A program made the position numbers and the translations under genes. From Nannocystis pusilla (GTDB lineage: Bacteria; Myxococcota_A; Polyangia; Nannocystales; Nannocystaceae), in NCBI RefSeq assembly GCF_049060185.1, contig NZ_JBMEQO010000002.1: a DNA stretch of 64,000 nt. One strand, 5' to 3'. The notes beneath the pieces are model-generated. The model did no database searches and was not told where the DNA came from. It was given only the letters and a program-made list of their open reading frames with translations. This document shows positions 1 to 64,000 of the stretch, in pieces; positions within the stretch are counted from its first letter, which is position 1; every line of letters starts with the position of its first letter.

Positions 1-727
1 CTTCCGCGAGATGCTGCCGGCCGAGAAGGCGCGCGAGGAGAAGACCACCCCGGCGTGGATCGTCGAGCAGCTGCGCCAGGTCGGCGGCGTGTTCGGGATC
101 CGCACCGGCCACGAGGAGGTCAACACCTACGAGCCGTCCGAGGTCGCCAACACCTGCCACGGCTCCTCCCGCTCGTTCGCCCAGTCCTATGATTTCGCCC
201 GGCTCGGCCTCAAGGTCGCCGTCGCCCTCGGCTCCGACCTCAACGGCTTCATCCAGCAGGTCCGCCCGCGCTTCGGCCCCGACGCCTGCTCCGCCTCCTT
301 CCCGACCGAGGGCCGCTGCCAGGCCCGCGACGAGCTGGCCGGCGGCCCCGCCCCGCTCGGCACCGGCTTCGACGAGGCCGGCCTCGGCCACATCGGCCTC
401 CTGCCCGACCTCCTCGCCGACCTCGACCAGCTCGGCGCCGACACCACCCCGCTGCGCGACTCGGCCGACGCCTTCGTGCGCATGTGGGAGCGCGCCGAGG
501 CCGAGCGCAGCGGCCCCGCCGATCCGGCCGACGACCTCGACGCCGGCGGCGTCGTCGTCCTGCCGCCGCACGGCCAGCGCGAGGCCGAGTTCCCCGCCGA
601 ATGCGGCGACTCCTACTGCGAGGCCTCGCTGCAGACCGGCGAGCCGTGCCGCTTCGACGGCGAATGCGTCAGCGGCACCTGCGCCGACGCCGGCGAGTGC
701 GGCGCGCCCAAGGGCACCTGCGCGTAA
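1..727 (+). CDS. C-terminal fragment of membrane-dipeptidase (peptidase M19)-like amidohydrolase with Cys-rich C-terminal tail; 5' end lies outside the window
   Basis: ORF open from window edge. VALGSDLNGFI resembles the GxGxDFDG motif near the C-terminus of M19 dipeptidases. Tail rich in CxxxC. Confidence 0.4.
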   Translation, partial: FREMLPAEKAREEKTTPAWIVEQLRQVGGVFGIRTGHEEVNTYEPSEVANTCHGSSRSFAQSYDFARLGLKVAVALGSDLNGFIQQVRPRFGPDACSASFPTEGRCQARDELAGGPAPLGTGFDEAGLGHIGLLPDLLADLDQLGADTTPLRDSADAFVRMWERAEAERSGPADPADDLDAGGVVVLPPHGQREAEFPAECGDSYCEASLQTGEPCRFDGECVSGTCADAGECGAPKGTCA

Positions 728-946
728 GCCCCGGACCGCCCTGGGTCGCCGCACCCGTCATCACTCCGGCCGGACGCGACCCGATCCGCGCCTCACAGCC
801 TCAGCGGCCCGCGAGCAGCACCTGCAACGCTGCCGTCAGGTCCGGCGGCAGCCGCGACTTCACTTCCGCGGGGACCCCGGGGCTCGCTCGACTGATTCGA
901 CATCCGCTGTCGCTCGCCGCCTGGCCGTCGCGCCTCGTCGGCGGAG

Positions 947-1310
947 TCAGTCCAGCAATCGGAACACCTCCGGGTCGCGCGGCAGGTAGCGCACCTTGCG
1001 GAACGAGCCGACCTGCAGCCGCGGCGCTTCCATCGCGGTCACCACCAGCGTCTTCTCGACCTGGACCGGCGCGCCCCCGTCCTCGGGCTGGATCTCGAAG
1101 CGGAACCGAAGCCGCGGCTTTCCGTTCTGCGCCGAGCCCGTGTCCTCGTACGAGATCACGCGCGCCGTGCCGATCGCCCCTCCTGCTGCAGGAGTGCGAC
1201 CTCCTGCCGATCGAGCTGGTCGACCACGCACCAGCCCACGCCGACCGCCAGGAACGCCGCGCCGACGATGGAGAACGCGAGCACGGGATTGTTGCGAGCC
1301 ATGCCGGCGA
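947..1310 (-). CDS. small membrane-anchored DUF3592-like protein, apparent frameshift near 1190
   Basis: N-terminal frame gives MARNNPVLAFSIVGAAFLAVGVGWCVV (TM helix). C-terminal beta-rich segment VISYEDTGSAQNGKPRLRFRFEIQPEDGG...VRYLPRDPEVF is in a different frame. Confidence 0.4.
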
Positions 1311-1511
1311 GCATGCCACGCCGCGGCGGTGCGCGGGCCCCGGAATCTCTCCGCAGCGCCCCGGACTGCGCCCCGCGGGAGCGCGCCCGCGAGCAAACGG
1401 GACCGCGAAGTCCCGAGAGGCGCTGCCTGTGCGCGATCGGGGTCCGCCCCAGTTATCGCCTAACGATTACTCTTGCAATCAATTTGCATCTGTAAAACAG
1501 TCTCATCCGTG

Positions 1512-2729
<1,218 letters not shown>

Positions 2730-2871
2730 CGACAATGCCGCGACCGCGGCCTCCTCGAATCACCACAGCCGCGACTCGCCTGTCCCTCCGGACATCTCCT
2801 CTCGGTGGCACTTTCGCCGGGCGCGCTCCGCGCCGCGCGAACAAAATCCGTCTCGCTCTCGGGGCGTCCCC

Positions 2872-2900
2872 TTGACGAAACGGAACGATTGATTCAAATA
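2872..2900 (+). promoter_or_regulatory. putative sigma70-like promoter (TTGACG-N16/17-TCAAAT) and TTGAtTCAA palindrome upstream of TetR gene
   Basis: Locally AT-richer segment in GC-rich DNA immediately 5' of the TetR start; weak -10. Confidence 0.25.
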
Positions 2901-2906
2901 TCTCTC

Positions 2907-3686
2907 GTGCCATCCCAAGGACCGCTCACCCTCCCCGAGCTGCTCGAGATCGCGCGGCGGCTGCTCGACGAGGCTGGGCCCGAAGCGCTCACCATGGACC
3001 GTCTGGCCGAGGCTGCGGGCATTTCCCGCAGTTCGGCCTACCGCCTCGTCGGCAGCCGCGAAGCCCTCGTGCAGCAGCTCGCGGCGGCGGGGGTCGACGC
3101 CCCCATGCGCGGAGACGCCCGCGAAAAGGTGCTCGCCGCCGCGCGCGACGTCTTCTCGCGCCAGGGCCTCGAGGGCGCCACGGTCGAGGCCATCGCCGAG
3201 GCCGCCGGCGTCGGCACTGCCACAGTCTACCGCCAATTCGGCGACAAGAAGGGCCTCCTCCGCGCCTTCGCCCAGAGTATGAACATTCGCCAGGTCGTCT
3301 GGGGCACCGCGCGCGAGCCCTCGGGCGACCTCGTCCTCGATCTCGAGCGCCTCGCAGTCGCCGCGCTCACGCAGATGCGCGACGACGCCGACCTCATGCG
3401 CATCATCCTGGTCGAGCGCCTGCGCGGCAGCAGCATCCTCGGCGAGCTGTCCGACGCCGCCGATCGATCGATCCACGGCCTCGCCGCAGTGATGCGCCGC
3501 TACGTCGAATCCGGCGAGCTGGTCGACGACGACCCCTACCGGCTCGCGCGCGCCTTTCAAGGCATGCTGCTCAGCTTCGGCGTCCTCGGCGGCCTGTGGG
3601 GATTGCCCGCCGACCCCGACCCCGAGCGCGACGCCAAAACCATCGTCCACTTCTTCCTCCGCGGCGTGAAACGAGGTGCTCCGTGA
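2907..3686 (+). CDS. TetR/AcrR-family transcriptional regulator
   Basis: HTH LPELLEIARRLLDEAGPEALTMDRLAEAAGISRSSAYRL followed by TetR_C-like helical region; stop TGA shares nucleotides with the downstream start (TGAccATG). Start codon uncertain (ATG 2805 or GTG 2907). Confidence 0.8.
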   Translation: MPSQGPLTLPELLEIARRLLDEAGPEALTMDRLAEAAGISRSSAYRLVGSREALVQQLAAAGVDAPMRGDAREKVLAAARDVFSRQGLEGATVEAIAEAAGVGTATVYRQFGDKKGLLRAFAQSMNIRQVVWGTAREPSGDLVLDLERLAVAALTQMRDDADLMRIILVERLRGSSILGELSDAADRSIHGLAAVMRRYVESGELVDDDPYRLARAFQGMLLSFGVLGGLWGLPADPDPERDAKTIVHFFLRGVKRGAP

Positions 3687-3688
3687 CC

Positions 3689-6347
3689 ATGATCGTGCCA
3701 TTCTCCGCAATCGGCTCCGACGACCTCGCGCGCGTCGGCGGCAAGGGACAAAACCTCGGCGCCTTGACCCGCGCCGGCTTCCCCGTCCCACCCGGCTTTT
3801 GCGTCACCACGGCCGCCTATCACCATTTCGTCGCCGGCTGTCCCACCTTTTCGGCGTGGCTCGATCGGCTCGACGCCCTCGACCCCGACGACGTCGCCGG
3901 CGCCCGCGCGCTCGGGGCCGCGGTGCGCGACGCCTTGCTCGCCGTCCCGCTGCCGCCGGCGCTGGTCGCCGACATCACCGCCGCGCACCACGAGCTCGGC
4001 CGCGAGCACGCCTACGCCGTGCGCTCCTCCGCCACCGCCGAGGACCTCCCCGGCGCCTCGTTCGCCGGCCAGCAGGACACCTATCTCAATATCCGCGGCG
4101 ACGACGAATTGCTGGCCGCGGTCCGCCGCTGCTTCGCCAGCCTGTTCACCGACCGCGCGATCCTCTACCGCGCCCGCAACGGCTTCGGCCACCGCCACGT
4201 CGCCCTCGCCGTCGTCGTCCAGCGAATGGTGGTACCCGAGGCCAGCGGGATCCTCTTCACCGCCGATCCCGTCACCGGCCACCGCGGCACCCTCACCATC
4301 GACGCCGGCTACGGCCTCGGCGAGGCCCTCGTCAGCGGCCTCGTCACCGCCGACCTCTACCGCGTCGATCGCCGCACCGGCGCGCTCAAGGAGCTGCGCG
4401 TCGGCGACAAGCAGGTCGCCATCCGCCCCGTGCCCGGCGGCGGCACGGTCACCGAAGATGTCCCCGAGGACAGGCGGCGCGCCCGCGTCCTCGACGACGC
4501 CGCAGTCGCCGCGCTGGCCGACCTCGGCGCCCGCGTCGAGGCCCACTACGGCGGCGTCCCCCAGGACCTCGAGTGGTGCCTCTCCGGCCAACAGTCAGGC
4601 TCGTGCAGGCGCGCCCGATCACCTCGCTCTATCCATTGCCCGCGCCCGGCCCCGACGACGACAGCGTCCATCTCTACCTCAGCTTCGGCCACGCCCAGAA
4701 CATGATCGACCCGATCACGCCGATGGGCCGCGACCTGTGGCGCGCGGTGTTCCCGTTCGGCAAGACCCGCCTCGACGAGATCCCGCGCGGCGTGACGACG
4801 ATGGTGGACGCGGGCAGCCGGATCTACCTCGACATCACGCCGGTGCTGCGCCTGGGGCCGACGCGCCGGCTGATGTTCCGGATCTTGCGCGCGGTCTACC
4901 CCGACGTGGCGGCGCGCCTGGCGACTCTGGTCGACCGCCCCGAGATCCAGGCCGCCGCCAAGCCGCGCCCCGCGGCCCTGCGCCTGGCCCTGGGGATGAT
5001 GTGGCGCGTCCCGTTCGACCTCGCCTGGGTGCTGCTCGGCGCCCGCCTCGACACCCAGACCGCCTGGGCCGATCGCCTGGTCGCCGATCGCGTCGCCGAC
5101 TTCCGCGCCGCCGTCGAATCACAGCCCCCGGCGTCGCCCGCCTGCGCGCCGCCCGGCACCAGCTCACCGGCGTCTTCCAGGTCATGCCGAAGATCGCCCC
5201 GCGCCTCGTCTCCGGCATGCTGAGCCTCGGCCGCCTGCGCCGCCGCTTCGCCGACACCCCGCACGCCGCCGACGTCGAGGCCCTCCAGCGCGGCCTCGTC
5301 GGCAACGTCACCACCGAGATGGACCTGCGCGTCGGCGACCTCGCCGACCTCGCGCGGCCCTACCCCGAGCTGCGCGCCGCCCTCGAGCACGTCCGCCCCG
5401 GCGAGCTCCACCGCCTGCGCGAGCTCCCCGGCGGCCCCGCCTTCGTCGACGCCCTCGCCACCTTCCTCGCGCGCTTCGGCATGCGCGGCCAGGCCGAGAT
5501 CGACATCGGCCGCCCGCGCTGGGCCGACGACCCCGGCCTCCTGCTCACCAGCATCCGCGGCATGGCGGCCCACGGCGACGCCCACGGCCAGCACCGCAAG
5601 CACTTCGCCAACCTGCAGGCCGAGGCCAAGGCTGCCGGCGGGCGCCTCGTCGCCGCCGCGCCCGCCCTGGCGCGCTGGATCGTCCGCCGCCAGGTCCAGT
5701 GCGTGCGCCACTGCCTCGGCGTCCGCGAGCACCCCAAGTTCCTCTTCATTCAATGCTTCGAGCTCGTGCGCAGCAACGTCCTCGCCGCCGCCGACGCGCT
5801 CGTGCACGCCGGTCGGCTGGCCGCGCGCGGCGACGTGTGGTTCCTGACCTACGACGAATTGCTCGAGCTCGCCGCCGACCCCGACGCCTTCGATCCGCGC
5901 CCGCGAATCATCGCTCGCCGCGCCGACTACGATCATTCGCGCCACCTGAGCCCCCCGCTGGTCGTGACCAGCGAGGGCGAGGTCCCGGCACGACCTGTCC
6001 CGAAGGACCTGCCCGAAGGTGCCATCGCCGGCCTCGGCGCCAGCGCCGGCGTCGTCGAGGGCATCGCTCACGTCGTCCTCGATCCCGCCGCCCAGGTCCT
6101 GCGCGCCGGCGAGATCCTCGTCGCGCCCTACACCGATCCCGGCTGGACCCCGCTGTTCGTCCACGCCGCCGGCCTCGTGTGCGACGTCGGCGGCATGATG
6201 ACCCACGGCTCCGTCATCGCCCGCGAGTACGGCATCCCCGCGGTCGTCGGCGTCGGCGACGGCACCAAGCGGCTCAAATCGGGCCAGCGCCTGCGCGTCG
6301 ACGGCAGCCGCGGCATCGTCGAGGTCCTCGCGGAGGCCGCCCCGTGA
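3689..6347 (+). CDS. rifampin-phosphotransferase (Rph)-like PEP-utilising enzyme (ATP-grasp PPDK_N domain, central domain, C-terminal swivel phosphohistidine domain); two apparent frameshifts (~4590, ~5140)
   Basis: N-term VGGKGQNLGALTRAGFPVPPGFCVTT, mid DLEWCL...VQARPIT (split across frames), C-term GGMMTHGSVIAREYGIPAVVGV; domain order matches Rph rather than PpsA. Confidence 0.8.
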
Positions 6348-6833
6348 AGCTCGCCCTCCTCCTGCTCGGCGCCGCCCTCGTCGTCCTCGGCGCCCTCGCG
6401 GCCGTCCAGGGCGTGTTCGTCGACGGCCTCCAGCGGTCCGGCAGGACCTTCCTGGCGATGATGCCGATCCTCGCCGTCGCCTTCCTGCTCGCCGGCATGG
6501 CCGAGGCCCTCCTCCCGACCGGCTTCGTCGAGCGCTGGCTGAGCGACGGCGCCGGCGTCCGCGGCCACCTCCTCGCGTGGGTGGCCGGCGCCCTCACCCC
6601 CGGCGGCGGCCTCCTCGGCATGCCCCTCGCGGCCGGCCTCCTCAAGGCCGGCGCCGGCATCGGCGTCCTCGTCACCTACCTCACCAGCATGGCCCTCCTC
6701 CCGCTCCTGCGCCTGCCCATGGAGCTCGGCATCTACGGCGGCCGCCTGGCCCTCCTGCGGATCGCCGCCTCCTGCCTCCTCCCTCGCCGCCGGCGCCACC
6801 GCCCAGCTCATCGTCCGCCTGACGCGATTATGA
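6344..6833 (+). CDS. small polytopic membrane protein, putative permease (COG0701/DUF318-like); probable frameshift near 6775
   Basis: GTG start overlapping upstream stop; hydrophobic helices LLLLGAALVVLGALAAV, LAWVAGALTPGGGLLGMPLAAGLL. Confidence 0.4.
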
Positions 6834-6841
6834 ATGTCTCA

Positions 6842-6869
6842 TCGTACATGTCTAATGAAACATGTACGA
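6842..6869. repeat. CATG-core palindromic hairpin (TCGTACATGT-N8-ACATGTACGA)
   Basis: Perfect 10-bp inverted repeat just after the permease stop codon. Confidence 0.7.
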
Positions 6870-7064
6870 TAGGACAGCACGCGGCCAGCCCTGCGGACCC
6901 GCTCCGCCCAGGTCCATGTCCTCGGGACGAGAACCACCTCCGAACAGCCCCCGAGCAGTGAACTCGGCGAGTCCCGCAGGGTGGCCCACTCGGGGGTGAT
7001 GCGAAGCGTCCGCGCTTTCGATCGACGGCTGTCAGCCTTCCGCGGCGCCGGGCAACTCCCGGAC

Positions 7065-8520
7065 ATGCCCCTTCGCACGCCTTCGCTGCGCACCCTGCTC
7101 GGTTTCGCCTTCCCCCGCGCTCCTGCTCGCGAGCGGCGCGGCCTGTGACGTCGAGCCCGAGGCCGACCTCGACGAGCTCGCAGATCCGTCCGACGACGAG
7201 ATCGAGCCCCGCTCGCTGACCCTCGAGCCCAACGATCCGCTCTACCACTCGGGACAGAAGTGGCACTACGGCGCCATCTCCTTGCCCGAGGCCTGGTGGC
7301 TGACCACCGGCTCGCCCGCGGTCACCATCGCCATCGCCGACAGCGGCACGCTCCTCACTCCGAGCTCACATGGTCGAGCGGCTACGACTTCTTCGTCGGC
7401 GACCCCGACCCGACCGACCCGGGAACCTTCCACCACGGCATCCACGTCGCCGGCACCCTCGCCGCGGCCGCCAACAACGGCAGCGGCGGCGCGGGCATCT
7501 GCTGGAATTGCAAGCTCCGTCCGCTCCGCGTCGCGCAATCCGGCGGCGGCGCCCAGGTCGGCGACCCCGGCATGAACGAGCCGACCACCACCCTGCTCGC
7601 CCGCGCGATCCGCTACGCGGCCGGCCTGCCGACCGACAACGGCCGAGGCGAGACGGTGCAGGCCAGCTCGCGCGCCGATGTCATCAACATCAGCATCGGC
7701 AACCTCGCGCAGCCGTGCCCGGCCGACCTCAAGGACGCCATCGACAAGGCCTCCGAGGCCGGCACCGTCGTGGTGGTCGCCGCGGGCAACGGCGACTCCG
7801 GGACCACCTGGCCGCCGAGCCCCGACTTCAACGCCTCCACTATCTGTGGCCGAGGTGTCACGCTCAAAACCCCGACCTGATCGTGGTCACCGCGGTCGAC
7901 GAGTTCGGCAACGCCGAGCCCTACGCCCTGCAGTCGAACCCCTCGCCAAGTACCCCGGCATCACGATCGCCGCGCCGGGCGGCTCGGCGGTGAACGGCCA
8001 GGCCGGTAACGGCGCCCTCATCGGTTGCCCGACCGATCCGACCCAAACCGGCACCCACGGCGTCGTGTCGACGTGGATCCCCTACGAGCAGACCGGCCCG
8101 CAGTGCCACCGCCACTGGGCCGGCACGTCGATGGCGGCCCCGCACGTGAGCGGCGTGGTCGGCCTGATGCGCGCCCGCAACCCCGCGCTGACGGCGTCGC
8201 AGGTCAAGCAGATCCTCGTGAAGACGGCCAAGCCCATCCCATGCACCAACTGCGGCGCCGGTATGGTCAATGCCTTCGGCGCCGTCCAGGCCTCGACCTT
8301 CACCCTGTCGATCACGTGCGAGTCGACCGGCGGTGGCGGCTATGCATGCACCTCGTCGCCGACCGGGCTCGGCCCGTGGACCGCCACCTGGCAGGGCGTA
8401 CTGAACGCCGCGGTCAACCCGGCCCAGGCCAACAACCCCGCGACCACCCACGGCACCTGCACCGTGAACACGCAGGCGCGGGTGCGCGCGACCTCACCGA
8501 CGCGCTCGGCCGCACGATGA
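7065..8520 (+). CDS. secreted subtilisin-like serine peptidase (S8 family); at least 4 apparent frameshifts
   Basis: Signal peptide MPLRTPSLRTLLGFAF; catalytic Asp region AIADSGT, His region HGIHVAGTLAA, Ser region GTSMAAPHVSGVVGLM; segments alternate between three frames. Confidence 0.8.
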
Positions 8521-8572
8521 TCGCCGAGGACGCCTTCCTCTGCAGCCAGCTCCCGCCGTGACGAGTCTCCAA

Positions 8573-8595
8573 GGACATGTCTTTTCGACATGTCC
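8573..8595. repeat. CATG-core palindromic hairpin (GGACATGTC-TTTTC-GACATGTCC)
   Basis: Perfect 9-bp stem after the S8 gene stop. Confidence 0.7.
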
Positions 8596-8635
8596 ATATC
8601 GACATACATAGAACCTGCGTCGACGGGTCGGCGAC

Positions 8636-8655
8636 ATCTGTCCTCAAGGACAGAT
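8636..8655. repeat. hairpin ATCTGTCC-TCAA-GGACAGAT
   Basis: Perfect 8-bp stem, second hairpin in the same convergent intergenic region. Confidence 0.6.
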
Positions 8656-8708
8656 TCCGCCGCTCCCCGCGACCTGGCGCTCGCCTCCGCGGGCCTACCG
8701 GACCACTC

Positions 8709-9340
8709 TCACAGCTTGCTCCACTCCTCGGCGGGCGTCGGCGCGGGGGCCGTGGGCCAGTAGTAGCGGTCGGGGCGCGCGGTCATGTCGAGGCGGAGCA
8801 CCCCGGTCACGGTGGCCTTGACGCCGCGCCGGGTGTTGTCGAGCGGGCGCGTGAGCTCGGAGCCGTCGGTCTTCACGTCGACGACCCGGCCGTTCTCGAA
8901 GGTCACGCGCATGGCCGTGTCGTACTCGTCGTTGCATTTCTCGGTGCCGGCGATCTGGTCGCGGAAGACCCTGCCGTCGGCGAGCGTCAGGTCGAACAGG
9001 AACCAGTTGTACTTGTAGGAGGTGCCGTAGCGGCAGTGCGTCACGACCTCGCGCACCTCGCCGAACCACAGGCGCGCGTTGGCGGCGGCCTGGGGGATGA
9101 TGCCGGGCCACCAGCTCGAGTCGAGCTCGCCCGTCTCGTTGCCGTGGCCCTTCTCGAGCCCGTCGAGCCGCTCGTTGAACAGCGCCACGATCTTGGGGTT
9201 GGACTGATCGCCGGGCATCTTCGGCGGATAAATTGCGCCGGCAACTTCATGCTGCCCGTCATCACCAGCACCGCGCCCCCGATCGCGATCACCGCGAGAC
9301 TGGCGACGATGCCCACGACGATCTGCGTTCCCTGCTTCAT
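8709..9340 (-). CDS. hypothetical membrane-anchored protein (N-terminal TM helix, ~170 aa extracytoplasmic domain); one apparent frameshift ~9220
   Basis: MKQGTQIVVGIVASLAVIAIGGAVLV anchor in one frame continuing as PKMPGDQSNPKIVALF... in another; no recognisable family. Confidence 0.4.
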
Positions 9341-9574
9341 GACGCCTCCCCTGTCCGGAGGCGGGAGAATAGTCAGCCGAGCGAAGCGGCGCCAGCGGCC
9401 CGGGACGGGGCTATTTCGCCCGTTTGCGCGGCCTGCGGGGCTCTTCGGCGCGCCCCGAGGTCGGGCTCCGCCATCCCCACCAGGTCATGAGCGCAGCGCT
9501 CGGCGCTACGTCCGCTCGACGGTCGCGCTTCGCTCGCGCGCACGAGACCGCGCCCGACCGACGGTCTCGATGGA

Positions 9575-9594
9575 ATCTGTCTTCCGGGACAGAT
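9575..9594. repeat. hairpin ATCTGTC-TTCCGG-GACAGAT
   Basis: Perfect 7-bp stem in a convergent intergenic region; GACATGTCC half-site also at 9667-9675. Confidence 0.55.
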
Positions 9595-9698
9595 GATGCC
9601 CATACTCGGAATGGCCACTCTCACCACCGCCTTTGGCGTGAGCTGCATCTCGGCTCGCGTCGACATGACATGTCCATCGGGACAGTCGACAGGCGCGC

Positions 9699-10578
9699 TC
9701 ACGACTCGCGCACGGTCCCGATCGCCAGCAGCGCCAGCGCGGCAGCCAGGACGGCGTGCGCCAGCGCCATGCGGGCCGCGGCGCGGACCCACGCGAGCTC
9801 CCCGGCCGCGCGGACGTCGAGCGTCTGCAACGCAGCCGCGACGGCGACGAGCACCGCCAACACGAGCAAGCCGACGAAACCGCGGCGAAACCGCGGGCGG
9901 CCCGAGGTCGCGGTGAGCACGGCGATCGCCGGCGCGAACCACAGCGCCGCCACGTACGACGCGCGACCGAGCGTGCTGCCGTTGCCGAGCAACCACGCGA
10001 GGCCGACGACCAGCGCAGTCACTGCCGCGCCCACGACCGCGAGCGCCCGCGCGGGCCTCACGAGCGACGCGCCCCATAGCAGCGTCGCAGCCACTGCGAG
10101 CGCGAGCGCGGTCGGACGGCCGAGGGCCGGCGCGAACACCGGCGCGATCACGTGGCGATCCTCGACGGTGATCGGCGTCGCTACCTCCGTGACCACAGTG
10201 CGCGCCACCGCGTCGACAATGGCCTCGTCGGCCAGCCCGGCGAATTTCAGCCGGCAGCGCTCCTCCGCCGCCTCCAGCGCGTACACGAGGTCCGGGTGAC
10301 GCGCGCGCATCACCGCGTCGACCTCTCGCGGCTCGCAACGACCGCCCTCGGCCAGGAGCGACAGCATCGCCCCGCCCTCGAAGTCGAGCCCGATCGCATA
10401 GCCTCCGCGGGCGAGGCTCACCAGCGCCGCGACGCTCACGCTCAGCCACACCGCCGCGGCGAACGGATGCACCGCTCGACGCCGCGGCGAAGCGTGCGCT
10501 GCGGCAGGATCACCGAGAGCGAGCCCGGCACGAGCCATGGTCGCCGGACCATACACCCTGTCGGCGGCGCTCACCATC
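9699..10578 (-). CDS. hypothetical polytopic membrane protein (N-terminal TM, ~100 aa periplasmic domain carrying a GLDFEGG motif, then 5-6 TM helices)
   Basis: Frame with consistent hydrophobic segments; GYAIGLDFEGGAML is reminiscent of the SecD/SecF GIDFxGG motif but the rest is not clearly SecF. Confidence 0.35.
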
Positions 10579-11163
10579 CTGTCGCCGCGCGTCGAGGATC
10601 CGTTGCAGCCGCGCCGGCGCCTCGCGCGACCGCCTCCACGTGCCGCCCGAGCGCCTTCGACCGGGTCCAGAGCGGCATCGACGTGCCGGACCGCTCCTGC
10701 GTCCGCTCGCAGCCGTGCTTCTCGCTGCCGCCTCCGCGCTGGCAATGTCGATACGTCTCCGCGTCGAGCCCACGTCATGCATCATTCGTCCCTCGCGGGC
10801 ATGGGCGCAGCGCTCTCCGACAACATGTCCCAAGAGACAGAATGACCCAGGACGCGACCGCACGCTTCCGGCGCGGCCGGGGAGCCCCGCAAGACCGCAC
10901 TCCCATTCAGCGCCGACCTCTCGACAGGGAGCGCATCTCGCTGCCGTGGCCGGCGCGTCGCCGCGGCCGTCGAGTGCATGCATGTCTCCTACCGGGTGCA
11001 AGGCGGTCGGCGCGAGAGAATCCGCGTCCAGCCGCGCGCTCGCCGAGCCCACAATCGCCGGCGGACATGGTAGCGAGGGCCTCGCCATGCACCACGACGC
11101 TCTGACGCGTACGCCCGCGAGCTCGGGCGCTCGGGGCATGGATGCTGTCGCGGCGGGAGCGGA

Positions 11164-12246
11164 GTGAGCGTGAGCGGGCCGAGCGTGCTGCTCCTCCTCG
11201 GCGCGCTCGCGCAGGTCCTCGAGCCGCCCGCCGACGACGTGCTCTGGAACGCTCCGGCAGGCTGTCCCGGGCGAGATGCCCTGCTCGCCGAGGTCGTCGC
11301 CCGTCGAGGCCGCGCCCTCGAGCCCGGACAGGCGCGCGTCGTCGGGCGCGCGATCGTCGTCGGACCGCGCCGTTACCGGCTCGACCTCGACCTCGAAGTC
11401 CGCGGACGGCGCGACCACCGGACCCTCTTCGCGCACGGCTGCGAGGCGCTGGTCGACGCGGCCGTCCTGGTCATCACGCTCGCCCTCGACGCCGACCGCC
11501 AGCCCGCCCCGGGCTCACCGGAGTCACCGTCCCTTGAGCCGGCCCCGGACGCGACCGTGCCGGAGCCCACCGCACCGGTCGAGCCCGCGCCGACGCCTGG
11601 ACCTTCGCTGGAGCCCGCGCCGCCCGTCGCCGGCGCTCCTCGAAGCACCGGCACCCCCGCGCCCCTCGCTCCCGCGCGTGGGGCCGCTCCCGCACCCGAG
11701 CTCGCGCCGCCGGCCCCGCGGCGCCGCCCCGGCGGCTTCCTCCGCCTCCACGGGCTCGGGGAGATCGGCGCCTTGCCCGGCCCGACCGGCGGCGTCGGAC
11801 TCGCTGGCGGCCTCCTTGGCAGAGATTCCGCCTCGAGCTGCACGCCACCTACCTGGCCCCGAGGACCGCCGACCGCTCGGGGACCGACGTCCGCGCCTTC
11901 TCCTCGCCGGTGCCGCGCTCGGCTGCGTCCGCCTGGGCGACCGGCGCGTCTTCGAGCTCCCGCTGTGTCTCGGGCTCGAGGCGGGCGGCATTCCGCTGGC
12001 CGCCGACGGCCCGTCGGGCACAAGACCTCGATCGGGCGCTGGCTGGCCGGGACCGTGGGCGTCGGCGCGGCCGTGCGCGTACACCCGCGGGTCGCCCTGT
12101 TCGCCATGCTGCAGGGCCTCGCGGCGCTTCAGCGCGGGACCTTCGTGGTCCGCAGAGCCGGGACCGACGTCGTCCTCTTCGACCCCGGCGTCGGCTCGGC
12201 CCGGCTCGCCCTCGGCGTCGAGGTGCGCCTCGGCGAGTCGCGGTGA
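11164..12246 (+). CDS. hypothetical secreted protein with beta-strand-rich C-terminus (possible outer-membrane beta-barrel); several apparent frameshifts
   Basis: Signal-like VSVSGPSVLLLLGALAQV; Pro/Ala-rich linker; C-terminal alternating-hydrophobic strands LALGVEVRLGESR; segments found in all three frames. Confidence 0.3.
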   Translation: MSVSGPSVLLLLGALAQVLEPPADDVLWNAPAGCPGRDALLAEVVARRGRALEPGQARVVGRAIVVGPRRYRLDLDLEVRGRRDHRTLFAHGCEALVDAAVLVITLALDADRQPAPGSPESPSLEPAPDATVPEPTAPVEPAPTPGPSLEPAPPVAGAPRSTGTPAPLAPARGAAPAPELAPPAPRRRPGGFLRLHGLGEIGALPGPTGGVGLAGGLLGRDSASSCTPPTWPRGPPTARGPTSAPSPRRCRARLRPPGRPARLRAPAVSRARGGRHSAGRRRPVGHKTSIGRWLAGTVGVGAAVRVHPRVALFAMLQGLAALQRGTFVVRRAGTDVVLFDPGVGSARLALGVEVRLGESR

Positions 12247-12291
12247 GACTATCGAGGGCATCCGGAGACAACACCGAGGCCGGCGACCGCC

Positions 12292-12894
12292 ATGCACTCC
12301 GAACCAGAGGGCAACGCGCGAAACGCGCCTTTCGTGAGCTCTACCGCAACGAATTCACGTTCGTCTGGACCGTCGCTCGCCGTCTCGGCGTCCCGCCGCC
12401 ACTGGTCGAGGACGCGGTCCAGGACGTGTTTCTCACCGCCTACCGCCGCCTCGACCAGGTCTGTTTCGAGGTCTCCGCGCGCGCCTGGCTCTACGGCGTG
12501 ACCCGCAGGATCGCCTCGCGTTACCACCGCTCGGCCGAGCGCCGGTCGCGGCGGCTCGCCGCGATCGCTGCAGTCTCGCACGGCCCCGCCGACCCGCCGC
12601 AGGAGCGCGTCGACTCCGCGGAGCAGCTCGAGCGGCTCCTCGCCCAGCTCGGCGCGAACACCCGCGCCGCCTTCGAGATGTCCGAGCTGTTCGGCATGAG
12701 CGGCCCCGAGATCGCCAGCGAGCTGGGGATCCCCGTCAAGACCGTCTACTCGCGGGTTCGACTGGCGCGCGAGCAGCTCATCCGCGAATTCGGCGAGGCT
12801 CGACTCGAGCGCGAGTTCGCCGGCGCGCGCGAGCGCGACGCCCCGCCGCCCGCCGCCGCCCAGCGCTCGTGGGCCGCCCTGGCCCCGGGCCTGA
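12292..12894 (+). CDS. ECF (sigma-24/RpoE-like) RNA polymerase sigma factor; frameshift within the first ~10 codons and probably near the 3' end
   Basis: Region 2 FRELYRNEFTFVWTVARRLGVPPPLVEDAVQDVFLTAYRRLDQV; region 4 FEMSELFGMSGPEIASELGIPVKTVYSRVRLAREQL. Confidence 0.75.
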
Positions 12895-13434
12895 TGTCGA
12901 CCCACGCCGGCGTCGGCCTCGCCACCCTCGTCACCGCCCGTGCGGCGGTCATGACCACCCTCGTGCTCGCCGCGGGCGTCGTCGCCGTCGCCGGGTCGCG
13001 CCCGCCGGGGCCGTTCGGCCCGGCGCTCCCCCGTCCGACGCCACACCGGTCGCAGCGAGCGTCGCCGAGCGGCCTGCCGCGGCCGTCGTCGTCGAACCGG
13101 TCTCGCCCTCGCCGACGCCGCCCGTCACCTCGCCCCCCGTCGCCTCGCCGCGGATGGAGGATGCCGACCGCCTGGCCGCCGAGGTCGCGGTGCTGGAGCG
13201 CGCCCAGGCCGAGCTCGCGCGCGGCGACCTCGAGGCAGTGCGGGCCCGCCTCGCGGAGCACGCGCGCCGCTTCCCCGTCGGCGCCTTCGGCGACCTGCGC
13301 GGCGTCCTTGCGATCGAGCTCCTGTGCCGCGACGGCCGGCGGGACGAGGCCGCCGCTCGGGCAGCCGCGCTGGTCCTCGCGTACCCGCGCTCGCCGCCGC
13401 GCGGCGGTTCGAAGATTATTCGTGCCCCGAGTGA
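12894..13434 (+). CDS. anti-sigma factor (single TM helix, C-terminal helical-repeat domain); frameshift ~13030; end uncertain
   Basis: MSTHAGVGLATLVTARAAVMTTLVLAAGVVAVAG TM helix; start ATG overlaps an upstream TGA (cTGATGt), typical coupling of sigma/anti-sigma pairs. Confidence 0.5.
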
Positions 13435-13484
13435 GACGAATCGTTCGAGGCGGAGACTGGCAGTAGTAGAGCCCCAGCCTGTTC

Positions 13485-14184
13485 ATGGACCACGGCATCC
13501 GCGTCGCATCTCCCTGCATCCGCGCTGCGCTCGCATCTGCGCTCGCGCTCGCCGTGCCGGCCTGCACGTATCCGAAGTTCCTCGGCGAGGAGCCGACCGA
13601 CGGCGAAGCCACCACGGAAGACATCATCACCGCGAGCGCGTCGAGCCAGAGCTCCGCCACGAGCACCGGCGTGGTGACCGGCGACCCGACCACGAGCACC
13701 GGCGTGGTGACCGGCGACCCGACCACGATCGATCCGACCACGATCGATCCGACCACGTGCGCGGACGGCTGCCCGGGCGGCGCTCCGGGCGGTCCCATCG
13801 AGAAGTGCCTCTCGGAGTTCAATGAGGAGTACTGGTGCGAGTGCACCGAGGGTGACATTCATCCGTGCGGCGGCGGCCGCGTCAGCGTCTGCCTCGCCCA
13901 GGACGCCGTCGTCTTCACCCACACCCGGTGGACGACCTGCGGCACCTGCGAGCCCGGGCAGCAGCGGGCCTGTGACGCCCCGGCGGGCCGGGCCGACATT
14001 CTGCAACCTCCACGACGTGTGGATCGACGACATCGAGGACCTGCCGATGCTCGAGTGGGGCGCCTGCCTCCGCGAGCAGGACGTCGCCTGCGAGCCGGGT
14101 GAATCGAGGCAGTGCGAGGGCGGCATCGCCATCGAGCAGTGCGACGTCGATCTGCAGGGTATCCCTCACTGGACCGGCTGCTAG
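13485..14184 (+). CDS. Cys-rich secreted lipoprotein with Thr/Pro-rich linker (TSTGVVTGDPTT x2, IDPTT x2); one apparent frameshift ~13985
   Basis: Signal plus lipobox LALAVPAC; C-terminal domain with about 14 Cys. Confidence 0.45.
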
Positions 14185-14278
14185 CTCGCGCTGGCGCCCA
14201 ATACGTGCATCGTCCTTTTCGACCGATCGAGTACCCATGCGATATCTGGAAAATCTCAGGAGCGCCCACGTGAAGACA

Positions 14279-14953
14279 ATGTACCTCGGGCTCGCCGTCG
14301 CCCTGGCGTCGGCGGCCTGCGGCGACAGCGGCGGCGACGGCAGCGCCTCGAGCCCGGGCACCGGCGGGGCCACGAACCCGGGCCCGGGCAGCAGCAGCGG
14401 CGGCGAGCCGATCCCGCAGGCCGACTGCACGTCGCGCTGCGAGGCGCACGCGACCGCGTGCGACGTACCCGATGCCATGCTCTCGCAGCTCTGCGGCAAC
14501 ATCTGCGCCGATTCGCTCACCGAGGCCGCCATTCAATGCATCGAGGCGCTGCCCTGCACGGCCGGCGAGGACGAGCTCGACGCGTGCGTGAGCGAGAACC
14601 CGCCGGGCGGGTCCAGCGAATCGGACGGCCCCACCGACACTGGGGGCCCCGCCGCGGGAGGATTCGGCGACCCATGCACGTGCGGCATGACGAGCGGCGA
14701 GTGGGAGTGCTCCGGCTCCGACATCTGCGCCACGGGCCTCGTCTGCGTCGGCTCCGGCAACGACGCCGGCACCTGCAGGGGCCCGGTCTGCTGCGACAGC
14801 GAGAGCGACTGCGCCGAGAAGCTCGGCAAGCAGGCCAACTGCGACGCCGGCCAGAAGTGCGCCTGCCAGGGCGGCGACCTCGAGTGCGTCGGCGAGGCGT
14901 GCACCTGCGAAGGCGGCGCCCTGACGAGCCGCGGCCTCTGCTACCCCGAGTGA
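14279..14953 (+). CDS. Cys-rich secreted lipoprotein
   Basis: MYLGLAVALASAACGDSGG lipobox; about 26 Cys in 225 aa; intact ORF. Confidence 0.5.
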   Translation: MYLGLAVALASAACGDSGGDGSASSPGTGGATNPGPGSSSGGEPIPQADCTSRCEAHATACDVPDAMLSQLCGNICADSLTEAAIQCIEALPCTAGEDELDACVSENPPGGSSESDGPTDTGGPAAGGFGDPCTCGMTSGEWECSGSDICATGLVCVGSGNDAGTCRGPVCCDSESDCAEKLGKQANCDAGQKCACQGGDLECVGEACTCEGGALTSRGLCYPE

Positions 14954-15042
14954 CCGGAGCGACGGCCCGAAGCCGTGTGTGGACATTTCGACCTCCACCT
15001 TCGATCTGCCTCCTGCAGACTCGCATGCTTTGAAAGTGACGT

Positions 15043-15510
15043 ATGAAACACGCAGTTTCACGCGGGCTCGGCCTTGTCTTGCCATTCGCTCTGACGATCG
15101 CGTCCGGGCCTGGTTGCTTCCTCCCGCCGCCGATCGTGCGAGGACCGGACGGTCGGCCGATCTTTCGCGGTGAGTACCTGATTCACCCGCAAGCGGGCCC
15201 GTACTTCTGTTTCGGCGGAGTCACGCCGCTCGGGACAGAGACGTCCCGCTGCCAGGGGACCCTGGACACCTGCGCCGGCCTGCTCGACACCTGGCAAGAG
15301 GCCGGGCAGAGTCTGCTCAGCGCTTGCCACCCGACATCGAACATCTACTGCACCCAGGGCTTCAGTAACAACTGGATGTGCGCGGAGACCGTGGAGGCGT
15401 GCGAGGTCGAACGCGCGCGTCGCGTCCAGGAATACGCGAGCGGGCAGGATCTCGGGTACGCGACATGCACCGAGGTCGACGCGTCCAAAGTGTTCCCGCC
15501 GCCGGCCTAG
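15043..15510 (+). CDS. small Cys-rich secreted protein
   Basis: Signal peptide MKHAVSRGLGLVLPFALTIASGPGC; intact 155 aa. Confidence 0.45.
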   Translation: MKHAVSRGLGLVLPFALTIASGPGCFLPPPIVRGPDGRPIFRGEYLIHPQAGPYFCFGGVTPLGTETSRCQGTLDTCAGLLDTWQEAGQSLLSACHPTSNIYCTQGFSNNWMCAETVEACEVERARRVQEYASGQDLGYATCTEVDASKVFPPPA

Positions 15511-15672
15511 ACGCGCGCCGAGGCGGGCTCTCACGCAGTACGCTCACGATCGCCGCTCCCTCACCAGTCCCATCGGCCATCTCATCGGGAGCGCGACCAT
15601 CCGCGATCGCCGGCCGTGGCGCGCAGCCTCGCGCGCACCGACGCCGCCCCTGTCATGCAGTACCATCGCGCG

Positions 15673-16931
15673 ATGTCTCGCCTCGAAGCGCTCCTCCTGT
15701 GTGCCCCCTTGCTGGCAGCCTGCGGCGACAGCGGGCGGCCCCAGGACACCGCGAACGCCACCCTGACCACCAGCGGCCCCGGCCCGACCTCGACCGTCGA
15801 CCCCACCGAAGGCGCCGTCACCGACGGCACCACCACCGGCGAGCCGACCACCTCCACCACCTCGACCTCGGGCCTGCCCAAGCTCGACCTCGGCGCCCAG
15901 CCCGACCAGGGCGAGATGGCCACCACCGGCGAGTGTGCCGCTCAGATGTTGGAGCCGCAGGTCCAGTCGATCGGCGTCGACATCGTCGTCGTCGTCGACA
16001 CCTCCAACTCCATGCAGGCTGCGATCGCCGCCGTCGAGGCCAGCATCAACAACGACTTTGCCGCCATCCTCGGCGCCAGCAACGTCGATTACCGCGTCAT
16101 CGTCATGGGCGACTACCCGCCCGGCGAGCAGCTCGACATCTGCATCAGCGCCCCGCTCTCCGGCACCGACTGCAACCCGCCGCCCGCCGTCCCCGCGGTC
16201 ACCGAGCGCTACAAGCACTACGACGGCATCACCGGCTCGGGCGGCTTCCTCGCCAGCATCCTCGCCTGGTACACCGCCCCCGATCCGCACGGCCTCGCCC
16301 CCAACGGCTACCGCGACTTCCTGCGCGACGGCACGCGCAAGGTCATCCTCGCCATGACCGACGGCACCAGCGCCTCGAACACCGACGCCGACGGCGACGC
16401 CTTCGACGCCGCCCTGCTCGCCCTCGACCCGCCGCACTTCGGCACCCTGGCGCGCGCGACTACGTCTTCCACACCATCATCACCATGGGCGCCAACAACC
16501 CGCCCGACGCCCTGTGGTTGCCGGGCGACCCGCTGCAGGGCGAGGGCGACTCGATCCAGCGGGTCAGCGTCATCAGCGGTGGTTGGCGCTTCCCGCTGTC
16601 GCAGACCGACGCCTTCGACGTCCTCTTCCAGGAGATCGCCAAGGACGTCGTCATGACCACCCCGATCGCCTGCTCCTTCCCGATCCCCGAGCCGCCGATG
16701 GGCACCATCGATCCGAACACCATCGAGATCGACTACCAGGTCGGCGGCGTCCCGCCGGTCAAGGCGTTCCATCAGGTCGTCGACCTCGCCGCCTGCGAGG
16801 CCGACGCCTTCTACATCGAGAACGCCACGGTCATCCTCTGCCCCGACGCCTGCGCCCAGGTGCAGGCCGACCCGGCCGCCAAGCTCGACGTCCGCTACGG
16901 CTGCGACGTCGGCTTCGATCCCGCCGGTTGA
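15673..16931 (+). CDS. von Willebrand factor A (VWA)-domain lipoprotein; one apparent frameshift ~16440
   Basis: MSRLEALLLCAPLLAACGDSG lipobox; MIDAS DxSxS in DIVVVVDTSNSMQAAIAAV. Confidence 0.65.
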
Positions 16932-17044
16932 TCGGCCCGAGCTCGCCGTCCGCTACGGCTGCGGCGGCGGCTCCGACTCCGCCGGGTGATCGGCCCGAGC
17001 TCGCCGTCCGCTACGGCTGCGGCGGCGGCTCCGACTCCGCCGGC
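16931..17044. repeat. perfect tandem duplication 2 x 57 bp (GATCGGCCCGAGCTCGCCGTCCGCTACGGCTGCGGCGGCGGCTCCGACTCCGCCGGGT) echoing the 3' end of the VWA gene
   Basis: Units 16931-16987 and 16988-17044 are identical. Each encodes ...VRYGCGGGSDSAG*, similar to the gene terminus ...VRYGCDVGFDPAG*. Confidence 0.85.
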
Positions 17045-17999
17045 GGAGCCTCGCCCGGCCCTTCCGGCGCGCTCTCCGGCGCGTTCCCCGTCGCCATCCG
17101 GCGCCACACCGCCGGCAGCCCGATCTCGAGGAACACCGGGAAGCGATAGCCCTCGTAGCGGCGCTCGAGCGCCGCCCGGACCCGCAGCACCGCGGCGGGG
17201 TCCGGCGGCAGCGTCGGCTTCTCGGCCGCCACCAGCGACAGCACCGTCTGCAGGTACTCGCGCTGGTTCTCCACCAGCTCCGGCCCGCCCGAGCGGCCGC
17301 GGCCCGGATGCACGTGCTTCGGCTGCATCGCCTCGATCTCCGCCAGCCGCTGCAGCCACGCCTCCGGCTCGCCGATCTCGAGCCACGCGTGCGCCTTGTT
17401 GGCCACCAGGTCGCCGACGAACACGTGGTCCTCCCATTGAACCACCACGTGGGCCGGGCTGCAGCCCGGCCCGAGCACGTGCGCCTTCAGCTCGAGGCCG
17501 GCCAGCTTCAGCGTCGTCGTCGCCGCCCCGAAGCTGCGCGGCTGCGGCACCGCCGTCGGCCAGTCCGGCGCGTAGCGCTCCGCGAACGCCTCCGTGCGCT
17601 TCGCAAACACCTCGGGGATCCGCGCCAGCACCTGCTCGGCGGTCCACACCTCGATCCCGCGGGCCTGGAACGTCGCGGTGCCGTTGAACTTGTCGGGGTT
17701 CGCGTGCAGCACGATCGCCGCCACCACCTTCTTCGGGTCACGCGCTCGGCCGCCGCGATGACCTCGGCCGCGACCGACGGCAGGAACTGCACATCGATCA
17801 CCACCACCCCGTCCGGCCCTTCGATCCAGAAGCTCGACGTGTCGAACGACCAGCCCGACGAGATGTACTGCCCGATCCGCCGCTCGGACAGCGGCACCTC
17901 CACCCGGCCCGTCATCGGCGTCGACGAGTGGCTCACGCAGGCGAACCCCGAGGTGACGAGCGACGCGAGGGTGACGAGCTGAAGCGCGCGAGCGAACAT
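17008..17999 (-). CDS. secreted MBL-fold metallo-hydrolase; frameshift ~17740; C-terminal Pro/Glu-rich tail encoded by the tandem repeat
   Basis: Signal MFARALQLVTLASLVTSGFAC; metallo-beta-lactamase-like core continuing in a second frame (VAAIVLHANPDKFNG...). Confidence 0.55.
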
Positions 18000-18285
18000 C
18001 GGCTGCGAAGGCTAGTGCCCCCGCCGCGCCGTGTCCACCGCCGGCGCGCATGTCTCGAAGGACATCCGCACGCGCCGAACCCTCCCACGGCCCCGCCCAG
18101 GCCCCATCTCCGGCCGGCGCGCGCAGCACCGGGCGCAGTCACGCCCCATCCCCGGCGGCGCCCGTCGCCAGCGCGCCGCGTGGCTCTCGGGCCGACCGGG
18201 GCGAGCCCCGCCCGGGCATCCCCGGGCGCCGCGCGGAGCGTCGCGTGGTATGAGATCGTAGGCCGGCCCAGCCCGCGGGAGTCTT

Positions 18286-19245
18286 ATGCGACATGTCTTC
18301 AAGTACAGCTTCACCGTCTCTGCCCTCGTCCTCGCCGCGTCCGCCTGCGGCGACTCCGGGGCCGTCCAAGGCAGCTCCGCCACCGACGCGACCACCATCA
18401 GCAGCCTGAGCGCCGGCACCACCGAGCCGGGCACCACCGAGCCGGGCACCACCGAGCCCGGCACCACCGAGCCGGGCACCGCGGCCACCACCGCCGAGCC
18501 CACCACCGCCGAGCCCACCACCGGCCCCGTCGATCCATCGACCACCACCACGACCACCGAGCCCGGCACTACCACCACCACCACCACGGAGACCGGCACC
18601 ACCACGACCACCGGCGAGCGGCCGCCGGAGTGCGTCTCCGTGCTCAAGGCCACCGTGCGCGACTTCAAGGAGAGCCACCCCGACTTCGAGGCCTACGGCG
18701 GCACCGTCGACGGCCTCGTCCAGGTGGACCTCGGGCCCGACAAGAAGCCGGTCTACGCCCACGCCGGCGGCACCTCGGTCACCACCGGCCCGGCGGAGTA
18801 CGCCCAGTGGTACAACGACGTCGCCGACGTCAATCAAGCGTTCGAGATCGAGATCATGTTGACCGAGACGATGCCCGGTCAATACACCTACCAGAACAAC
18901 GACTTCTTCCCGATCGACGATCAGGGCTGGGGCAACCAGGGCAACAACCACAACTTCCACTTCACCACCGAGATCCACACCGAGTTCACCTATTCGGGCG
19001 GCGAGGTGTTCACCTTCACCGGCGACGACGATCTGTGGCTGTTCATCAACGGCAAGCTCGCCATCGACCTCGGCGGCGTCCACGGCGCCCTCAGCGAGTC
19101 CATCGACCTCGACAGCAACGCCGGCTTCTTGGGCATCCAGCTGAACGGCACCTACTCGATGGACATCTTCCACGCCGAGCGCCACACCACCCAGTCGAAC
19201 TTCCGCATCGACACCAGCATCAACTGCTTCATCGTCCCCGGCTGA
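18286..19245 (+). CDS. fibro-slime domain (PA14-like) lipoprotein with TEPG/Thr-rich linker
   Basis: Lipobox VLAASAC; (TEPGT)x4 repeats; characteristic FTGDDDLWLFINGKLAIDLGGVHG fibro-slime motif; intact. Confidence 0.75.
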   Translation: MRHVFKYSFTVSALVLAASACGDSGAVQGSSATDATTISSLSAGTTEPGTTEPGTTEPGTTEPGTAATTAEPTTAEPTTGPVDPSTTTTTTEPGTTTTTTTETGTTTTTGERPPECVSVLKATVRDFKESHPDFEAYGGTVDGLVQVDLGPDKKPVYAHAGGTSVTTGPAEYAQWYNDVADVNQAFEIEIMLTETMPGQYTYQNNDFFPIDDQGWGNQGNNHNFHFTTEIHTEFTYSGGEVFTFTGDDDLWLFINGKLAIDLGGVHGALSESIDLDSNAGFLGIQLNGTYSMDIFHAERHTTQSNFRIDTSINCFIVPG

Positions 19246-19259
19246 CCTGGAGCCCCGAC

Positions 19260-20301
19260 GCGCGTCGATGAGGACGCAGCCTCGCCTCGCCATTCGCGGC
19301 GATCACTGCGGGCGAAATCGGCGCTCACCGTCCTCGGCGCGTCGAGCTCGGCGGTGATCGTCGCCATGTGCCATCCGGCCGTGAGGCGGCCGAAGTAGCT
19401 CGGCATCTCTTCGAGGTCGTATGGAGCCGTCGTGCAGAATGCGGCATGACCTCCATCCTGCCGTCGAGCGTCAGCCAGCCGGGAGTCAGCGCGTCGAGCC
19501 GCAGCGTCGTCGTGCGTTGCATCCGGCTCGCCGAGATCCGCAGCGTGGAGGGATCGGAGCACTCGACCACGATCTCCTCGACGTACGCGGCGCCGTCCCA
19601 CGCCATCGTCGGCTCCGGGCAGCCGAACACCGACGGGTAGGCGTCGTACGCGGTGTCGAGGTACAGCGCCTCGAGCTCGTCGAAGCTCAGCCGTACACCC
19701 GCTCGAACTGGCCGCGGAGCTGGGCCTCGGAGTCGTCGGGCTCCGACATTCGGTACAGCCGGGTCAGCGGCTCGGCGCCGAACTCCTCATACAGGAAGCG
19801 CACGAAGTGACCGGCCGTCGCGTAGGAATACGCGTCGTCGACGCCCTGGGTCTCGAGCGGATCGAAGTCGAGCCAGTCCGACGGCATCATCGAGCCCGGC
19901 GCGAGCATCGGCGCGCTGAAGGCGACCGCCAGCCCTTCCGCCAGGAACGGCTTGGCCTGGCCCATCGAGGCCGCCACGGCGTGCACGAGCTCGTGTTCGA
20001 ACAACGACCAGGGCCCGTAGATGGTAGTCCCGTCGGCGCAGGCCGAAGCGCTGTCGGGACAGAACCCCGAGATGTCCTCGACCCAGTTGTAGCGGATCTT
20101 GCCCCTGGCCTCGATCCCGAGGAGCTCCTCGATCTCTGCCAGGCGCGCCTCCATGAACGCCACGTTGCCGCCGCACAGCTCACCCTCGAATTCCGGCGCG
20201 ATCTCGAACCGATCGGTGACGAAGGCGACCTCCGGCGGCTGCCGGCAGGCTGCCACGCCGAGCATCGTCACCACGCACGCCGCCGCGCTTCTCCGTGTCA
20301 T
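19260..20301 (-). CDS. lipoprotein with HExxH motif (putative zinc metallopeptidase); apparent frameshifts ~19687 and ~19430; 3' end uncertain
   Basis: MTRRSAAACVVTMLGVAAC lipobox; LFEHELVHAVAASMGQ; coding continues in shifted frames (SFDELEALYLDTAYDAYPSVFGCPEPT...). Confidence 0.4.
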
Positions 20302-20504
20302 CGTCGACGATCGTACCACCCGGCCCCGGCCGCGCCAGCCGACGCGCGTCGAGCGTCGTCTTCCCCAGATCTGCGCTGCGCTGCACGGACAAGCCCTTGC
20401 GTGTGGACGGTCTTTGCGTCGCTGCTGATCGACGAGAGACTCGCCGCGGCGCGGCCGAGTCGGTCGCGCCCGTTGCTGACCTGAAGCCCGCGGACCCGAG
20501 CCCG

Positions 20505-21440
20505 CTACGACCGCCGCACCCCTTCGCGCCGCTTCGCCGGGCCGACGCGCTTCGCGGTCGCGCGCATCAGCTCGGCCATGAATTCGAGGAACACGCGCAC
20601 CTTCGGGAGCTGCGCCTTCTCCTTTGCGAAGAGGGCGGCGACCGGCACCTCTTGCTGGAGCTCGGGTCGCAGGACCGCCTCGAACGTGCCGCGGGCGAGG
20701 TCCTCGCGCACCACGTGCTCGAAGACTTGCACGATGCCCTGGCCCGCGCGCGCCGCTTCGAGGATCGCCCCGATGCCGTTCGAGTAGAACCGCCCCGTCG
20801 GCACGAGCGCGACATCGCCGTCTTCGTGCCGGAGCTTCCACGGGAGGGGCATCGAGCCGACGAGGAAGCCCAGAGTGTCATGCCCTCGGAGGTCCTCGAC
20901 GGAGGCCGGCCGACCGCGGCGCGCGAAGTAATCCGGCGTACCGACGATCACCAGCGGCATCGTCCCCAGGTGCTTGTGCATGAGCTCGCTCTCGCGCAGC
21001 TTCGCCATTCGCAACACCACGTCGATCCCCTCGGCGATGGGATCGACCAGATGATCGCGGAGGCTGAGATCGACGGAGAGCTCGGGGTACGCCGCGAGGA
21101 AGCGCCCGATCGCCGGGCCGAGCACGTAACTCCCGAACATCGAAGGCGCGTCGACGCGGAGCCTCCCGCGGGGGCGCTGCGGGTGCTGGCGACGGCCCTG
21201 TCGGCCTCCTCGAGCTCGCGGAGGATGCGAGTACAGCGCTCGTAGTAGACGGCCCCGTCCGCGGTGAGCCCGACGCTGCGGGTCGTCCGCTCCAGCAGTC
21301 GAACGCCGAGGCGCCCCTCGAGCCGCGCGATCGCACGGCTGACGCCGGACGCGGTGAGGCCCATCGCCCGGGCCGCGAGCGTGAAGCTCCGCTTCTCGAC
21401 CACGCGGACGAACACGCCGATCTCGCTGAGCGGATCCATC
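20505..21440 (-). CDS. LysR-family transcriptional regulator; one apparent frameshift ~21160
   Basis: N-terminal HTH MDPLSEIGVFVRVVEKRSFTLAARAMGLTASGVSRAIARLEGRLGVRLLERTTRSV; LysR substrate-binding domain in second frame. Confidence 0.8.
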   Translation of the reverse strand, partial: DGSAQRDRRVRPRGREAELHARGPGDGPHRVRRQPCDRAARGAPRRSTAGADDPQRRAHRGRGRLLRALYSHPPRARGGRQGRRQHPQRPRGRLRVDAPSMFGSYVLGPAIGRFLAAYPELSVDLSLRDHLVDPIAEGIDVVLRMAKLRESELMHKHLGTMPLVIVGTPDYFARRGRPASVEDLRGHDTLGFLVGSMPLPWKLRHEDGDVALVPTGRFYSNGIGAILEAARAGQGIVQVFEHVVREDLARGTFEAVLRPELQQEVPVAALFAKEKAQLPKVRVFLEFMAELMRATAKRVGPAKRREGVRRS

Positions 21441-21577
21441 GCGCGAGTCTCCGCGATTGTTGACCGGCAAGCAACAGAGTCGTGCGCCCATCGGCCTTGG
21501 TCGTCTCGTCGCAGCGCCCTAGAACTCGACGCATGAACGACAAGGTCCCTGGAAACGACTCCGCCCATCCGCATCGA

Positions 21578-22302
21578 ATGACCACCCGCGTCGCGCTCGT
21601 CACCGGTGCGAACAAGGGCATCGGCCTCGAGATCGCCCGCCAGCTCGCCCAAGCCGGCGTCTTCGTCATCCTCGGCGCGCGCGACCGCGACCGGGCGAGC
21701 GCAGCCGTCGCCGATCTGGCGCGCCAGGGATTGGCAGCACAGGCGGTCCGGATCGACCTCGACGACGAGGCGAGCATCGCCACCGCTGCCGCATCGATCA
21801 CCGCCGAGCACGGTCGGCTCGACATCCTCGTCAACAACGCCGGCATCGTCGACGCCGAGGACGGCCCGCCCGGCGCCGCATCCCTCGCGGCCGTCCGCAA
21901 GATCATGAACACGAACTTCGTCGGCACCCTGGCGGTGACGCAGGCGATGCTCCCGCTGCTGCGAAAGTCGCCCGCCGCGCGAATCGTCAATCTGTCCAGC
22001 TCCTCGGTTCGCTCACCCTCAACGGAGATCCGACGTCGCCCTATTATTCGGCGCGATTGATCGGCTACAACGCCTCCAAGGCGGGCGCTCAACATGCTCA
22101 CCGTCCAGCTCGGCGAAGAGCTGCGCGATACGCCGATCGTCGTCACCTCGGTGAGCCCGGGATACGTCAAGACCGACTTGACCGGGCACAATGGTTTCCT
22201 GACCCCGAGCAAGGCGCGAGGTTGCCGGTCGAGCACGCGCTGCGCGGCGCCGACGCCGTCTCCGGCCGGTTCGTGGAAGCGAGCGGCGAGACTCCCTGGT
22301 GA
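21578..22302 (+). CDS. SDR-family (carbonyl reductase-like) oxidoreductase, divergent from the LysR gene; about 3 apparent frameshifts
   Basis: TGANKGIGLEIARQL Rossmann motif, NNAG, catalytic YNASKAG found in a second frame, C-terminal SPGYVKTDL in a third. Confidence 0.7.
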
Positions 22303-22392
22303 GCGCCGACTTTCGGCCGCGACAGCCGTCGCCACGCCGAGCCGTGCGCGCCCGGGCCTGCGCGCCCCTGTCGCCGCCGCGGTGAAACCGGC

Positions 22393-22416
22393 GACATGTC
22401 TCCCAGGACATGTCCC
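22393..22416. repeat. GACATGTCTCCCA-GGACATGTCC palindromic repeat pair
   Basis: Perfect 10-bp palindrome GGACATGTCC preceded by a half copy, in the intergenic region after the SDR gene. Confidence 0.6.
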
Positions 22417-22596
22417 GATTCCGCGCCGCGAGGCCGCGCGCGCGGCCTCGCGAGTGGTCGCGCGGCCCACACCGCCGCGACGTCACCCGTGCAGCCGCAT
22501 GCACCACGTGGATCGACTCGTCGCCGCGTCGGGGCCGCCGGCCTCTGCGATCCCCGACGCTCGCCCGTCGGCGATCCGCTCGCGTACGATGCCGCC

Positions 22597-24265
22597 ATGA
22601 GACTTTGTGTATGGGCGAGCAGGAGTGCATTCGCGGCAGCGATCGCCGCGGCGGGGTGTGGGGACAGCGGCGTCGCGGCCAGCGAGACGGACGCGACCGG
22701 CACGGAGACGCAGGCGACGACCAGCGGTGACAGCACGAGCGAACCGGCGCCGACGACCGGCGCGCCGACCACGAGCGGCACCTCGACGGTCGGCACCGAC
22801 AGCGCGACCGCGGCGACCGACAGCGACACCACGACCACCACGACCACCACGACCACCACCGACGGCGACACCACGACCACCACGACGACCGACAGCGACG
22901 CGACCACCACCGATTCCACCAGCACCGGCCCCGCCCCTTCTGCGGCGACGGCGAGGTCGACGACGGCGAGGCCTGCGACGACGGTCCGGGCAACGCCGAC
23001 GACGCCAACTGCACCCTCGCCTGCGCCGAGGCCGTGTGCGGCGACGGCCTCGTCCACGCGGGCGTCGAGGCCTGCGACGACGCCAACGACGTCGACGACG
23101 ACGCCTGCAGCAACACCTGTGCCCTCGCCACCTGCGGCGACGGAGCGGTCCAGAACGGCGAGGCCTGCGACGACGCCAACACCGACGACACTGACGCCTG
23201 CCTCTCCACCTGCCTCGCCGCCAGCTGCGGCGACGGCCACGTCCAGGCCGGCGTCGAGCCATGCGACGACGGCAACCCCGACGACGCCGACGCCTGCCTC
23301 TCACCTGCCAGGCCGCCACCTGCGGCGACGGCCACGTCCAGGACGGCGTCGAGCAGTGCGACGACGGCAACGCCGACAACAGCGACGCTTGCCTCGCCAC
23401 CTGCCAGACCGCCACTTGCGGCGACGGCGAGGTGCAGGCCGGCGTCGAGGAGTGCGACGACGCCGACGCCGACGACAGCGACGCCTGCCTCGCCGATTGC
23501 AAGGCCGCCACCTGCGGCGACGGCGTCATCCACGTCGGCGTCGAGCAATGCGACGACGGCAACGACATCGACGGCGACGGCTGCACCAGCGCCTGCACCG
23601 TCCCCACGACCTGCGAGGACCTGCAAGCCGCCGTGCCGATGCTCCCGAGCGGCGTCTACGTCGTCGACCCCGACGGCGTCGGCGGTCAGGCCGGTTACCC
23701 CGTCTTCTGCGACATGGTCACCGCCGGCGGCGGCTGGACATTGCTCGAGCGCAGCCCGCTCGGCGCCCAGACCATCGGCAAGGCGCTCTACAACGACCTC
23801 CCCATCAACGCCGCCGACCCTGCCAACGCCCGCCATCGCCTGTCCAAGGCGCAGATGACCGTCCTGCGCGACCTCTCCACCGACATGCGCATCGACTGCC
23901 GCGGCGACGACTACTTGCTGACCGCTGCCGGCAACCTGTTCAACGGTCAAGGTGGACCGAACAGCTGCTTCGATTGGTCGCAGGTGCTCTACAAGGAGGC
24001 CCGCCTCAAGGGCAACTTCGTGCAGAACAAGACCATCTGCACCTGGCACGTCGGCACCTCCGAGGGCTGCGCCGGCGCCTGGCACATCGACGAGGTGGCC
24101 CAGAACCAGTACGGCTGCGGCCTCGTCAACTACCCGTGGAAGGGCGCCGCGGTCGTCAGCCCCTCCGCCGACACCTTCGCCACCGACCCCAACACCCTCG
24201 ACGCGGTCAACCCGATACACGACTGTCACAAGCCCGGCGCCGCCCGCTGGCTGATGGTCCGCTGA
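22597..24265 (+). CDS. lipoprotein with Thr-rich linker, about 7 Myxococcus cysteine-rich repeats (CGDGxV..GExCDDGN..DxC) and a C-terminal fibrinogen-related domain; about 2 apparent frameshifts
   Basis: [25 protein letters not shown] lipobox; repeats [37 protein letters not shown] and so on; FReD hallmark [18 protein letters not shown]. Confidence 0.7.
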
Positions 24266-24278
24266 TCGCCGGGTATCC

Positions 24279-24305
24279 TGCCGAACGCCGTACGCCGCGG
24301 CGTTC
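24279..24305 (+). terminator. stem-loop CCGAACGCCG-N7-CGGCGTTCGG after the FReD lipoprotein gene
   Basis: Perfect 10-bp GC-rich stem 14 nt after the stop; no U-tract (usual in high-GC genomes). Confidence 0.45.
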
Positions 24306-25118
24306 GGCCGCTCCCTCAATGGCCCTCGTGCCGGGCCCACGCCTGATCGCATCGACGACGCATTCACCGCCGGCCGCGCCGCCCATTGCGAATGGGGCCT
24401 CGCGGTCGAGGTCGGCGCTCCTCGCCGATTTCAACGATACCTGTCGCCCTCGCCCTCCGGGTCGGTCCGCCCGCACTCGCGGCGCCGCAGCCGACCGGCG
24501 ACCACGCGCCCGGCCCGCGAGCCTATCGGCGGGGCGCCCGTCGCGTCCGCCTCGCGAATGCGCACCCGGCCCTCCGGCCGAGTCGCGGCGCCGCGCCCGG
24601 CTCGCCCTCGCCCGCGTCTCGTCGGACCTGGCCGCGACCTTAATAAAGGAGAGCGAGACCGCCGCGGGAACAGCGTACTGACCGCCCACGCGCCCTGGCG
24701 CGGCATTGCGCGTCGCCGTCGCATCGCACGCGCGGTGCATCGCCGCGCGAACACAATGGCCATTGCCTGCCCGCGGGCCGCGTGCGGCCCGCGCGGCGCG
24801 GGAATCGGCACACACCGCCGTCACGCCTTTCCGAACCCTCCGCGTCGTCGCCAACCATGTGCATTTCGCCTGCGCTGCGAATCAGCCGCAGATCGGAATC
24901 GCCACTTCCCGCGCTCGTCGGGCCCGCCGCACACCCCGGGTTGCATCGCAGCACCGGGTCGCGAATAGAACACGCATCATTTCCCGCATGGCAGTGCGGG
25001 ACTCGCTCTGAATCGCGCGACCCGGCGCAGCGCGGTTTCCTGGCCCTCTGCGCGCTGGGTCGCGCATTCTTCAGTCACGAATGCATCGTTTAATTAATCT
25101 TCGTTCCCCGAATTTGTC

Positions 25119-25148
25119 TTGACGCCTCGCGATGACGGAGCGTAACCT
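25119..25148 (+). promoter_or_regulatory. putative promoter of the encapsulin operon (TTGACG-N18-TAACCT) with an AT-rich upstream element; ~100 nt leader; RBS AAGGA 5 nt before ATG
   Basis: Only AT-rich patch (TTTAATTAATCTTCG...TTGACG) in a 1 kb non-coding, GC-rich leader. Confidence 0.35.
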
Positions 25149-25251
25149 CGCGCCCGCGAGCTCGAACCGCGAAGGGGCCGAATTTCGCCGACACGGCCCC
25201 TGTCGGGCAGAATCGGAAACGGCAGCAGAGCTGTCGGTGAAAAGGATAGTC

Positions 25252-26649
25252 ATGTCGATCGCAGGAAAGCCGGGAAATGATCAGCAGACCAGCCTCTCGA
25301 CGGCTGCAGCGCGGCAGCTCGCCACGACGACGAAGTCCCCGCCGCAGATGCAGGGAATCTCGTCCCGCTGGCTGCTCAAATTGTTGCCCTGGGTGCACGT
25401 CAACGGCGTCTTCCGCCTCAATCGTCGCCTGAGCTACGCCGTCGGCGACGGCCGCGTCACCTTCTACAACACTGGCGCCAAGATCCAGGTCGTGCCGCTG
25501 GAGCTGACCGAGCTCCCGCTGTTCCGCGGCTACGAGGACCTCGAGGTGCTCAACGTCCTCGCCGGCCGCTTCGTGCAGAAGGAGTTCAAGGCGGGCGACA
25601 TCCTGACGCAGAAGGGCAACGAGGCCAACGAGATGGTCCTCATCGCCCACGGCAAGGTCAACAAGATCGGCACCGGCAAGTACGGCGACGAGAGCGTCCT
25701 CGAGACCCTGGCCGACGGTGACCATTACTCGTACCAGGCGATCCTCGAGTCCCAGGACTACTGGGACTTCACCGCCAAGGCAGTGACCGCCGGCAGCGTC
25801 CTGACGCTGTCGCAGGCGTCCTTCGAGGAGCTGGTCGCCCAGCACCCGTCGCTGCGCAAGCACGTCGACGAGTTCAAGGCGCGCTCGCAGAAGAAGCAGG
25901 ACAACAGCGGCCAGGCCGCGATCGAGGTGGCCTCCGGCCACTCGGGCGAGCCCGTGCTGCCCGGCACCTTCGTCGACTACGAGACCTCGCCGCGGGAGTT
26001 CGAGCTCAGCGTCGCCCAGACCGTCCTGCAGGTCCACACGCGCGTCGCCGACCTGTTCAACGACCCGATGAATCAGACGCAGGAGCAGCTGCGCCTGACC
26101 GTCGAGGCGCTGAAGGAGCGCCAGGAGCACGAGCTCATCAACAACCACGAGTTCGGCCTGCTGCACAACGCCGACCTCAAGCAGCGGATCCACACCCGCA
26201 GCGGCCCGCCGACGCCGGACGACATGGACAACCTGCTGGCGCTGGTGTGGAAGGAGCCGGCCTTCTTCCTCGCCCACCCGCGGACCATCGCGGCGTTCGG
26301 CCACGAGTGCAACCGCGCGGGCATCTACCCGACGCCGATCGACCTGGGCGGCCATCACGTCCCGTCGTGGCGCGGCGTGCCGATCTTCCCGTGCAACAAG
26401 ATCCCGATCTCCGACACGCGCACCACCTCGATCCTGCTGATGCGCGTCGGCGAGAAGAACCAGGGCGTCATCGGCCTGCACCACAAGGGCATCCCCGACG
26501 AGATCGAGCCGAGCCTGTCGGTGCGCTTCATGGGCATCAACGAGAAGGCGGTCATCTCGTACCTGGTCAGCCTCTACTACTCGGCCGCCGTCCAGATCCC
26601 GGACGCGCTCGGCATCCTCGAGAGCGTCGAGATCGGCCGCGCCGACTGA
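25252..26649 (+). CDS. Family 2B encapsulin shell protein (HK97-fold with inserted cNMP-binding domain), paralogue 1
   Basis: N-terminal disordered segment, CAP-like cNMP-binding domain ([53 protein letters not shown]...), and a C-terminal shell fold. About 465 aa, intact. Proteins of this kind were historically annotated as Crp/Fnr 'cnb' in 2-MIB operons. Confidence 0.75.
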
Positions 26650-26730
26650 CGCCCTCGTCGCACCCATCGGCGCTCCGGTCCTCGCGGCCCGGGGCGCCTC
26701 CGTCCGTGATGCCAGCCTGGAGACGTTGAC

Positions 26731-28133
26731 ATGTCGATTTTCGAGAAGTCCGGCCGTGATGGCGACGGACAGCAGCCGATGAGCCTCGGGACCCGGGCCG
26801 CGCGGCAGCTGGCGACGACCACCAAGACCCCGCCGCAGAACCAGGGGCGCACGCCTCGCTGGCTGCTCCGCTCGCTGCCCTGGGTCGACGTCACCGGTGG
26901 CACGTTCCGCGTCAATCGCCGCATGAACGTCGCGGTCGGGGACGGGCGGATCGAATTACCAACATCGGCGCCAAGGCTCAGGTGATCCCGGCCGAGCTCA
27001 CCGAGCTGCCGCTCCTGCGCGGATTCGCCGACGACGAGGTGCTCTCGCACCTCGCCAGCCGGTTCGTGCAGTCCGAGTTCAAGCCGGGCCAGCTCATCGC
27101 CGAGCGCGGCAAGCCGGCCGACCACGTGTACCTGCTGGTCCACGGCAAGGCCAACAAGCTCGGCCGGGGCCCCTACGGCGAGGAGGCCATGCTCGAGGTG
27201 ATCGCCGACGGCGCCCACTTCGGCGATCAGGCGCTCGTGCAGGACGACGACGCCTGGGACTACAGCGTTAAGGCGGTCACGCCGTGCATCGTCCTCGCGC
27301 TGCCGCAGACCGAGTTCGAGGCGCTGATCGGCCGCTCGGCCGCCCTGCGCGCCCACGTCGAGCGCTACAAGGAGCTGCTGAAGACCCCGCAGGACAAGCA
27401 CGGCCAGGCGGCCATCCGCTTGACCGCGGGCCACCACGGCGAGGTCACCTTGCCGGGCACCTTCGTCGATTACGAGGCCTCGCCGCGCGAGTACGAGTTG
27501 AGCCTCGCGCAGACCATCTTGCAGCTCCACTCGCGGGTGTCCGATCTGTTCAACGATCCGATGGACCAGCTCGAGGAGCAGCTGCGCCTGACGATCGACG
27601 CCCTGCGCGAGCGGCAGGAGCACGAGCTCGTCAACAACCGCGACTTCGGCCTGCTTCACAACGCCGACTACAAGCAGCGGATCAACACCCGCAGCGGCCC
27701 GCCGACGCCCGACGACATGGACGAGCTGCTGTGCCGGCGCCGCAAGACCAAGTTCATCCTGGCCCACCCGCGGACGATCGCCGCCTTCCGCCGCGAGTGC
27801 ACCCGCCGCCGGCTCGATCCGCCGAACGTCGAATACGAGGGGTCCATCGTCGCCGGCTGGCGCGGCGTGCCGATCCTCCCGTGCGACAAGATTCCGATCT
27901 CCGAGACGCAGACCAGCTCGATCCTCGCCATGCGCGTCGGCCAGGAGGCCCAGGGCGTCATCGGCCTGTATCGCAGCGGCCTCCCCGACGAGCGCGAACC
28001 CGGCCTGTCCGTCCGCAGGATGGGCACCAACGAGAAGGCGGTCGCTTCGTTCCTCGTCAGCACGTACTACTCCGCAGCGGTCCTGATCCCGGACGCGCTC
28101 GGGATCCTGGAAAACATCGAGATCGGGCGCTGA
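26731..28133 (+). CDS. Family 2B encapsulin shell protein, paralogue 2 (~60% identical to paralogue 1); single apparent 1-nt indel near 26960
   Basis: Same architecture ([53 protein letters not shown]...); GGAG RBS 5 nt upstream of ATG 26731. Confidence 0.7.
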
Positions 28134-28201
28134 GCGCCACCGCCGAGGCAGGCGCCACCTTGGGGCGCCTCGTCACAGTGCAACGAAAGAGAACAGACGA
28201 T

Positions 28202-28769
28202 CATGAACACGCCCACCACGGCCAATAGCCTCCTGCGCAGCGAATACCAGAAGTCGGTCGCCAATTACTAGAACACCAACCAGAACGACCCGGTCAATCT
28301 GCTGCTCGGCCACGTCGGCGGCTAATACCACCACCACTACGGGATCGGCGCCGTCAATTGGTCGGTGCTGGAGCAGCCCGAGGCCACGCGCGACGACGCC
28401 ATCATCCGCGAGCTGCACCGCCTCGAGCACGCGCAGGCGGAGCACCTGCTCAAGAAGCTCGGCCCGATCAAGCCCGAGAGCCGCCTTCTCGACGCCGGCT
28501 CCGGCCGCGGCGGCACCAGCCTCATGGCCCACGAGCGCTTCAAGTGCCAGGTCAAGGCCGATCGCGGCTGCTCGATCGACGAGGCGACCGAGGTCACCGT
28601 CCAGCTGCACAACGACCTCGTCCGCGACTTCGAGGCCAGCCACCGCGAGCTGCAGGCCGTCCCCAGCGTCGAGCTGCAGCGGTTCCTGCGCGCCCTGCGG
28701 GCGTGGATGGGCGGCGCGTTCGAGTGGCACGACAGCAACCCGCGCTACAAGACCGGCCGCAAGACGTAG
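28202..28769 (+). pseudogene. decayed remnant of geranyl diphosphate 2-C-methyltransferase (2-methylisoborneol pathway): two in-frame stops (TAG 28268, TAA 28322) and C-terminal truncation
   Basis: SEYQKSVANY*NTNQNDPVNLLLGHVGG*YHHHYGIGAV...IIRELHRLEHAQAEHLL...LLDAGSGRGGTSLMAHERF matches the GPPMT N-terminal half (YWNNEARPVNLRLGDVDGLYHHHYGIG...LESAQAEF...DAGCGRGGSMVMAHRRF). The ORF ends at ...WHDSNPRY, about 100 aa short of full length. Confidence 0.6.
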
Positions 28770-28945
28770 GGCCGCCGCGCGTGCGCTGAATCGCCGCGCC
28801 GCGCGAGTGAGGAACAAGGGCGCCGCGCCCGCGCGCGTGACCCCTCGGCCTTCACGCCGCGCGGCCCGTCGATCATGACATTCACGGCTGGGCTCGCTGG
28901 TGGCGCTGCTTGCATGTGCAGCCATCTCGGCCATCTTCAGGCGTG

Positions 28946-31900
28946 ACCGGCGATCCGCTCGGATTCCTCCACCCGGCCGCCCGCGCGTGGTTCGAGGCCT
29001 GCTTCGACGCGCCGACATCGGCGCAGGTCGCGGGCTGGCCGGCGATCGAGGCCGGCGAATCGACGCTGCTCCTGGCGCCCACGGGCTCGGGCAAGACTCT
29101 GGCGGCGTTCCTCGGCGCCATCAACCGCGTCATGTTCGCGCCGGTCCCGCCACCTGCGGAGCGCTGCCGCGTGGTCTACGTCTCGCCGATCAAGGCCCTC
29201 GGGGTCGACGTCGAGCAGAACCTGCGCTCGCCGCTGGCCGGCATCGCCGCCACCGCGGACCGGCTCGGCATGACCGTGCACACCCCGACGGTGGCGATCC
29301 GCAGCGGCGACACCCGCAAAGGCGCGGGCGCACATGCAGCGCCACCCGCCCGACATTCTCATCACCACGCCCGAATCGCTGTACATGCTGCTCACCAGCG
29401 AATCGCGGGCGATGCTGCGATCGGTCGACACCGTGATCGTCGACGAGATCCACAGCCTCGTCGCCAGCAAGCGCGGCAGCCACCTCGCCCTCTCGCTCGA
29501 GCGCCTCGAGTGGCTCCGCGCCGGCGCGCGACCGCTGCAGCGGATCGGCCTGTCCGCGACCCAGCGCCCGCTCACCGAGGTCGCGCGCTTCCTCGGCGGC
29601 TCGCTGGTCGACGGCGACGCGATCGCGCCGCGGCCGGTGACGATCGTCGACGCCGGCCAGGTCAAGCAGCTCGACCTGCGCATCGAGATGCCCGTCGAGG
29701 AGCCGACCGCGAGCATCGAGGACGTCCCGCCGGCCGCCAACGAGGGCCCACCGCGATCTCGGGCCTCCCGCGCTCCAACCTCACCGCCCTGCACCCGCGC
29801 CTCGTCGAGCTGATCCGCGCTCATCGCTCGACCATGCTGTTCGTCAATAGCCGCCGCCTCGCCGAGCGGCTCGCTGCGGCGCTCAACGAGGTCGCGGGCG
29901 AGCCGCTGGCGCTCGCGCACCACGGCTCGATGGCCAAGGACGTGCGCGCCGGGGTCGAGGAGCAGCTCAAGCGCGGCACCTTGCCGGCGATCGTCGCCAC
30001 CTCCTCGCTCGAGCTCGGCATCGACATGGGCGCGGTCGACCTCGTGATCCAGCTCGCCTCGCCGCCGTCGATCGCCGCCGGCATGCAGCGCGTCGGCCGG
30101 GCCAACCACCACGTCGGCGGGCGCTCGCGCGGCGTCATCATCCCCAAGTTCCGCGGCGACCTGCTGCCGTGCGCCGCCGCGGCGCGGGCCATGCTCGCCG
30201 GCGAGGTCGAGTCGTCGCGTTATCCTCGCAACCCGCTCGACATCCTCGCCCAGCAGGTCGTCGCCGCGGTGGCGATGGACGACTGGGCCGCCGAGGCGCT
30301 GTACGACAAGCTGCGCGCCGCCGCCCGTACGCCGAGCTGCCGCGCGACGCCTTCGAGGGCGTGCTCGACATGCTCAGCGGCCGCTACCCGAGCGAGGACT
30401 TCGCCGACCTGCGCCCGCGCGTCAACTACGACCGCGTCACCGGCCAGTTGTCGGCGCGCCACGGCGCGCGTCGGGTGGCGATCGGCAACGCCGGCAGCAT
30501 CCCCGACCGCGGCCTGTTCGGCGTCTTCCTCGCCGGCAGCGGCGAGGGCGGCCGCCGCGTCGGCGAGCTCGACGAGGAGATGGTGTTCGAGTCGCGGATC
30601 GGCGACGTGTTCGTGCTCGGCGCCTCGTCGTGGCGCATCGAAGAGATCACCCACGACCGCGTGCTCGTCTCGCCGGCCCCGGGCGAGCCCGGCAAGCTGC
30701 CGTTCTGGCGCGGCGACGGCCCCGGCCGCCCGCTCGAGTTCGGCCAGGCGATCGGCGCGCTGATCCGCGAGATCGGAGCGCTGTCCGACGCCGACGCCGA
30801 GGCCCGCCTCGTCCAGCAGCACTGCCTCGATCCGGCCGCCGCGCACAGCCTCCTGCAGTACGTGCGCGAGGAGCAGGAGGCCGCCAAGACCTTGCCCACC
30901 GATCGCACGATCGTCGTCGAGCGCTTCCGCGACGAGATCGGCGACTGGCGCGTCTGCATCCTCTCGCCGTTCGGCGCCGCAGTGCACGCCCCGTGGGCCA
31001 TGGCGGTGCGCAGCGCCCTGCTCGAGCGCTACGCCGCCGAGCTCGACGTCGTCTGGTCCGACGACGGCATCGTGTTCCGCCTGCCCGAGGCCGAGCGCGC
31101 GCCCGACCCGACGCAATTCTTCCCGCGCGCCGACGAGCTCGAGGATCGCGTGGTCGCGCGCCTCGCCGAGACCTCGCTGTTCGCCACCCGCTTCCGCGAG
31201 AACGCCGGGCGGGCGCTGCTGCTGGTCAAGCGCCGGCCCGGCCAGCGCACCCCGCTGTGGGCCATGCGGCGCAAGTCGGCCGACCTGCTGGCGGCCGCCT
31301 CGCGCTTCCGCGACTTCCCGGTCGTGCTCGAGACCTACCGCGAGTGCCTGAAGGACGTGTTCGACCTGCCCGGCTGCGTCGACCTGCTGCGCCGCGTCGA
31401 GCAGCGCGCGATCAAGGTCGTCGACGTCGAGACGCGCAGCCCGAGCCCGTTCGCCGCGGCCCTGCTGTTCTCCTACGTCGGCAACTTCATGTACGAGGGC
31501 GACGCCCCGCTGGCCGAGCGGCGCGCCCAGGCCCTGACGATCGACCACGCCCGCCTCAAGGCGCTGCTCGGCGAGGCCGCCCTGCGCGACCTGCTCGACG
31601 CCGACGCGATCGCCGAGCTCGAGGCGACCCTGCAGCGGCGCGCTCGCAAGCTCCACCACCCCGACGAGATCCACGACCTGCTGCTCGCGCTCGGCGATCA
31701 GGACCGCGACGACCTCGTCGCCCGCGCCGGCGTCGGCGAGGACGACATCGATCGCTGGCTGGCCGAGCTCACCCACACCCGCCGGATCGTCAAGGTCAAG
31801 CTCGGCGGTCGCTGGCGCTACATCGCCGCCGAGGACGCCGGCCGCTACCGCGACGCCCTCGGCGTCGTCTCGCCGCCGGGCCTGCCGGCGGTGTTCCTCG

Positions 31901-33410
31901 AGTCCGTGGAAGATCCGCTGGCCGACCTCGTCGCCCGCCACACGCGCACGCACGGCCCGTTCCGCGCCGAGTGGCTGGCCCAGCGCTTCGCCGTCGGCAC
32001 CGCGCTCGTCATCGGCGCCCTGCGTCGGCTCGCCGCCCGCGGCAAGGTCGTCGAGGGCGAGTTCATCCCCGCGGCGCCGGCCTCGAGTGGTGCGACGACG
32101 AGGTCCTGCGCCGGCTCAAGCGCATGTCGCTGGCGCGCCTGCGCGAGGAGGTCGAGCCGGTCGAGCAGGCGGTGCTCGGCCGCTTCTCGCTCGCGTGGCA
32201 GGGCATCGGCGGCGAGCGCGAGGGCCCCGAGGCGGTGCTGCAGGCGATCGAGCAATTGCGCGAGTCGCGATCCCGGCCTCGGTGCTCGAGGGCGAGGTCC
32301 TGCCGGCGCGGGTCGCCAACTATCGCGCCACAGATCTCGACGTCCTGTGCGGCGCCGGCGACGTCGTCTGGCGCGGTGTCCGGCCGCTCGGCCAGGCCGA
32401 CGGCTACGTCGCGCTCTACCTCGCCGACGACGCCGCCTGGCTCACCCCCGACCCCACCCCGGCCGCGGGCGAGCTCGCGGCGCGGGTGCGCGAGGCCTTG
32501 CAGGCCCGCGGCGCCTCGTTCTTCGCCGAGCTCGTCACCCAGGTGCGCGCCCCGGTCGACGAGCTGCTCGAGGCCCTGTGGGACCTCGTGTGGGCCGGCG
32601 AGGTCACCAACGACACCCTCACCTGCCTGCGCAGTCGCCTCGCCGGCGCCGATCGGGGCCCGCGTCCGCAGCTGCGCTTCGGCGTCGACGGCCGCGGCCG
32701 GCGCAGCGGCCCCGGGCAGCGAAGGTCGCTGGTCGCTCGTCACCCCGCGCCCCGTCGACGAGACCGAGCGCCGGGCCGCCCGCGCCCGTCAGTTGCTCGC
32801 GCGCCACGGCGTGCTCACCCGCGAGGCAGTCGCCGCCGAGGATCACGAGGGCGGCTTCGCGGCCGTCTATCCTGTCCTCAAGGCCATGGAGGAGGCCGGC
32901 CGGGTGCGCCGCGGCTACTTCGTCGCCGGCCTCGGCGCGACCCAGTTCGCCCTGCCCGGCGCCGAGGATCGCCTGCGCGACGTCCGGGACATCGACGAGG
33001 ACGCGCCCTTCACCGTCCTGCTCGCCGCCACCGATCCCGCCAACCCCTACGGCGCCGCGCTCCCGTGGCCGGATGTCCCCGAGGCCAGGTTCGAACGGGC
33101 CGCCGGCGCGCGCGTGGTCCTGCGCGACGGCCGGCTCATCGCCTTCCTGAGCCGCGGCGCCCGCACCCTCGTCACCAACCTCCCCGACGCCGAGCCGGAG
33201 CGCGGGCGCGCCACCGCGGCGCTCGCCGAGGCCCTGTCGCTGCTGCCCGAGGTCACCGGCCAGCGCTACGTCCTGCTCGAGCAGATCGACAATCAACCGG
33301 CCCCCGCCTGGCCGCAGGTCGCAGCATTGACCGCCGCCGGCTTCCGCCCCACCCACGACGGCCTGATCCTGCGCCGCGACGAGCCGCGCCTCGGCGCGAG
33401 GAGGCGCTGA
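28946..33410 (+). CDS. lhr: Lhr-family ATP-dependent DNA helicase (large helicase-related, ~1490 aa); about 6 apparent frameshifts
   Basis: N-term ...[44 protein letters not shown], motif [18 protein letters not shown], helicase C domain, long Lhr C-terminal extension; pieces alternate among three frames. Confidence 0.8.
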
Positions 33411-33413
33411 TCC

Positions 33414-34253
33414 ATGCCCGAGGGCGATACCCTCCACAAAGTCGCCGCCCGCCTGCAGGTGATGGTCGGCCAGACCGTCACCCGGTTCGAATCGGTGATC
33501 CCCGAGCTCGCCCTCGTCGGCCGCACGATCACCACAGTCGAGGCCCGCGGCAAGAATCTCCTGATCTGGTTCGACGGCACCCACGCGCTCTACACCCATT
33601 TGCGCATGGAGGGCAGCTGGCACCTCTATCAGCCGAACAGCCCGTGGCGTAAACCCGCCACCGCCGCGCGCGCGGTGATCGCCACCGAATCGTGGCTCGC
33701 GGTCTGCTTCAACGCCCCGACCGTCGAGTGGCTCAGCGCCTGGGAGCTCGAGCACCACCCGGTCCTCTCCGCCCTCGGCCCCGACCTGCTCGGCCCCGAC
33801 GCATCGGACCAGCCCATCGCCGAGGCCCTGCAGCGCCTGCGCGCCGACCCGCGGCGCCCGCTCGGCGAGGCCATCCTCGATCAGCGCATCGTCGCCGGCC
33901 TCGGCAACGTCTACAAGAGCGAGCTGCTCTTCATGGAGCGGCTCGACCCGTTCAAGCCCGTCGGCGACTACGACGATCCGACGCTCCTGCGCTTGCTCGA
34001 GGCCGGCCGCAAGTGGCTGCGGCGCAACCTCGTCGGCGCCGGCCCGCGCAAGACCCGGTGGGACGTCGGCCGCGCCAACACCTGGGTCTACAACCGCTCG
34101 GGCGAGCTGTGCCCGCGCTGCAACACCCCGATCGCCATGCGCCGCCAGGGCACCCTCGGCCGCACCACCTATTATTGCCCCCGCTGCCAGCAAGCGGGCG
34201 CCAGCGCCGAGCCCCCGCGCGGCCGCGTCCTCGTGCGCGGCCCGGCCCGGTGA
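33414..34253 (+). CDS. nei: Fpg/Nei-family DNA glycosylase (endonuclease VIII-like), directly downstream of lhr
   Basis: N-terminal MPEGDTLHK (catalytic Pro2/Glu3), H2TH region, C-terminal zinc finger CPRCNTP...CPRCQ; intact. Confidence 0.85.
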   Translation: MPEGDTLHKVAARLQVMVGQTVTRFESVIPELALVGRTITTVEARGKNLLIWFDGTHALYTHLRMEGSWHLYQPNSPWRKPATAARAVIATESWLAVCFNAPTVEWLSAWELEHHPVLSALGPDLLGPDASDQPIAEALQRLRADPRRPLGEAILDQRIVAGLGNVYKSELLFMERLDPFKPVGDYDDPTLLRLLEAGRKWLRRNLVGAGPRKTRWDVGRANTWVYNRSGELCPRCNTPIAMRRQGTLGRTTYYCPRCQQAGASAEPPRGRVLVRGPAR

Positions 34254-34257
34254 GGCC

Positions 34258-35583
34258 TCAATCGCGAATCAGCGCCCGCCAGCGCCCGCGGTCATCCACG
34301 TATGCGACGATCTCCTCGATCGCAATCGGCACCCCGCGCAGCAGCCAATCTTCATTCCACTCCGGGTTCATCAGGTCGAACGGTCCCACCGCCGGACTCA
34401 ACCTCACCGTCTCGTCCCCCACTTCGAGGATCGTTCCCTCGTAGCTCGTCCGATCGTCGAGCCGGAGCGCCACCCGCTCGCCCGATGCCTCCACCTGTGC
34501 CAGCCACGCGCGCCGACGTGTCGTCGCCGGCAGCACCTGCGGCAGCACGCGCACGCGCAGCTCCTCGATGAACTCCCGCGGCCGGGTGAACGCCGCGAAG
34601 TGCCCCGCGTCGCGGATGGCCGCGAACTCCTTGTGCGGCGCCTCCACCTCGGCGAAGAACTGCTGCGCCGGCTCGCTCTGCGTGAACACGTCGTCGTCGC
34701 CCTGGAACAGGAAGAACGGCAGCTCGAAGCGCGTCCCCTCGCGCCGCACGTCGTAGCGGATGAACTCGGCGTACACCTGCGCCGCCGAGAATGTCATCCC
34801 GCGCTGCAGGTCGAACACGTCGCGCAGCGTGTAGCCCGGCGCGGTCAGGATCGACGGCATCAGCAGCGTCCGCCCGACCTCGCGCATGCGCGGGTCCGTC
34901 TTCAAGATCCATCGCTGCTTGCGCTGCCACGCCTGCAGGTCCCAGCGCCACGGCTCGGCCCCGATCGCCTCCAGCTCCGCCACCCCGCGACGGTTCCCCG
35001 CCTCGCGCAGGCGCGCCAGAGTCAGCGCGTACGACCGCACCTCGTTGTCTCGCCCGACCCCGAAGTCCGTCGCCACGTAGGCCGCGAACAGGTCGGGCCG
35101 GCGCCGGCCAGCGGCGCCCCGATCATGTTGCCCATCGAACCCGCCAACAGCACCAGCGGCGCCTGAAGCGCGCGCGCACGTGCTCCGCCACCCGGGCCGC
35201 GTCGTCGATCAGCCGCGCGAAGCTCAGCGGAGCGCAACCTCCCGCCCCATTGCGCCCGAACGTCTTGCCGGCCCCCGGCTGGTCCCACTGCACGATCGTG
35301 AACTCGCGCTCCCACGCCCGCATCACCGGCGTGAACATCGAGAACGGCGCCCCCGGTCCGCCGTGCAGCACCAGCAGTGCCGGGTTCGTGCGGTCCTCGC
35401 CGCGGATCCCGATCCACTGATCGATCGCCCCGATCCGCACGAAGCCCTCCTCGACGATCCCCCGGGCCCCGCGATCGCCAGCCCCTCCGCCGCCCGCCGC
35501 TGCGCCTGTCGCCGCCAGCCCAGGCCCGCAGCCAGCCCCGCCGCGGTCACGCCGGCCGCGCCCGCCAAGATGCTCCCGATCAT
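34258..35583 (-). CDS. alpha/beta-hydrolase (proline iminopeptidase-like) with extra C-terminal domain; about 2 apparent frameshifts
   Basis: ALLVLHGGPGAPFSMFTPVMRAWEREFTIVQWDQPGAGKT; nucleophile region in a second frame; divergent from a TetR gene. Confidence 0.55.
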
Positions 35584-35599
35584 CTCGCCTCTCCTTCAT

Positions 35600-35637
35600 T
35601 GTGTATCACGTACACAATTCTGTGTATGCTATACACA
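35600..35637. promoter_or_regulatory. two inverted repeats TGTGTAT-N3/5-ATACACA (putative TetR operator) in the divergent intergenic region
   Basis: TGTGTATCACGTACACA (35600-35616) and perfect TGTGTATGCTATACACA (35621-35637), between the hydrolase and TetR starts; AT-richer than surroundings. Confidence 0.55.
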
Positions 35638-35645
35638 GTCCGCCC

Positions 35646-36419
35646 GTGCCCGTCAACAAGCCCGCCCGCAAGCCCGCCTCTCGCTCGCGCCGCCCGCCCG
35701 ACCCGTTCGGCGAGCAGGCACGCAGCGTCGACCTCCTGTGGGGCGAGCGGCTGCGCCCGACCCGGGGCCCGCGGCCGGGCCTCAGCGCCGAGAGCATCGC
35801 TCGCGCCGCCATCGCGGTCGCCGACGCCGAGGGCCTCGACGCGGTCTCGATGCAGCGCGTCGCCGGCGAGCTCGGCTTCACCTCCATGGCGCTGTACCGC
35901 CACGTCCCCGGCAAGGACGAGCTCGTCGACCTCATGGTCGACACCGGCGTCGGCCCGCCGCCCGACCTCGCCGCCCTGCCCGGCTGGCGCGAGCGCCTGG
36001 CCGCCTGGGCCCGCGCGCTATGGGCCGTGTTTCACCGCCACCCCTGGTCGCTCGCCGCCACCAACCGCCTGCGCGTCATGGGCCCGCTCGAGCTCGCGTG
36101 GGCCGACGCCGCCCTCGGTGCCCTCGCCGACACCGGCCTGCCCCCCGCCGAACGCCACCGCGCCTTCCTCGTCGTCCTCGGCCACGTCCGCAGCGCCGCC
36201 CAGTTCAGCGTCCGCAGCAACCGCGCCCGCAGCCTGTCCGGCCCGCAGTGGGCCGCCGCCACCGGAACCCTCGTCGCCCGCGACCCGACCCGCTTCCCGG
36301 CCCTGCAGGAGGTCCTGAGCGCCGGCACCGGCACGGGCGACGGCGACGGCCTCGAGTTCGGCCTCGGCGTCGTCCTCGACGGCATCGCAGCCCTCGTCGC
36401 CCGCCGCGCCCAGACATGA
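35646..36419 (+). CDS. TetR-family transcriptional regulator
   Basis: HTH SAESIARAAIAVADAEGLDAVSMQRVAGELGFTSMALYRHV; TetR_C region; start taken at GTG just past the operator. Confidence 0.8.
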   Translation: MPVNKPARKPASRSRRPPDPFGEQARSVDLLWGERLRPTRGPRPGLSAESIARAAIAVADAEGLDAVSMQRVAGELGFTSMALYRHVPGKDELVDLMVDTGVGPPPDLAALPGWRERLAAWARALWAVFHRHPWSLAATNRLRVMGPLELAWADAALGALADTGLPPAERHRAFLVVLGHVRSAAQFSVRSNRARSLSGPQWAAATGTLVARDPTRFPALQEVLSAGTGTGDGDGLEFGLGVVLDGIAALVARRAQT

Positions 36420-36521
36420 CCCTCGCGCCATGCCCGAAGGAGCATGCCCCCACGGACATGCACCCAAGAACATGTACCTAATCACCGCGGCGCGTCCGGC
36501 TGCAGATCGGCGTGGCTCACT

Positions 36522-37109
36522 CTAAAATTCGAGCTCGACGCAGTTGGCCTCGACGCGCAGCAGCGTCAGCAGCCCCGTCAAGTCGACGCCGAACCGGCGA
36601 GCAAACGCCAGTTGAGGCACCAGCGCCAGGTCGGCGAACGACAGCGCGTCGCCGACGCTGAACCGCCCGGCCAGGGGCCGCGCCATCGCCTCGAGCGCCG
36701 CCAGCCCCGCGCCGACGAACCGGTGGATCCACGCCTTGGGGTCGGCCCCCAGCGACTCCACGTGCCGCTGCACCCCGTGTTCTGCAGCGGCTGGATCCCC
36801 GCGTTGATCACCTCCGTCAATTGCCGCACCCGTGCGCGCGCCAGCGGATCGCGCGGCAGCAGCGGCGGCGTCGGCCAGCGCTCCTCGAGGTATTCTAAAC
36901 TGCGATCGACTGCGTCAGATACAGCCCCGCCTCGACCTCGAGCACCGGTACTTGCGCCATCGGGTTGAGCCGGCGGTACTCGGGCGAGTGCTGCGCCCCG
37001 CTCCCGTCAGCAGGTCGACCGCCACGTATTCGTAGGTCAAGCCCTTGTACGCCAGAGCGATCCGCACCCGCCAGGTCGCGGTGCTGCGCCAAAATCCGTG
37101 GAGCTTCAT
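36522..37109 (-). CDS. glutathione S-transferase, zeta class / maleylacetoacetate isomerase-like; 2-3 apparent frameshifts
   Basis: [34 protein letters not shown]; [25 protein letters not shown]; C-terminal GST_C segment, each in a different frame. Confidence 0.6.
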
Positions 37110-37260
37110 GCCGTCACGATAGACCGACTCCGCGGACGCGGCCACCCGCGACGAGCTCGCTCTCGCCGCGGCCGACGACCCGTCGCTCTATCCGCCGGAA
37201 GCGGTGTGCTGCTCGATCGACTGGCAGATCCTGTTCCAGCCGCGCGTTCGCCTGTCGACG

Positions 37261-37461
37261 ATGAGCGCGGAGGGTTGCAGCGTGTACAATTGGCCCCCGT
37301 CGGTCACGGCGCGCGTGGCGTGGACGGTGTATCACACCGGCGGGTACGCGCCGCGCAATGGCCTGTCGGCGTGGATGGCCCCGAATACGGTCACCTTCGT
37401 GCCGCTGCCGGGCGAGAGCGCGCTGTACTCCTCGTATTGCACCGCGTACACCATCGATTAG
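37261..37461 (+). CDS. hypothetical small aromatic-rich protein (66 aa)
   Basis: Isolated ORF with strong GC3 codon bias; MSAEGCSVYNWPPSVTARVAWTVYHTGGYAPRNG...; no recognisable family. Confidence 0.25.
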   Translation: MSAEGCSVYNWPPSVTARVAWTVYHTGGYAPRNGLSAWMAPNTVTFVPLPGESALYSSYCTAYTID

Positions 37462-37774
37462 CGCGCGCCTCACAGTCAGCTCGCCCGGGGTCCGCGGCAT
37501 CCGAGACCGACGCAGCCGCTCGCTCGCCGTCGAGGACGACCTCGGCGATCCCGGCGCCGGCCCGCGTGCTAGCGACGCCGTCGCCCGCCTTCACCAGCGC
37601 GCGCTGCGGCCCGCGCAGGCCTTCGGCCTCGTGGTCCACCTCCGGCCGTCAGCCCGGCCAAGCCGAGATTCGTCGCGGCGTGCTCGCACGCGCCGCGCAC
37701 ATCCGCGCCGGGGCCCATGGCCCGCGCGCCTCGCCGCGTGATCGGCTACGGTGCCGCGCGGAGATTTTTGTTCA

Positions 37775-39473
37775 ATGATGCCAGTGACTCGACTGCCCTC
37801 AATGGGGCTCCTCGCCGCCGCTGCGTGCCTCCTTGCGGCCTGTCCCGGCGATTCCGGCGACACCACCGACACGGCCGCCGGCACCGACCCGACCACCGAT
37901 TCGGGCCCGACCACCGGCGCGCCCACGGGGTCGCCACCGACGATCCGCGCCGACCTCCTCGACCACGAGCGAGCCGCCGGACACCACTGACGGCCCGACC
38001 CCGGACCCCACCGACGGCCCCGTCACCACGACGACGACCACCGACGGGACCGAGACCGGCGACACCACCACCGGCGGCCAGGCCGTCAGCGTCGTCGTTC
38101 ACCTGATCCCGCAAGAGGGCGTCACCGGCGAGCAGCGGATCAACTTCGCGGTCCCCCTGGCGCCCGGCGTCCTCGCCGACGACACCCAGGTCCAGGTCCA
38201 CCACGCCGGCACCGAGCTGGCCACCGCGCTCCGCGGCCTGGCGCGTCACCCGGACGGCAGCTGGCGCAGCGTGCAGATCCAGCTCGACCTCGCGATCGAC
38301 GGCGAGACCGACCTCGATGTCGCCCTCAATGCCGCGCCCACGGCCGGATCGGTCAACCTCGTCCCGGTCGCCGACACCCTCGTCGACACCGGCCCGAACG
38401 TGTGGGCCCTGCTGCCGGCCGAATGGCTCACGACCAGCAAGTTCGCCGGTCCGCTCGGCACCGCCGCCGCCGCCGAGGGCACGCCCGGCCAGGCCTGGGC
38501 CGACAAGTGCGACTACGACGAATGGAACGTCGAGGCCTTCCTCGGCGCCAACGACTCCGCCGACGTCTGGCTGTACGATCGCGGCACCACCCACTGGCGC
38601 GGCCACGCCCGCCGCGGCGACCTCTCGACCCTGCGCTCCGCCTACCTCGAGACCACCATTTACCGCGACGGCCTCAGCGGCCAGGGCCCCGACACCGCCA
38701 TCGGCGTGCCCGGCAAGACCGGCGACGCCAAGTACTATTATACGCAGAACATGGCCCTGCATTACCTCATGACCGGCGACGACCGCTTCCGCGAGAGCGC
38801 CGAGGACGTCGCCGAGGCCTACGCCGACCTGTGGGACCCCGTCTACGAGGGCGGCGCCAGCTTCTGGACCGAGCGCCACGCCGGCTTCGGCCTGCTCGCC
38901 TACGTGTGGGCGATGAACGTCTCCGACGACCAGGCCCAGCAATTCCGCGACCTCGCCGACGCGGCGGTCACCGCCTACCTCGACGTGCAGGCCAGCTACC
39001 CGCCCGGCTACGACGATCCCGACGCCCGCTGCTTCGCCCACACCGACGTCGCCGCCGACGAGGACTTCGGCTTCTGGGGCTGCTCGCCGTGGCTCAGCGC
39101 CATCCTGGCCGACGGCCTCGATCAGTACGCCACCGAGTCGCCCGGCGCCCAGGCCGACGCCGCGCGCGCCTCGATCGTCAAGCTCGGCCGCGTCATCGCC
39201 CGCGACGGCCTCGACCCCGACGGCAAGCCCTTCTACTGGATGGGCGTCGGCGACGGCAACGGCGCAGTCGACGACTACGACGAGCACTGGGGCGAGAGCG
39301 CCTACGTCGTCGCCATGGCCTACTACCACGACGGCGCCGCCGACCCCGAGCTGCGCCAGACCGCCGAGGACCTGGCCGCCGGCTTCGGCGACCTCGGCGA
39401 GGTCCCGCACATGCGCAGCTTCAACTGGCAGTGCCGCTCCGCAGTCGCCACCCCGTGGTTCCTCGCGCAATGA
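37775..39473 (+). CDS. lipoprotein with Thr/Pro-rich linker and ~450 aa C-terminal domain of unknown function; frameshift ~37950
   Basis: MMPVTRLPSMGLLAAAACLLAAC lipobox; helical-looking C-terminal domain (...YYYTQNMALHYLMTGDDRFRESAEDV...). Confidence 0.5.
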
Positions 39474-39478
39474 CGTCA

Positions 39479-39511
39479 CATGTCCGAACGGACATCTTCC
39501 GTTCGGACATG
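39479..39511. repeat. CATG-core hairpin CATGTCCGAACGGA-CATCT-TCCGTTCGGACATG (perfect 14-bp stem)
   Basis: Starts 6 nt after the lipoprotein stop codon. Confidence 0.8.
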
Positions 39512-39561
39512 CCATGAATCGAGTCGAGGGCGCGGCCCTGCTCGGCCGACCGCGCCCTCAC

Positions 39562-39583
39562 GACATGTCCTTTACAACATGTC
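39562..39583. repeat. CATG-core hairpin GACATGT-N8-ACATGTC
   Basis: Second element in the same convergent intergenic region. Confidence 0.6.
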
Positions 39584-39666
39584 TCGAAGCGCCAATCATC
39601 GCATCGCCGACGTCCACACCCAGCTCGTCCGGTCCGGGTCCGCACCGTCGGCGCCGACCTCTTTTC

Positions 39667-40044
39667 TCAGCCGAGGTACACCCCGCCGCCCTCGGCTCGC
39701 GCCAGGCGGACCGCCTCGAGGATGTTGAGCAGGCGGAAGCGCAGCTGGTCGAGCCCGATCTCCGGCCAGCGGGCCGTGTTGCCGAGCAGCACCTGCACCT
39801 CGCGCTCGAGCACCTCGAGGTCCTCGTCCTCCGCGTGGATGTCGTACGTCGCCAGCGTCGGCAGCAGCGTCAGCCCCAGCGCCTGCGCCGCGGCCGAGCC
39901 GTACACCTTCACCCGCCAGCTCTCCGGCCCCGCGAGGTCGTTGCGCGGCGGCGCCGCGTCCAGCGTCCGCATCTCGCCGTCGGCCGTGCGCACATAGGCG
40001 TGCGTGATGAGCGTCATCGGACCTCCGACCTCAGTGTCGCGCAT
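39667..40044 (-). CDS. hypothetical protein (125 aa)
   Basis: Intact ORF with coding-like composition; no family recognised. Confidence 0.3.
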   Translation of the reverse strand: MRDTEVGGPMTLITHAYVRTADGEMRTLDAAPPRNDLAGPESWRVKVYGSAAAQALGLTLLPTLATYDIHAEDEDLEVLEREVQVLLGNTARWPEIGLDQLRFRLLNILEAVRLARAEGGGVYLG

Positions 40045-40121
40045 TCGCTCGCCGGGCGCACCCTCGCGCCGATAGCCCGGCGCGCTCGAGTTGCCGCGCC
40101 CTTCTGCTCTACTCTCGGCGC

Positions 40122-40505
40122 ATGCACGTCCTCGACCTCGTCGGCCCCGACTGGCAGCTCATCCCCCTGCGGATCCCCGCCGGATGGGCGGTGCGCCAGA
40201 ACGGCCTGGATGCCCGCCGCCTGCCCGACGGCAGCCTCGAGATCAACGACAGCGAGGACCTGCTGTGGCTCGTCAAGCTGCCCCCGCCCGACGGCGAGTA
40301 CCGCCCGGGCGCGGACAGCCCGGGGCGCGAGCTCCACCTCGACGCCGGCTTTTACCGCACCGCCTACCGCGTCGACCTGCTCGACCCCGACTGGGATCAC
40401 GTGCTCGCCAGCTTCGCCACCGAGAGCTTCACCGAGCTGCTCGCCTGCATCGAGAAGTGGCTCATGGACGCCCCGCTCGGCGACCTCTCGCCGCCCGCGT
40501 CCTAG
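40122..40505 (+). CDS. hypothetical protein (127 aa)
   Basis: Intact ORF divergent from the 39667 ORF; no family recognised. Confidence 0.3.
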   Translation: MHVLDLVGPDWQLIPLRIPAGWAVRQNGLDARRLPDGSLEINDSEDLLWLVKLPPPDGEYRPGADSPGRELHLDAGFYRTAYRVDLLDPDWDHVLASFATESFTELLACIEKWLMDAPLGDLSPPAS

Positions 40506-40598
40506 GCGCTTCCCCGGGCGCTCGCCTGCAGACGCGCAAGCCGCTGCGCAGACGCTGCCCGCCGCGATGCGGTACCCTGCGCGACCGCGGAGGAGCTC

Positions 40599-42020
40599 GT
40601 GATGGTGATGCGACGGATCAGCATTTTCGTGTGTATTGGCGCGGTGCTCGGCGGTTGCGGCGACGACGGCGGGCGCACCAGCGACAGCGGCTCGGCGACG
40701 CAGGCGACGACCACGACCACCAGCCCCACGACGACCACGACCACCGGCAGCGCCACCGACGAGCCGACCACCACTGCCCCGACCGGCACCGCCGGCGAGA
40801 CGATGACCGGCACCAGCGACGCGACGTCCACCACCGACGTCGCCACTGATACCAGCACCACCACCGGCCCTGGCGTCAATCAACCGCCGACGTGGGAGTC
40901 CGAGCCGGGCACCGAGATCGTCATCGAGGAGCTCTTCAAGAGCAACTTCGCCCCCGGCCAGATCTTCCTCGCCTCCTCGCGCACCGACGAGATCCGCGTC
41001 TACGACGGCAACAGCCTCGCGTTCATCCAGGCCTTCACGCATCCGGTGTTCAGCGAGGTCGACTCGCCGCTCTTCACCTACGGCCCCAACGGCGCCTCCT
41101 TCAATTCGCGCGGCAACCTGGTCGTCGCTGGTTACAGCAGCTTCGTCGAGTTCAGCGACTACGGCGTCGAATACGCGGTGTACCCCAAGATCGCCAGCGA
41201 GGCGACCGAGAACGTCATCTTCGACCCGCGCGGCAATCTCTACACCACCACCGCCACCGGCGGCACCGACAAGCTCAATCAGTACGACGCGATGGACTAC
41301 GCGTTCACGCAGCAGATCCCGCTGCCGGCCGGCGCGGGCCAGCTGACCGGCATCACCTTCGACGGCAAGGGCCGGCTCTACCTCGCCAGCCAGACCGACA
41401 ACACCATTCACGTCGCCGACTTCGACGACTTCGCCCAGTTCCCGTGGATCGCCACCCTTAGCGGCGCCGGCAACCCCGGCAACTTCGAGGGCCTGCAGTT
41501 CAACGCCAACGGCGAGCTCGTCGCCGCCGCCGGCGACCTCGTGCGCTACGACGTCGGCACCGGCATGAAGCTCGGCACCTTCGATCAGCCCAACGACGCC
41601 TTCCCCGTGCCGCTGCGCGTCGACAACGAGGGCAACATCTACACCGCCGACTACGAGAACGGCACGGGCACCCTGCCGGCCGACATCTTCAAGTTCGCGC
41701 CCGACGGCCAGCCCCTGACCTCGAGCAACGACCCCGGTTTGTTCGGCCCGTTCGGCCTCGCCATCTCCGGCACCGTCCTCGCCGGCGACCCGCCCGTCGC
41801 GTGGTTCTACCAGCTCGTCGCCACCGACCCCGACGGCGACGCGCTCACCTATGCCATCGTCTCCGGCCCGCCCGACATGCTGCTCGACCCGGTCAGCAAC
41901 GTGCTGTCGTGGTCGGTCACCAGCGAGGACATCGGCGAGCACCCCGTCGTCCTCAGCGTCGACGACGGCCACGGCGGCGTCACCGAGCAGATGTTCACCC
42001 TGATCGTCGCCTCCGCGTGA
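40599..42020 (+). CDS. lipoprotein with Thr-rich linker, NHL/SMP-30-like beta-propeller and C-terminal cadherin-like domain
   Basis: MMVMRRISIFVCIGAVLGGC lipobox; repeated G.LY/DG motifs; C-terminal YQLVATDPDGDALTYAIVSGPPDMLLD; intact. Confidence 0.55.
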   Translation: MMVMRRISIFVCIGAVLGGCGDDGGRTSDSGSATQATTTTTSPTTTTTTGSATDEPTTTAPTGTAGETMTGTSDATSTTDVATDTSTTTGPGVNQPPTWESEPGTEIVIEELFKSNFAPGQIFLASSRTDEIRVYDGNSLAFIQAFTHPVFSEVDSPLFTYGPNGASFNSRGNLVVAGYSSFVEFSDYGVEYAVYPKIASEATENVIFDPRGNLYTTTATGGTDKLNQYDAMDYAFTQQIPLPAGAGQLTGITFDGKGRLYLASQTDNTIHVADFDDFAQFPWIATLSGAGNPGNFEGLQFNANGELVAAAGDLVRYDVGTGMKLGTFDQPNDAFPVPLRVDNEGNIYTADYENGTGTLPADIFKFAPDGQPLTSSNDPGLFGPFGLAISGTVLAGDPPVAWFYQLVATDPDGDALTYAIVSGPPDMLLDPVSNVLSWSVTSEDIGEHPVVLSVDDGHGGVTEQMFTLIVASA

Positions 42021-42044
42021 GCCCGGCGCTTGCGATGAGCTCTT

Positions 42045-42072
42045 CAGGACATGTACTTCGAGGCATGTCCTG
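42045..42072. repeat. CATG-core hairpin CAGGACATG-N10-CATGTCCTG; second GACATGGCATGTCCCTG copy at 42105-42124
   Basis: Located between the lipoprotein stop and the SDR gene start. Confidence 0.6.
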
Positions 42073-42194
42073 AGAGTCATCCCAGGGGACCGCGTTCGCG
42101 GCAGCGACATGGCATGTCCCTGAAGACGTATTGACGCCATCCGCGGCCCCGCGGCGCAGTCGAGCGCCGCCCCTCTTGCTCGCGGCGGCGCCGC

Positions 42195-43015
42195 GTGGTC
42201 TCCTCGGCGCGCGTGACCAGCTCCTCCGACCGCACCGCCTTCGTCCACAAGTACGGCCCCTGGGCGGTCGTCGCCGGCGCCTCCGAGGGCCTCGGCGCCG
42301 CCTTCGCGCGCGGCCTCGCCGACCGCGGTCTCAACCTCCTCCTGCTCGCGCGCCGGGCCGACGCCCTCGAGGCCGTCGCCGCGCCGCTGCGCGCGCGCGT
42401 CGAGGTCCGCACCGCCGCCCTCGACCTCGCCGCCCCCGACCTCGCCGAGCAGCTCGCGCGGATCTGCGACGGCCTCGACGTCGGCCTCTGCGTCTACAAC
42501 GCCGCGCTGTCGCGGATCGGCCCGTTCCTCGACGTCCCGCTGGCCGACAAGCTCAAGATCGTCGACGTCAATGCCGCGGCCCGCTGATCGCCGCCCACGT
42601 GTTCGGCGAGCGCCTCGTGCAGCGCGGTCGCGGCGGCCTGCTCCTCATGTCCTCGCTCACCGCCTTCTGGGGCTCGCCGCTGGTCGCCACCTACGGCGCC
42701 ACCAAGGCCTTCAACCTCTCGCTCGGCGAGGCCCTGTGGTACGAGCTCGGCCCGCGCGGCGTCGACGTCCTGGTCTGCTGCGCCGGCGCCACGCGGACCC
42801 CCGGCTTCGAGCGCTCGAGCGGCCCCGACGGCCCGCGCGCCATGACGCCCGACGCCGTCGTCGCCGAGGCCCTGCAGGCCCTGGGCGGCCCGCCGAGCGC
42901 CGTCCCGGGCGGCCTCAACAAGCTGGCCGCGTTCGTCCTCGGGCGCCTGTTCCCGCGCCGGCGGGCGGTCGCCCTCATGGGCTCGCAGACCGCCCGCCTC
43001 CACGCCCGAGACTGA
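42195..43015 (+). CDS. SDR-family oxidoreductase; one apparent frameshift ~42585
   Basis: VVAGASEGLGAAFARGLADRGLNLLLLAR Rossmann region; catalytic YGATKAF in second frame. Confidence 0.65.
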
Positions 43016-43021
43016 CGCGAA

Positions 43022-44566
43022 TCAGTACACCACGCCCCAGCCGAGCGCGTTGACGAAGTTGTTGTAGTCGGCCACGAACGCGTTCACCACCGCGGCCGGC
43101 ATGCCGTCGCCCGGCACCACCGCGTGGGGCAATTCGTCGTAGACGAACACGTAATGGTTGCCCGGCCAGCTCGTCGTCGGCTTGGCGGCGCTCTGCCACC
43201 ACAAGCTCGCGTCGGTGGCCGTGCAGCCGACCGGCGCAGTCGTGGTGACCGCAGCGGTATCGCTAAAATGCCAGTTCTGGCTGCCGTAGGCGCCGAACGC
43301 CGTCTTCATGAGCTTGCACGCGTGGCCCGGCGGCACGATCGTGTCGGCCACTCCTTGCATGCGTAGGTACTTGACGTCGGTGCGCACCGCCAGATCCTCG
43401 GCGACGAACTTGCTCGAGCGCCATTCGTACGCGTGGGGCACCAACGCCGGGTCGCCGACCCAATCCTCCATCAAGTCGGGGAACGGCGTCGTCGGCGGAT
43501 CGGTAGGCAGCTCACCGACCAGCCAGCCCCCGAGCAGCGCGTGCAGCGACGCCCACTCGCTCGGCCCCGCGACGTCGATCGCCGCCTGCACCGGCGCCCC
43601 GCGCTGCACCGCCCGCGTCGTGATGCAGCCGCCGTGCGACAGCCCGTGCATCAGCACCTTCGACGCATCGGCGTACGACTTGGCCAGCACCAGATCGGTC
43701 AGCCGCAGGACATCGGTCACCTCGCCGTTGCACAGCTCGACGCTGCCGCCCGAGACCCACTCGTAACCTGGCCCGAGGTACAGCCGCTCGCCGCGATAGG
43801 TCGACATCGCCACGACCCATCCCTTCGCCGCCGACTTCAGGCAGCCATCCGGCTCGCCGCCCCAGCCGAGGCCGAACCACCCTCCGTGGTTGAAGATCTG
43901 CACCGGATGCGCCCCGGCCGCGCTCGGGCGACAGATGAGCCCGTAGATCGTGTTGCCCTGCACCGGATAGCTGACGACCTCCCACGTCACCGACACGCCG
44001 CTGATCGGCCCCGTGATCGGCCCCAGGACCGTCGTCAGCCCGCCCGTCTCGGCCGTCCCGCAGGTGCCGTTGTTGTCGAACAGGATCACCTCGTCGCCGT
44101 CCGAGCACGCGTTGCCGGCCGAAGCCGGGTGCTCGCCGCCGAGGGCGCGATCGAACGCGCACTGACCGGCCGTGGTCGTGAACGTCTTCAGTTGGTCGTC
44201 ATCGACCATCGCGCGCAGCTCGGCGCGCCCCGCCGAGCAACCGGCCTGCGTCGGCCGCCAGTACTTGGCCGCCGGCGTCAACGACTTCGCCCACGAGTAG
44301 AGCGCCGGGTCGGTGAACGACGCGGTGGTGCTCCCGATCGTCGTCGCCACCTCGTCGAAGGCCCCGGTGTCCCAGTTCCTCGCCAGGATCCGCACCGTCG
44401 ATCCCGACCCGCCCGAATAGCCCTGCATCGAGATCGCAGCGCTCGATTCGTGCGACGTGCGGCTGTTCGGCGTCCACACGCAAGCGCTCACCGGCAAGAG
44501 CAGACAGAGCCGCGCGAGGCGGCCAAATGCAAAGTTCGTCACGATAGCTTCCATCCCGTCGGCCAC
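43022..44566 (-). CDS. secreted alpha/beta-hydrolase / S9-like serine peptidase
   Basis: Signal peptide; GxSxG nucleophile elbow MHGLSHGGCITT; intact 514 aa. Confidence 0.5.
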   Translation of the reverse strand: MADGMEAIVTNFAFGRLARLCLLLPVSACVWTPNSRTSHESSAAISMQGYSGGSGSTVRILARNWDTGAFDEVATTIGSTTASFTDPALYSWAKSLTPAAKYWRPTQAGCSAGRAELRAMVDDDQLKTFTTTAGQCAFDRALGGEHPASAGNACSDGDEVILFDNNGTCGTAETGGLTTVLGPITGPISGVSVTWEVVSYPVQGNTIYGLICRPSAAGAHPVQIFNHGGWFGLGWGGEPDGCLKSAAKGWVVAMSTYRGERLYLGPGYEWVSGGSVELCNGEVTDVLRLTDLVLAKSYADASKVLMHGLSHGGCITTRAVQRGAPVQAAIDVAGPSEWASLHALLGGWLVGELPTDPPTTPFPDLMEDWVGDPALVPHAYEWRSSKFVAEDLAVRTDVKYLRMQGVADTIVPPGHACKLMKTAFGAYGSQNWHFSDTAAVTTTAPVGCTATDASLWWQSAAKPTTSWPGNHYVFVYDELPHAVVPGDGMPAAVVNAFVADYNNFVNALGWGVVY

Positions 44567-45058
44567 GCTATCCAGGCCCGATCGCAGGCGTCAAGCCGAC
44601 GTGTTCGCGCCGCGCCGCCGCGATCGATCGCTCCGCATGACGACCTGCCTGCGCCCCGACGGCGAGCTGCGCAGCGCCCCGTGACGAGGCCGCCGAACCT
44701 CGTCACGACACACGCCCTCCACGCGAGCACCCGCGCCTTGGCGCGGGTTCCCCGGTCCGAGCCCCGCGCCAAGGCCTTCAGGGCTCGACCCCGCTCTACA
44801 GCAGTGCTCGTCGCTCGCGCGTGAACTGTCGATGTGTTCACGAAGTCGACCGGGCTCTCCTCGAAGAAATGCCATGACACGCGCCGATTCCACCCTCATG
44901 CCAATCATCCCTGCGAACATTGGGGCCACCACCGCGATCTCGCCCGTCTCACGGCGAAGCCCGATGGGGAACATCCGTGGGCCCCTGACGAGCCTGCGAT
45001 CGAGTGCTGCTGCACCGACGGGTGTAAGCCCGGGCGCATCGCCAGCGTGCGGTCGGTG

Positions 45059-45600
45059 ATGCGCCTGTTCGCTCTTTGCTTGTCCCTCTTCGCTTGCCAC
45101 CCCGATACAGCAGGGCCGACGCCCGCCGCGCCCGCGCCCGCGCCCACGTCCGCGCCGGCTCCCGCACCCACGTCTGCCCCCGCGCCCGCAGCCGCGCCGA
45201 GCCCGCCACGCAGCCCCCGAATCGGCCGGACCGATCCCCGCCCTGCCGGAGCTGCGCGAGCCCAGCAACGCGTTCATGGAGGCCTTGCTCTCGGGCACCT
45301 TGATCGAGCAGTCCGGCTGCCTGCGCGTCAGCCCCGACGGCAAGCAGCCGGGTCACCTGCTGATCTGGCAGCCGGGTTACGGCGTGCGTCGCACGGGCGA
45401 CCGCCTCGAGATCGTCGACAGCACCGGCAAGGTGGTCGCCCGCGTCGGCGAGCCACTGCGCACCGGCGGCGGCCAGGTCCAGCTGACCGACGCGTTGCGC
45501 AAGCAGTTGAAGGCGCCGCTCGACGCCGCCTGCGTCGGTCCTTACTGGCTCATGGGCCAGCTGCAGACCCCTGAGCGCGCACGAGAAACAGCGGCTCCGA
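45059..45600 (+). CDS. hypothetical lipoprotein with (APAPTS) Pro/Ala-rich linker; frameshifted, 3' end uncertain
   Basis: MRLFALCLSLFAC lipobox; continues in another frame as ...LIEQSGCLRVSPDGKQPGHLLIWQPGYGVRRTGDRLEIVDSTGKVVARVGEPL... Confidence 0.3.
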
Positions 45601-45721
45601 AGAGCCGTCGACTTCGGCGCTGCGAATCGCACGACGAGCGCGCGCCGAGCGGTCGATCGCGGGCGACCGTGCTCCCGCGACGCAGGTGTAAGTCGGGCGC
45701 GTCGCAGGCGTATGGTCGGCG

Positions 45722-46172
45722 ATGCGCCCCGCCTTCATCGCCCTGCTGCTCCTCGCGTGCCGCCCCGACACCACCGAGCCGCCCACGACCGCGAGCTCTC
45801 CACCGGCCGCCCCCGCCGAACGCCACCCCGAACGCCCTGCATCGCCGCTCCCGGCGAACACGATCCAGCCCGATCGCGTGTGCGTGGTCGCCACGTCGGA
45901 GCATCACCAGCTGAGGGCAGAGTTCGACTGCACCTGCGGCGAGCCGTATGCCTGCCAGATCGCCCGCCGCGGTGACGCGCTCGAGCTCGCCTTCGAGCAA
46001 ATACCCAGCCCGGCGATCTGCGACGATTGCGTCCCGAGCCGGACCACCTGCGCCCTCGATCGACTGGCGCCCGGCGAGCGCGCGCGTGACCCTCGGCGGC
46101 CGCGAGTTCGGCGACCTGACGGCGAATGCCGACGGCTGGCTGCCAGCCGGCACCTGTCTGCCCATCCGCTGA
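45722..46172 (+). CDS. hypothetical small lipoprotein, paralogous theme to the preceding gene; one apparent frameshift
   Basis: MRPAFIALLLLAC lipobox; Cys-containing domain ...EFDCTCGEPYACQIARRGDALELAFEQIPSPAICDDC... Confidence 0.3.
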
Positions 46173-46228
46173 ACGCCCGCGCTCCGGCCACAGCGCTCAG
46201 GCCGACGCCGCGCCGCCCCGCGGTCTAT

Positions 46229-47298
46229 TCAATAGACCCCAGGCACGATCCGCCAGCGCACCCGTCGCTCGTATTGATGCCACAGCGCCCCGTACTTCGC
46301 GCGGCAGCGGCGGTCGTCGTCGATCTGCCGCGGCACCAGCAGCACCAGGTAATACAGCGGATACAGCCACGGCCCCAGCTCGCCCGGGTGGCCGAGCGAC
46401 AGCGCCAGCGCCGTCGCCATCGTGATCTCGCCCAGATAGTTGATGTGCCGCGACAGCCCCCAGAAGCCGTTCACCAGGATCTGCTTCTCGCCGTCGCTCA
46501 GCACCTCCGGCTCGATCGTCCCGAACGCCAATTTCTCCGGCTGCGTCTTGAACCAGAACTTCTGCAGGTTGGCCCCGCGGGCCAGCATCCACCCGGTGAA
46601 GAACAGCAGCGCGCACAGGCCCAGCAGCGGCGCCGGCGTGTGCGGGTTCGGCAGCGCGGCCGTCGTCCACAGCCCGACCGCGTAGAAGAACGGGTAGAAC
46701 GTCAGGCAGCCCCACCCGAGCTTGAAGCCGACGCGCTCCGCCACGAAGTCGTAGGTGTAAAGGTGGACCTCTTCGAAGTTGAGGTACTCCCACAGGAAGA
46801 ACGAGAACAGCGCCACGTGCAGCAGCACCCCCGGCGACGGATCGTTCGGGTACAGCAGCAGGTGGTGGGCCGCGAACGACAGCAGGTTCAGCTGCAGCAT
46901 CACCGCCCCGATCAAATACAGGAACATCTTGGCGTCGATGTGGCCCTCGAGCCATTGCGGGTTGGCCAGCCGCCCGAGGTACAGGTCGGCCAAGAGCCCG
47001 CGCCGCGCGCCGCCGGCAGCACGATCGCCAGAGTGAACAGGAGCCCCAGCCCGCACGCGGTCGCCAGAGTCTCTGCCCGGTGGACGTACAGCCAGTCCCA
47101 CGGCACGAGGCCGGTCGCCCCCGCCACGAAGTACAGCGCCACGGTCAGCGCCATCACCCGCACCCCGTTGAGGCGGTAACGGAGCGGCGCGCCGGTGGCC
47201 TCGTCGCGCACGTAGCCGGTCACGCGACGGGCCGGCACGATCAGATGGAGCACGAACACCAGCCCGTACAGGGCGATCAGCGCGAACACGGGCGACAC
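46229..47298 (-). CDS. ERG4/ERG24-family sterol reductase (C14 / delta-7 / C24(28)-type); one apparent frameshift ~47000
   Basis: About 8 TM helices; C-terminal signature LVNGFWGLSRHINYLGEIT...RQIDDDRRCRAKYGALWHQYERRVRWRIVPGVY*. Confidence 0.7.
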
Positions 47299-47348
47299 GC
47301 CCGCAGGCTACGGGCCGGGCCGGCGGCTGTAAAGCCTCGCGCGCGTGC

Positions 47349-47891
47349 GTGTCGCGGCGACTCGTGCCAAGCTCCGGCATGCCCTGGCTCCGCGCTCCTG
47401 TCCCCCTCCTCGTCGGCCTGCTCCTCGGCGCATGTTCCAAAGGCCAGGTGGAGCCCACCGACCCCGGCGGCGGCGGCAAGGTGTGCACCGAGATCGGCTG
47501 CATCGGCGGCCTGCGGATCGAGCTGCAGCCGAACGCCGGCTGGCCGGCGGGCGACTACACGTTCGCCTTCGCGCTCGACGGCGTCCCCGTCACCTGCAAG
47601 GGTGCCCTGCCGCTCAAGGCCTGCGACGCCGGCCCCGCGCTCACCTGCGACGTCCCCGACCGCGTGCGGATCGGCGAGTCCGGCTGCGCCCTGCCGCCCG
47701 AGCAGCACGGCTTTTCGGACATCCAGATCCCGAGCAGCCCCGCGGCCGTCGAGCTGAAGATCATGCGCGGCGAGGAGACCATCTACAGCGGCAACATCAG
47801 CCCCACCTACGTCGAATCGCGGCCCAACGGCCCCGGGTGCGAGCCGGTCTGCCGCGGCGCCTCCGCCCAGGTGGCGCTCACGTTCCCGTGA
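47349..47891 (+). CDS. hypothetical lipoprotein
   Basis: MPWLRAPVPLLVGLLLGACS lipobox; intact. Confidence 0.4.
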   Translation: MSRRLVPSSGMPWLRAPVPLLVGLLLGACSKGQVEPTDPGGGGKVCTEIGCIGGLRIELQPNAGWPAGDYTFAFALDGVPVTCKGALPLKACDAGPALTCDVPDRVRIGESGCALPPEQHGFSDIQIPSSPAAVELKIMRGEETIYSGNISPTYVESRPNGPGCEPVCRGASAQVALTFP

Positions 47892-47944
47892 CCTGGCCCG
47901 AAGACCAGCTTGTCGGCGCCGCCGGCCTGCGCTAGCGTCGGGCA

Positions 47945-49219
47945 GTGGACCCGCGCCCCCTCGTCGAGGCACCCGCGCTGTCCCACCGCGCGGCCGGCCC
48001 CGAGGTGGCTGGCGACCATTACGACAACCGCCTGATCCGCGGCGACAACCTCGCGGCCCTGCACGCGCTGGGGCCCGAGTTCGCCGGCAAGATCCGCTGC
48101 GTCTACATCGACCCGCCGTACAACACCGGCCGCGCCTTCGCCCACTACGACGACGGCATCGAGCACGCGCGCTGGCTGGCCGACATGCGCGCGCGGCTCG
48201 CCGTCCTGCGCGACCTGCTGGCCGCCGACGGCACCCTGTTCGTCCACATCGACGACAACGAGCTCGGCTACCTGATCGTCCTGCTCGACGACATCTTCGG
48301 CCGGGCCAACCGCGCCTCGGTCGTCACCTTCAAGCAGGGCGCGCCGACCGGCCACAAGGCGATCAACCCCGGCTGCGTCTCGACCTCCAACTTCGTCCTC
48401 GTGTACTGCAAGGACCGCGCGCATTGGGCCCCGCAGCGGCTGTACACCGCCCGCGAGCGCGACCCGCGGTACGCCCAGTTCATCGTCAACCGGCCCGCGC
48501 CGCACGCCGAGTGGCGGCTCGTCACCCTGATGCGGGCCTTCGCCGACGCCTGCGGCCTGGGTGAGCGCGCGGCTCAGCGGCTGGCGCGGGCCGAGCCGGA
48601 GCGCCTCGACGAATTCGTGCTCGCCCACGCCGACGCCGTCGTCCGCCTCGCGCGGCCCGACTACAACGCCGTCAGCGCGGCCGCGCGGGCCATGATCGAC
48701 CGCTCGAAGGCCGAGCCCGACGTCGTCCTCCGGCTAGAGCGCGACGACCACGACGACTTCTACTTCGTCCGCGGCGAGCGGCTCCTCTTCTACGCCGCCA
48801 AGCTCAAGCTCATCGACGGCCAGCGCGTCGCCGGCGAGCCGCTGACCACCATCTGGGACGACCTGCTGTCCAACAACCTGCACAACGAGGGCGGCGTCGC
48901 CTTCCCCAAGGGCAAGAAGCCCGAGGCCCTGCTGCGCCGCGTGCTCGAGCTGTCGACGCGCCCGGGCGACTGGGTCCTCGACGTCTACGCCGGCTCGGGC
49001 ACCACCGGCGCCGTCGCCCACAAGCTGCGGCGGCGCTGGATCCTCGTCGAGCGCGGCGAGCACTGCGACACCTTGGTCGCCCCGCGCCTGCGCGCGGTCG
49101 TCGACGGCCGCGATCCCAGCGGCGTCACCGCGGCGGCCGGCTGGACCGGCGGCGGCGGCTTCCGCTACTTCCGGATCGAGGCTGACGCATCGGACATGTC
49201 CCCGGAGCCAGGCCCGTGA
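47945..49219 (+). CDS. DNA methyltransferase (N6-adenine or N4-cytosine, beta-class: DPPY motif before FxGxG); no adjacent restriction endonuclease
   Basis: VYIDPPYNTG (motif IV) ... VLDVYAGSGTTGAVA (motif I) ordering; intact 424 aa. Confidence 0.8.
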   Translation: MDPRPLVEAPALSHRAAGPEVAGDHYDNRLIRGDNLAALHALGPEFAGKIRCVYIDPPYNTGRAFAHYDDGIEHARWLADMRARLAVLRDLLAADGTLFVHIDDNELGYLIVLLDDIFGRANRASVVTFKQGAPTGHKAINPGCVSTSNFVLVYCKDRAHWAPQRLYTARERDPRYAQFIVNRPAPHAEWRLVTLMRAFADACGLGERAAQRLARAEPERLDEFVLAHADAVVRLARPDYNAVSAAARAMIDRSKAEPDVVLRLERDDHDDFYFVRGERLLFYAAKLKLIDGQRVAGEPLTTIWDDLLSNNLHNEGGVAFPKGKKPEALLRRVLELSTRPGDWVLDVYAGSGTTGAVAHKLRRRWILVERGEHCDTLVAPRLRAVVDGRDPSGVTAAAGWTGGGGFRYFRIEADASDMSPEPGP

Positions 49220-49244
49220 GCAACGGTCTCAGGGGACATGTCCC
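49192..49244. repeat. pair of GGACATGTCC(CC) palindromes spanning the methyltransferase stop codon
   Basis: GGACATGTCCCC at 49192-49203 and GGGGACATGTCCC at 49232-49244. Confidence 0.6.
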
Positions 49245-49253
49245 TTCAATCCG

Positions 49254-49913
49254 TCAGCAGGGCTCGGCCGACTGGACCCCGCCCCACTGCTCGGCGCACG
49301 GGGTGCTGTTCGGGTTGTAGCTGTCGGGGCTCCACTCGCCGCAGTCGAGCTCCGACATGCAGGCGCCGAACTCGTCGAGCGCCGCCTTGCGCGACGGGCA
49401 ATCGCCCCAGTAGTCGTAGGTCGCGTCGAGGCACTCCTGCTGGTCGCCGTAGTAGGTCCCGCCGCACTCCTTGTAGCGGCGGCAGAACGCCTGCATGCCG
49501 TCCTCGCCGGGCAGCACGCCGGGCCCGTCGGTCGGCGGCGGCTCGCTCGTGCTCGTGGTCTCGGCAGCGGTCGTCTCGGCCACGGTCGTGCCGGCGGTCG
49601 GCTCGCCCGTGGTCGGCCCGGTCGTCTCGTCGACGCCGGTGTCCGTCGCCACGGTCGCGGCGGTGCCGTCGGTGCCGTCGGTGCCGTCGGTGCCGTCGGT
49701 GCCGTCGCTGGGGTTGGACGCGTTGGAGGCGTTGCTCGCGTTCGAACCGTTGCTCGGGTTCGTCGTCGTCGCCGCCGTCGGGTTGGTCACCGAATCGAGC
49801 GGGTCCTTGTCGTCGGAGCAGGCCAGGCTCAGGCACGCGGCCAGAGCGATGCATGGGGGGATGAATTCACGGAGGGTCACGCGGCGCGGAACATAGGAAA
49901 ACGAGGCCCGCAT
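49254..49913 (-). CDS. Cys-rich secreted lipoprotein with (NAS)n and (DGT)n low-complexity repeats
   Basis: Lipobox ALAACLSLACSDD; NASNASNASN and DGTDGTDGTDGT repeats; C-terminal about 10 Cys. Confidence 0.4.
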   Translation of the reverse strand: MRASFSYVPRRVTLREFIPPCIALAACLSLACSDDKDPLDSVTNPTAATTTNPSNGSNASNASNASNPSDGTDGTDGTDGTDGTAATVATDTGVDETTGPTTGEPTAGTTVAETTAAETTSTSEPPPTDGPGVLPGEDGMQAFCRRYKECGGTYYGDQQECLDATYDYWGDCPSRKAALDEFGACMSELDCGEWSPDSYNPNSTPCAEQWGGVQSAEPC

Positions 49914-50071
49914 GACCAGCCGCGCAATCGACGCGACGACCGTCGCTCCCACCTGCATCGACACCTCGATGTCCGCGACGTGGACACAGGTCCGCCGATA
50001 CGACCGGTGACGCAGCGACGACCCTCGCGGCCGCCCCTGGGCCCGCGCGCGAGCCCGGCGTATCCTGGGCC

Positions 50072-52156
<2,085 letters not shown>

Positions 52157-52189
52157 TCGCTGCTATCGTCGCCCGCGAACAGGAGCGCC

Positions 52190-52570
52190 ATGCACAAGGG
52201 ATCTTGCCTCTGCGGCGCCGTGACCTTCGAAGTCACCGGCCCGTTGCCCCCGCCGAACGCCTGCCATTGCTCGCAGTGCCGCAAGCAGTCGGGCCATTAC
52301 TGGGCCTCGACCGACGTCGACCGCGCGGCCCTGACGATCCGCGGCGAGGACCGCCTGACCTGGTTCCGCTCCTCGGACAAAGTGCGCCGCGGCTTCTGCT
52401 CGACCTGCGGCTCGTGGCTGTTCTGGGACCCGATCTTCGCCGCGAAGATCGCCGTCGCCATGGGCGCCTTCGATGCGCCGACGCACGCCCGCCTGGCCAT
52501 GCACATCCACGTGGCCGACAAGGGCGACTACTACGACATCGCCGACGACCTGCCGCAGCACCCGCATTGA
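52190..52570 (+). CDS. GFA-family (glutathione-dependent formaldehyde-activating / CENP-V-like) zinc protein
   Basis: CLCGAV...CHCSQCRK...CSTCGS Cys motifs; intact 126 aa. Confidence 0.75.
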   Translation: MHKGSCLCGAVTFEVTGPLPPPNACHCSQCRKQSGHYWASTDVDRAALTIRGEDRLTWFRSSDKVRRGFCSTCGSWLFWDPIFAAKIAVAMGAFDAPTHARLAMHIHVADKGDYYDIADDLPQHPH

Positions 52571-52644
52571 CGCCGCTGCGCGCCGGGCGACCGCGATCGA
52601 TGCCACGAGCCCGGGCGATGGGCCCATGATACGTTGACTCGCGC

Positions 52645-53575
52645 ATGCGTCGTCCGCCCCTGCTCCTCGCTCTCGCCTGCCTGCTCGCCTGCAAGACCTC
52701 CACGTCGGGCCGGGCCAAGGCCCCGCGGCGACCGAGTCGGGCGCCTTCGGCACCCCCATCGCCGGGGCGGACGCCTCGCCGCTCGACCCGACCACCACCT
52801 CGTCGGGCGCCTTCGCCAACCCGGGGGCCCGCGGCCCGGTCGCACCGACGAGCGCGAGCGGATCGGCGACGTGCGCGCCTCCGAGAACGCCGCGCCGCTC
52901 GGGCCGCCCGGCTCCTCCAAGGAGCGCCCGCTCCTCGCCTGCGGCACCACCGGCTCCTACGTCGCGGTCGCCGACGCCGAGTGCGAGGACGGCACTCGCC
53001 CGTTCGACGGCGACATCCCCAGCGGCATGAAGGCCCGCCGCGGCAACGTCGGCGCCAACAAGGACGGCCACGTCATCGACCTGTACGAAGTGCCATGTCC
53101 CGAAGGCCCGCAGAAGATCTTCGTCGACATGTACGCCTGCGACCGCGCCCAGCCGTCGCGCTCCGAGTTCGAGCGCGACACCTACGTGCGCGACGCCTTC
53201 CTCGCCGGCGACCACGCCCGCTTCAGCGAGCGCTGCTTCGCCGAGCAGGCCCGCGGCCCCGACCGCGTGTCGCTGATGCTGCAGAGCTGCCTGCCGGCCA
53301 TGCCCACGGCCCTGCGCGAGCAGGGCAAGATCGCCGAGGCCCACGGCTGGCTGGCCCGCTACTGCGGCGGCACCCCGCCGCCGACCGCCGACCAGCCCAA
53401 GCGGTGGGTCTACTTCCGCAACGTGCTCGAGGCCCTCGACGCCCTGCGCGAGCAGCAGAACCGCGCCGCCAGCGACCGCGCCTACGAGCGCAAGACGGTC
53501 GCCGCCGAGTACGCCAAGGTCTGCGACGTCGACCTCAGGGCCTACGAGCGCTGGCTCAAGGACAACCCCGAGTGA
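52645..53575 (+). CDS. hypothetical lipoprotein; frameshift(s) in N-terminal linker
   Basis: MRRPPLLLALACLLAC lipobox; C-terminal domain ...CPEGPQKIFVDMYACDRAQP... in another frame. Confidence 0.4.
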
Positions 53576-53585
53576 CGTGCCCCTC

Positions 53586-53610
53586 GGGACATGCCGCATG
53601 GGGCATGTCC
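53586..53610. repeat. CATG-core hairpin GGGACATGCC-GCATG-GGGCATGTCC
   Basis: Begins 11 nt after the lipoprotein stop; a further GAGCATGTCCG copy follows at 53613-53624. Confidence 0.7.
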
Positions 53611-53631
53611 GCGAGCATGTCCGTTCGGGCA

Positions 53632-54272
53632 TCACCACGACCACGGCGGGTCGTCGCCGACGATCACGAGATCGGCGGGCCGGCGGGCGAACAGGCCGAC
53701 GCTGACGACCCCGGCGATCTGGTTCAGCGCCGCCTCGAGCGCCTCGGGCTCGTCGATCACGAGGCCGTGGACGTCGACGATCCACCCGCCGTTGTCGGTG
53801 ATCACGCCTTCGCGCCACACGGGCGTGCCGCCGGTCATCGCCGCGATCGTGCGGGCCACCAGCTCGCGCGCCATCGGGATGACCTCGACCGGCAGCGGGG
53901 AGCCGCCGAGCCGCGGCACCCGCTTGCCCGGGTCGATGATGCACACGAACTTCTCGGACGCCGCCGCCACGATCTTCTCGCGCGTCAGCGCCGCCCGCCC
54001 CTTGACCAGGCGGCGCTGCGGATCGCAGGCGTCGGCGCCGTCGACATAGAGCGGCAGCGGCCCGGTGGTGTTGAGGTCGAGCACCGCGATCCGCGGGCCC
54101 GCAGGCGCGCCGCAGTCTGCTCCGAGCTGGCCACCGCGCCGGAGATGCGCGCCGGGTCGAGCGCGTCGATGAAGTGGGCCACGGTCGAGCCGGTGCCCAC
54201 GCCGATCACCGTCCCCTCGGACACCAGCTCCAGCGCCGCCCGGGCCGCCCGCTGCTTCGCGTCCGCAGTCAT
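53632..54272 (-). CDS. rpiA: ribose-5-phosphate isomerase A; one apparent frameshift ~54090
   Basis: N-term [17 protein letters not shown]; C-terminal domain ...[10 protein letters not shown]...LVIVGDD in a second frame. Confidence 0.8.
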
Positions 54273-54276
54273 CGGC

Positions 54277-55481
<1,205 letters not shown>

Positions 55482-55660
55482 AATAACCCGCCGGCGCGGC
55501 CACCCTGGCCGGAGCGGCGGCGGCCCCGGCGGAGGTCTCTCATCACTGCCGAGCCCGGGCCTCGGTGCACGGGCGGAGGACCCGACGTGCGTCGACGCGC
55601 ACCGTCGCTCCCGGGCCGGCCGCTGTGACCTGCGCTCGCCGCTGGTAGCCTTCGGAGGCC

Positions 55661-56531
55661 TTGTCCACGGCAGTCGAAGTCGAAGATATCGTCCCTCCGC
55701 CGGCCACCAGCTCGCCCGAAGTCGGCGGACTCATGTGGAGTCACGTGATCGGCGCCGGGCTGATGCACCTGGTCTGCATCGCGGCCCCGTTCACCTTCTC
55801 GTGGAGCGGCCTCGGCGTCGCCGCCGCGCTCTGGTGGCTCGCCGGCGGCGTCGGCATCTGCCTCGGGTATCACCGCCTGCTGTGTCACCGCAGCTTCGCG
55901 GTCCCGCGGTTTTGACGTACGTCATCGTCCTGCTCGGCACCTTGAGCTGGCAGGGCAGCCCGGTGCTGTGGGTCGGCAAGCATCGCCTGCACCACCGCTG
56001 GTCCGACCAGGAGCACGACCCGCACTCGCCGCGGCACGGCCTGTTGTGGGCCCACATGTTGTGGGTCTTCATGCGCGCCGACGAGGACGCCGAGCGCGCG
56101 TTCGCCCGCGACCTCCTGCGCGACCCGGTGATGCGGTGGTTCGACCGCTGGCACTACGTCCCGCAGTTCGTCCTGGCGGTCCTCCTCTACGTCGTCGGCG
56201 AGGCGTGGCTCGGCCAGGGCTGGAGCTGGGTGGTGTGGGGCATCCCCGTGCGCCTGGTTTTCACGTATCACGCGACCTGGCTCGTCAACTCCGCCGCGCA
56301 CCGGTGGGGCTACCGCAACTACGAGACCCGCGACGACTCGCGCAACAATTGGTGGGTGGCCCTTTGACCTTCGGCGAGGGCTGGCACAACAACCACCACG
56401 CCCACCAGCGCGCCGCGGCCCACGGTCGGCGGTGGTTCGAGCTCGATGTCACCTACCTCATGATCCGCGGCCTCGCGCTCGTCGGCCTCGCGCGCGACAT
56501 CGTCGCCCCGCGCGAGCCGCTGAAGTCCTGA
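55661..56531 (+). CDS. acyl-CoA (delta-9-type) fatty-acid desaturase; 2 apparent frameshifts
   Basis: Histidine boxes HRLLCHRSF, HRLHHRWSD, HNNHHAHQ. Confidence 0.75.
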
Positions 56532-56644
56532 GCAGCCGCCTGCGCGCCTGCAGACGGCGCCGGCCCCGGGGCCTTGCGTGGGCTCGCGTCGCACCGGGGA
56601 TCTACGGTGTAGCCGCGGCCGGCGATCTTCGCTGTAATCGCCGC

Positions 56645-58743
56645 ATGCGTTGGAACCTTGTGGCGCTCCTCTCGGCCGCCGGCCTGCTCGCCTGCGGCAA
56701 CCCCGATCGTCCGGCCGAAAGCGACAGCTCGGTCATCTCCGCCTCCACCTCGCTGAGCACCGGAAACACCGGCAACGGCAGCGACACCACCGACACCGCG
56801 ACGCCGACGAGCACCGATCCGAGCGGCAGCGGCACGATGGGCGACCCGACCGACGGGCCGGTCACGGGCACCACGAACGGCACCACGGTCGATCCGGCGA
56901 CCACCGCGACCACGGGCGACGACCCCGGCATGGTCGTGTCGATCGAGATCGATCCGCTCGACGCGATCATCACCGTCGTCGACGGCGTGATCCCGCCGAG
57001 CACCCAGTACAGCGCCGTCGGCGTCACCGACAAGGGCATCAAGATCCCGGTCACCGGCACCTGGTCGTACGACAAGCTCGACCTCGCCGGCATCGGCGAT
57101 CTCCGGGCACCTTCACGGCGACTGGTTTCGCAGGCGGCGTCGGCACCGTCACCTTCGAGGGCGCCGGCGAGCTGCCCGCGGCCACCACCACCGCCACCGT
57201 CAAGCTGCTGTTCAACGCCGAGCCGAACCCGGTCCCGCCGGAGACCAAGGACCTGTTCCCGATGGCGGTCGACCCCGACCCGTCGATGGTCCTGCTCTAC
57301 CCGTACGACAAGACCGTGTTCCCGCGCGGCCTCATCGGTCCCACCATTCAGTGGGACGGCGGCGGCGCCAACGACCTCTATTACATCCACGCCTACAGCG
57401 AGTTCTTCGAGTACAAGGGCTGGCACAACGTGCCGCCGCCGTCGCGCTTCGACTTCCCGAAGCTGCCGACCGACATCTGGCTCAAGCTGACCGCCTCGAC
57501 CGAGGGCGACGTCAAGGTCGACATCGCCCGCTTCGACGGCCAGAAGGCCTACCTCGCCAAGACCCAGACCTGGACGATCGCCCCGGCCAACCTGACCGGC
57601 ACCGTCTATTACTGGGAGGTCAACAACGGCAACGTCGTGCGCCTCAACATCGGCGCCACCGCGCCCGAGCCGTTCGTGCAGAAGCCGCCGGGCGTCACGT
57701 GCGTCGCCTGTCACAGCGTGTCGAAGGACGGCTCGCGGATCGCCGCCAGCTTCCACGGCGGCTACAGCCCGTGGAGCACCATCGACGCCGCCTCCGGCAA
57801 CGTCCTGTACTTCCCCGACATCGCCTCGGGCTTCCAGGCGATCGCGCCCAACGGCTCGCACGTGGTGTGGGGCCAGTCCGACGAGAGCGGCGCGCTCAAG
57901 CTGACCACCTTCGACAGCTCCACCGTGCTCGCGCAGCTCACGGTGCCCGGCGGCAAGCCGCAGCACCCGGTGTGGTCGAGCGACGGGACCAAGGTTGCGT
58001 TCGCGCGCAAGACCGACGGCAACTGGCTCGACTTCAACAACAGCGAGCTGTGGCTGGTCGACATCGACCTGATGACCAACTCGTTCGCCAACGCCCACCA
58101 GATCGTCGACAAGATCCCCGGGCTCACGACCACGACGTTCCCGACCTTCTCGCCCGACTCGCAGTGGATCGCGTTCAACCGCCTCAACCAGGCCCGCACC
58201 CGCGCCGCGGTCACCGAGGTCTGGCTGACCTCCCTCGACGGCTCCGCGGTGGTGCGCCTCGACAAGGCCAACGGCTTCGGCATCGTCGAGCCCGGCCAGG
58301 ACCAGACCACCTACGAGCCGACCTTCCTGCCCGTGTCGGTCGGCGGCTACTCGTGGCTCATCATCGGCTCCGAGCGCAAGTACGGCAACACGCTCACCGA
58401 CATGAACCCCGCCTCCCGGCGCAAGCAGCTGTGGGTGACGGCCATCGACGGCAACATCACCCCCGGCACCGACCCGAGCCACCCGGCCTTCTGGCTCCCG
58501 GGCCAGGAGCTGAACAACTCGAACATGCGCGGCGAGTGGGCGCTGTCGCCGTGCAAACAGCTCGGCGAGGGCTGTAACGCCGGCTTCGACTGCTGCGACG
58601 GCTTCTGCTACGGCGACCCGGCCGTGTGCTCCGACAAGCCCGACACCTGCTCGCACATCGGCGACTCGTGCGAGGTCGACGCGGCCTGCTGCGAGGGCGA
58701 AGGCACCTGCATCGCCGGCTACTGCTCGATCCAGCCGGGCTGA
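56645..58743 (+). CDS. lipoprotein with TolB-like beta-propeller repeats and Cys-rich C-terminus; one apparent frameshift ~57110
   Basis: MRWNLVALLSAAGLLAC lipobox; SSDGTKVAFARKTDGNW, SPDSQWIAFNR repeats; C-terminal CNAGFDCCDGFCYGDPAVCSD. Confidence 0.55.
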
Positions 58744-58834
58744 GCGACCGCCTGCGCTCGCGCGCGAACGTCCCCGGCGGCGCCTCGACGAGGCTCGCCG
58801 GGGACGCGGCGTATGCGGCGTCCCCCGGCGCTTC

Positions 58835-58860
58835 GGGACATGCTCTCGGGAGCATGTCCC
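58835..58860. repeat. CATG-core hairpin GGGACATGCTC-TCGG-GAGCATGTCCC (perfect 11-bp stem)
   Basis: In the convergent intergenic region 58744-58908. Confidence 0.8.
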
Positions 58861-58877
58861 TTCAACCATGCGCCGAA

Positions 58878-58901
58878 GGGCATGTCCGAAGCGACATGCC
58901 C
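58878..58901. repeat. CATG-core hairpin GGGCATGTC-CGAAGC-GACATGCCC (perfect 9-bp stem)
   Basis: Second element in the same intergenic region. Confidence 0.75.
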
Positions 58902-58908
58902 GCCGCTG

Positions 58909-61900
58909 CTACTTCGGGTGCCCGGCCAGCCAGACGCGCACGGTGGCCTGCTCGGGCAGGTACGCGGGGCCGAGGCTCTCCAGGGTGAGCAGGGCCTGGT
59001 CGACCAGGCCGCGGCCTTCCGGGGCGAGGACGCCGGACACCGCGGTGCGGGCGCGGGCGAGGCCGAAGCGGGCCAGCGCGAGCTCGAGGATGTCGCTGTC
59101 GCTCACCGCGGAGTAGATGGCGATGGCGCGCTCGTAGTGGCCGATGGCCGTCCTCGGGTCGTTGCGCGCGAGGGCGAGGTCGCCGAGGCGGAGGCGGATG
59201 AAGGCGGCCTCGCTGCTCTCGACCTTCGGGTCGCGCTCGCGCTGGCTCTGGGCCTGCTGCAGGTAGTTCGCCGCCTCCTCGAGGCGCCCGGCGAGGCGGT
59301 GGGCCTCGGCGATCCGGCGCAGCGAGTCGCCCAGCAGCGGGATGTCGGGCCGCATGCGGGCCTTGCGGATCTCCAGGGCGCGCTGGTACTTCGCCAGCGC
59401 GCCCTCGAGGTCGCCGGCGCGCAGCAGCATGTCCCCGTGCTGGTCGTCGACGTCGGCGCTGCGCAGCGCGTCGGCGCCGAAGCTCTGCTCGGCGAGCACG
59501 TGCGCCTGCCGGAAGTGGCGCTCGGCGGCGGCGAGGTCGCCCCGGCAGGTGGCCGCCTTCCCGAGGCCGAGCACGGGCATGAAGGCCGCGGAGTCGAGCG
59601 AGGTCTCGCTCGCGCCCAGCACCTGCAACGCGCGGCGGTAGCTGGCGTCCGCGTCGTCGCAGCGGCGCTGGTCCACCGCCAGATCGCCGATGCCCGACAG
59701 CACCCAGTGCAGGTCGGGGGCGTTCGGCCCGAACAGCTCGCTCTGCAGGGCCAGGGCGCGCTGGAAGTAGCCGGCGGCCTCGCGGAAGCGGTGCAGCCCG
59801 GTGAAGCCGATGCCGAGGTTGATCGCCAGCAAGGCGACGTGCGGGTGCTTGGGCCCGAGGCTCGACTCGGCGGCGGTGAAGGCCGCGCGCAGCTGGCGGA
59901 CGCCCTCGAGGGCGTTGTCGCTGCCGACCAGGGCCAGGCCGAGGTTGCCGAGCGCGTAGACGACCTGGGGGTGGTCCTCGCCGAGCACGGCCCGACGCGC
60001 GTCGATCGAGGCGACGAAGTACTCGCTGGCGCGCTGGATCTGGCCGAGCACCGCGTAGGCGATGCCGATGTTGTTGAGGTGGTCGCCGCGCAGCTCGCGG
60101 CCCTCGCGGGTGGTCTCGACGCGGGCCACGAGGCCGTCGATCAGCGGGGCGTCGCTCAGGACCTCGCGGCTCTGCTGCAGGCGGGCGGCGCGGACGAAGT
60201 CGCGGCGGGTGGCGAGCGCGGCGGCGACGACGTCGTGGCCGCTGGCGAGCGCGGTCTGCAGGGCCTCGGTGAGCAGGTCGAGGGCCTCGGTGTGGCGCCC
60301 GGCCTCGCTGAGCAGGCTGCCGCGGCGCAGGCCGATCTCCGCGACCAGCGGCGGATAGGCGAGGTCGCCGAGCTCGATGCCGTCGACCAGCGCGAGGCCC
60401 TGGTTGAACTGGCCCGCGAGCTCGTGCGCCTGGGCCTCGGCCAGCACGCCGCGCAAGCCGGCGACACGCGCGGCGCTGGCGGGATCGTCGGGCGGCGGGA
60501 CGGCCTCGGTGAGCGCGCGGGTGTCGTCGCAGCCGACCAGCGCCGGCAGGTTGGCCGCCGCGGCGCCGGCGTTGCCGACGACCTCGGCGTCGGCGCGCTG
60601 CAAGATCGCCACGAACGCCGCGAGGCTCTTGTGCCGCTGGTCGAGGCACGCGGTGCGCAGGTCGAACAGGTGCGTCGAGGCGCGGCCCTGCTGGTGGGCC
60701 CGGCAGGCGTCGACGCGCATGCCGACGAGCTCGCCGGCGTAGGCGTCGAGGCGGGCCTTCACGCGGGTCCAGGTGTCCTCGGCGAACGGCACACCGGTGG
60801 CCAGCAGGCCGCGCGCGCGGCCGCAGCGGCGGGCCCGTCCCACAGCCCGGCGAGCTCGTCGTCGGCGCCCTCGCAGGTGTCGGCGGCCGGGTAGTACGCG
60901 GCCGCGCCGACGCCGGCGGCGGTGAGCAGGCCGGCGAGGCCGAGGGTAGCGATCCAGGGGATGCTGCGACGCTCGAGCGCGCGCTCGAGCGCCGCCAGCA
61001 GTGCGGGCATCGACGGGAACCGGCGCTTCGGATCGACCGCGAGGCCGCGAGTGACGATCTGCAGCAGCGCGGCGGGGACGTGGCTGCCCGCCGGGGGCTG
61101 GCGGATGGCCCCGCGCGTCACTGCATCGGTGAGCGCCAGGAGGCTGCTGGTGTCGAACGGCGAGACGTCGTAGAGCGCCTCGTAGAGGCTGACGCAGAAG
61201 CTGAACTGATCGCTCTTCTCGGTCGCCGGCTGGCCGAGGAGCTGCTCCGGAGCCATGTACGCGGGGGTTCCGACGACCGCGCCGGTGTGCGTGAGGTGGT
61301 TGTCGAGCGAGCTCGTCAGGGTGCTGTGCAGCGCCGGCGGCGGCTCCTCCTCGACCTCGCGGTCGACGGCGCGGGCGAGGCCGAAGTCGAGGACCTTGAC
61401 CACGCCGTCGCTGCCGACGATCACGTTGGCCGGCTTGAAGTCGCGGTGGACCAGGCCGGCGGCGTGGGCCACCGCGAGGCCGCGGCCGGCCTGCAGCAGC
61501 GTCTCGCGCGCGCGCGCCAGGGCCGGGCCGCCTTCAACCAGGTGGCGAGGTTCTGCCCGCGCACGAACTCCATGGCGATGAACACCTCGCCGTCGTGGTA
61601 GCCGACCTCGTGGACCGCGACGATGTTGGGATGCGAGACGCGGGCCATCGCCTGGGCCTCGCGCAGCAGGCGTTCACGCGCTTGCGGCTCGCGCTGGTTC
61701 GAGTCGTTGCGCAGGACCTTGACGGCGACCTTGCGATCGAGCCGATCGTCGTACGCGGCGTAGACGATGCCCATCGCGCCCTCGCCGAGCCGCTCGAGGA
61801 TGGTGAAGCGACCGATGTGGGCCAGCAGCGAGGGGATCGGGCCGGTGATGGGACGCGCGGGCGGCTCGTGGACCGGCGGCTCGGCGCGCTGGGTGACGAC

Positions 61901-62002
61901 GAGGTCGGCGAGGTCGGAAGACCCGGGCCGCTGAGGCGGCGCGACCTGGGTGGCCGGAGGCGCGATGACGGTTTGGTCGAGTGCGGTCTTCGGCGTCGCC
62001 AT
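58909..62002 (-). CDS. Hanks-type Ser/Thr protein kinase with single TM segment and long C-terminal TPR-repeat domain (~1030 aa); about 2 apparent frameshifts
   Basis: Kinase subdomains GEGAMGIVYAAYD...VAVKVL, HRDFKPANV, DFGLA, GTPAYMAPE; TM GLAGLLTAAGVGAAAYY; many TPR-like repeats. Confidence 0.8.
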
Positions 62003-62099
62003 GGAGGGCAGGCGCCGGGGGCGCGTCCCGAGGATAAAGGACGTGCGAAGGTTCGCCAGGAACGTCTTGTCGTTCGCCTCCACGATTGGGCGGCGGGCA

Positions 62100-62290
62100 A
62101 TGCGGTAAATTTTCGGCGCGTTCTCGCGCTAGCTAAAAGCTTTTATAGTTAACGTAATTTTCAGTATCTAAACCGAAAATAGTCTTGAAAATAAAGTACC
62201 ACTTCGACTCAATCCGACTAAAAAATGTAAGTTTGAGAAGTTTTAAAAGAGTCTTCGGACCACCGATTTTCGCTGGCCGAGCTCCGGGGA
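62100..62290. promoter_or_regulatory. AT-rich (~30% GC) divergent intergenic region between the kinase and the downstream lipoprotein gene
   Basis: Unique composition for this window (for example AAAAGCTTTTATAGTTAACGTAATTTTCAGTATCTAAACCGAAAATAGTCTTGAAAATAAAG). Confidence 0.5.
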
Positions 62291-62330
62291 CGCCACATGC
62301 ACAGGCCAAGAGCCGGAGCCGATAGCCGCC

Positions 62331-63335
62331 ATGAACATCCGCAACCTTGTTCCCTTCGTGATCCTGAGCGTCGCCTGTGTCACTGCCTGTGACGATATGG
62401 ACCAGTACGACGCCGCCGATGAGGACCTCGGCGAGGTTGCCCTGCGCCCGGGCAGCGGCCCCGCGGGCGGCGTGTGGCTGAACACCAGCTCGATCGGCTC
62501 GACCCCGTTCTCCGAGCTCGACCTCTCGGGCGTGGTCCACAAGGGGCCCAGTTCACGGGCGCCAAGCTGCTGCGCCCGGGCAACGTGTGGGTGAACGTCA
62601 CCAGCGGCGCGGTCAAGGACGGGACGCTCGAGGCGAAGGTCGGCACCACGGTCTACCGGGGCGCGGACCTGGTCGGCTCGCGCTGGGAGCTCACCCTCTT
62701 CAACGCCGACACCGACGGCGACGGCGACCACGACGCGGACGACGAGCCCGAGGTGGATGTCGAGCTCCGGATCGCCTCGTTCCAGCAGATCTCGCCGAAG
62801 GAGGCCCATTACACCTTCGAGACCGTCGACGAGCTGGGCAACATCGTCCCGGTGTGCGACGCCGACACCGACGGCGTCCACACGATGGTGCCGATCAAGG
62901 ACCTCACCGTGAACGAGGTCACCGGGCGCATGGGCAAGCGCAGCAACACGCTCTACCTCGCGTGTACCTCGGGCGCGGTCGGCAAGGCGGTGCAGTGGGG
63001 CTACAAGCCGTGGGAGCGGCCGATCGACGAGTTCGAGGTGGCCACCCGCATGGTCCGCGCCGACTACTGCTTCGACGGCACCTCGTACACGCAGACCGGC
63101 ACCCACCTGCAGATCAAGGACAAGTACCAGATCAACACCTTCCTGCGCTCGGACGACCCGACCGAGGCGGTGTGGTCCAAGTCGGGGGTCCGCTGCATCA
63201 ACACCCCGCAACGCCACCTTCACCGCGTCGCAGGTGGTGTGCGGCGGTCAGACCCTGCCGGTCTGCTCGACCACCACCAGCATGACGACCTACTCCGACG
63301 CGCTGTTCTGGACCAAGATCGACGCGTCGATCTGA
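62331..63335 (+). CDS. lipoprotein with ADYC-motif domain (myxobacterial family); about 2 apparent frameshifts
   Basis: [20 protein letters not shown] lipobox; [17 protein letters not shown] motif. Confidence 0.45.
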
Positions 63336-63625
63336 GGTCGGTCGCAGCGGCGCGGGCCGCCCACCGGGTGCGTCGCCTCGACGTGCCGCGCACCCGGTGA
63401 CGAGCGGCCGGCCTTGCGTGCGGACGCGAGTGCGCGGCGACGACTTCGCGGACCGCGAGCGCGTCCTGGTGCGTGGCGCTGGCGTCGACTGGCTCGCTCG
63501 TCTCGGTCGAGCTCGCCGGCCGCGGCGCCGCCCGCGACGTGCATTGTCACGTGACCCGTCTATGGTTCGCGCGCCCGTCGTCTGTGGCACCCTGAGCGGC
63601 CGCAGCGTCGCGCGCCCCGAGCACC

Positions 63626-64000
63626 ATGAACGCAGTCACGTCGACCTCCGGAGGCCCCGCCTCACCGCCGCCGCAGGACGTCGCCGCGGAGCGACGCCAC
63701 CGCATCTTCGCCATCATGGCGGCGTCGTCCGGCAACCTGGTCGAGTGGTTCGACTTCTACGTGTACGCATTCGCGGCGCTGTACTTCGCGCCGGCGTTCT
63801 TCCCCAGTCGGATCCGACCGCCCAGCTCCTCAACACCGCCGGCGTGTTCGCGGCCGGCTTCTTGATGCGGCCGATCGGCGGCTGGCTGTTCGGGCGGATC
63901 GCCGATCGCCTCGGTCGCAAGACCTCGATGCTGCTGTCGGTCATGATGATGTGCGCCGGCTCGCTCGTGATCGCCTGCCTGCCCACCTACGCGCAGATCG
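63626..64000 (+). CDS. MFS transporter, metabolite:H+ symporter (ProP/KgtP-like) family, N-terminal part; one apparent frameshift ~63800; continues beyond window
   Basis: [34 protein letters not shown] and [15 protein letters not shown] signature. Confidence 0.7.

Follow-up and report, generated by a model that had tools for sequence, protein, structure and literature searches.

Two tandem genes on the plus strand of the analysed Nannocystis pusilla DNA, a stretch of 64,000 nucleotides referred to here as the window, are identified from their sequences as the Enc1-type (enc1, 25252-26649) and Enc2-type (enc2, 26731-28133) genes of a Family 2B encapsulin shell. They are separated by 81 nt, within the limit of 10 kb or less applied to two-shell loci, and are paralogues with the same domains whose proteins are 62% identical. 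Downstream are a remnant of two biosynthetic genes (28203-28769), an Lhr-type helicase gene (lhr, 28943-33410, plus strand) and nei2. The placing of lhr as the next gene downstream in a preliminary description of this DNA was confirmed by seven tblastn HSPs in alternating frames at 86-96% identity, and the lhr orthologue scored 1320.6 bits against NF007284.

Approximately 990 nt 5' of enc1 carried no coding signal, in agreement with the non-coding leader of about 1 kb described earlier, and the promoter-like AT patch reported there was present (tttaattaatcttc, 25090-25103). The patch is located just 5' of a candidate promoter (cTTGACG-18 nt-TAACCT, 25119-25150, plus strand) in a block conserved across species; in a four-genome alignment the share of all-identical columns was 72-92% at 25082-25276 compared to 42-65% further upstream. 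The promoter-like reading itself was not upheld by a sigma-70 consensus scan of the leader, which found no site, including at the conserved block. A search of the 1 kb leader against Rfam gave no match at E values up to 1, and the presence there of a riboswitch or of any other known RNA was rejected.

The enc1 gene is an intact open reading frame of 465 aa consisting of an N-arm, a cNMP-fold insertion (approximately residues 110-198) and an HK97/SrpI-like domain (residues 210-463). It matched the Pfam models PF19307 (SrpI-like, 451.6 bits) and PF00027 (cNMP_binding, 50.1 bits, residues 110-198) and covered profile positions 1-450 of 450 in the NCBIfam model NF041163 (encap_f2b) at 749.9 bits against a cut-off of 400, while its best match among solved shells was 9BJE (Sl-Enc1, E=1.2e-189, residues 3-462). 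Diagnostic motif 1 is LVWK (ALVWKEP in the alignment), which fits the xVWK definition of Enc1 (PMC11071501). A longer Enc1 starting from the ATG at 25132 (505 aa) was rejected because relatives carry non-triplet indels at 25150-25240 and conservation begins at 25252.

The earlier account of two paralogous shell genes held for the type of both and for the integrity of enc1, but the 1403 nt interval of enc2 is not an open frame as assembled. It is split into ORFs at 26731-26985 and 26982-28133, and tblastn switched from frame 1 to frame 3 at a private 1-bp deletion at about 26955-26957, where TT is found in place of the TTT of the closest relative and a second N. pusilla genome has a C between two Ts. 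With one base restored enc2 encodes 467 aa and covers the same NF041163 positions (1-450 of 450) at 743.4 bits, again above the cut-off of 400, with 9BIX (Sl-Enc2, E=2.7e-184) as the best solved match. PF19307 was matched at 440.1 bits and PF00027 at residues 32-118 of the enc2 fragment, and diagnostic motif 1 is RRRK (CRRRKTK in the alignment) as defined for Enc2 in PMC11071501.

Both shell proteins matched the HK97-fold shells of Family 2A (6X8M and 8T6R, E=1e-87 to 1e-95) and gave full-length matches to shells solved by cryo-EM (E=1e-170 to 1e-189). CRP and FtrB models aligned with the cNMP part only, with scores of 18-28 bits where the cut-offs exceed 200, and a domain and profile search found no DNA-binding (HTH) domain in enc1 or enc2. 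The SrpI-like/HK97 domain, together with the Pfam, PDB and NCBIfam matches, is incompatible with a plain CRP-like regulator, and the initial view that these are shells of Family 2B carrying a cNMP-fold insertion, formerly labelled Crp/Fnr or cnb, in a 2-methylisoborneol (2-MIB) context was borne out by NF041163 and the solved shells. By analogy with the cryo-EM shells matched over their full length, the two proteins may self-assemble as T=1 icosahedra. Contrary to what had been supposed, two shell paralogues are not usual in Family 2B, since two shell genes occur in a published 21% of its systems (PMC11071501).

The region downstream of the shells had been regarded as a broken GPP 2-C-methyltransferase (GPPMT) gene without its cyclase. 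A broken GPPMT gene is indeed found there, although it starts at 28203 rather than 28365 and the 3' part (28554-28769) is the C-terminus of the 2-MIB synthase (MIBS), so that the cyclase is truncated rather than absent. The fragments, both on the plus strand, are joined in frame: GPPMT codons 1-117 (28203-28553) are followed by MIBS residues 310-381, which are its last 72 codons, and a stop (28554-28769). With the N. punicea GPPMT as query, tblastn matched residues 1-124 at 87%, and the fragment retained SAM motif I (LLDAGSGRG) and matched 4F84 (E=5e-30) and 3VC1 (E=1e-27) in the PDB. It is well short of a full-length GPPMT, reaching 157.6 bits over profile positions 1-110 of 272 of NF041943 (cut-off 400) where the N. 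punicea orthologue scored 498.8 bits. The MIBS portion was matched by tblastn at 90%, by 3V1V and 3V1X in the PDB and by NF041167 (family 2 encapsulin cargo terpene cyclase) at 81.7 bits over positions 300-366 of 366, again with a cut-off of 400. In an intact MIBS orthologue the cargo-loading motif GPTGLGTSAARL (residues 19-30) and the metal-binding motifs DDYYAD (at 139) and NDLYSVAKD (at 289) are all situated in the deleted part; the fragment has neither the loading motif nor either metal-binding motif (DDxxxD, NDxxSxxxD/E) and represents neither a cyclase nor a carrier of the cargo peptide.

The junction between the two fragments is a lone copy of CAGGTC, a 6-bp direct repeat, at 28548-28553 (plus strand), where blastn HSPs against each of three related genomes (L001, L002 and L003) abut with a 6-bp overlap. 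Between the two copies the relatives hold 1516-1548 bp, of which about 1.54 kb was lost here, comprising GPPMT codons 118-288, the spacer and MIBS codons 1-309. The deletion was private compared with the three relatives, and an exact search of metagenome contigs for the 30-nt junction gave no match. Two private substitutions, in addition, introduced nonsense codons into the GPPMT fragment (TAG at 28269-28271 from TGG and TAA at 28323-28325 from TAC).

The arrangement Enc1-Enc2-GPPMT-MIBS-lhr occurs at the same site in N. sp. RBIL2, N. pusilla and N. punicea, and lhr was used as the synteny anchor to these operons. It is intact in the complete genome of N. punicea (L002) and in N. pusilla (L003) and nearly intact in the third genome (L001); the MIBS orthologues of all three carry the loading motif. 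The nearest genomes are 94-96% identical to the window at the DNA level, and a search of an assembly collection for a protein identical to Enc1 had no hit. A terpene cyclase adjoins the shells in 77 of the 78 related two-shell loci with enough flanking sequence, so the cargo-less state is an exception. Within the 64-kb window the remnant was the sole tblastn match to cyclase, GPPMT and GeoA queries, with no further cargo gene, and a six-frame scan for the loading motif GP.G.GT (GPxGxGT) found no credible ORF bearing it.

The lesions of a single assembly have to be judged against its quality, for which lhr served as an internal control. Frameshifts were surveyed with a sliding frame plot and alignments to relatives, which replaced a coarser GC3-filtered ORF list. 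Across approximately 15.5 kb of aligned sequence there were about 19 private 1-2-bp deletions (approximately 1.2 per kb) and 2 private insertions, almost all of them homopolymer contractions. The lhr gene had six frame breaks from 1-2-bp deletions, five private and one common to L003, and the LysR and SDR genes nearby were also split. As a genuine pseudogene lhr was rejected, given that its dN/dS (0.085-0.095) equals that between relatives (0.086) and all its lesions are homopolymer contractions. No biological meaning should be attached to frameshifts of a single base in this assembly.

Against this background it could be argued that the organism itself has an intact operon and that the deletion and stops are low-quality long-read errors, as indel errors are many and related long-read assemblies likewise show frameshifts in the same operon genes. 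This is very improbable: errors elsewhere are 1-2-bp homopolymer contractions and not substitutions or kilobase deletions of unique sequence, the junction shows the clean 6-bp microhomology typical of real deletions, and three independent lesions are found within 0.6 kb. The stops are not base-call noise because lhr showed no excess of private substitutions (37 codon changes against 42 and 36 in two relatives). There were 2 nonsense codons among the 187 codons of the remnant and none among the 2413 codons neighbouring it (Fisher p=0.005). Neither GPPMT nor MIBS can be recovered by single-base correction, as what disabled them was a 1.5 kb deletion together with base substitutions, and the possibility that both genes might prove intact after error correction accordingly fell.

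The enc2 break is different in kind. It is probably a sequencing error at a homopolymer in the assembly, because private contractions of this sort are abundant and lhr is broken by them with a dN/dS of about 0.09. A real frameshift, with the shell genes turning into pseudogenes after the loss of 2-MIB synthesis, would agree with the split of enc2 at 26956 as assembled, with the dead biosynthetic genes beside it and with the C between the Ts in L003, which means that the change is not a pure homopolymer one relative to that genome. It is nonetheless quite unlikely, as similar private deletions broke lhr five times under purifying selection, the dN/dS of enc2 (0.19-0.25) is the same as that between two relatives with intact operons (0.25), and the shell genes contained 0 nonsense substitutions in 929 codons.

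Taken together, the locus is likely to be a strain-specific relic of a known 2-MIB encapsulin operon in which the enzyme genes have been destroyed and the shells are probably still made. The alternative of a relic 2-MIB operon had been raised in the preliminary description and is directly supported by the intact syntenic loci in three Nannocystis genomes, the private deletion and the two private nonsense codons. From the gene content, production of 2-MIB or supply of cargo from this locus would no longer be possible, and the strain probably makes shells from it that are empty of their native cargo.

Constraint on the shell genes appears not to have relaxed, with a dN/dS of 0.03-0.05 for enc1, which had 3 synonymous and 0 nonsynonymous private changes on this lineage. 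The loss of the enzymes looks recent since the remnant has drifted very little: apart from the stops, dN/dS was 0.11-0.15 in the GPPMT part and there was no private change in the MIBS part. The two nonsense codons were among only six private codon changes in the remnant, which is more than random drift predicts. Recency alone is enough to explain the intact shell genes, and with so little drift the age of the loss is poorly constrained and selection on the shells is inseparable from recency.

A second locus, Enc1-Enc2-GeoA with a geosmin synthase, was found elsewhere in all close relatives (approximately 570 kb away on the same contig in RBIL2). It raises the possibility, in line with the re-purposed shell that the preliminary description gave as its other alternative, that selection keeps Enc1 and Enc2 for packaging another enzyme with the same loading peptide, most likely the GeoA of that locus, or for co-assembly with its shells. 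The relatives' GeoA carries GPTGLGTSGVRL in its interdomain linker, which differs little from the MIBS peptide GPTGLGT[S/H]AARL and from the M. xanthus peptide defined experimentally as GPN/TGLGTSAAR (bioRxiv 10.64898/2026.07.21.739788). The absence of private nonsynonymous changes from the 464 codons of enc1, set against 4 changes, nonsynonymous or nonsense, among the 187 codons of the remnant (Fisher p=0.007), would also favour re-use, as would RBIL2, where GPPMT carries an independent 25-bp deletion and both shell genes are intact. We consider this explanation unlikely. Both small counts and the period preceding the loss confound the constraint contrast, intact shells would follow just as well from a recent loss, and the GeoA locus, which is known from relatives and would lie outside the window here, has two shell genes of its own and no evident need for more. 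Cross-loading, moreover, is not known from any two Family 2B systems. A broader form of the idea, in which the clade repeatedly loses 2-MIB synthesis (by the deletion and stops described here and by the 25-bp deletion of RBIL2) while selected Enc1 and Enc2 load, or co-assemble with, the geosmin system through the shared GPTGLGTS peptide, is improbable; if true, it would be a natural instance of shells being re-used from one terpene pathway to another, in which as many as four shell paralogues could mix.

For the relic operon, the course of events may be reconstructed from the three sister genomes, where Enc1 and Enc2 are followed by GPPMT and MIBS at the same site as presumed for the ancestor, and from the characterised intact systems (PMC11550324, PMC11071501, bioRxiv 10.64898/2026.07.21.739788). 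As in the Streptomyces and Myxococcus systems, Enc1 and Enc2 would together form a T=1 shell of 60 subunits and approximately 29 nm with the cNMP-fold domains outside, and the synthase would be packaged through its N-terminal GPTGLGTSAARL peptide binding an inner three-fold pocket. The methyltransferase would supply 2-methyl-GPP, which the encapsulated cyclase would convert to 2-MIB. The deletion of about 1.54 kb between the CAGGTC repeats removed the 3' part of GPPMT, the spacer and most of MIBS from this genome, taking with it the loading peptide and both metal-binding motifs, and the residual GPPMT contains two nonsense substitutions.

The novelty of the system is limited, as it has already been characterised experimentally in the three studies cited above and is represented by curated NCBIfam models. 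The S. griseus EshA/Sg Enc shell (PMC11550324; 9BHU, 9BHV, 9BI0) is likewise of Family 2B with an external cNMP-fold domain and a cluster of GPPMT and 2-MIB synthase, and Enc1 matched 9BHU at E=5.6e-185. Its cargo loads via a disordered N-terminal region with GPxGLGT, comparable to GPTGLGTSAARL in the Nannocystis MIBS orthologue. In S. griseus there is a single shell gene and the cargo-loading domain spans about 120 residues (PMC11550324), whereas Nannocystis has two shell genes, the order shell-shell-methyltransferase-cyclase and a cyclase domain preceded by a short N-terminal stretch, with both enzymes destroyed in the window. S. lydicus Sl-Enc1 and Sl-Enc2 (PMC11071501; 9BJE, 9BIX) form a tandem pair with the same motif 1 (xVWK/RRRK), but their operon is of the xylulose-kinase type without a confirmed cargo while Nannocystis has an operon of the terpene-cyclase type. 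Operons with two shell components and no obvious cargo are already a listed category (PMC11071501). The enc2 frameshift, the C-terminal fragment of MIBS and the unreliability of indels in the assembly had escaped the earlier reading, which also made the locus out to be more novel than it is.

Most of the 80 closest loci were of the geosmin type of M. xanthus, whose MxEnc1/MxEnc2-GeoA system (bioRxiv 10.64898/2026.07.21.739788) likewise combines, in a myxobacterium, a two-component shell of Family 2B with a terpene cyclase as cargo. That cargo is a two-domain geosmin synthase with no methyltransferase involved, whereas the locus in the window goes back to the 2-MIB type, and the geosmin synthase gene is upstream of the shells in most myxobacteria but downstream in Nannocystis. 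In PMC12159092 the cyanobacterial cnbA-mtf-mtc-cnbB cluster likewise combines two cNMP-binding Cnb paralogues with a GPP methyltransferase (mtf) and a 2-MIB cyclase (mtc); the cnb genes described there flank intact enzymes, while the Nannocystis shells are in tandem upstream of them.

Despite its cluster-like genes the strain should not produce 2-MIB, a musty odorant, from this locus, and automated annotation could mistake the in-frame chimera for a small methyltransferase. The locus would represent a two-component Family 2B shell that lacks a cargo by nature, and its genome probably also has a second shell system, of the geosmin type, that uses the same loading peptide. Such a strain would be convenient for asking about the cargo specificity of Family 2B shells in vivo, a question that model-strain genetics could likewise address.

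The encapsulin locus of the window is a degenerate copy of a known system. Two forward-strand genes, enc1 (25252-26649) and enc2 (26731-28133), had been put forward in the preliminary description as tandem Family 2B shell paralogues, and this identification was confirmed; the description as a whole was upheld in part, with four corrections. The enc1 gene is an intact ORF of 465 codons encoding a cNMP_binding domain followed by an SrpI-like shell domain (451.6 bits) in Pfam, and its product scored 749.9 bits on the NCBIfam model NF041163 ("family 2B encapsulin nanocompartment shell protein", cut-off 400 bits) and matched the cryo-EM structure 9BJE along its residues 3-462 (E=1.2e-189). The domain content of enc2 (SrpI-like and cNMP_binding) was identical, its product reached 743.4 bits on the same model with one base restored and 9BIX was its top solved-structure match. 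These structures were deposited for Sl-Enc1 and Sl-Enc2, the two-component shell of Streptomyces lydicus (PMC11071501). The diagnostic motif of two-component systems is TVWK in Enc1 and RRRK in Enc2 (PMC11071501); TVWK was visible in the alignment of 9BJE to enc1, and the window proteins aligned with LVWK and RRRK, respectively. A CRP-type regulator as the product of either gene was ruled out by the shell domains, NF041163 scores and structure matches. The enc1 span is open as described, while the 1403 nt of enc2 do not form one frame and were split in the ORF list into 26731-26985 and 26982-28133. A tblastn search with the N. punicea Enc2 orthologue switched frame at this split, and the four-genome alignment contained a private 1-bp gap at 26955-26957 (TT in the window, TTT in the closest relative). 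The Rfam family RF02735 (Sernc350, a Saccharopolyspora antisense sRNA, gathering score 50) matched the reverse strand at 25290-25778 (132.7 bits) and 26765-27271 (96.3 bits), opposite the 5' third of each shell gene; what it detects is probably the antisense of a conserved coding region of Family 2B encapsulins.

Systems of this kind have been described. The 2-methylisoborneol (2-MIB) encapsulin of S. griseus is a T=1 shell of 60 subunits that measures 29.4 nm and displays cNMP-fold domains on its outside, and its synthase is loaded by an N-terminal disordered domain with GPxGLGT (PMC11550324). The cyanobacterial genes cnbA and cnbB encode these proteins under an earlier designation (PMC12159092). 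Paired shells had been called the usual Family 2B state, which is incorrect as two-component operons make up only 21% of Family 2B systems; in Proteobacteria most are found with terpene cyclases, and one category lacks an obvious cargo (PMC11071501). A myxobacterial two-component system with geosmin synthase (GeoA) has already been characterised (bioRxiv 10.64898/2026.07.21.739788). NCBI curated models exist for the shell, both cargo cyclase types and the geranyl-diphosphate 2-C-methyltransferase (GPPMT) and, together with the characterised systems, already cover this class, so the intact Nannocystis operon is an ordinary member of it and the window holds a broken copy.

The window DNA is rich in GC, and its nearest genomes in the collection were Nannocystis sp. 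RBIL2 (locus L001) and N. pusilla Na p29 (L003), both at 94-96% DNA identity, and N. punicea FL3 (L002), at about 90%. The locus order in N. punicea is Enc1, Enc2, GPPMT (288 aa, 498.8 bits on NF041943), 2-MIB synthase (MIBS, 383 aa, 465.8 bits on NF041167, "family 2 encapsulin cargo protein terpene cyclase") and the Lhr-type helicase gene lhr. This order is also intact in Na p29 and is present with small lesions in RBIL2. In RBIL2, the closest relative, GPPMT lacks 25 bp at L001 13562-13563 (codons 205-213) that are retained in Na p29, N. punicea and locus L004. This shifts the frame and may have abolished 2-MIB synthesis independently while both shell genes stayed intact; the 1-bp gap that the RBIL2 MIBS shows (L001, about 13996) resembles a homopolymer error.

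The window aligned with all three relatives through 28553 and resumed from 28548, skipping 1516 bp of RBIL2, 1548 bp of N. punicea and 1540 bp of Na p29. The missing segment is bounded at both edges by CAGGTC, a single copy of which is left in the window, and such a junction bears the signature of microhomology-mediated deletion. The remnant frame (28203-28772, forward strand) encodes GPPMT residues 1-117 followed immediately by the C-terminal 72 residues of MIBS. GPP methyltransferase structures (4F84 and 3VC1) matched its residues 12-119 and 2-MIB synthase structures (3V1V and 3V1X) its residues 129-180 in the PDB search, and it covered positions 1-110 of 272 in NF041943 and 300-366 of 366 in NF041167. 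Lost with the deletion were the bulk of the methyltransferase fold, the MIBS loading peptide GPTGLGTSAARL and the metal-binding motifs DDYYAD (139) and NDLYSVAKD (289). The GPPMT part also contains two nonsense codons private to the window, TAG from TGG at 28269-28271 and TAA from TAC at 28323-28325. A broken GPPMT downstream of the shells was thus correctly described, as was the position of lhr (28943-33410) as the next gene, the same order as in N. punicea; the 3' part of the remnant is instead the MIBS C-terminus, and the synthase is gone as a functional cyclase and not in total. Compared with the intact operon in relatives, the approximately 1.5-kb deletion and the two private stops support the reading of the locus as a relic 2-MIB encapsulin operon. 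The GPPMT fragment had only six codon changes private to the window, and two of them were nonsense, above the expectation from random drift. It may be speculated that translation of the in-frame fusion of GPPMT and MIBS was selected against, giving the stop pair; alternatively, the stops may predate the deletion.

In the approximately 15.5 kb alignable to relatives, the window had about 19 private deletions of 1-2 bp but just two private insertions, each of 1 bp. The deletions (~1.2 per kb between 15541 and 34253) broke lhr, a LysR gene, a short-chain dehydrogenase gene and others, and nearly all those examined were run contractions such as C4 to C3, C5 to C4, C6 to C4, G4 to G3 and T3 to T2. 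Examples include 29315, 29743, 30323, 32066 and 32711 in lhr and 22937 and 23301 in the gene upstream of enc1. The nearby LysR and short-chain dehydrogenase genes were each split across frames, and phase switches were frequent along the window in a GC3 frame plot. The assembly looks like a long-read consensus left unpolished, in which such contractions are the usual error, and single-base frameshifts in the window should therefore not be given biological meaning. The lhr gene served as an internal control for assembly quality. It lies in seven pieces through six deletions, five private and one common to Na p29, and its private changes on the window lineage were 31 synonymous and 6 nonsynonymous with no stop (35/7 and 30/6 in two relatives). 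Pairwise dN/dS was 0.085-0.095 with the window against 0.086 between relatives, and under such constraint six true frameshifts are not credible. The shared lhr gap at 32259-32260 (caattgc-g in the window and Na p29, caattgcaag in RBIL2 and N. punicea) is either a variant that both genomes have or a systematic platform error in this sequence context. The enc2 frameshift is of the same class as the homopolymer errors and is probably an assembly error, so it is not taken as evidence of decay. The remnant lesions differ in kind, as two are base substitutions and the third removes about 1.5 kb of unique sequence, and no substitution excess was found elsewhere in the window. Stops numbered 2 in 187 remnant codons and 0 in 2413 neighbouring codons (Fisher p=0.005), and we infer, from the assembled sequence rather than from reads, that the deletion and stops are real.

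Private codon changes on the window lineage were 3 synonymous and 0 nonsynonymous in enc1 (dN/dS 0.03-0.05) and 9 and 4 in enc2 (0.19-0.25, equal to the relative-versus-relative value), and on these counts relaxation of constraint on the shell genes is apparently absent. A second locus with Enc1, Enc2 and then a 782-aa geosmin synthase (1156 bits on NF041168) was present in RBIL2, N. pusilla, N. punicea and N. bainbridge (L061, L068, L070 and L056, about 10000-15200). GeoA lies downstream of the shells in these Nannocystis loci and upstream in most other myxobacteria. Its interdomain linker contains GPTGLGTSGVRL. This is the peptide (GPN/TGLGTSAAR) demonstrated to carry GeoA into the two-component shell of M. 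xanthus (bioRxiv 10.64898/2026.07.21.739788), and the MIBS peptide of Nannocystis is almost the same. Given these near-identical peptides, it is chemically plausible that the orphan shells could be re-used by cross-loading with GeoA-type cargo, and nonsynonymous private changes were fewer in enc1 (0/464 codons) than in the remnant (4/187, p=0.007). However, the GeoA locus already encodes its own shells and is known from the relatives' genomes, beyond the reach of the window. The remnant has barely drifted apart from its stops, so the loss looks recent, and recency alone accounts for intact shells. The evolutionary signal on shell retention is ambiguous and the proposal of a re-purposed shell is unsupported.

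The preceding 1-kb leader had been described as non-coding with a single promoter-like AT patch. Coding periodicity was indeed absent from the approximately 990 nt between the upstream stop (24263-24265) and enc1, and no Rfam families were found there. Conservation over the four genomes was limited to the last ~140 nt, which include an AAAGGA ribosome-binding site before the enc1 ATG and the block cTTGACG-18 nt-TAACCT (25119-25150, forward strand); a consensus promoter scan of the leader returned no site, so this block is a candidate promoter only. An enc1 start at the upstream ATG 25132 was not supported by the alignment. The product of the upstream gene (22396-24262, forward strand) is rich in Thr and Pro and has cysteine-rich repeats of the DUF4215 type as well as a fibrinogen-C-like region; the gene features internal DNA repeats (self-similar blastn matches at 22883-23584) and two private frameshifts. 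A strain-specific indel lies near the operon, where about 19290-22500 of the window (~3.2 kb) corresponds to ~1 kb in RBIL2 and Na p29 and includes a putative lipoprotein and a frameshift-split LysR-type regulator on the reverse strand and a frameshift-split short-chain dehydrogenase on the forward strand.

No other cyclase, GPPMT or credible GPxGxGT-motif protein was found in the 64-kb window. Among the 80 closest two-shell loci, 78 had sufficient flank for judging, and a terpene cyclase adjoined both shell genes in 77 of them. The GPPMT and MIBS type was found in L001-L005 (Nannocystaceae/Polyangia group); one Nostoc locus had a MIBS-like cyclase, and all others had a geosmin synthase of two domains. 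The window is an outlier because of its deletion and does not represent a new operon type. The sole exception among the 78, N. radixulma L067 (6902-14100), lacks GPPMT, MIBS and GeoA, and has an upstream ORF joining a weak terpene-cyclase-like region to an FAD-oxidase-like region and a downstream cytochrome P450. This makes it a two-shell locus of a third kind, which may represent an encapsulated pathway to oxidised terpenoids.

Follow-up and report, generated by a model that had tools for sequence, protein, structure and literature searches.

Deletion and premature stops have probably reduced the biosynthetic genes of an encapsulin-linked 2-methylisoborneol operon in Nannocystis to a fused remnant

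Gene content of the locus

The stretch of Nannocystis pusilla DNA analyzed here (64,000 nt, hereafter the window) carries two tandem, paralogous genes for family 2B encapsulin shell proteins, which are directly followed on the same strand by a reading frame made up of pieces of two 2-methylisoborneol (2-MIB) biosynthesis genes, and further downstream by genes for an Lhr-type helicase and an Fpg/Nei glycosylase (Table 1). 2-MIB is a musty odorant that is made in two steps: GPP C-methyltransferase (GPPMT) methylates GPP to 2-methyl-GPP, and 2-methylisoborneol synthase (MIBS) cyclizes 2-methyl-GPP to 2-MIB.

Table 1 Features of the encapsulin-linked locus, with the numbers of window-specific substitutions (synonymous, non-synonymous, stop) in its coding regions.
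Feature	Positions	Strand	Description	Synonymous	Non-synonymous	Stop
Shell gene 1	25252–26649	+	family 2B encapsulin, 465 aa; cNMP-binding-fold insertion and SrpI-like HK97 domain; looks intact	3	0	0
Shell gene 2	26731–28133	+	family 2B encapsulin; frame shifted by the loss of 1 bp after 26956 (TTT to TT)	9	4	0
Remnant frame	28203–28769	+	ATG at 28203 to TAG at 28767–28769; 189 codons, two internal stops			
GPPMT remnant	28203–28553	+	codons 1–117 of 288; ends just past SAM-binding motif I (LDAGSGRGG)	2	2	2
In-frame TAG	28269–28271	+	codon 23, invariant Trp; TGG>TAG, G>A at 28270; window-specific			
In-frame TAA	28323–28325	+	codon 41, Tyr codon; TAC>TAA, C>A at 28325; window-specific			
Deletion junction	28548–28553	+	6-bp microhomology CAGGTC (Gln-Val), present in both GPPMT and MIBS			
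MIBS tail	28554–28769	+	together with the Gln-Val codons, codons 310–382 of 382 and the native TAG stop			
Lhr-type helicase gene	28943–33410	+	flanking, outside the pathway; five window-specific 1–2 bp deletions	31	8	0
Fpg/Nei glycosylase gene			downstream of the remnant	6	3	0
Flanking genes summed				49	15	0

Both upstream genes possess the family 2B shell domains (Pfam PF19307 and PF00027) and exceed the cutoff of 400 bits for the encap_f2b family (NF041163). Shell gene 1 scored 750 bits against this family and matched the SrpI-like (E = 9e-136, also given as 1e-136) and cNMP_binding (E = 3e-13) families of Pfam. Its start was set at the internal ATG on the basis of the orthologue in strain ILAH1, which is 465 aa long; the longer open reading frame (ORF) that begins at 25132 overstates the gene, and its leader (25132–25251) contains window-specific 1-bp indels at 25150, 25174 and 25199. 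For shell gene 2, the part after the frameshift alone reached 624 bits (Pfam E = 2e-132); the frameshift itself, seen in the alignment with relatives, is probably an assembly error. EshA-type proteins are family 2B encapsulins, and such a protein packages 2-MIB synthase via an N-terminal cargo-loading domain of the enzyme (PMC11550324).

On the minus strand, matches to the Rfam family RF02735 (Sernc350, an antisense sRNA of Saccharopolyspora) were observed at 25290–25778 (133 bits) and 26765–27271 (96 bits), covering the 5′ halves of both encapsulin genes. This family was most likely defined opposite an eshA-type gene, in which case the matches probably stem from coding-sequence conservation and not from a conserved RNA.

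A reading frame composed of two genes

The translation of the frame downstream of the shell genes, with its stops swapped for sense residues, was compared against all PDB chains. A reading of the letters without database searches (the sequence-only reading) had noticed an alignment with the N-terminus of GPPMT, and this similarity is genuine: residues 12–119 align with the crystallized GPPMT 4f84 (E = 2.9e-32, chain residues 47–153 of 320), the same residues match the GPPMT 3vc1 (E = 5.7e-30), and the frame covers positions 1–110 of the 272 positions of the GPPMT equivalog profile NF041943. Entries 3vc1 and 3vc2 are S. coelicolor GPPMT SCO7701, and 4f84–4f86 are the S. lasaliensis enzyme. The N-terminal 117 codons are orthologous to these proteins and share the motifs YQ..YWN, G.YHHHYGIG, ELHRLE.AQAE and LDAG.GRGG, which in the remnant read YQKSVANY(W), G.YHHHYGIG, ELHRLEHAQAE and LDAGSGRGG and are followed by MAHERF, so that the GPPMT N-terminal region up to SAM-binding motif I is present.

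Further downstream the homology is with the second enzyme of the pathway. Residues 129–180 match the extreme C-terminus of 3v1v (residues 372–424 of 433, E = 2e-5), the S. coelicolor 2-methylisoborneol synthase SCO7700, and the frame covers positions 300–366 of the 366 positions of NF041167, the MIBS profile (family 2 encapsulin cargo terpene cyclase). By tblastn, codons 116–188 of the frame are 98.6% identical to residues 310–382 of the MIBS of N. pusilla Na p29T. The frame is hence a chimera in which codons 1–117 of GPPMT run on, without a change of frame, into the final 73 codons of MIBS. The sequence-only reading had taken it for a methyltransferase that ends about 100 residues early, after WHDSNPRY, but GPPMT homology already stops at codon 117 of 288, and both WHDSNPRY and the final stop are cyclase sequence. 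It had also reported the cyclase as missing, which is right for most of the gene; MIBS is truncated to its last codons rather than wholly absent.

Neither part approaches a complete enzyme. The remnant scored 164 bits against NF041943 and 82 bits against NF041167 (cutoff 400 in both cases), compared with 496 bits over positions 1–272 for the GPPMT and 463 bits for the MIBS of N. pusilla Na p29T, both above the curated cutoffs. Only 41% of the GPPMT gene is retained, with two premature stops in it, and no uninterrupted frame remains that could encode a complete Rossmann fold together with the substrate-binding C-terminal half. Likewise, the metal-binding motifs of the orthologous cyclases are absent from the MIBS part.

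Within 28173–29018, neither the opposite strand nor the remaining frames contain an ORF with a Pfam match, and the ORFs seen there are the usual spurious ones of DNA with 72% GC. Rfam searches at the gathering thresholds gave no match to an RNA family across the remnant, and a promoter and terminator consensus scan found no site inside it, with site counts not above those of shuffled sequences; the nearest terminator-like site lies ~50 bp downstream of the remnant on the minus strand. A repeat search of 27900–29100 gave nothing informative, as the two short direct-repeat pairs and the one imperfect 15-nt inverted pair found there look like chance matches.

Intact and decayed counterparts in related strains

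Species-representative genomes were scanned with shell protein 1, which yielded syntenic loci in three Nannocystis genomes: RBIL2 (L001, 96% amino acid identity), N. punicea FL3 (L002, 92%) and N. pusilla Na p29T (L003, 87%). The window is colinear with all three from ~22.3 to 35 kb, at a DNA identity of 94–96.5% for RBIL2 and N. pusilla and 89–90% for N. punicea. The gene order in the three relatives is shell-shell-GPPMT (288 aa)-MIBS (382 aa)-Lhr. Both biosynthetic genes are uninterrupted in N. pusilla Na p29T and N. punicea, and they are decayed in RBIL2 and in ILAH1, a strain that was found through a protein search (L086) and shares 99.7% identity with RBIL2 across 14.7 kb.

In RBIL2, the GPPMT start codon is lost (ATG>ACG) and no other in-frame start lies close by; the gene also carries a 25-bp frameshifting deletion. 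Both lesions are also found in ILAH1 (L001 13040–15200; L086 6260–8420), and because they are common to two separate assemblies, they are real and not the error of a single assembly. RBIL2 and ILAH1 each have in addition one private 1-bp deletion in MIBS, of which that of RBIL2, located in a CCC run, may be an error. None of these lesions occurs in the part retained in the window, and the three lineages form a near-trichotomy. As judged from these alignments, the N. pusilla group has seen at least two independent inactivations of GPPMT, with Na p29T keeping both genes intact. RBIL2 and ILAH1 have been described as subspecies of N. pusilla, and a 2-MIB cluster has been listed for FL3 and a differently organized one for NCELM but none for RBIL2 and ILAH1 (PMC10435759), a listing with which the independent decay in the latter two agrees. 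Second family 2B loci also exist in related genomes, and no GPPMT was found within the flanks retrieved for them.

A deletion between two short direct repeats

In BLAST comparisons with each of the three relatives, the breakpoints are identical, with the GPPMT match ending mid-gene at 28553 and the MIBS match beginning near the end of that gene at 28548. The overlap is the hexamer CAGGTC. The GPPMT breakpoint reads ...TTCAAGTGC-CAGGTC-GACGGC... (protein ..KCQV|DGVS) and the MIBS breakpoint ...ATGGTCCTG-CAGGTC-AAGGCC... (protein ..MVLQV|KADRG), and the window has the combination ...AAGTGC-CAGGTC-AAGGCC... The DNA missing from the window amounts to 1,540 bp compared with N. pusilla Na p29T, 1,516 bp compared with RBIL2 and 1,548 bp compared with N. 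punicea. In its sequence features the lesion looks like a classical microhomology-bounded deletion that by chance keeps the frame. We also considered an older deletion common to other genomes and rejected it, as RBIL2, N. pusilla and N. punicea all retain the 1.5-kb segment.

The lost segment comprises GPPMT codons 118–288, the intergenic spacer and MIBS codons 1–309. It held most of the GPPMT Rossmann fold after motif I, the Asp-rich motif DDYYADD and the NSE motif NDLYSVAKD of MIBS, and the entire N-terminal region of MIBS. This region contains, in N. pusilla and N. punicea, the sequence ..AGPTGLGT.., whose core GPTGLGT resembles the published GPxGxGTxxL cargo-loading motif.

Stop codons and the substitution pattern

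Three orthologues were aligned in DNA with the GPPMT remnant, and substitutions were called window-specific where the three relatives agree against the window. Both stop codons reported from the letters alone are present. The TAG indeed stands at an invariant Trp position, which is TGG in the relatives. The TAA had been assigned to a Leu position, and here only the stop itself stood, as the codon is Tyr (TAC) in four of four Nannocystis orthologues and Leu only in the Streptomyces GPPMTs.

The 351-bp remnant contains six window-specific substitutions (V10L, N21N, W23stop, D39G, Y41stop and L95L), about twice the background density (2.7 expected, P = 0.055). Although the number is small (n = 6), their distribution differs from that in the flanking genes, both for non-synonymous versus synonymous changes (Fisher P = 0.042) and for stops (P = 0.006; Table 1). 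These figures are small but consistent and indicate, as far as substitution counts can, relaxed selection on the remnant only. The shell genes, in turn, are apparently intact and look as if they were under purifying selection.

The sequence-only reading had furthermore described the surroundings of the stops as locally AT-richer, unusual for this genome. The lower GC content is real (0.60–0.62, and 0.61 over 28134–28340, versus 0.715 for the window), but its use as a signal of decay was rejected: the same stretch has a GC content of 0.62–0.64 in the intact orthologues, and because these show it too, the higher AT content goes back to the ancestor. The intergenic spacer accounts for it, together with an N-terminus in which Asn, Tyr, His, Lys and Gln abound. 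Among the six new changes in the remnant, four are GC>AT, which adds about one percentage point.

Probable history of the locus

Taken from the alignments, the composite frame is very likely the inactivated remnant of both biosynthetic genes of a Nannocystis 2-MIB operon. Pseudogenization of the 2-MIB pathway by lesions unlike the small indels of the window had already been proposed from the letters; our analysis upholds this and adds the 1,540-bp deletion, which had been missed, to the two stops. The ancestral order would have been shell-shell-GPPMT-MIBS, with family 2B encapsulin shells into which MIBS was presumably loaded as cargo via its N-terminal domain. In the lineage of the window, a deletion between the two CAGGTC hexamers would have removed 1,540 bp and joined GPPMT codon 117 to MIBS codon 312, and two single-base changes would have created the stops at GPPMT codons 23 and 41. 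Co-transcription of the remnant with the shell genes probably persists. Translation that begins at the native ATG would yield 22 residues, and a read-through product would be without the cargo-loading domain, the two metal-binding motifs of the cyclase and the greater part of the methyltransferase fold. With no product containing a complete catalytic or cargo-loading domain, the locus in the 64-kb window is predicted to be unable to make 2-methyl-GPP or to supply 2-MIB, and the shells would be left without their cognate cargo.

The lesions in GPPMT and MIBS are in all likelihood biological, unlike the indels elsewhere in the window, a judgment based on the position of both substitutions away from homopolymers and on the 6-bp direct repeats that flank the 1.5-kb loss. 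That both genes are really intact, and that the stops and the gap come from a noisy long-read assembly, is very unlikely. This idea takes its appeal from the fact that related Nannocystis genomes are PacBio-only or Nanopore-only assemblies (PMC10435759) and from the window-specific losses of 1–2 bp by which shell gene 2 and Lhr are disrupted, the latter at 29315, 29746, 30323, 32069 and 32711. The frameshifts in these two genes are most likely long-read consensus errors and the genes would not be pseudogenes: the window-specific substitutions are mostly synonymous in both and, in Lhr, strongly biased to synonymous changes, which argues for functional genes, and the Lhr orthologue of ILAH1 is intact (1,491 aa). 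Five of the six gene-breaking indels, however, are 1–2 bp length changes in short homopolymer runs (CCC, GGG, CC/CCC and TTT), with that at 30323 located beside a CCC run, and the GPPMT lesions are of another kind, as a loss bounded by a 6-bp direct repeat bears the signature of a biological microhomology deletion and not of a consensus error. Moreover, the 64 other window-specific substitutions include no stop, the clustering of three inactivating lesions in a single dispensable locus is what decay would produce, and sister strains decay independently at the same locus, as seen in two separate assemblies. For the window assembly as a whole, the substitution differences look genuine, and most 1–2 bp indels, mainly those in homopolymers, look like errors.

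It is extremely improbable that the chimera, or the 134-codon ORF in its downstream part (28365–28769), is a functional new small protein, made by read-through or from an internal start and with a selected MIBS tail. The fusion is in frame, and the 216 bp of the tail are free of window-specific substitutions, but an in-frame junction is a one-in-three chance, and zero substitutions are not unusual where ~1.6 are expected (chance of none ~0.2). Translation that begins at the native start runs into the two stops close to the 5′ end, and every catalytic and cargo-loading determinant is gone. Two further remnants from metagenome contigs seem to speak for such a protein, one being an independent in-frame chimera of a GPPMT N-terminus and a MIBS C-terminus without stops (P0001) and the other retaining the MIBS tail from almost the same residue as the window (P0003). 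Both were recovered with a query that included the MIBS tail, which biases recovery toward tails by ascertainment, and we draw no function from them; P0003 occurs on four contigs whose DNA does not differ, which makes them uninformative about selection on the retained tails.

The locus among known 2-MIB operons

Encapsulin-linked 2-MIB operons have been described for EshA/Sg Enc of S. griseus (PMC11550324) and for cnbA/cnbB-mtf-mtc of cyanobacteria (PMC3072421, PMC12159092), and production of 2-MIB by Nannocystis exedens is known from Dickschat et al. 2007 (cited in PMC11550324). As in those operons, shell genes with a cNMP-binding-fold insertion directly adjoin the GPPMT and MIBS sequence in the window; unlike them, two tandem shell genes lie upstream, an arrangement common to the Nannocystis relatives, and the cargo and methyltransferase genes of the window appear destroyed, with the shells orphaned. 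All components belong to a described system, and their state is ordinary pseudogenization. Membership by descent in the GPPMT-MIBS/family 2B encapsulin system is certain, whereas functional membership fails, as predicted from the reading frames, for both enzymes.

The remnant should be annotated as a GPPMT/MIBS fusion pseudogene and not as a short methyltransferase or a hypothetical protein. The strain is predicted to be without 2-MIB from the locus in the window, which bears on the tracking of off-flavor sources and on counts of myxobacterial clusters. Strains that are ~4–5% apart in DNA offer an intact, a GPPMT-dead and a doubly deleted version of an encapsulin-linked terpene operon, a natural experiment in which one could ask what family 2B shells do without cargo. 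A broader reading, which we regard as unlikely, is that 2-MIB was lost repeatedly and independently in the N. pusilla group and the shells were kept intact, seemingly under purifying selection; if true, family 2B shells would have a role beyond 2-MIB synthase, for example with other cargo encoded elsewhere or in a cargo-independent function.

Related fragments and the region upstream

The P0001 chimera (L085 375–962, JGI metagenome 3300046791) is an uninterrupted ORF of 195 aa, in which GPPMT residues 1 to ~100 are followed in frame by MIBS from residue 288 to the end. It is 64% identical to the junction ORF of the window and matches the corresponding GPPMT and MIBS segments of N. pusilla at 69–77% identity, and its junction (..VLDA|YSVAKDL..) differs from that of the window. 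The 375 bp upstream of the ORF on this contig contain no encapsulin gene. P0001 may represent either a true deletion allele or an error of metagenome assembly. The P0003 tail (L081 4210–4503, also on L082–L084) is a 97-aa ORF with MIBS sequence only, from residue 311, and adjoins a polyprenyl synthase gene. A GPPMT remnant was sought upstream of it and not found, the ~600 bp there being AT-rich non-coding DNA.

The genes upstream of the shell genes (19.7–24.7 kb) had no Pfam match. The ~3.2 kb of 19286–22526 correspond to only ~0.9 kb in RBIL2 (L001 6444–7378) and ~1.0 kb in N. pusilla, so that this segment is an insertion or replacement upstream of the operon, and the long ORFs located there are likewise without Pfam match. 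The gene preceding the shells, whose ILAH1 orthologue has 555 aa and belongs to no Pfam family, contains internal diverged repeats at 22880–23590, with ~79–81% identity at an offset of ~96–150 bp.
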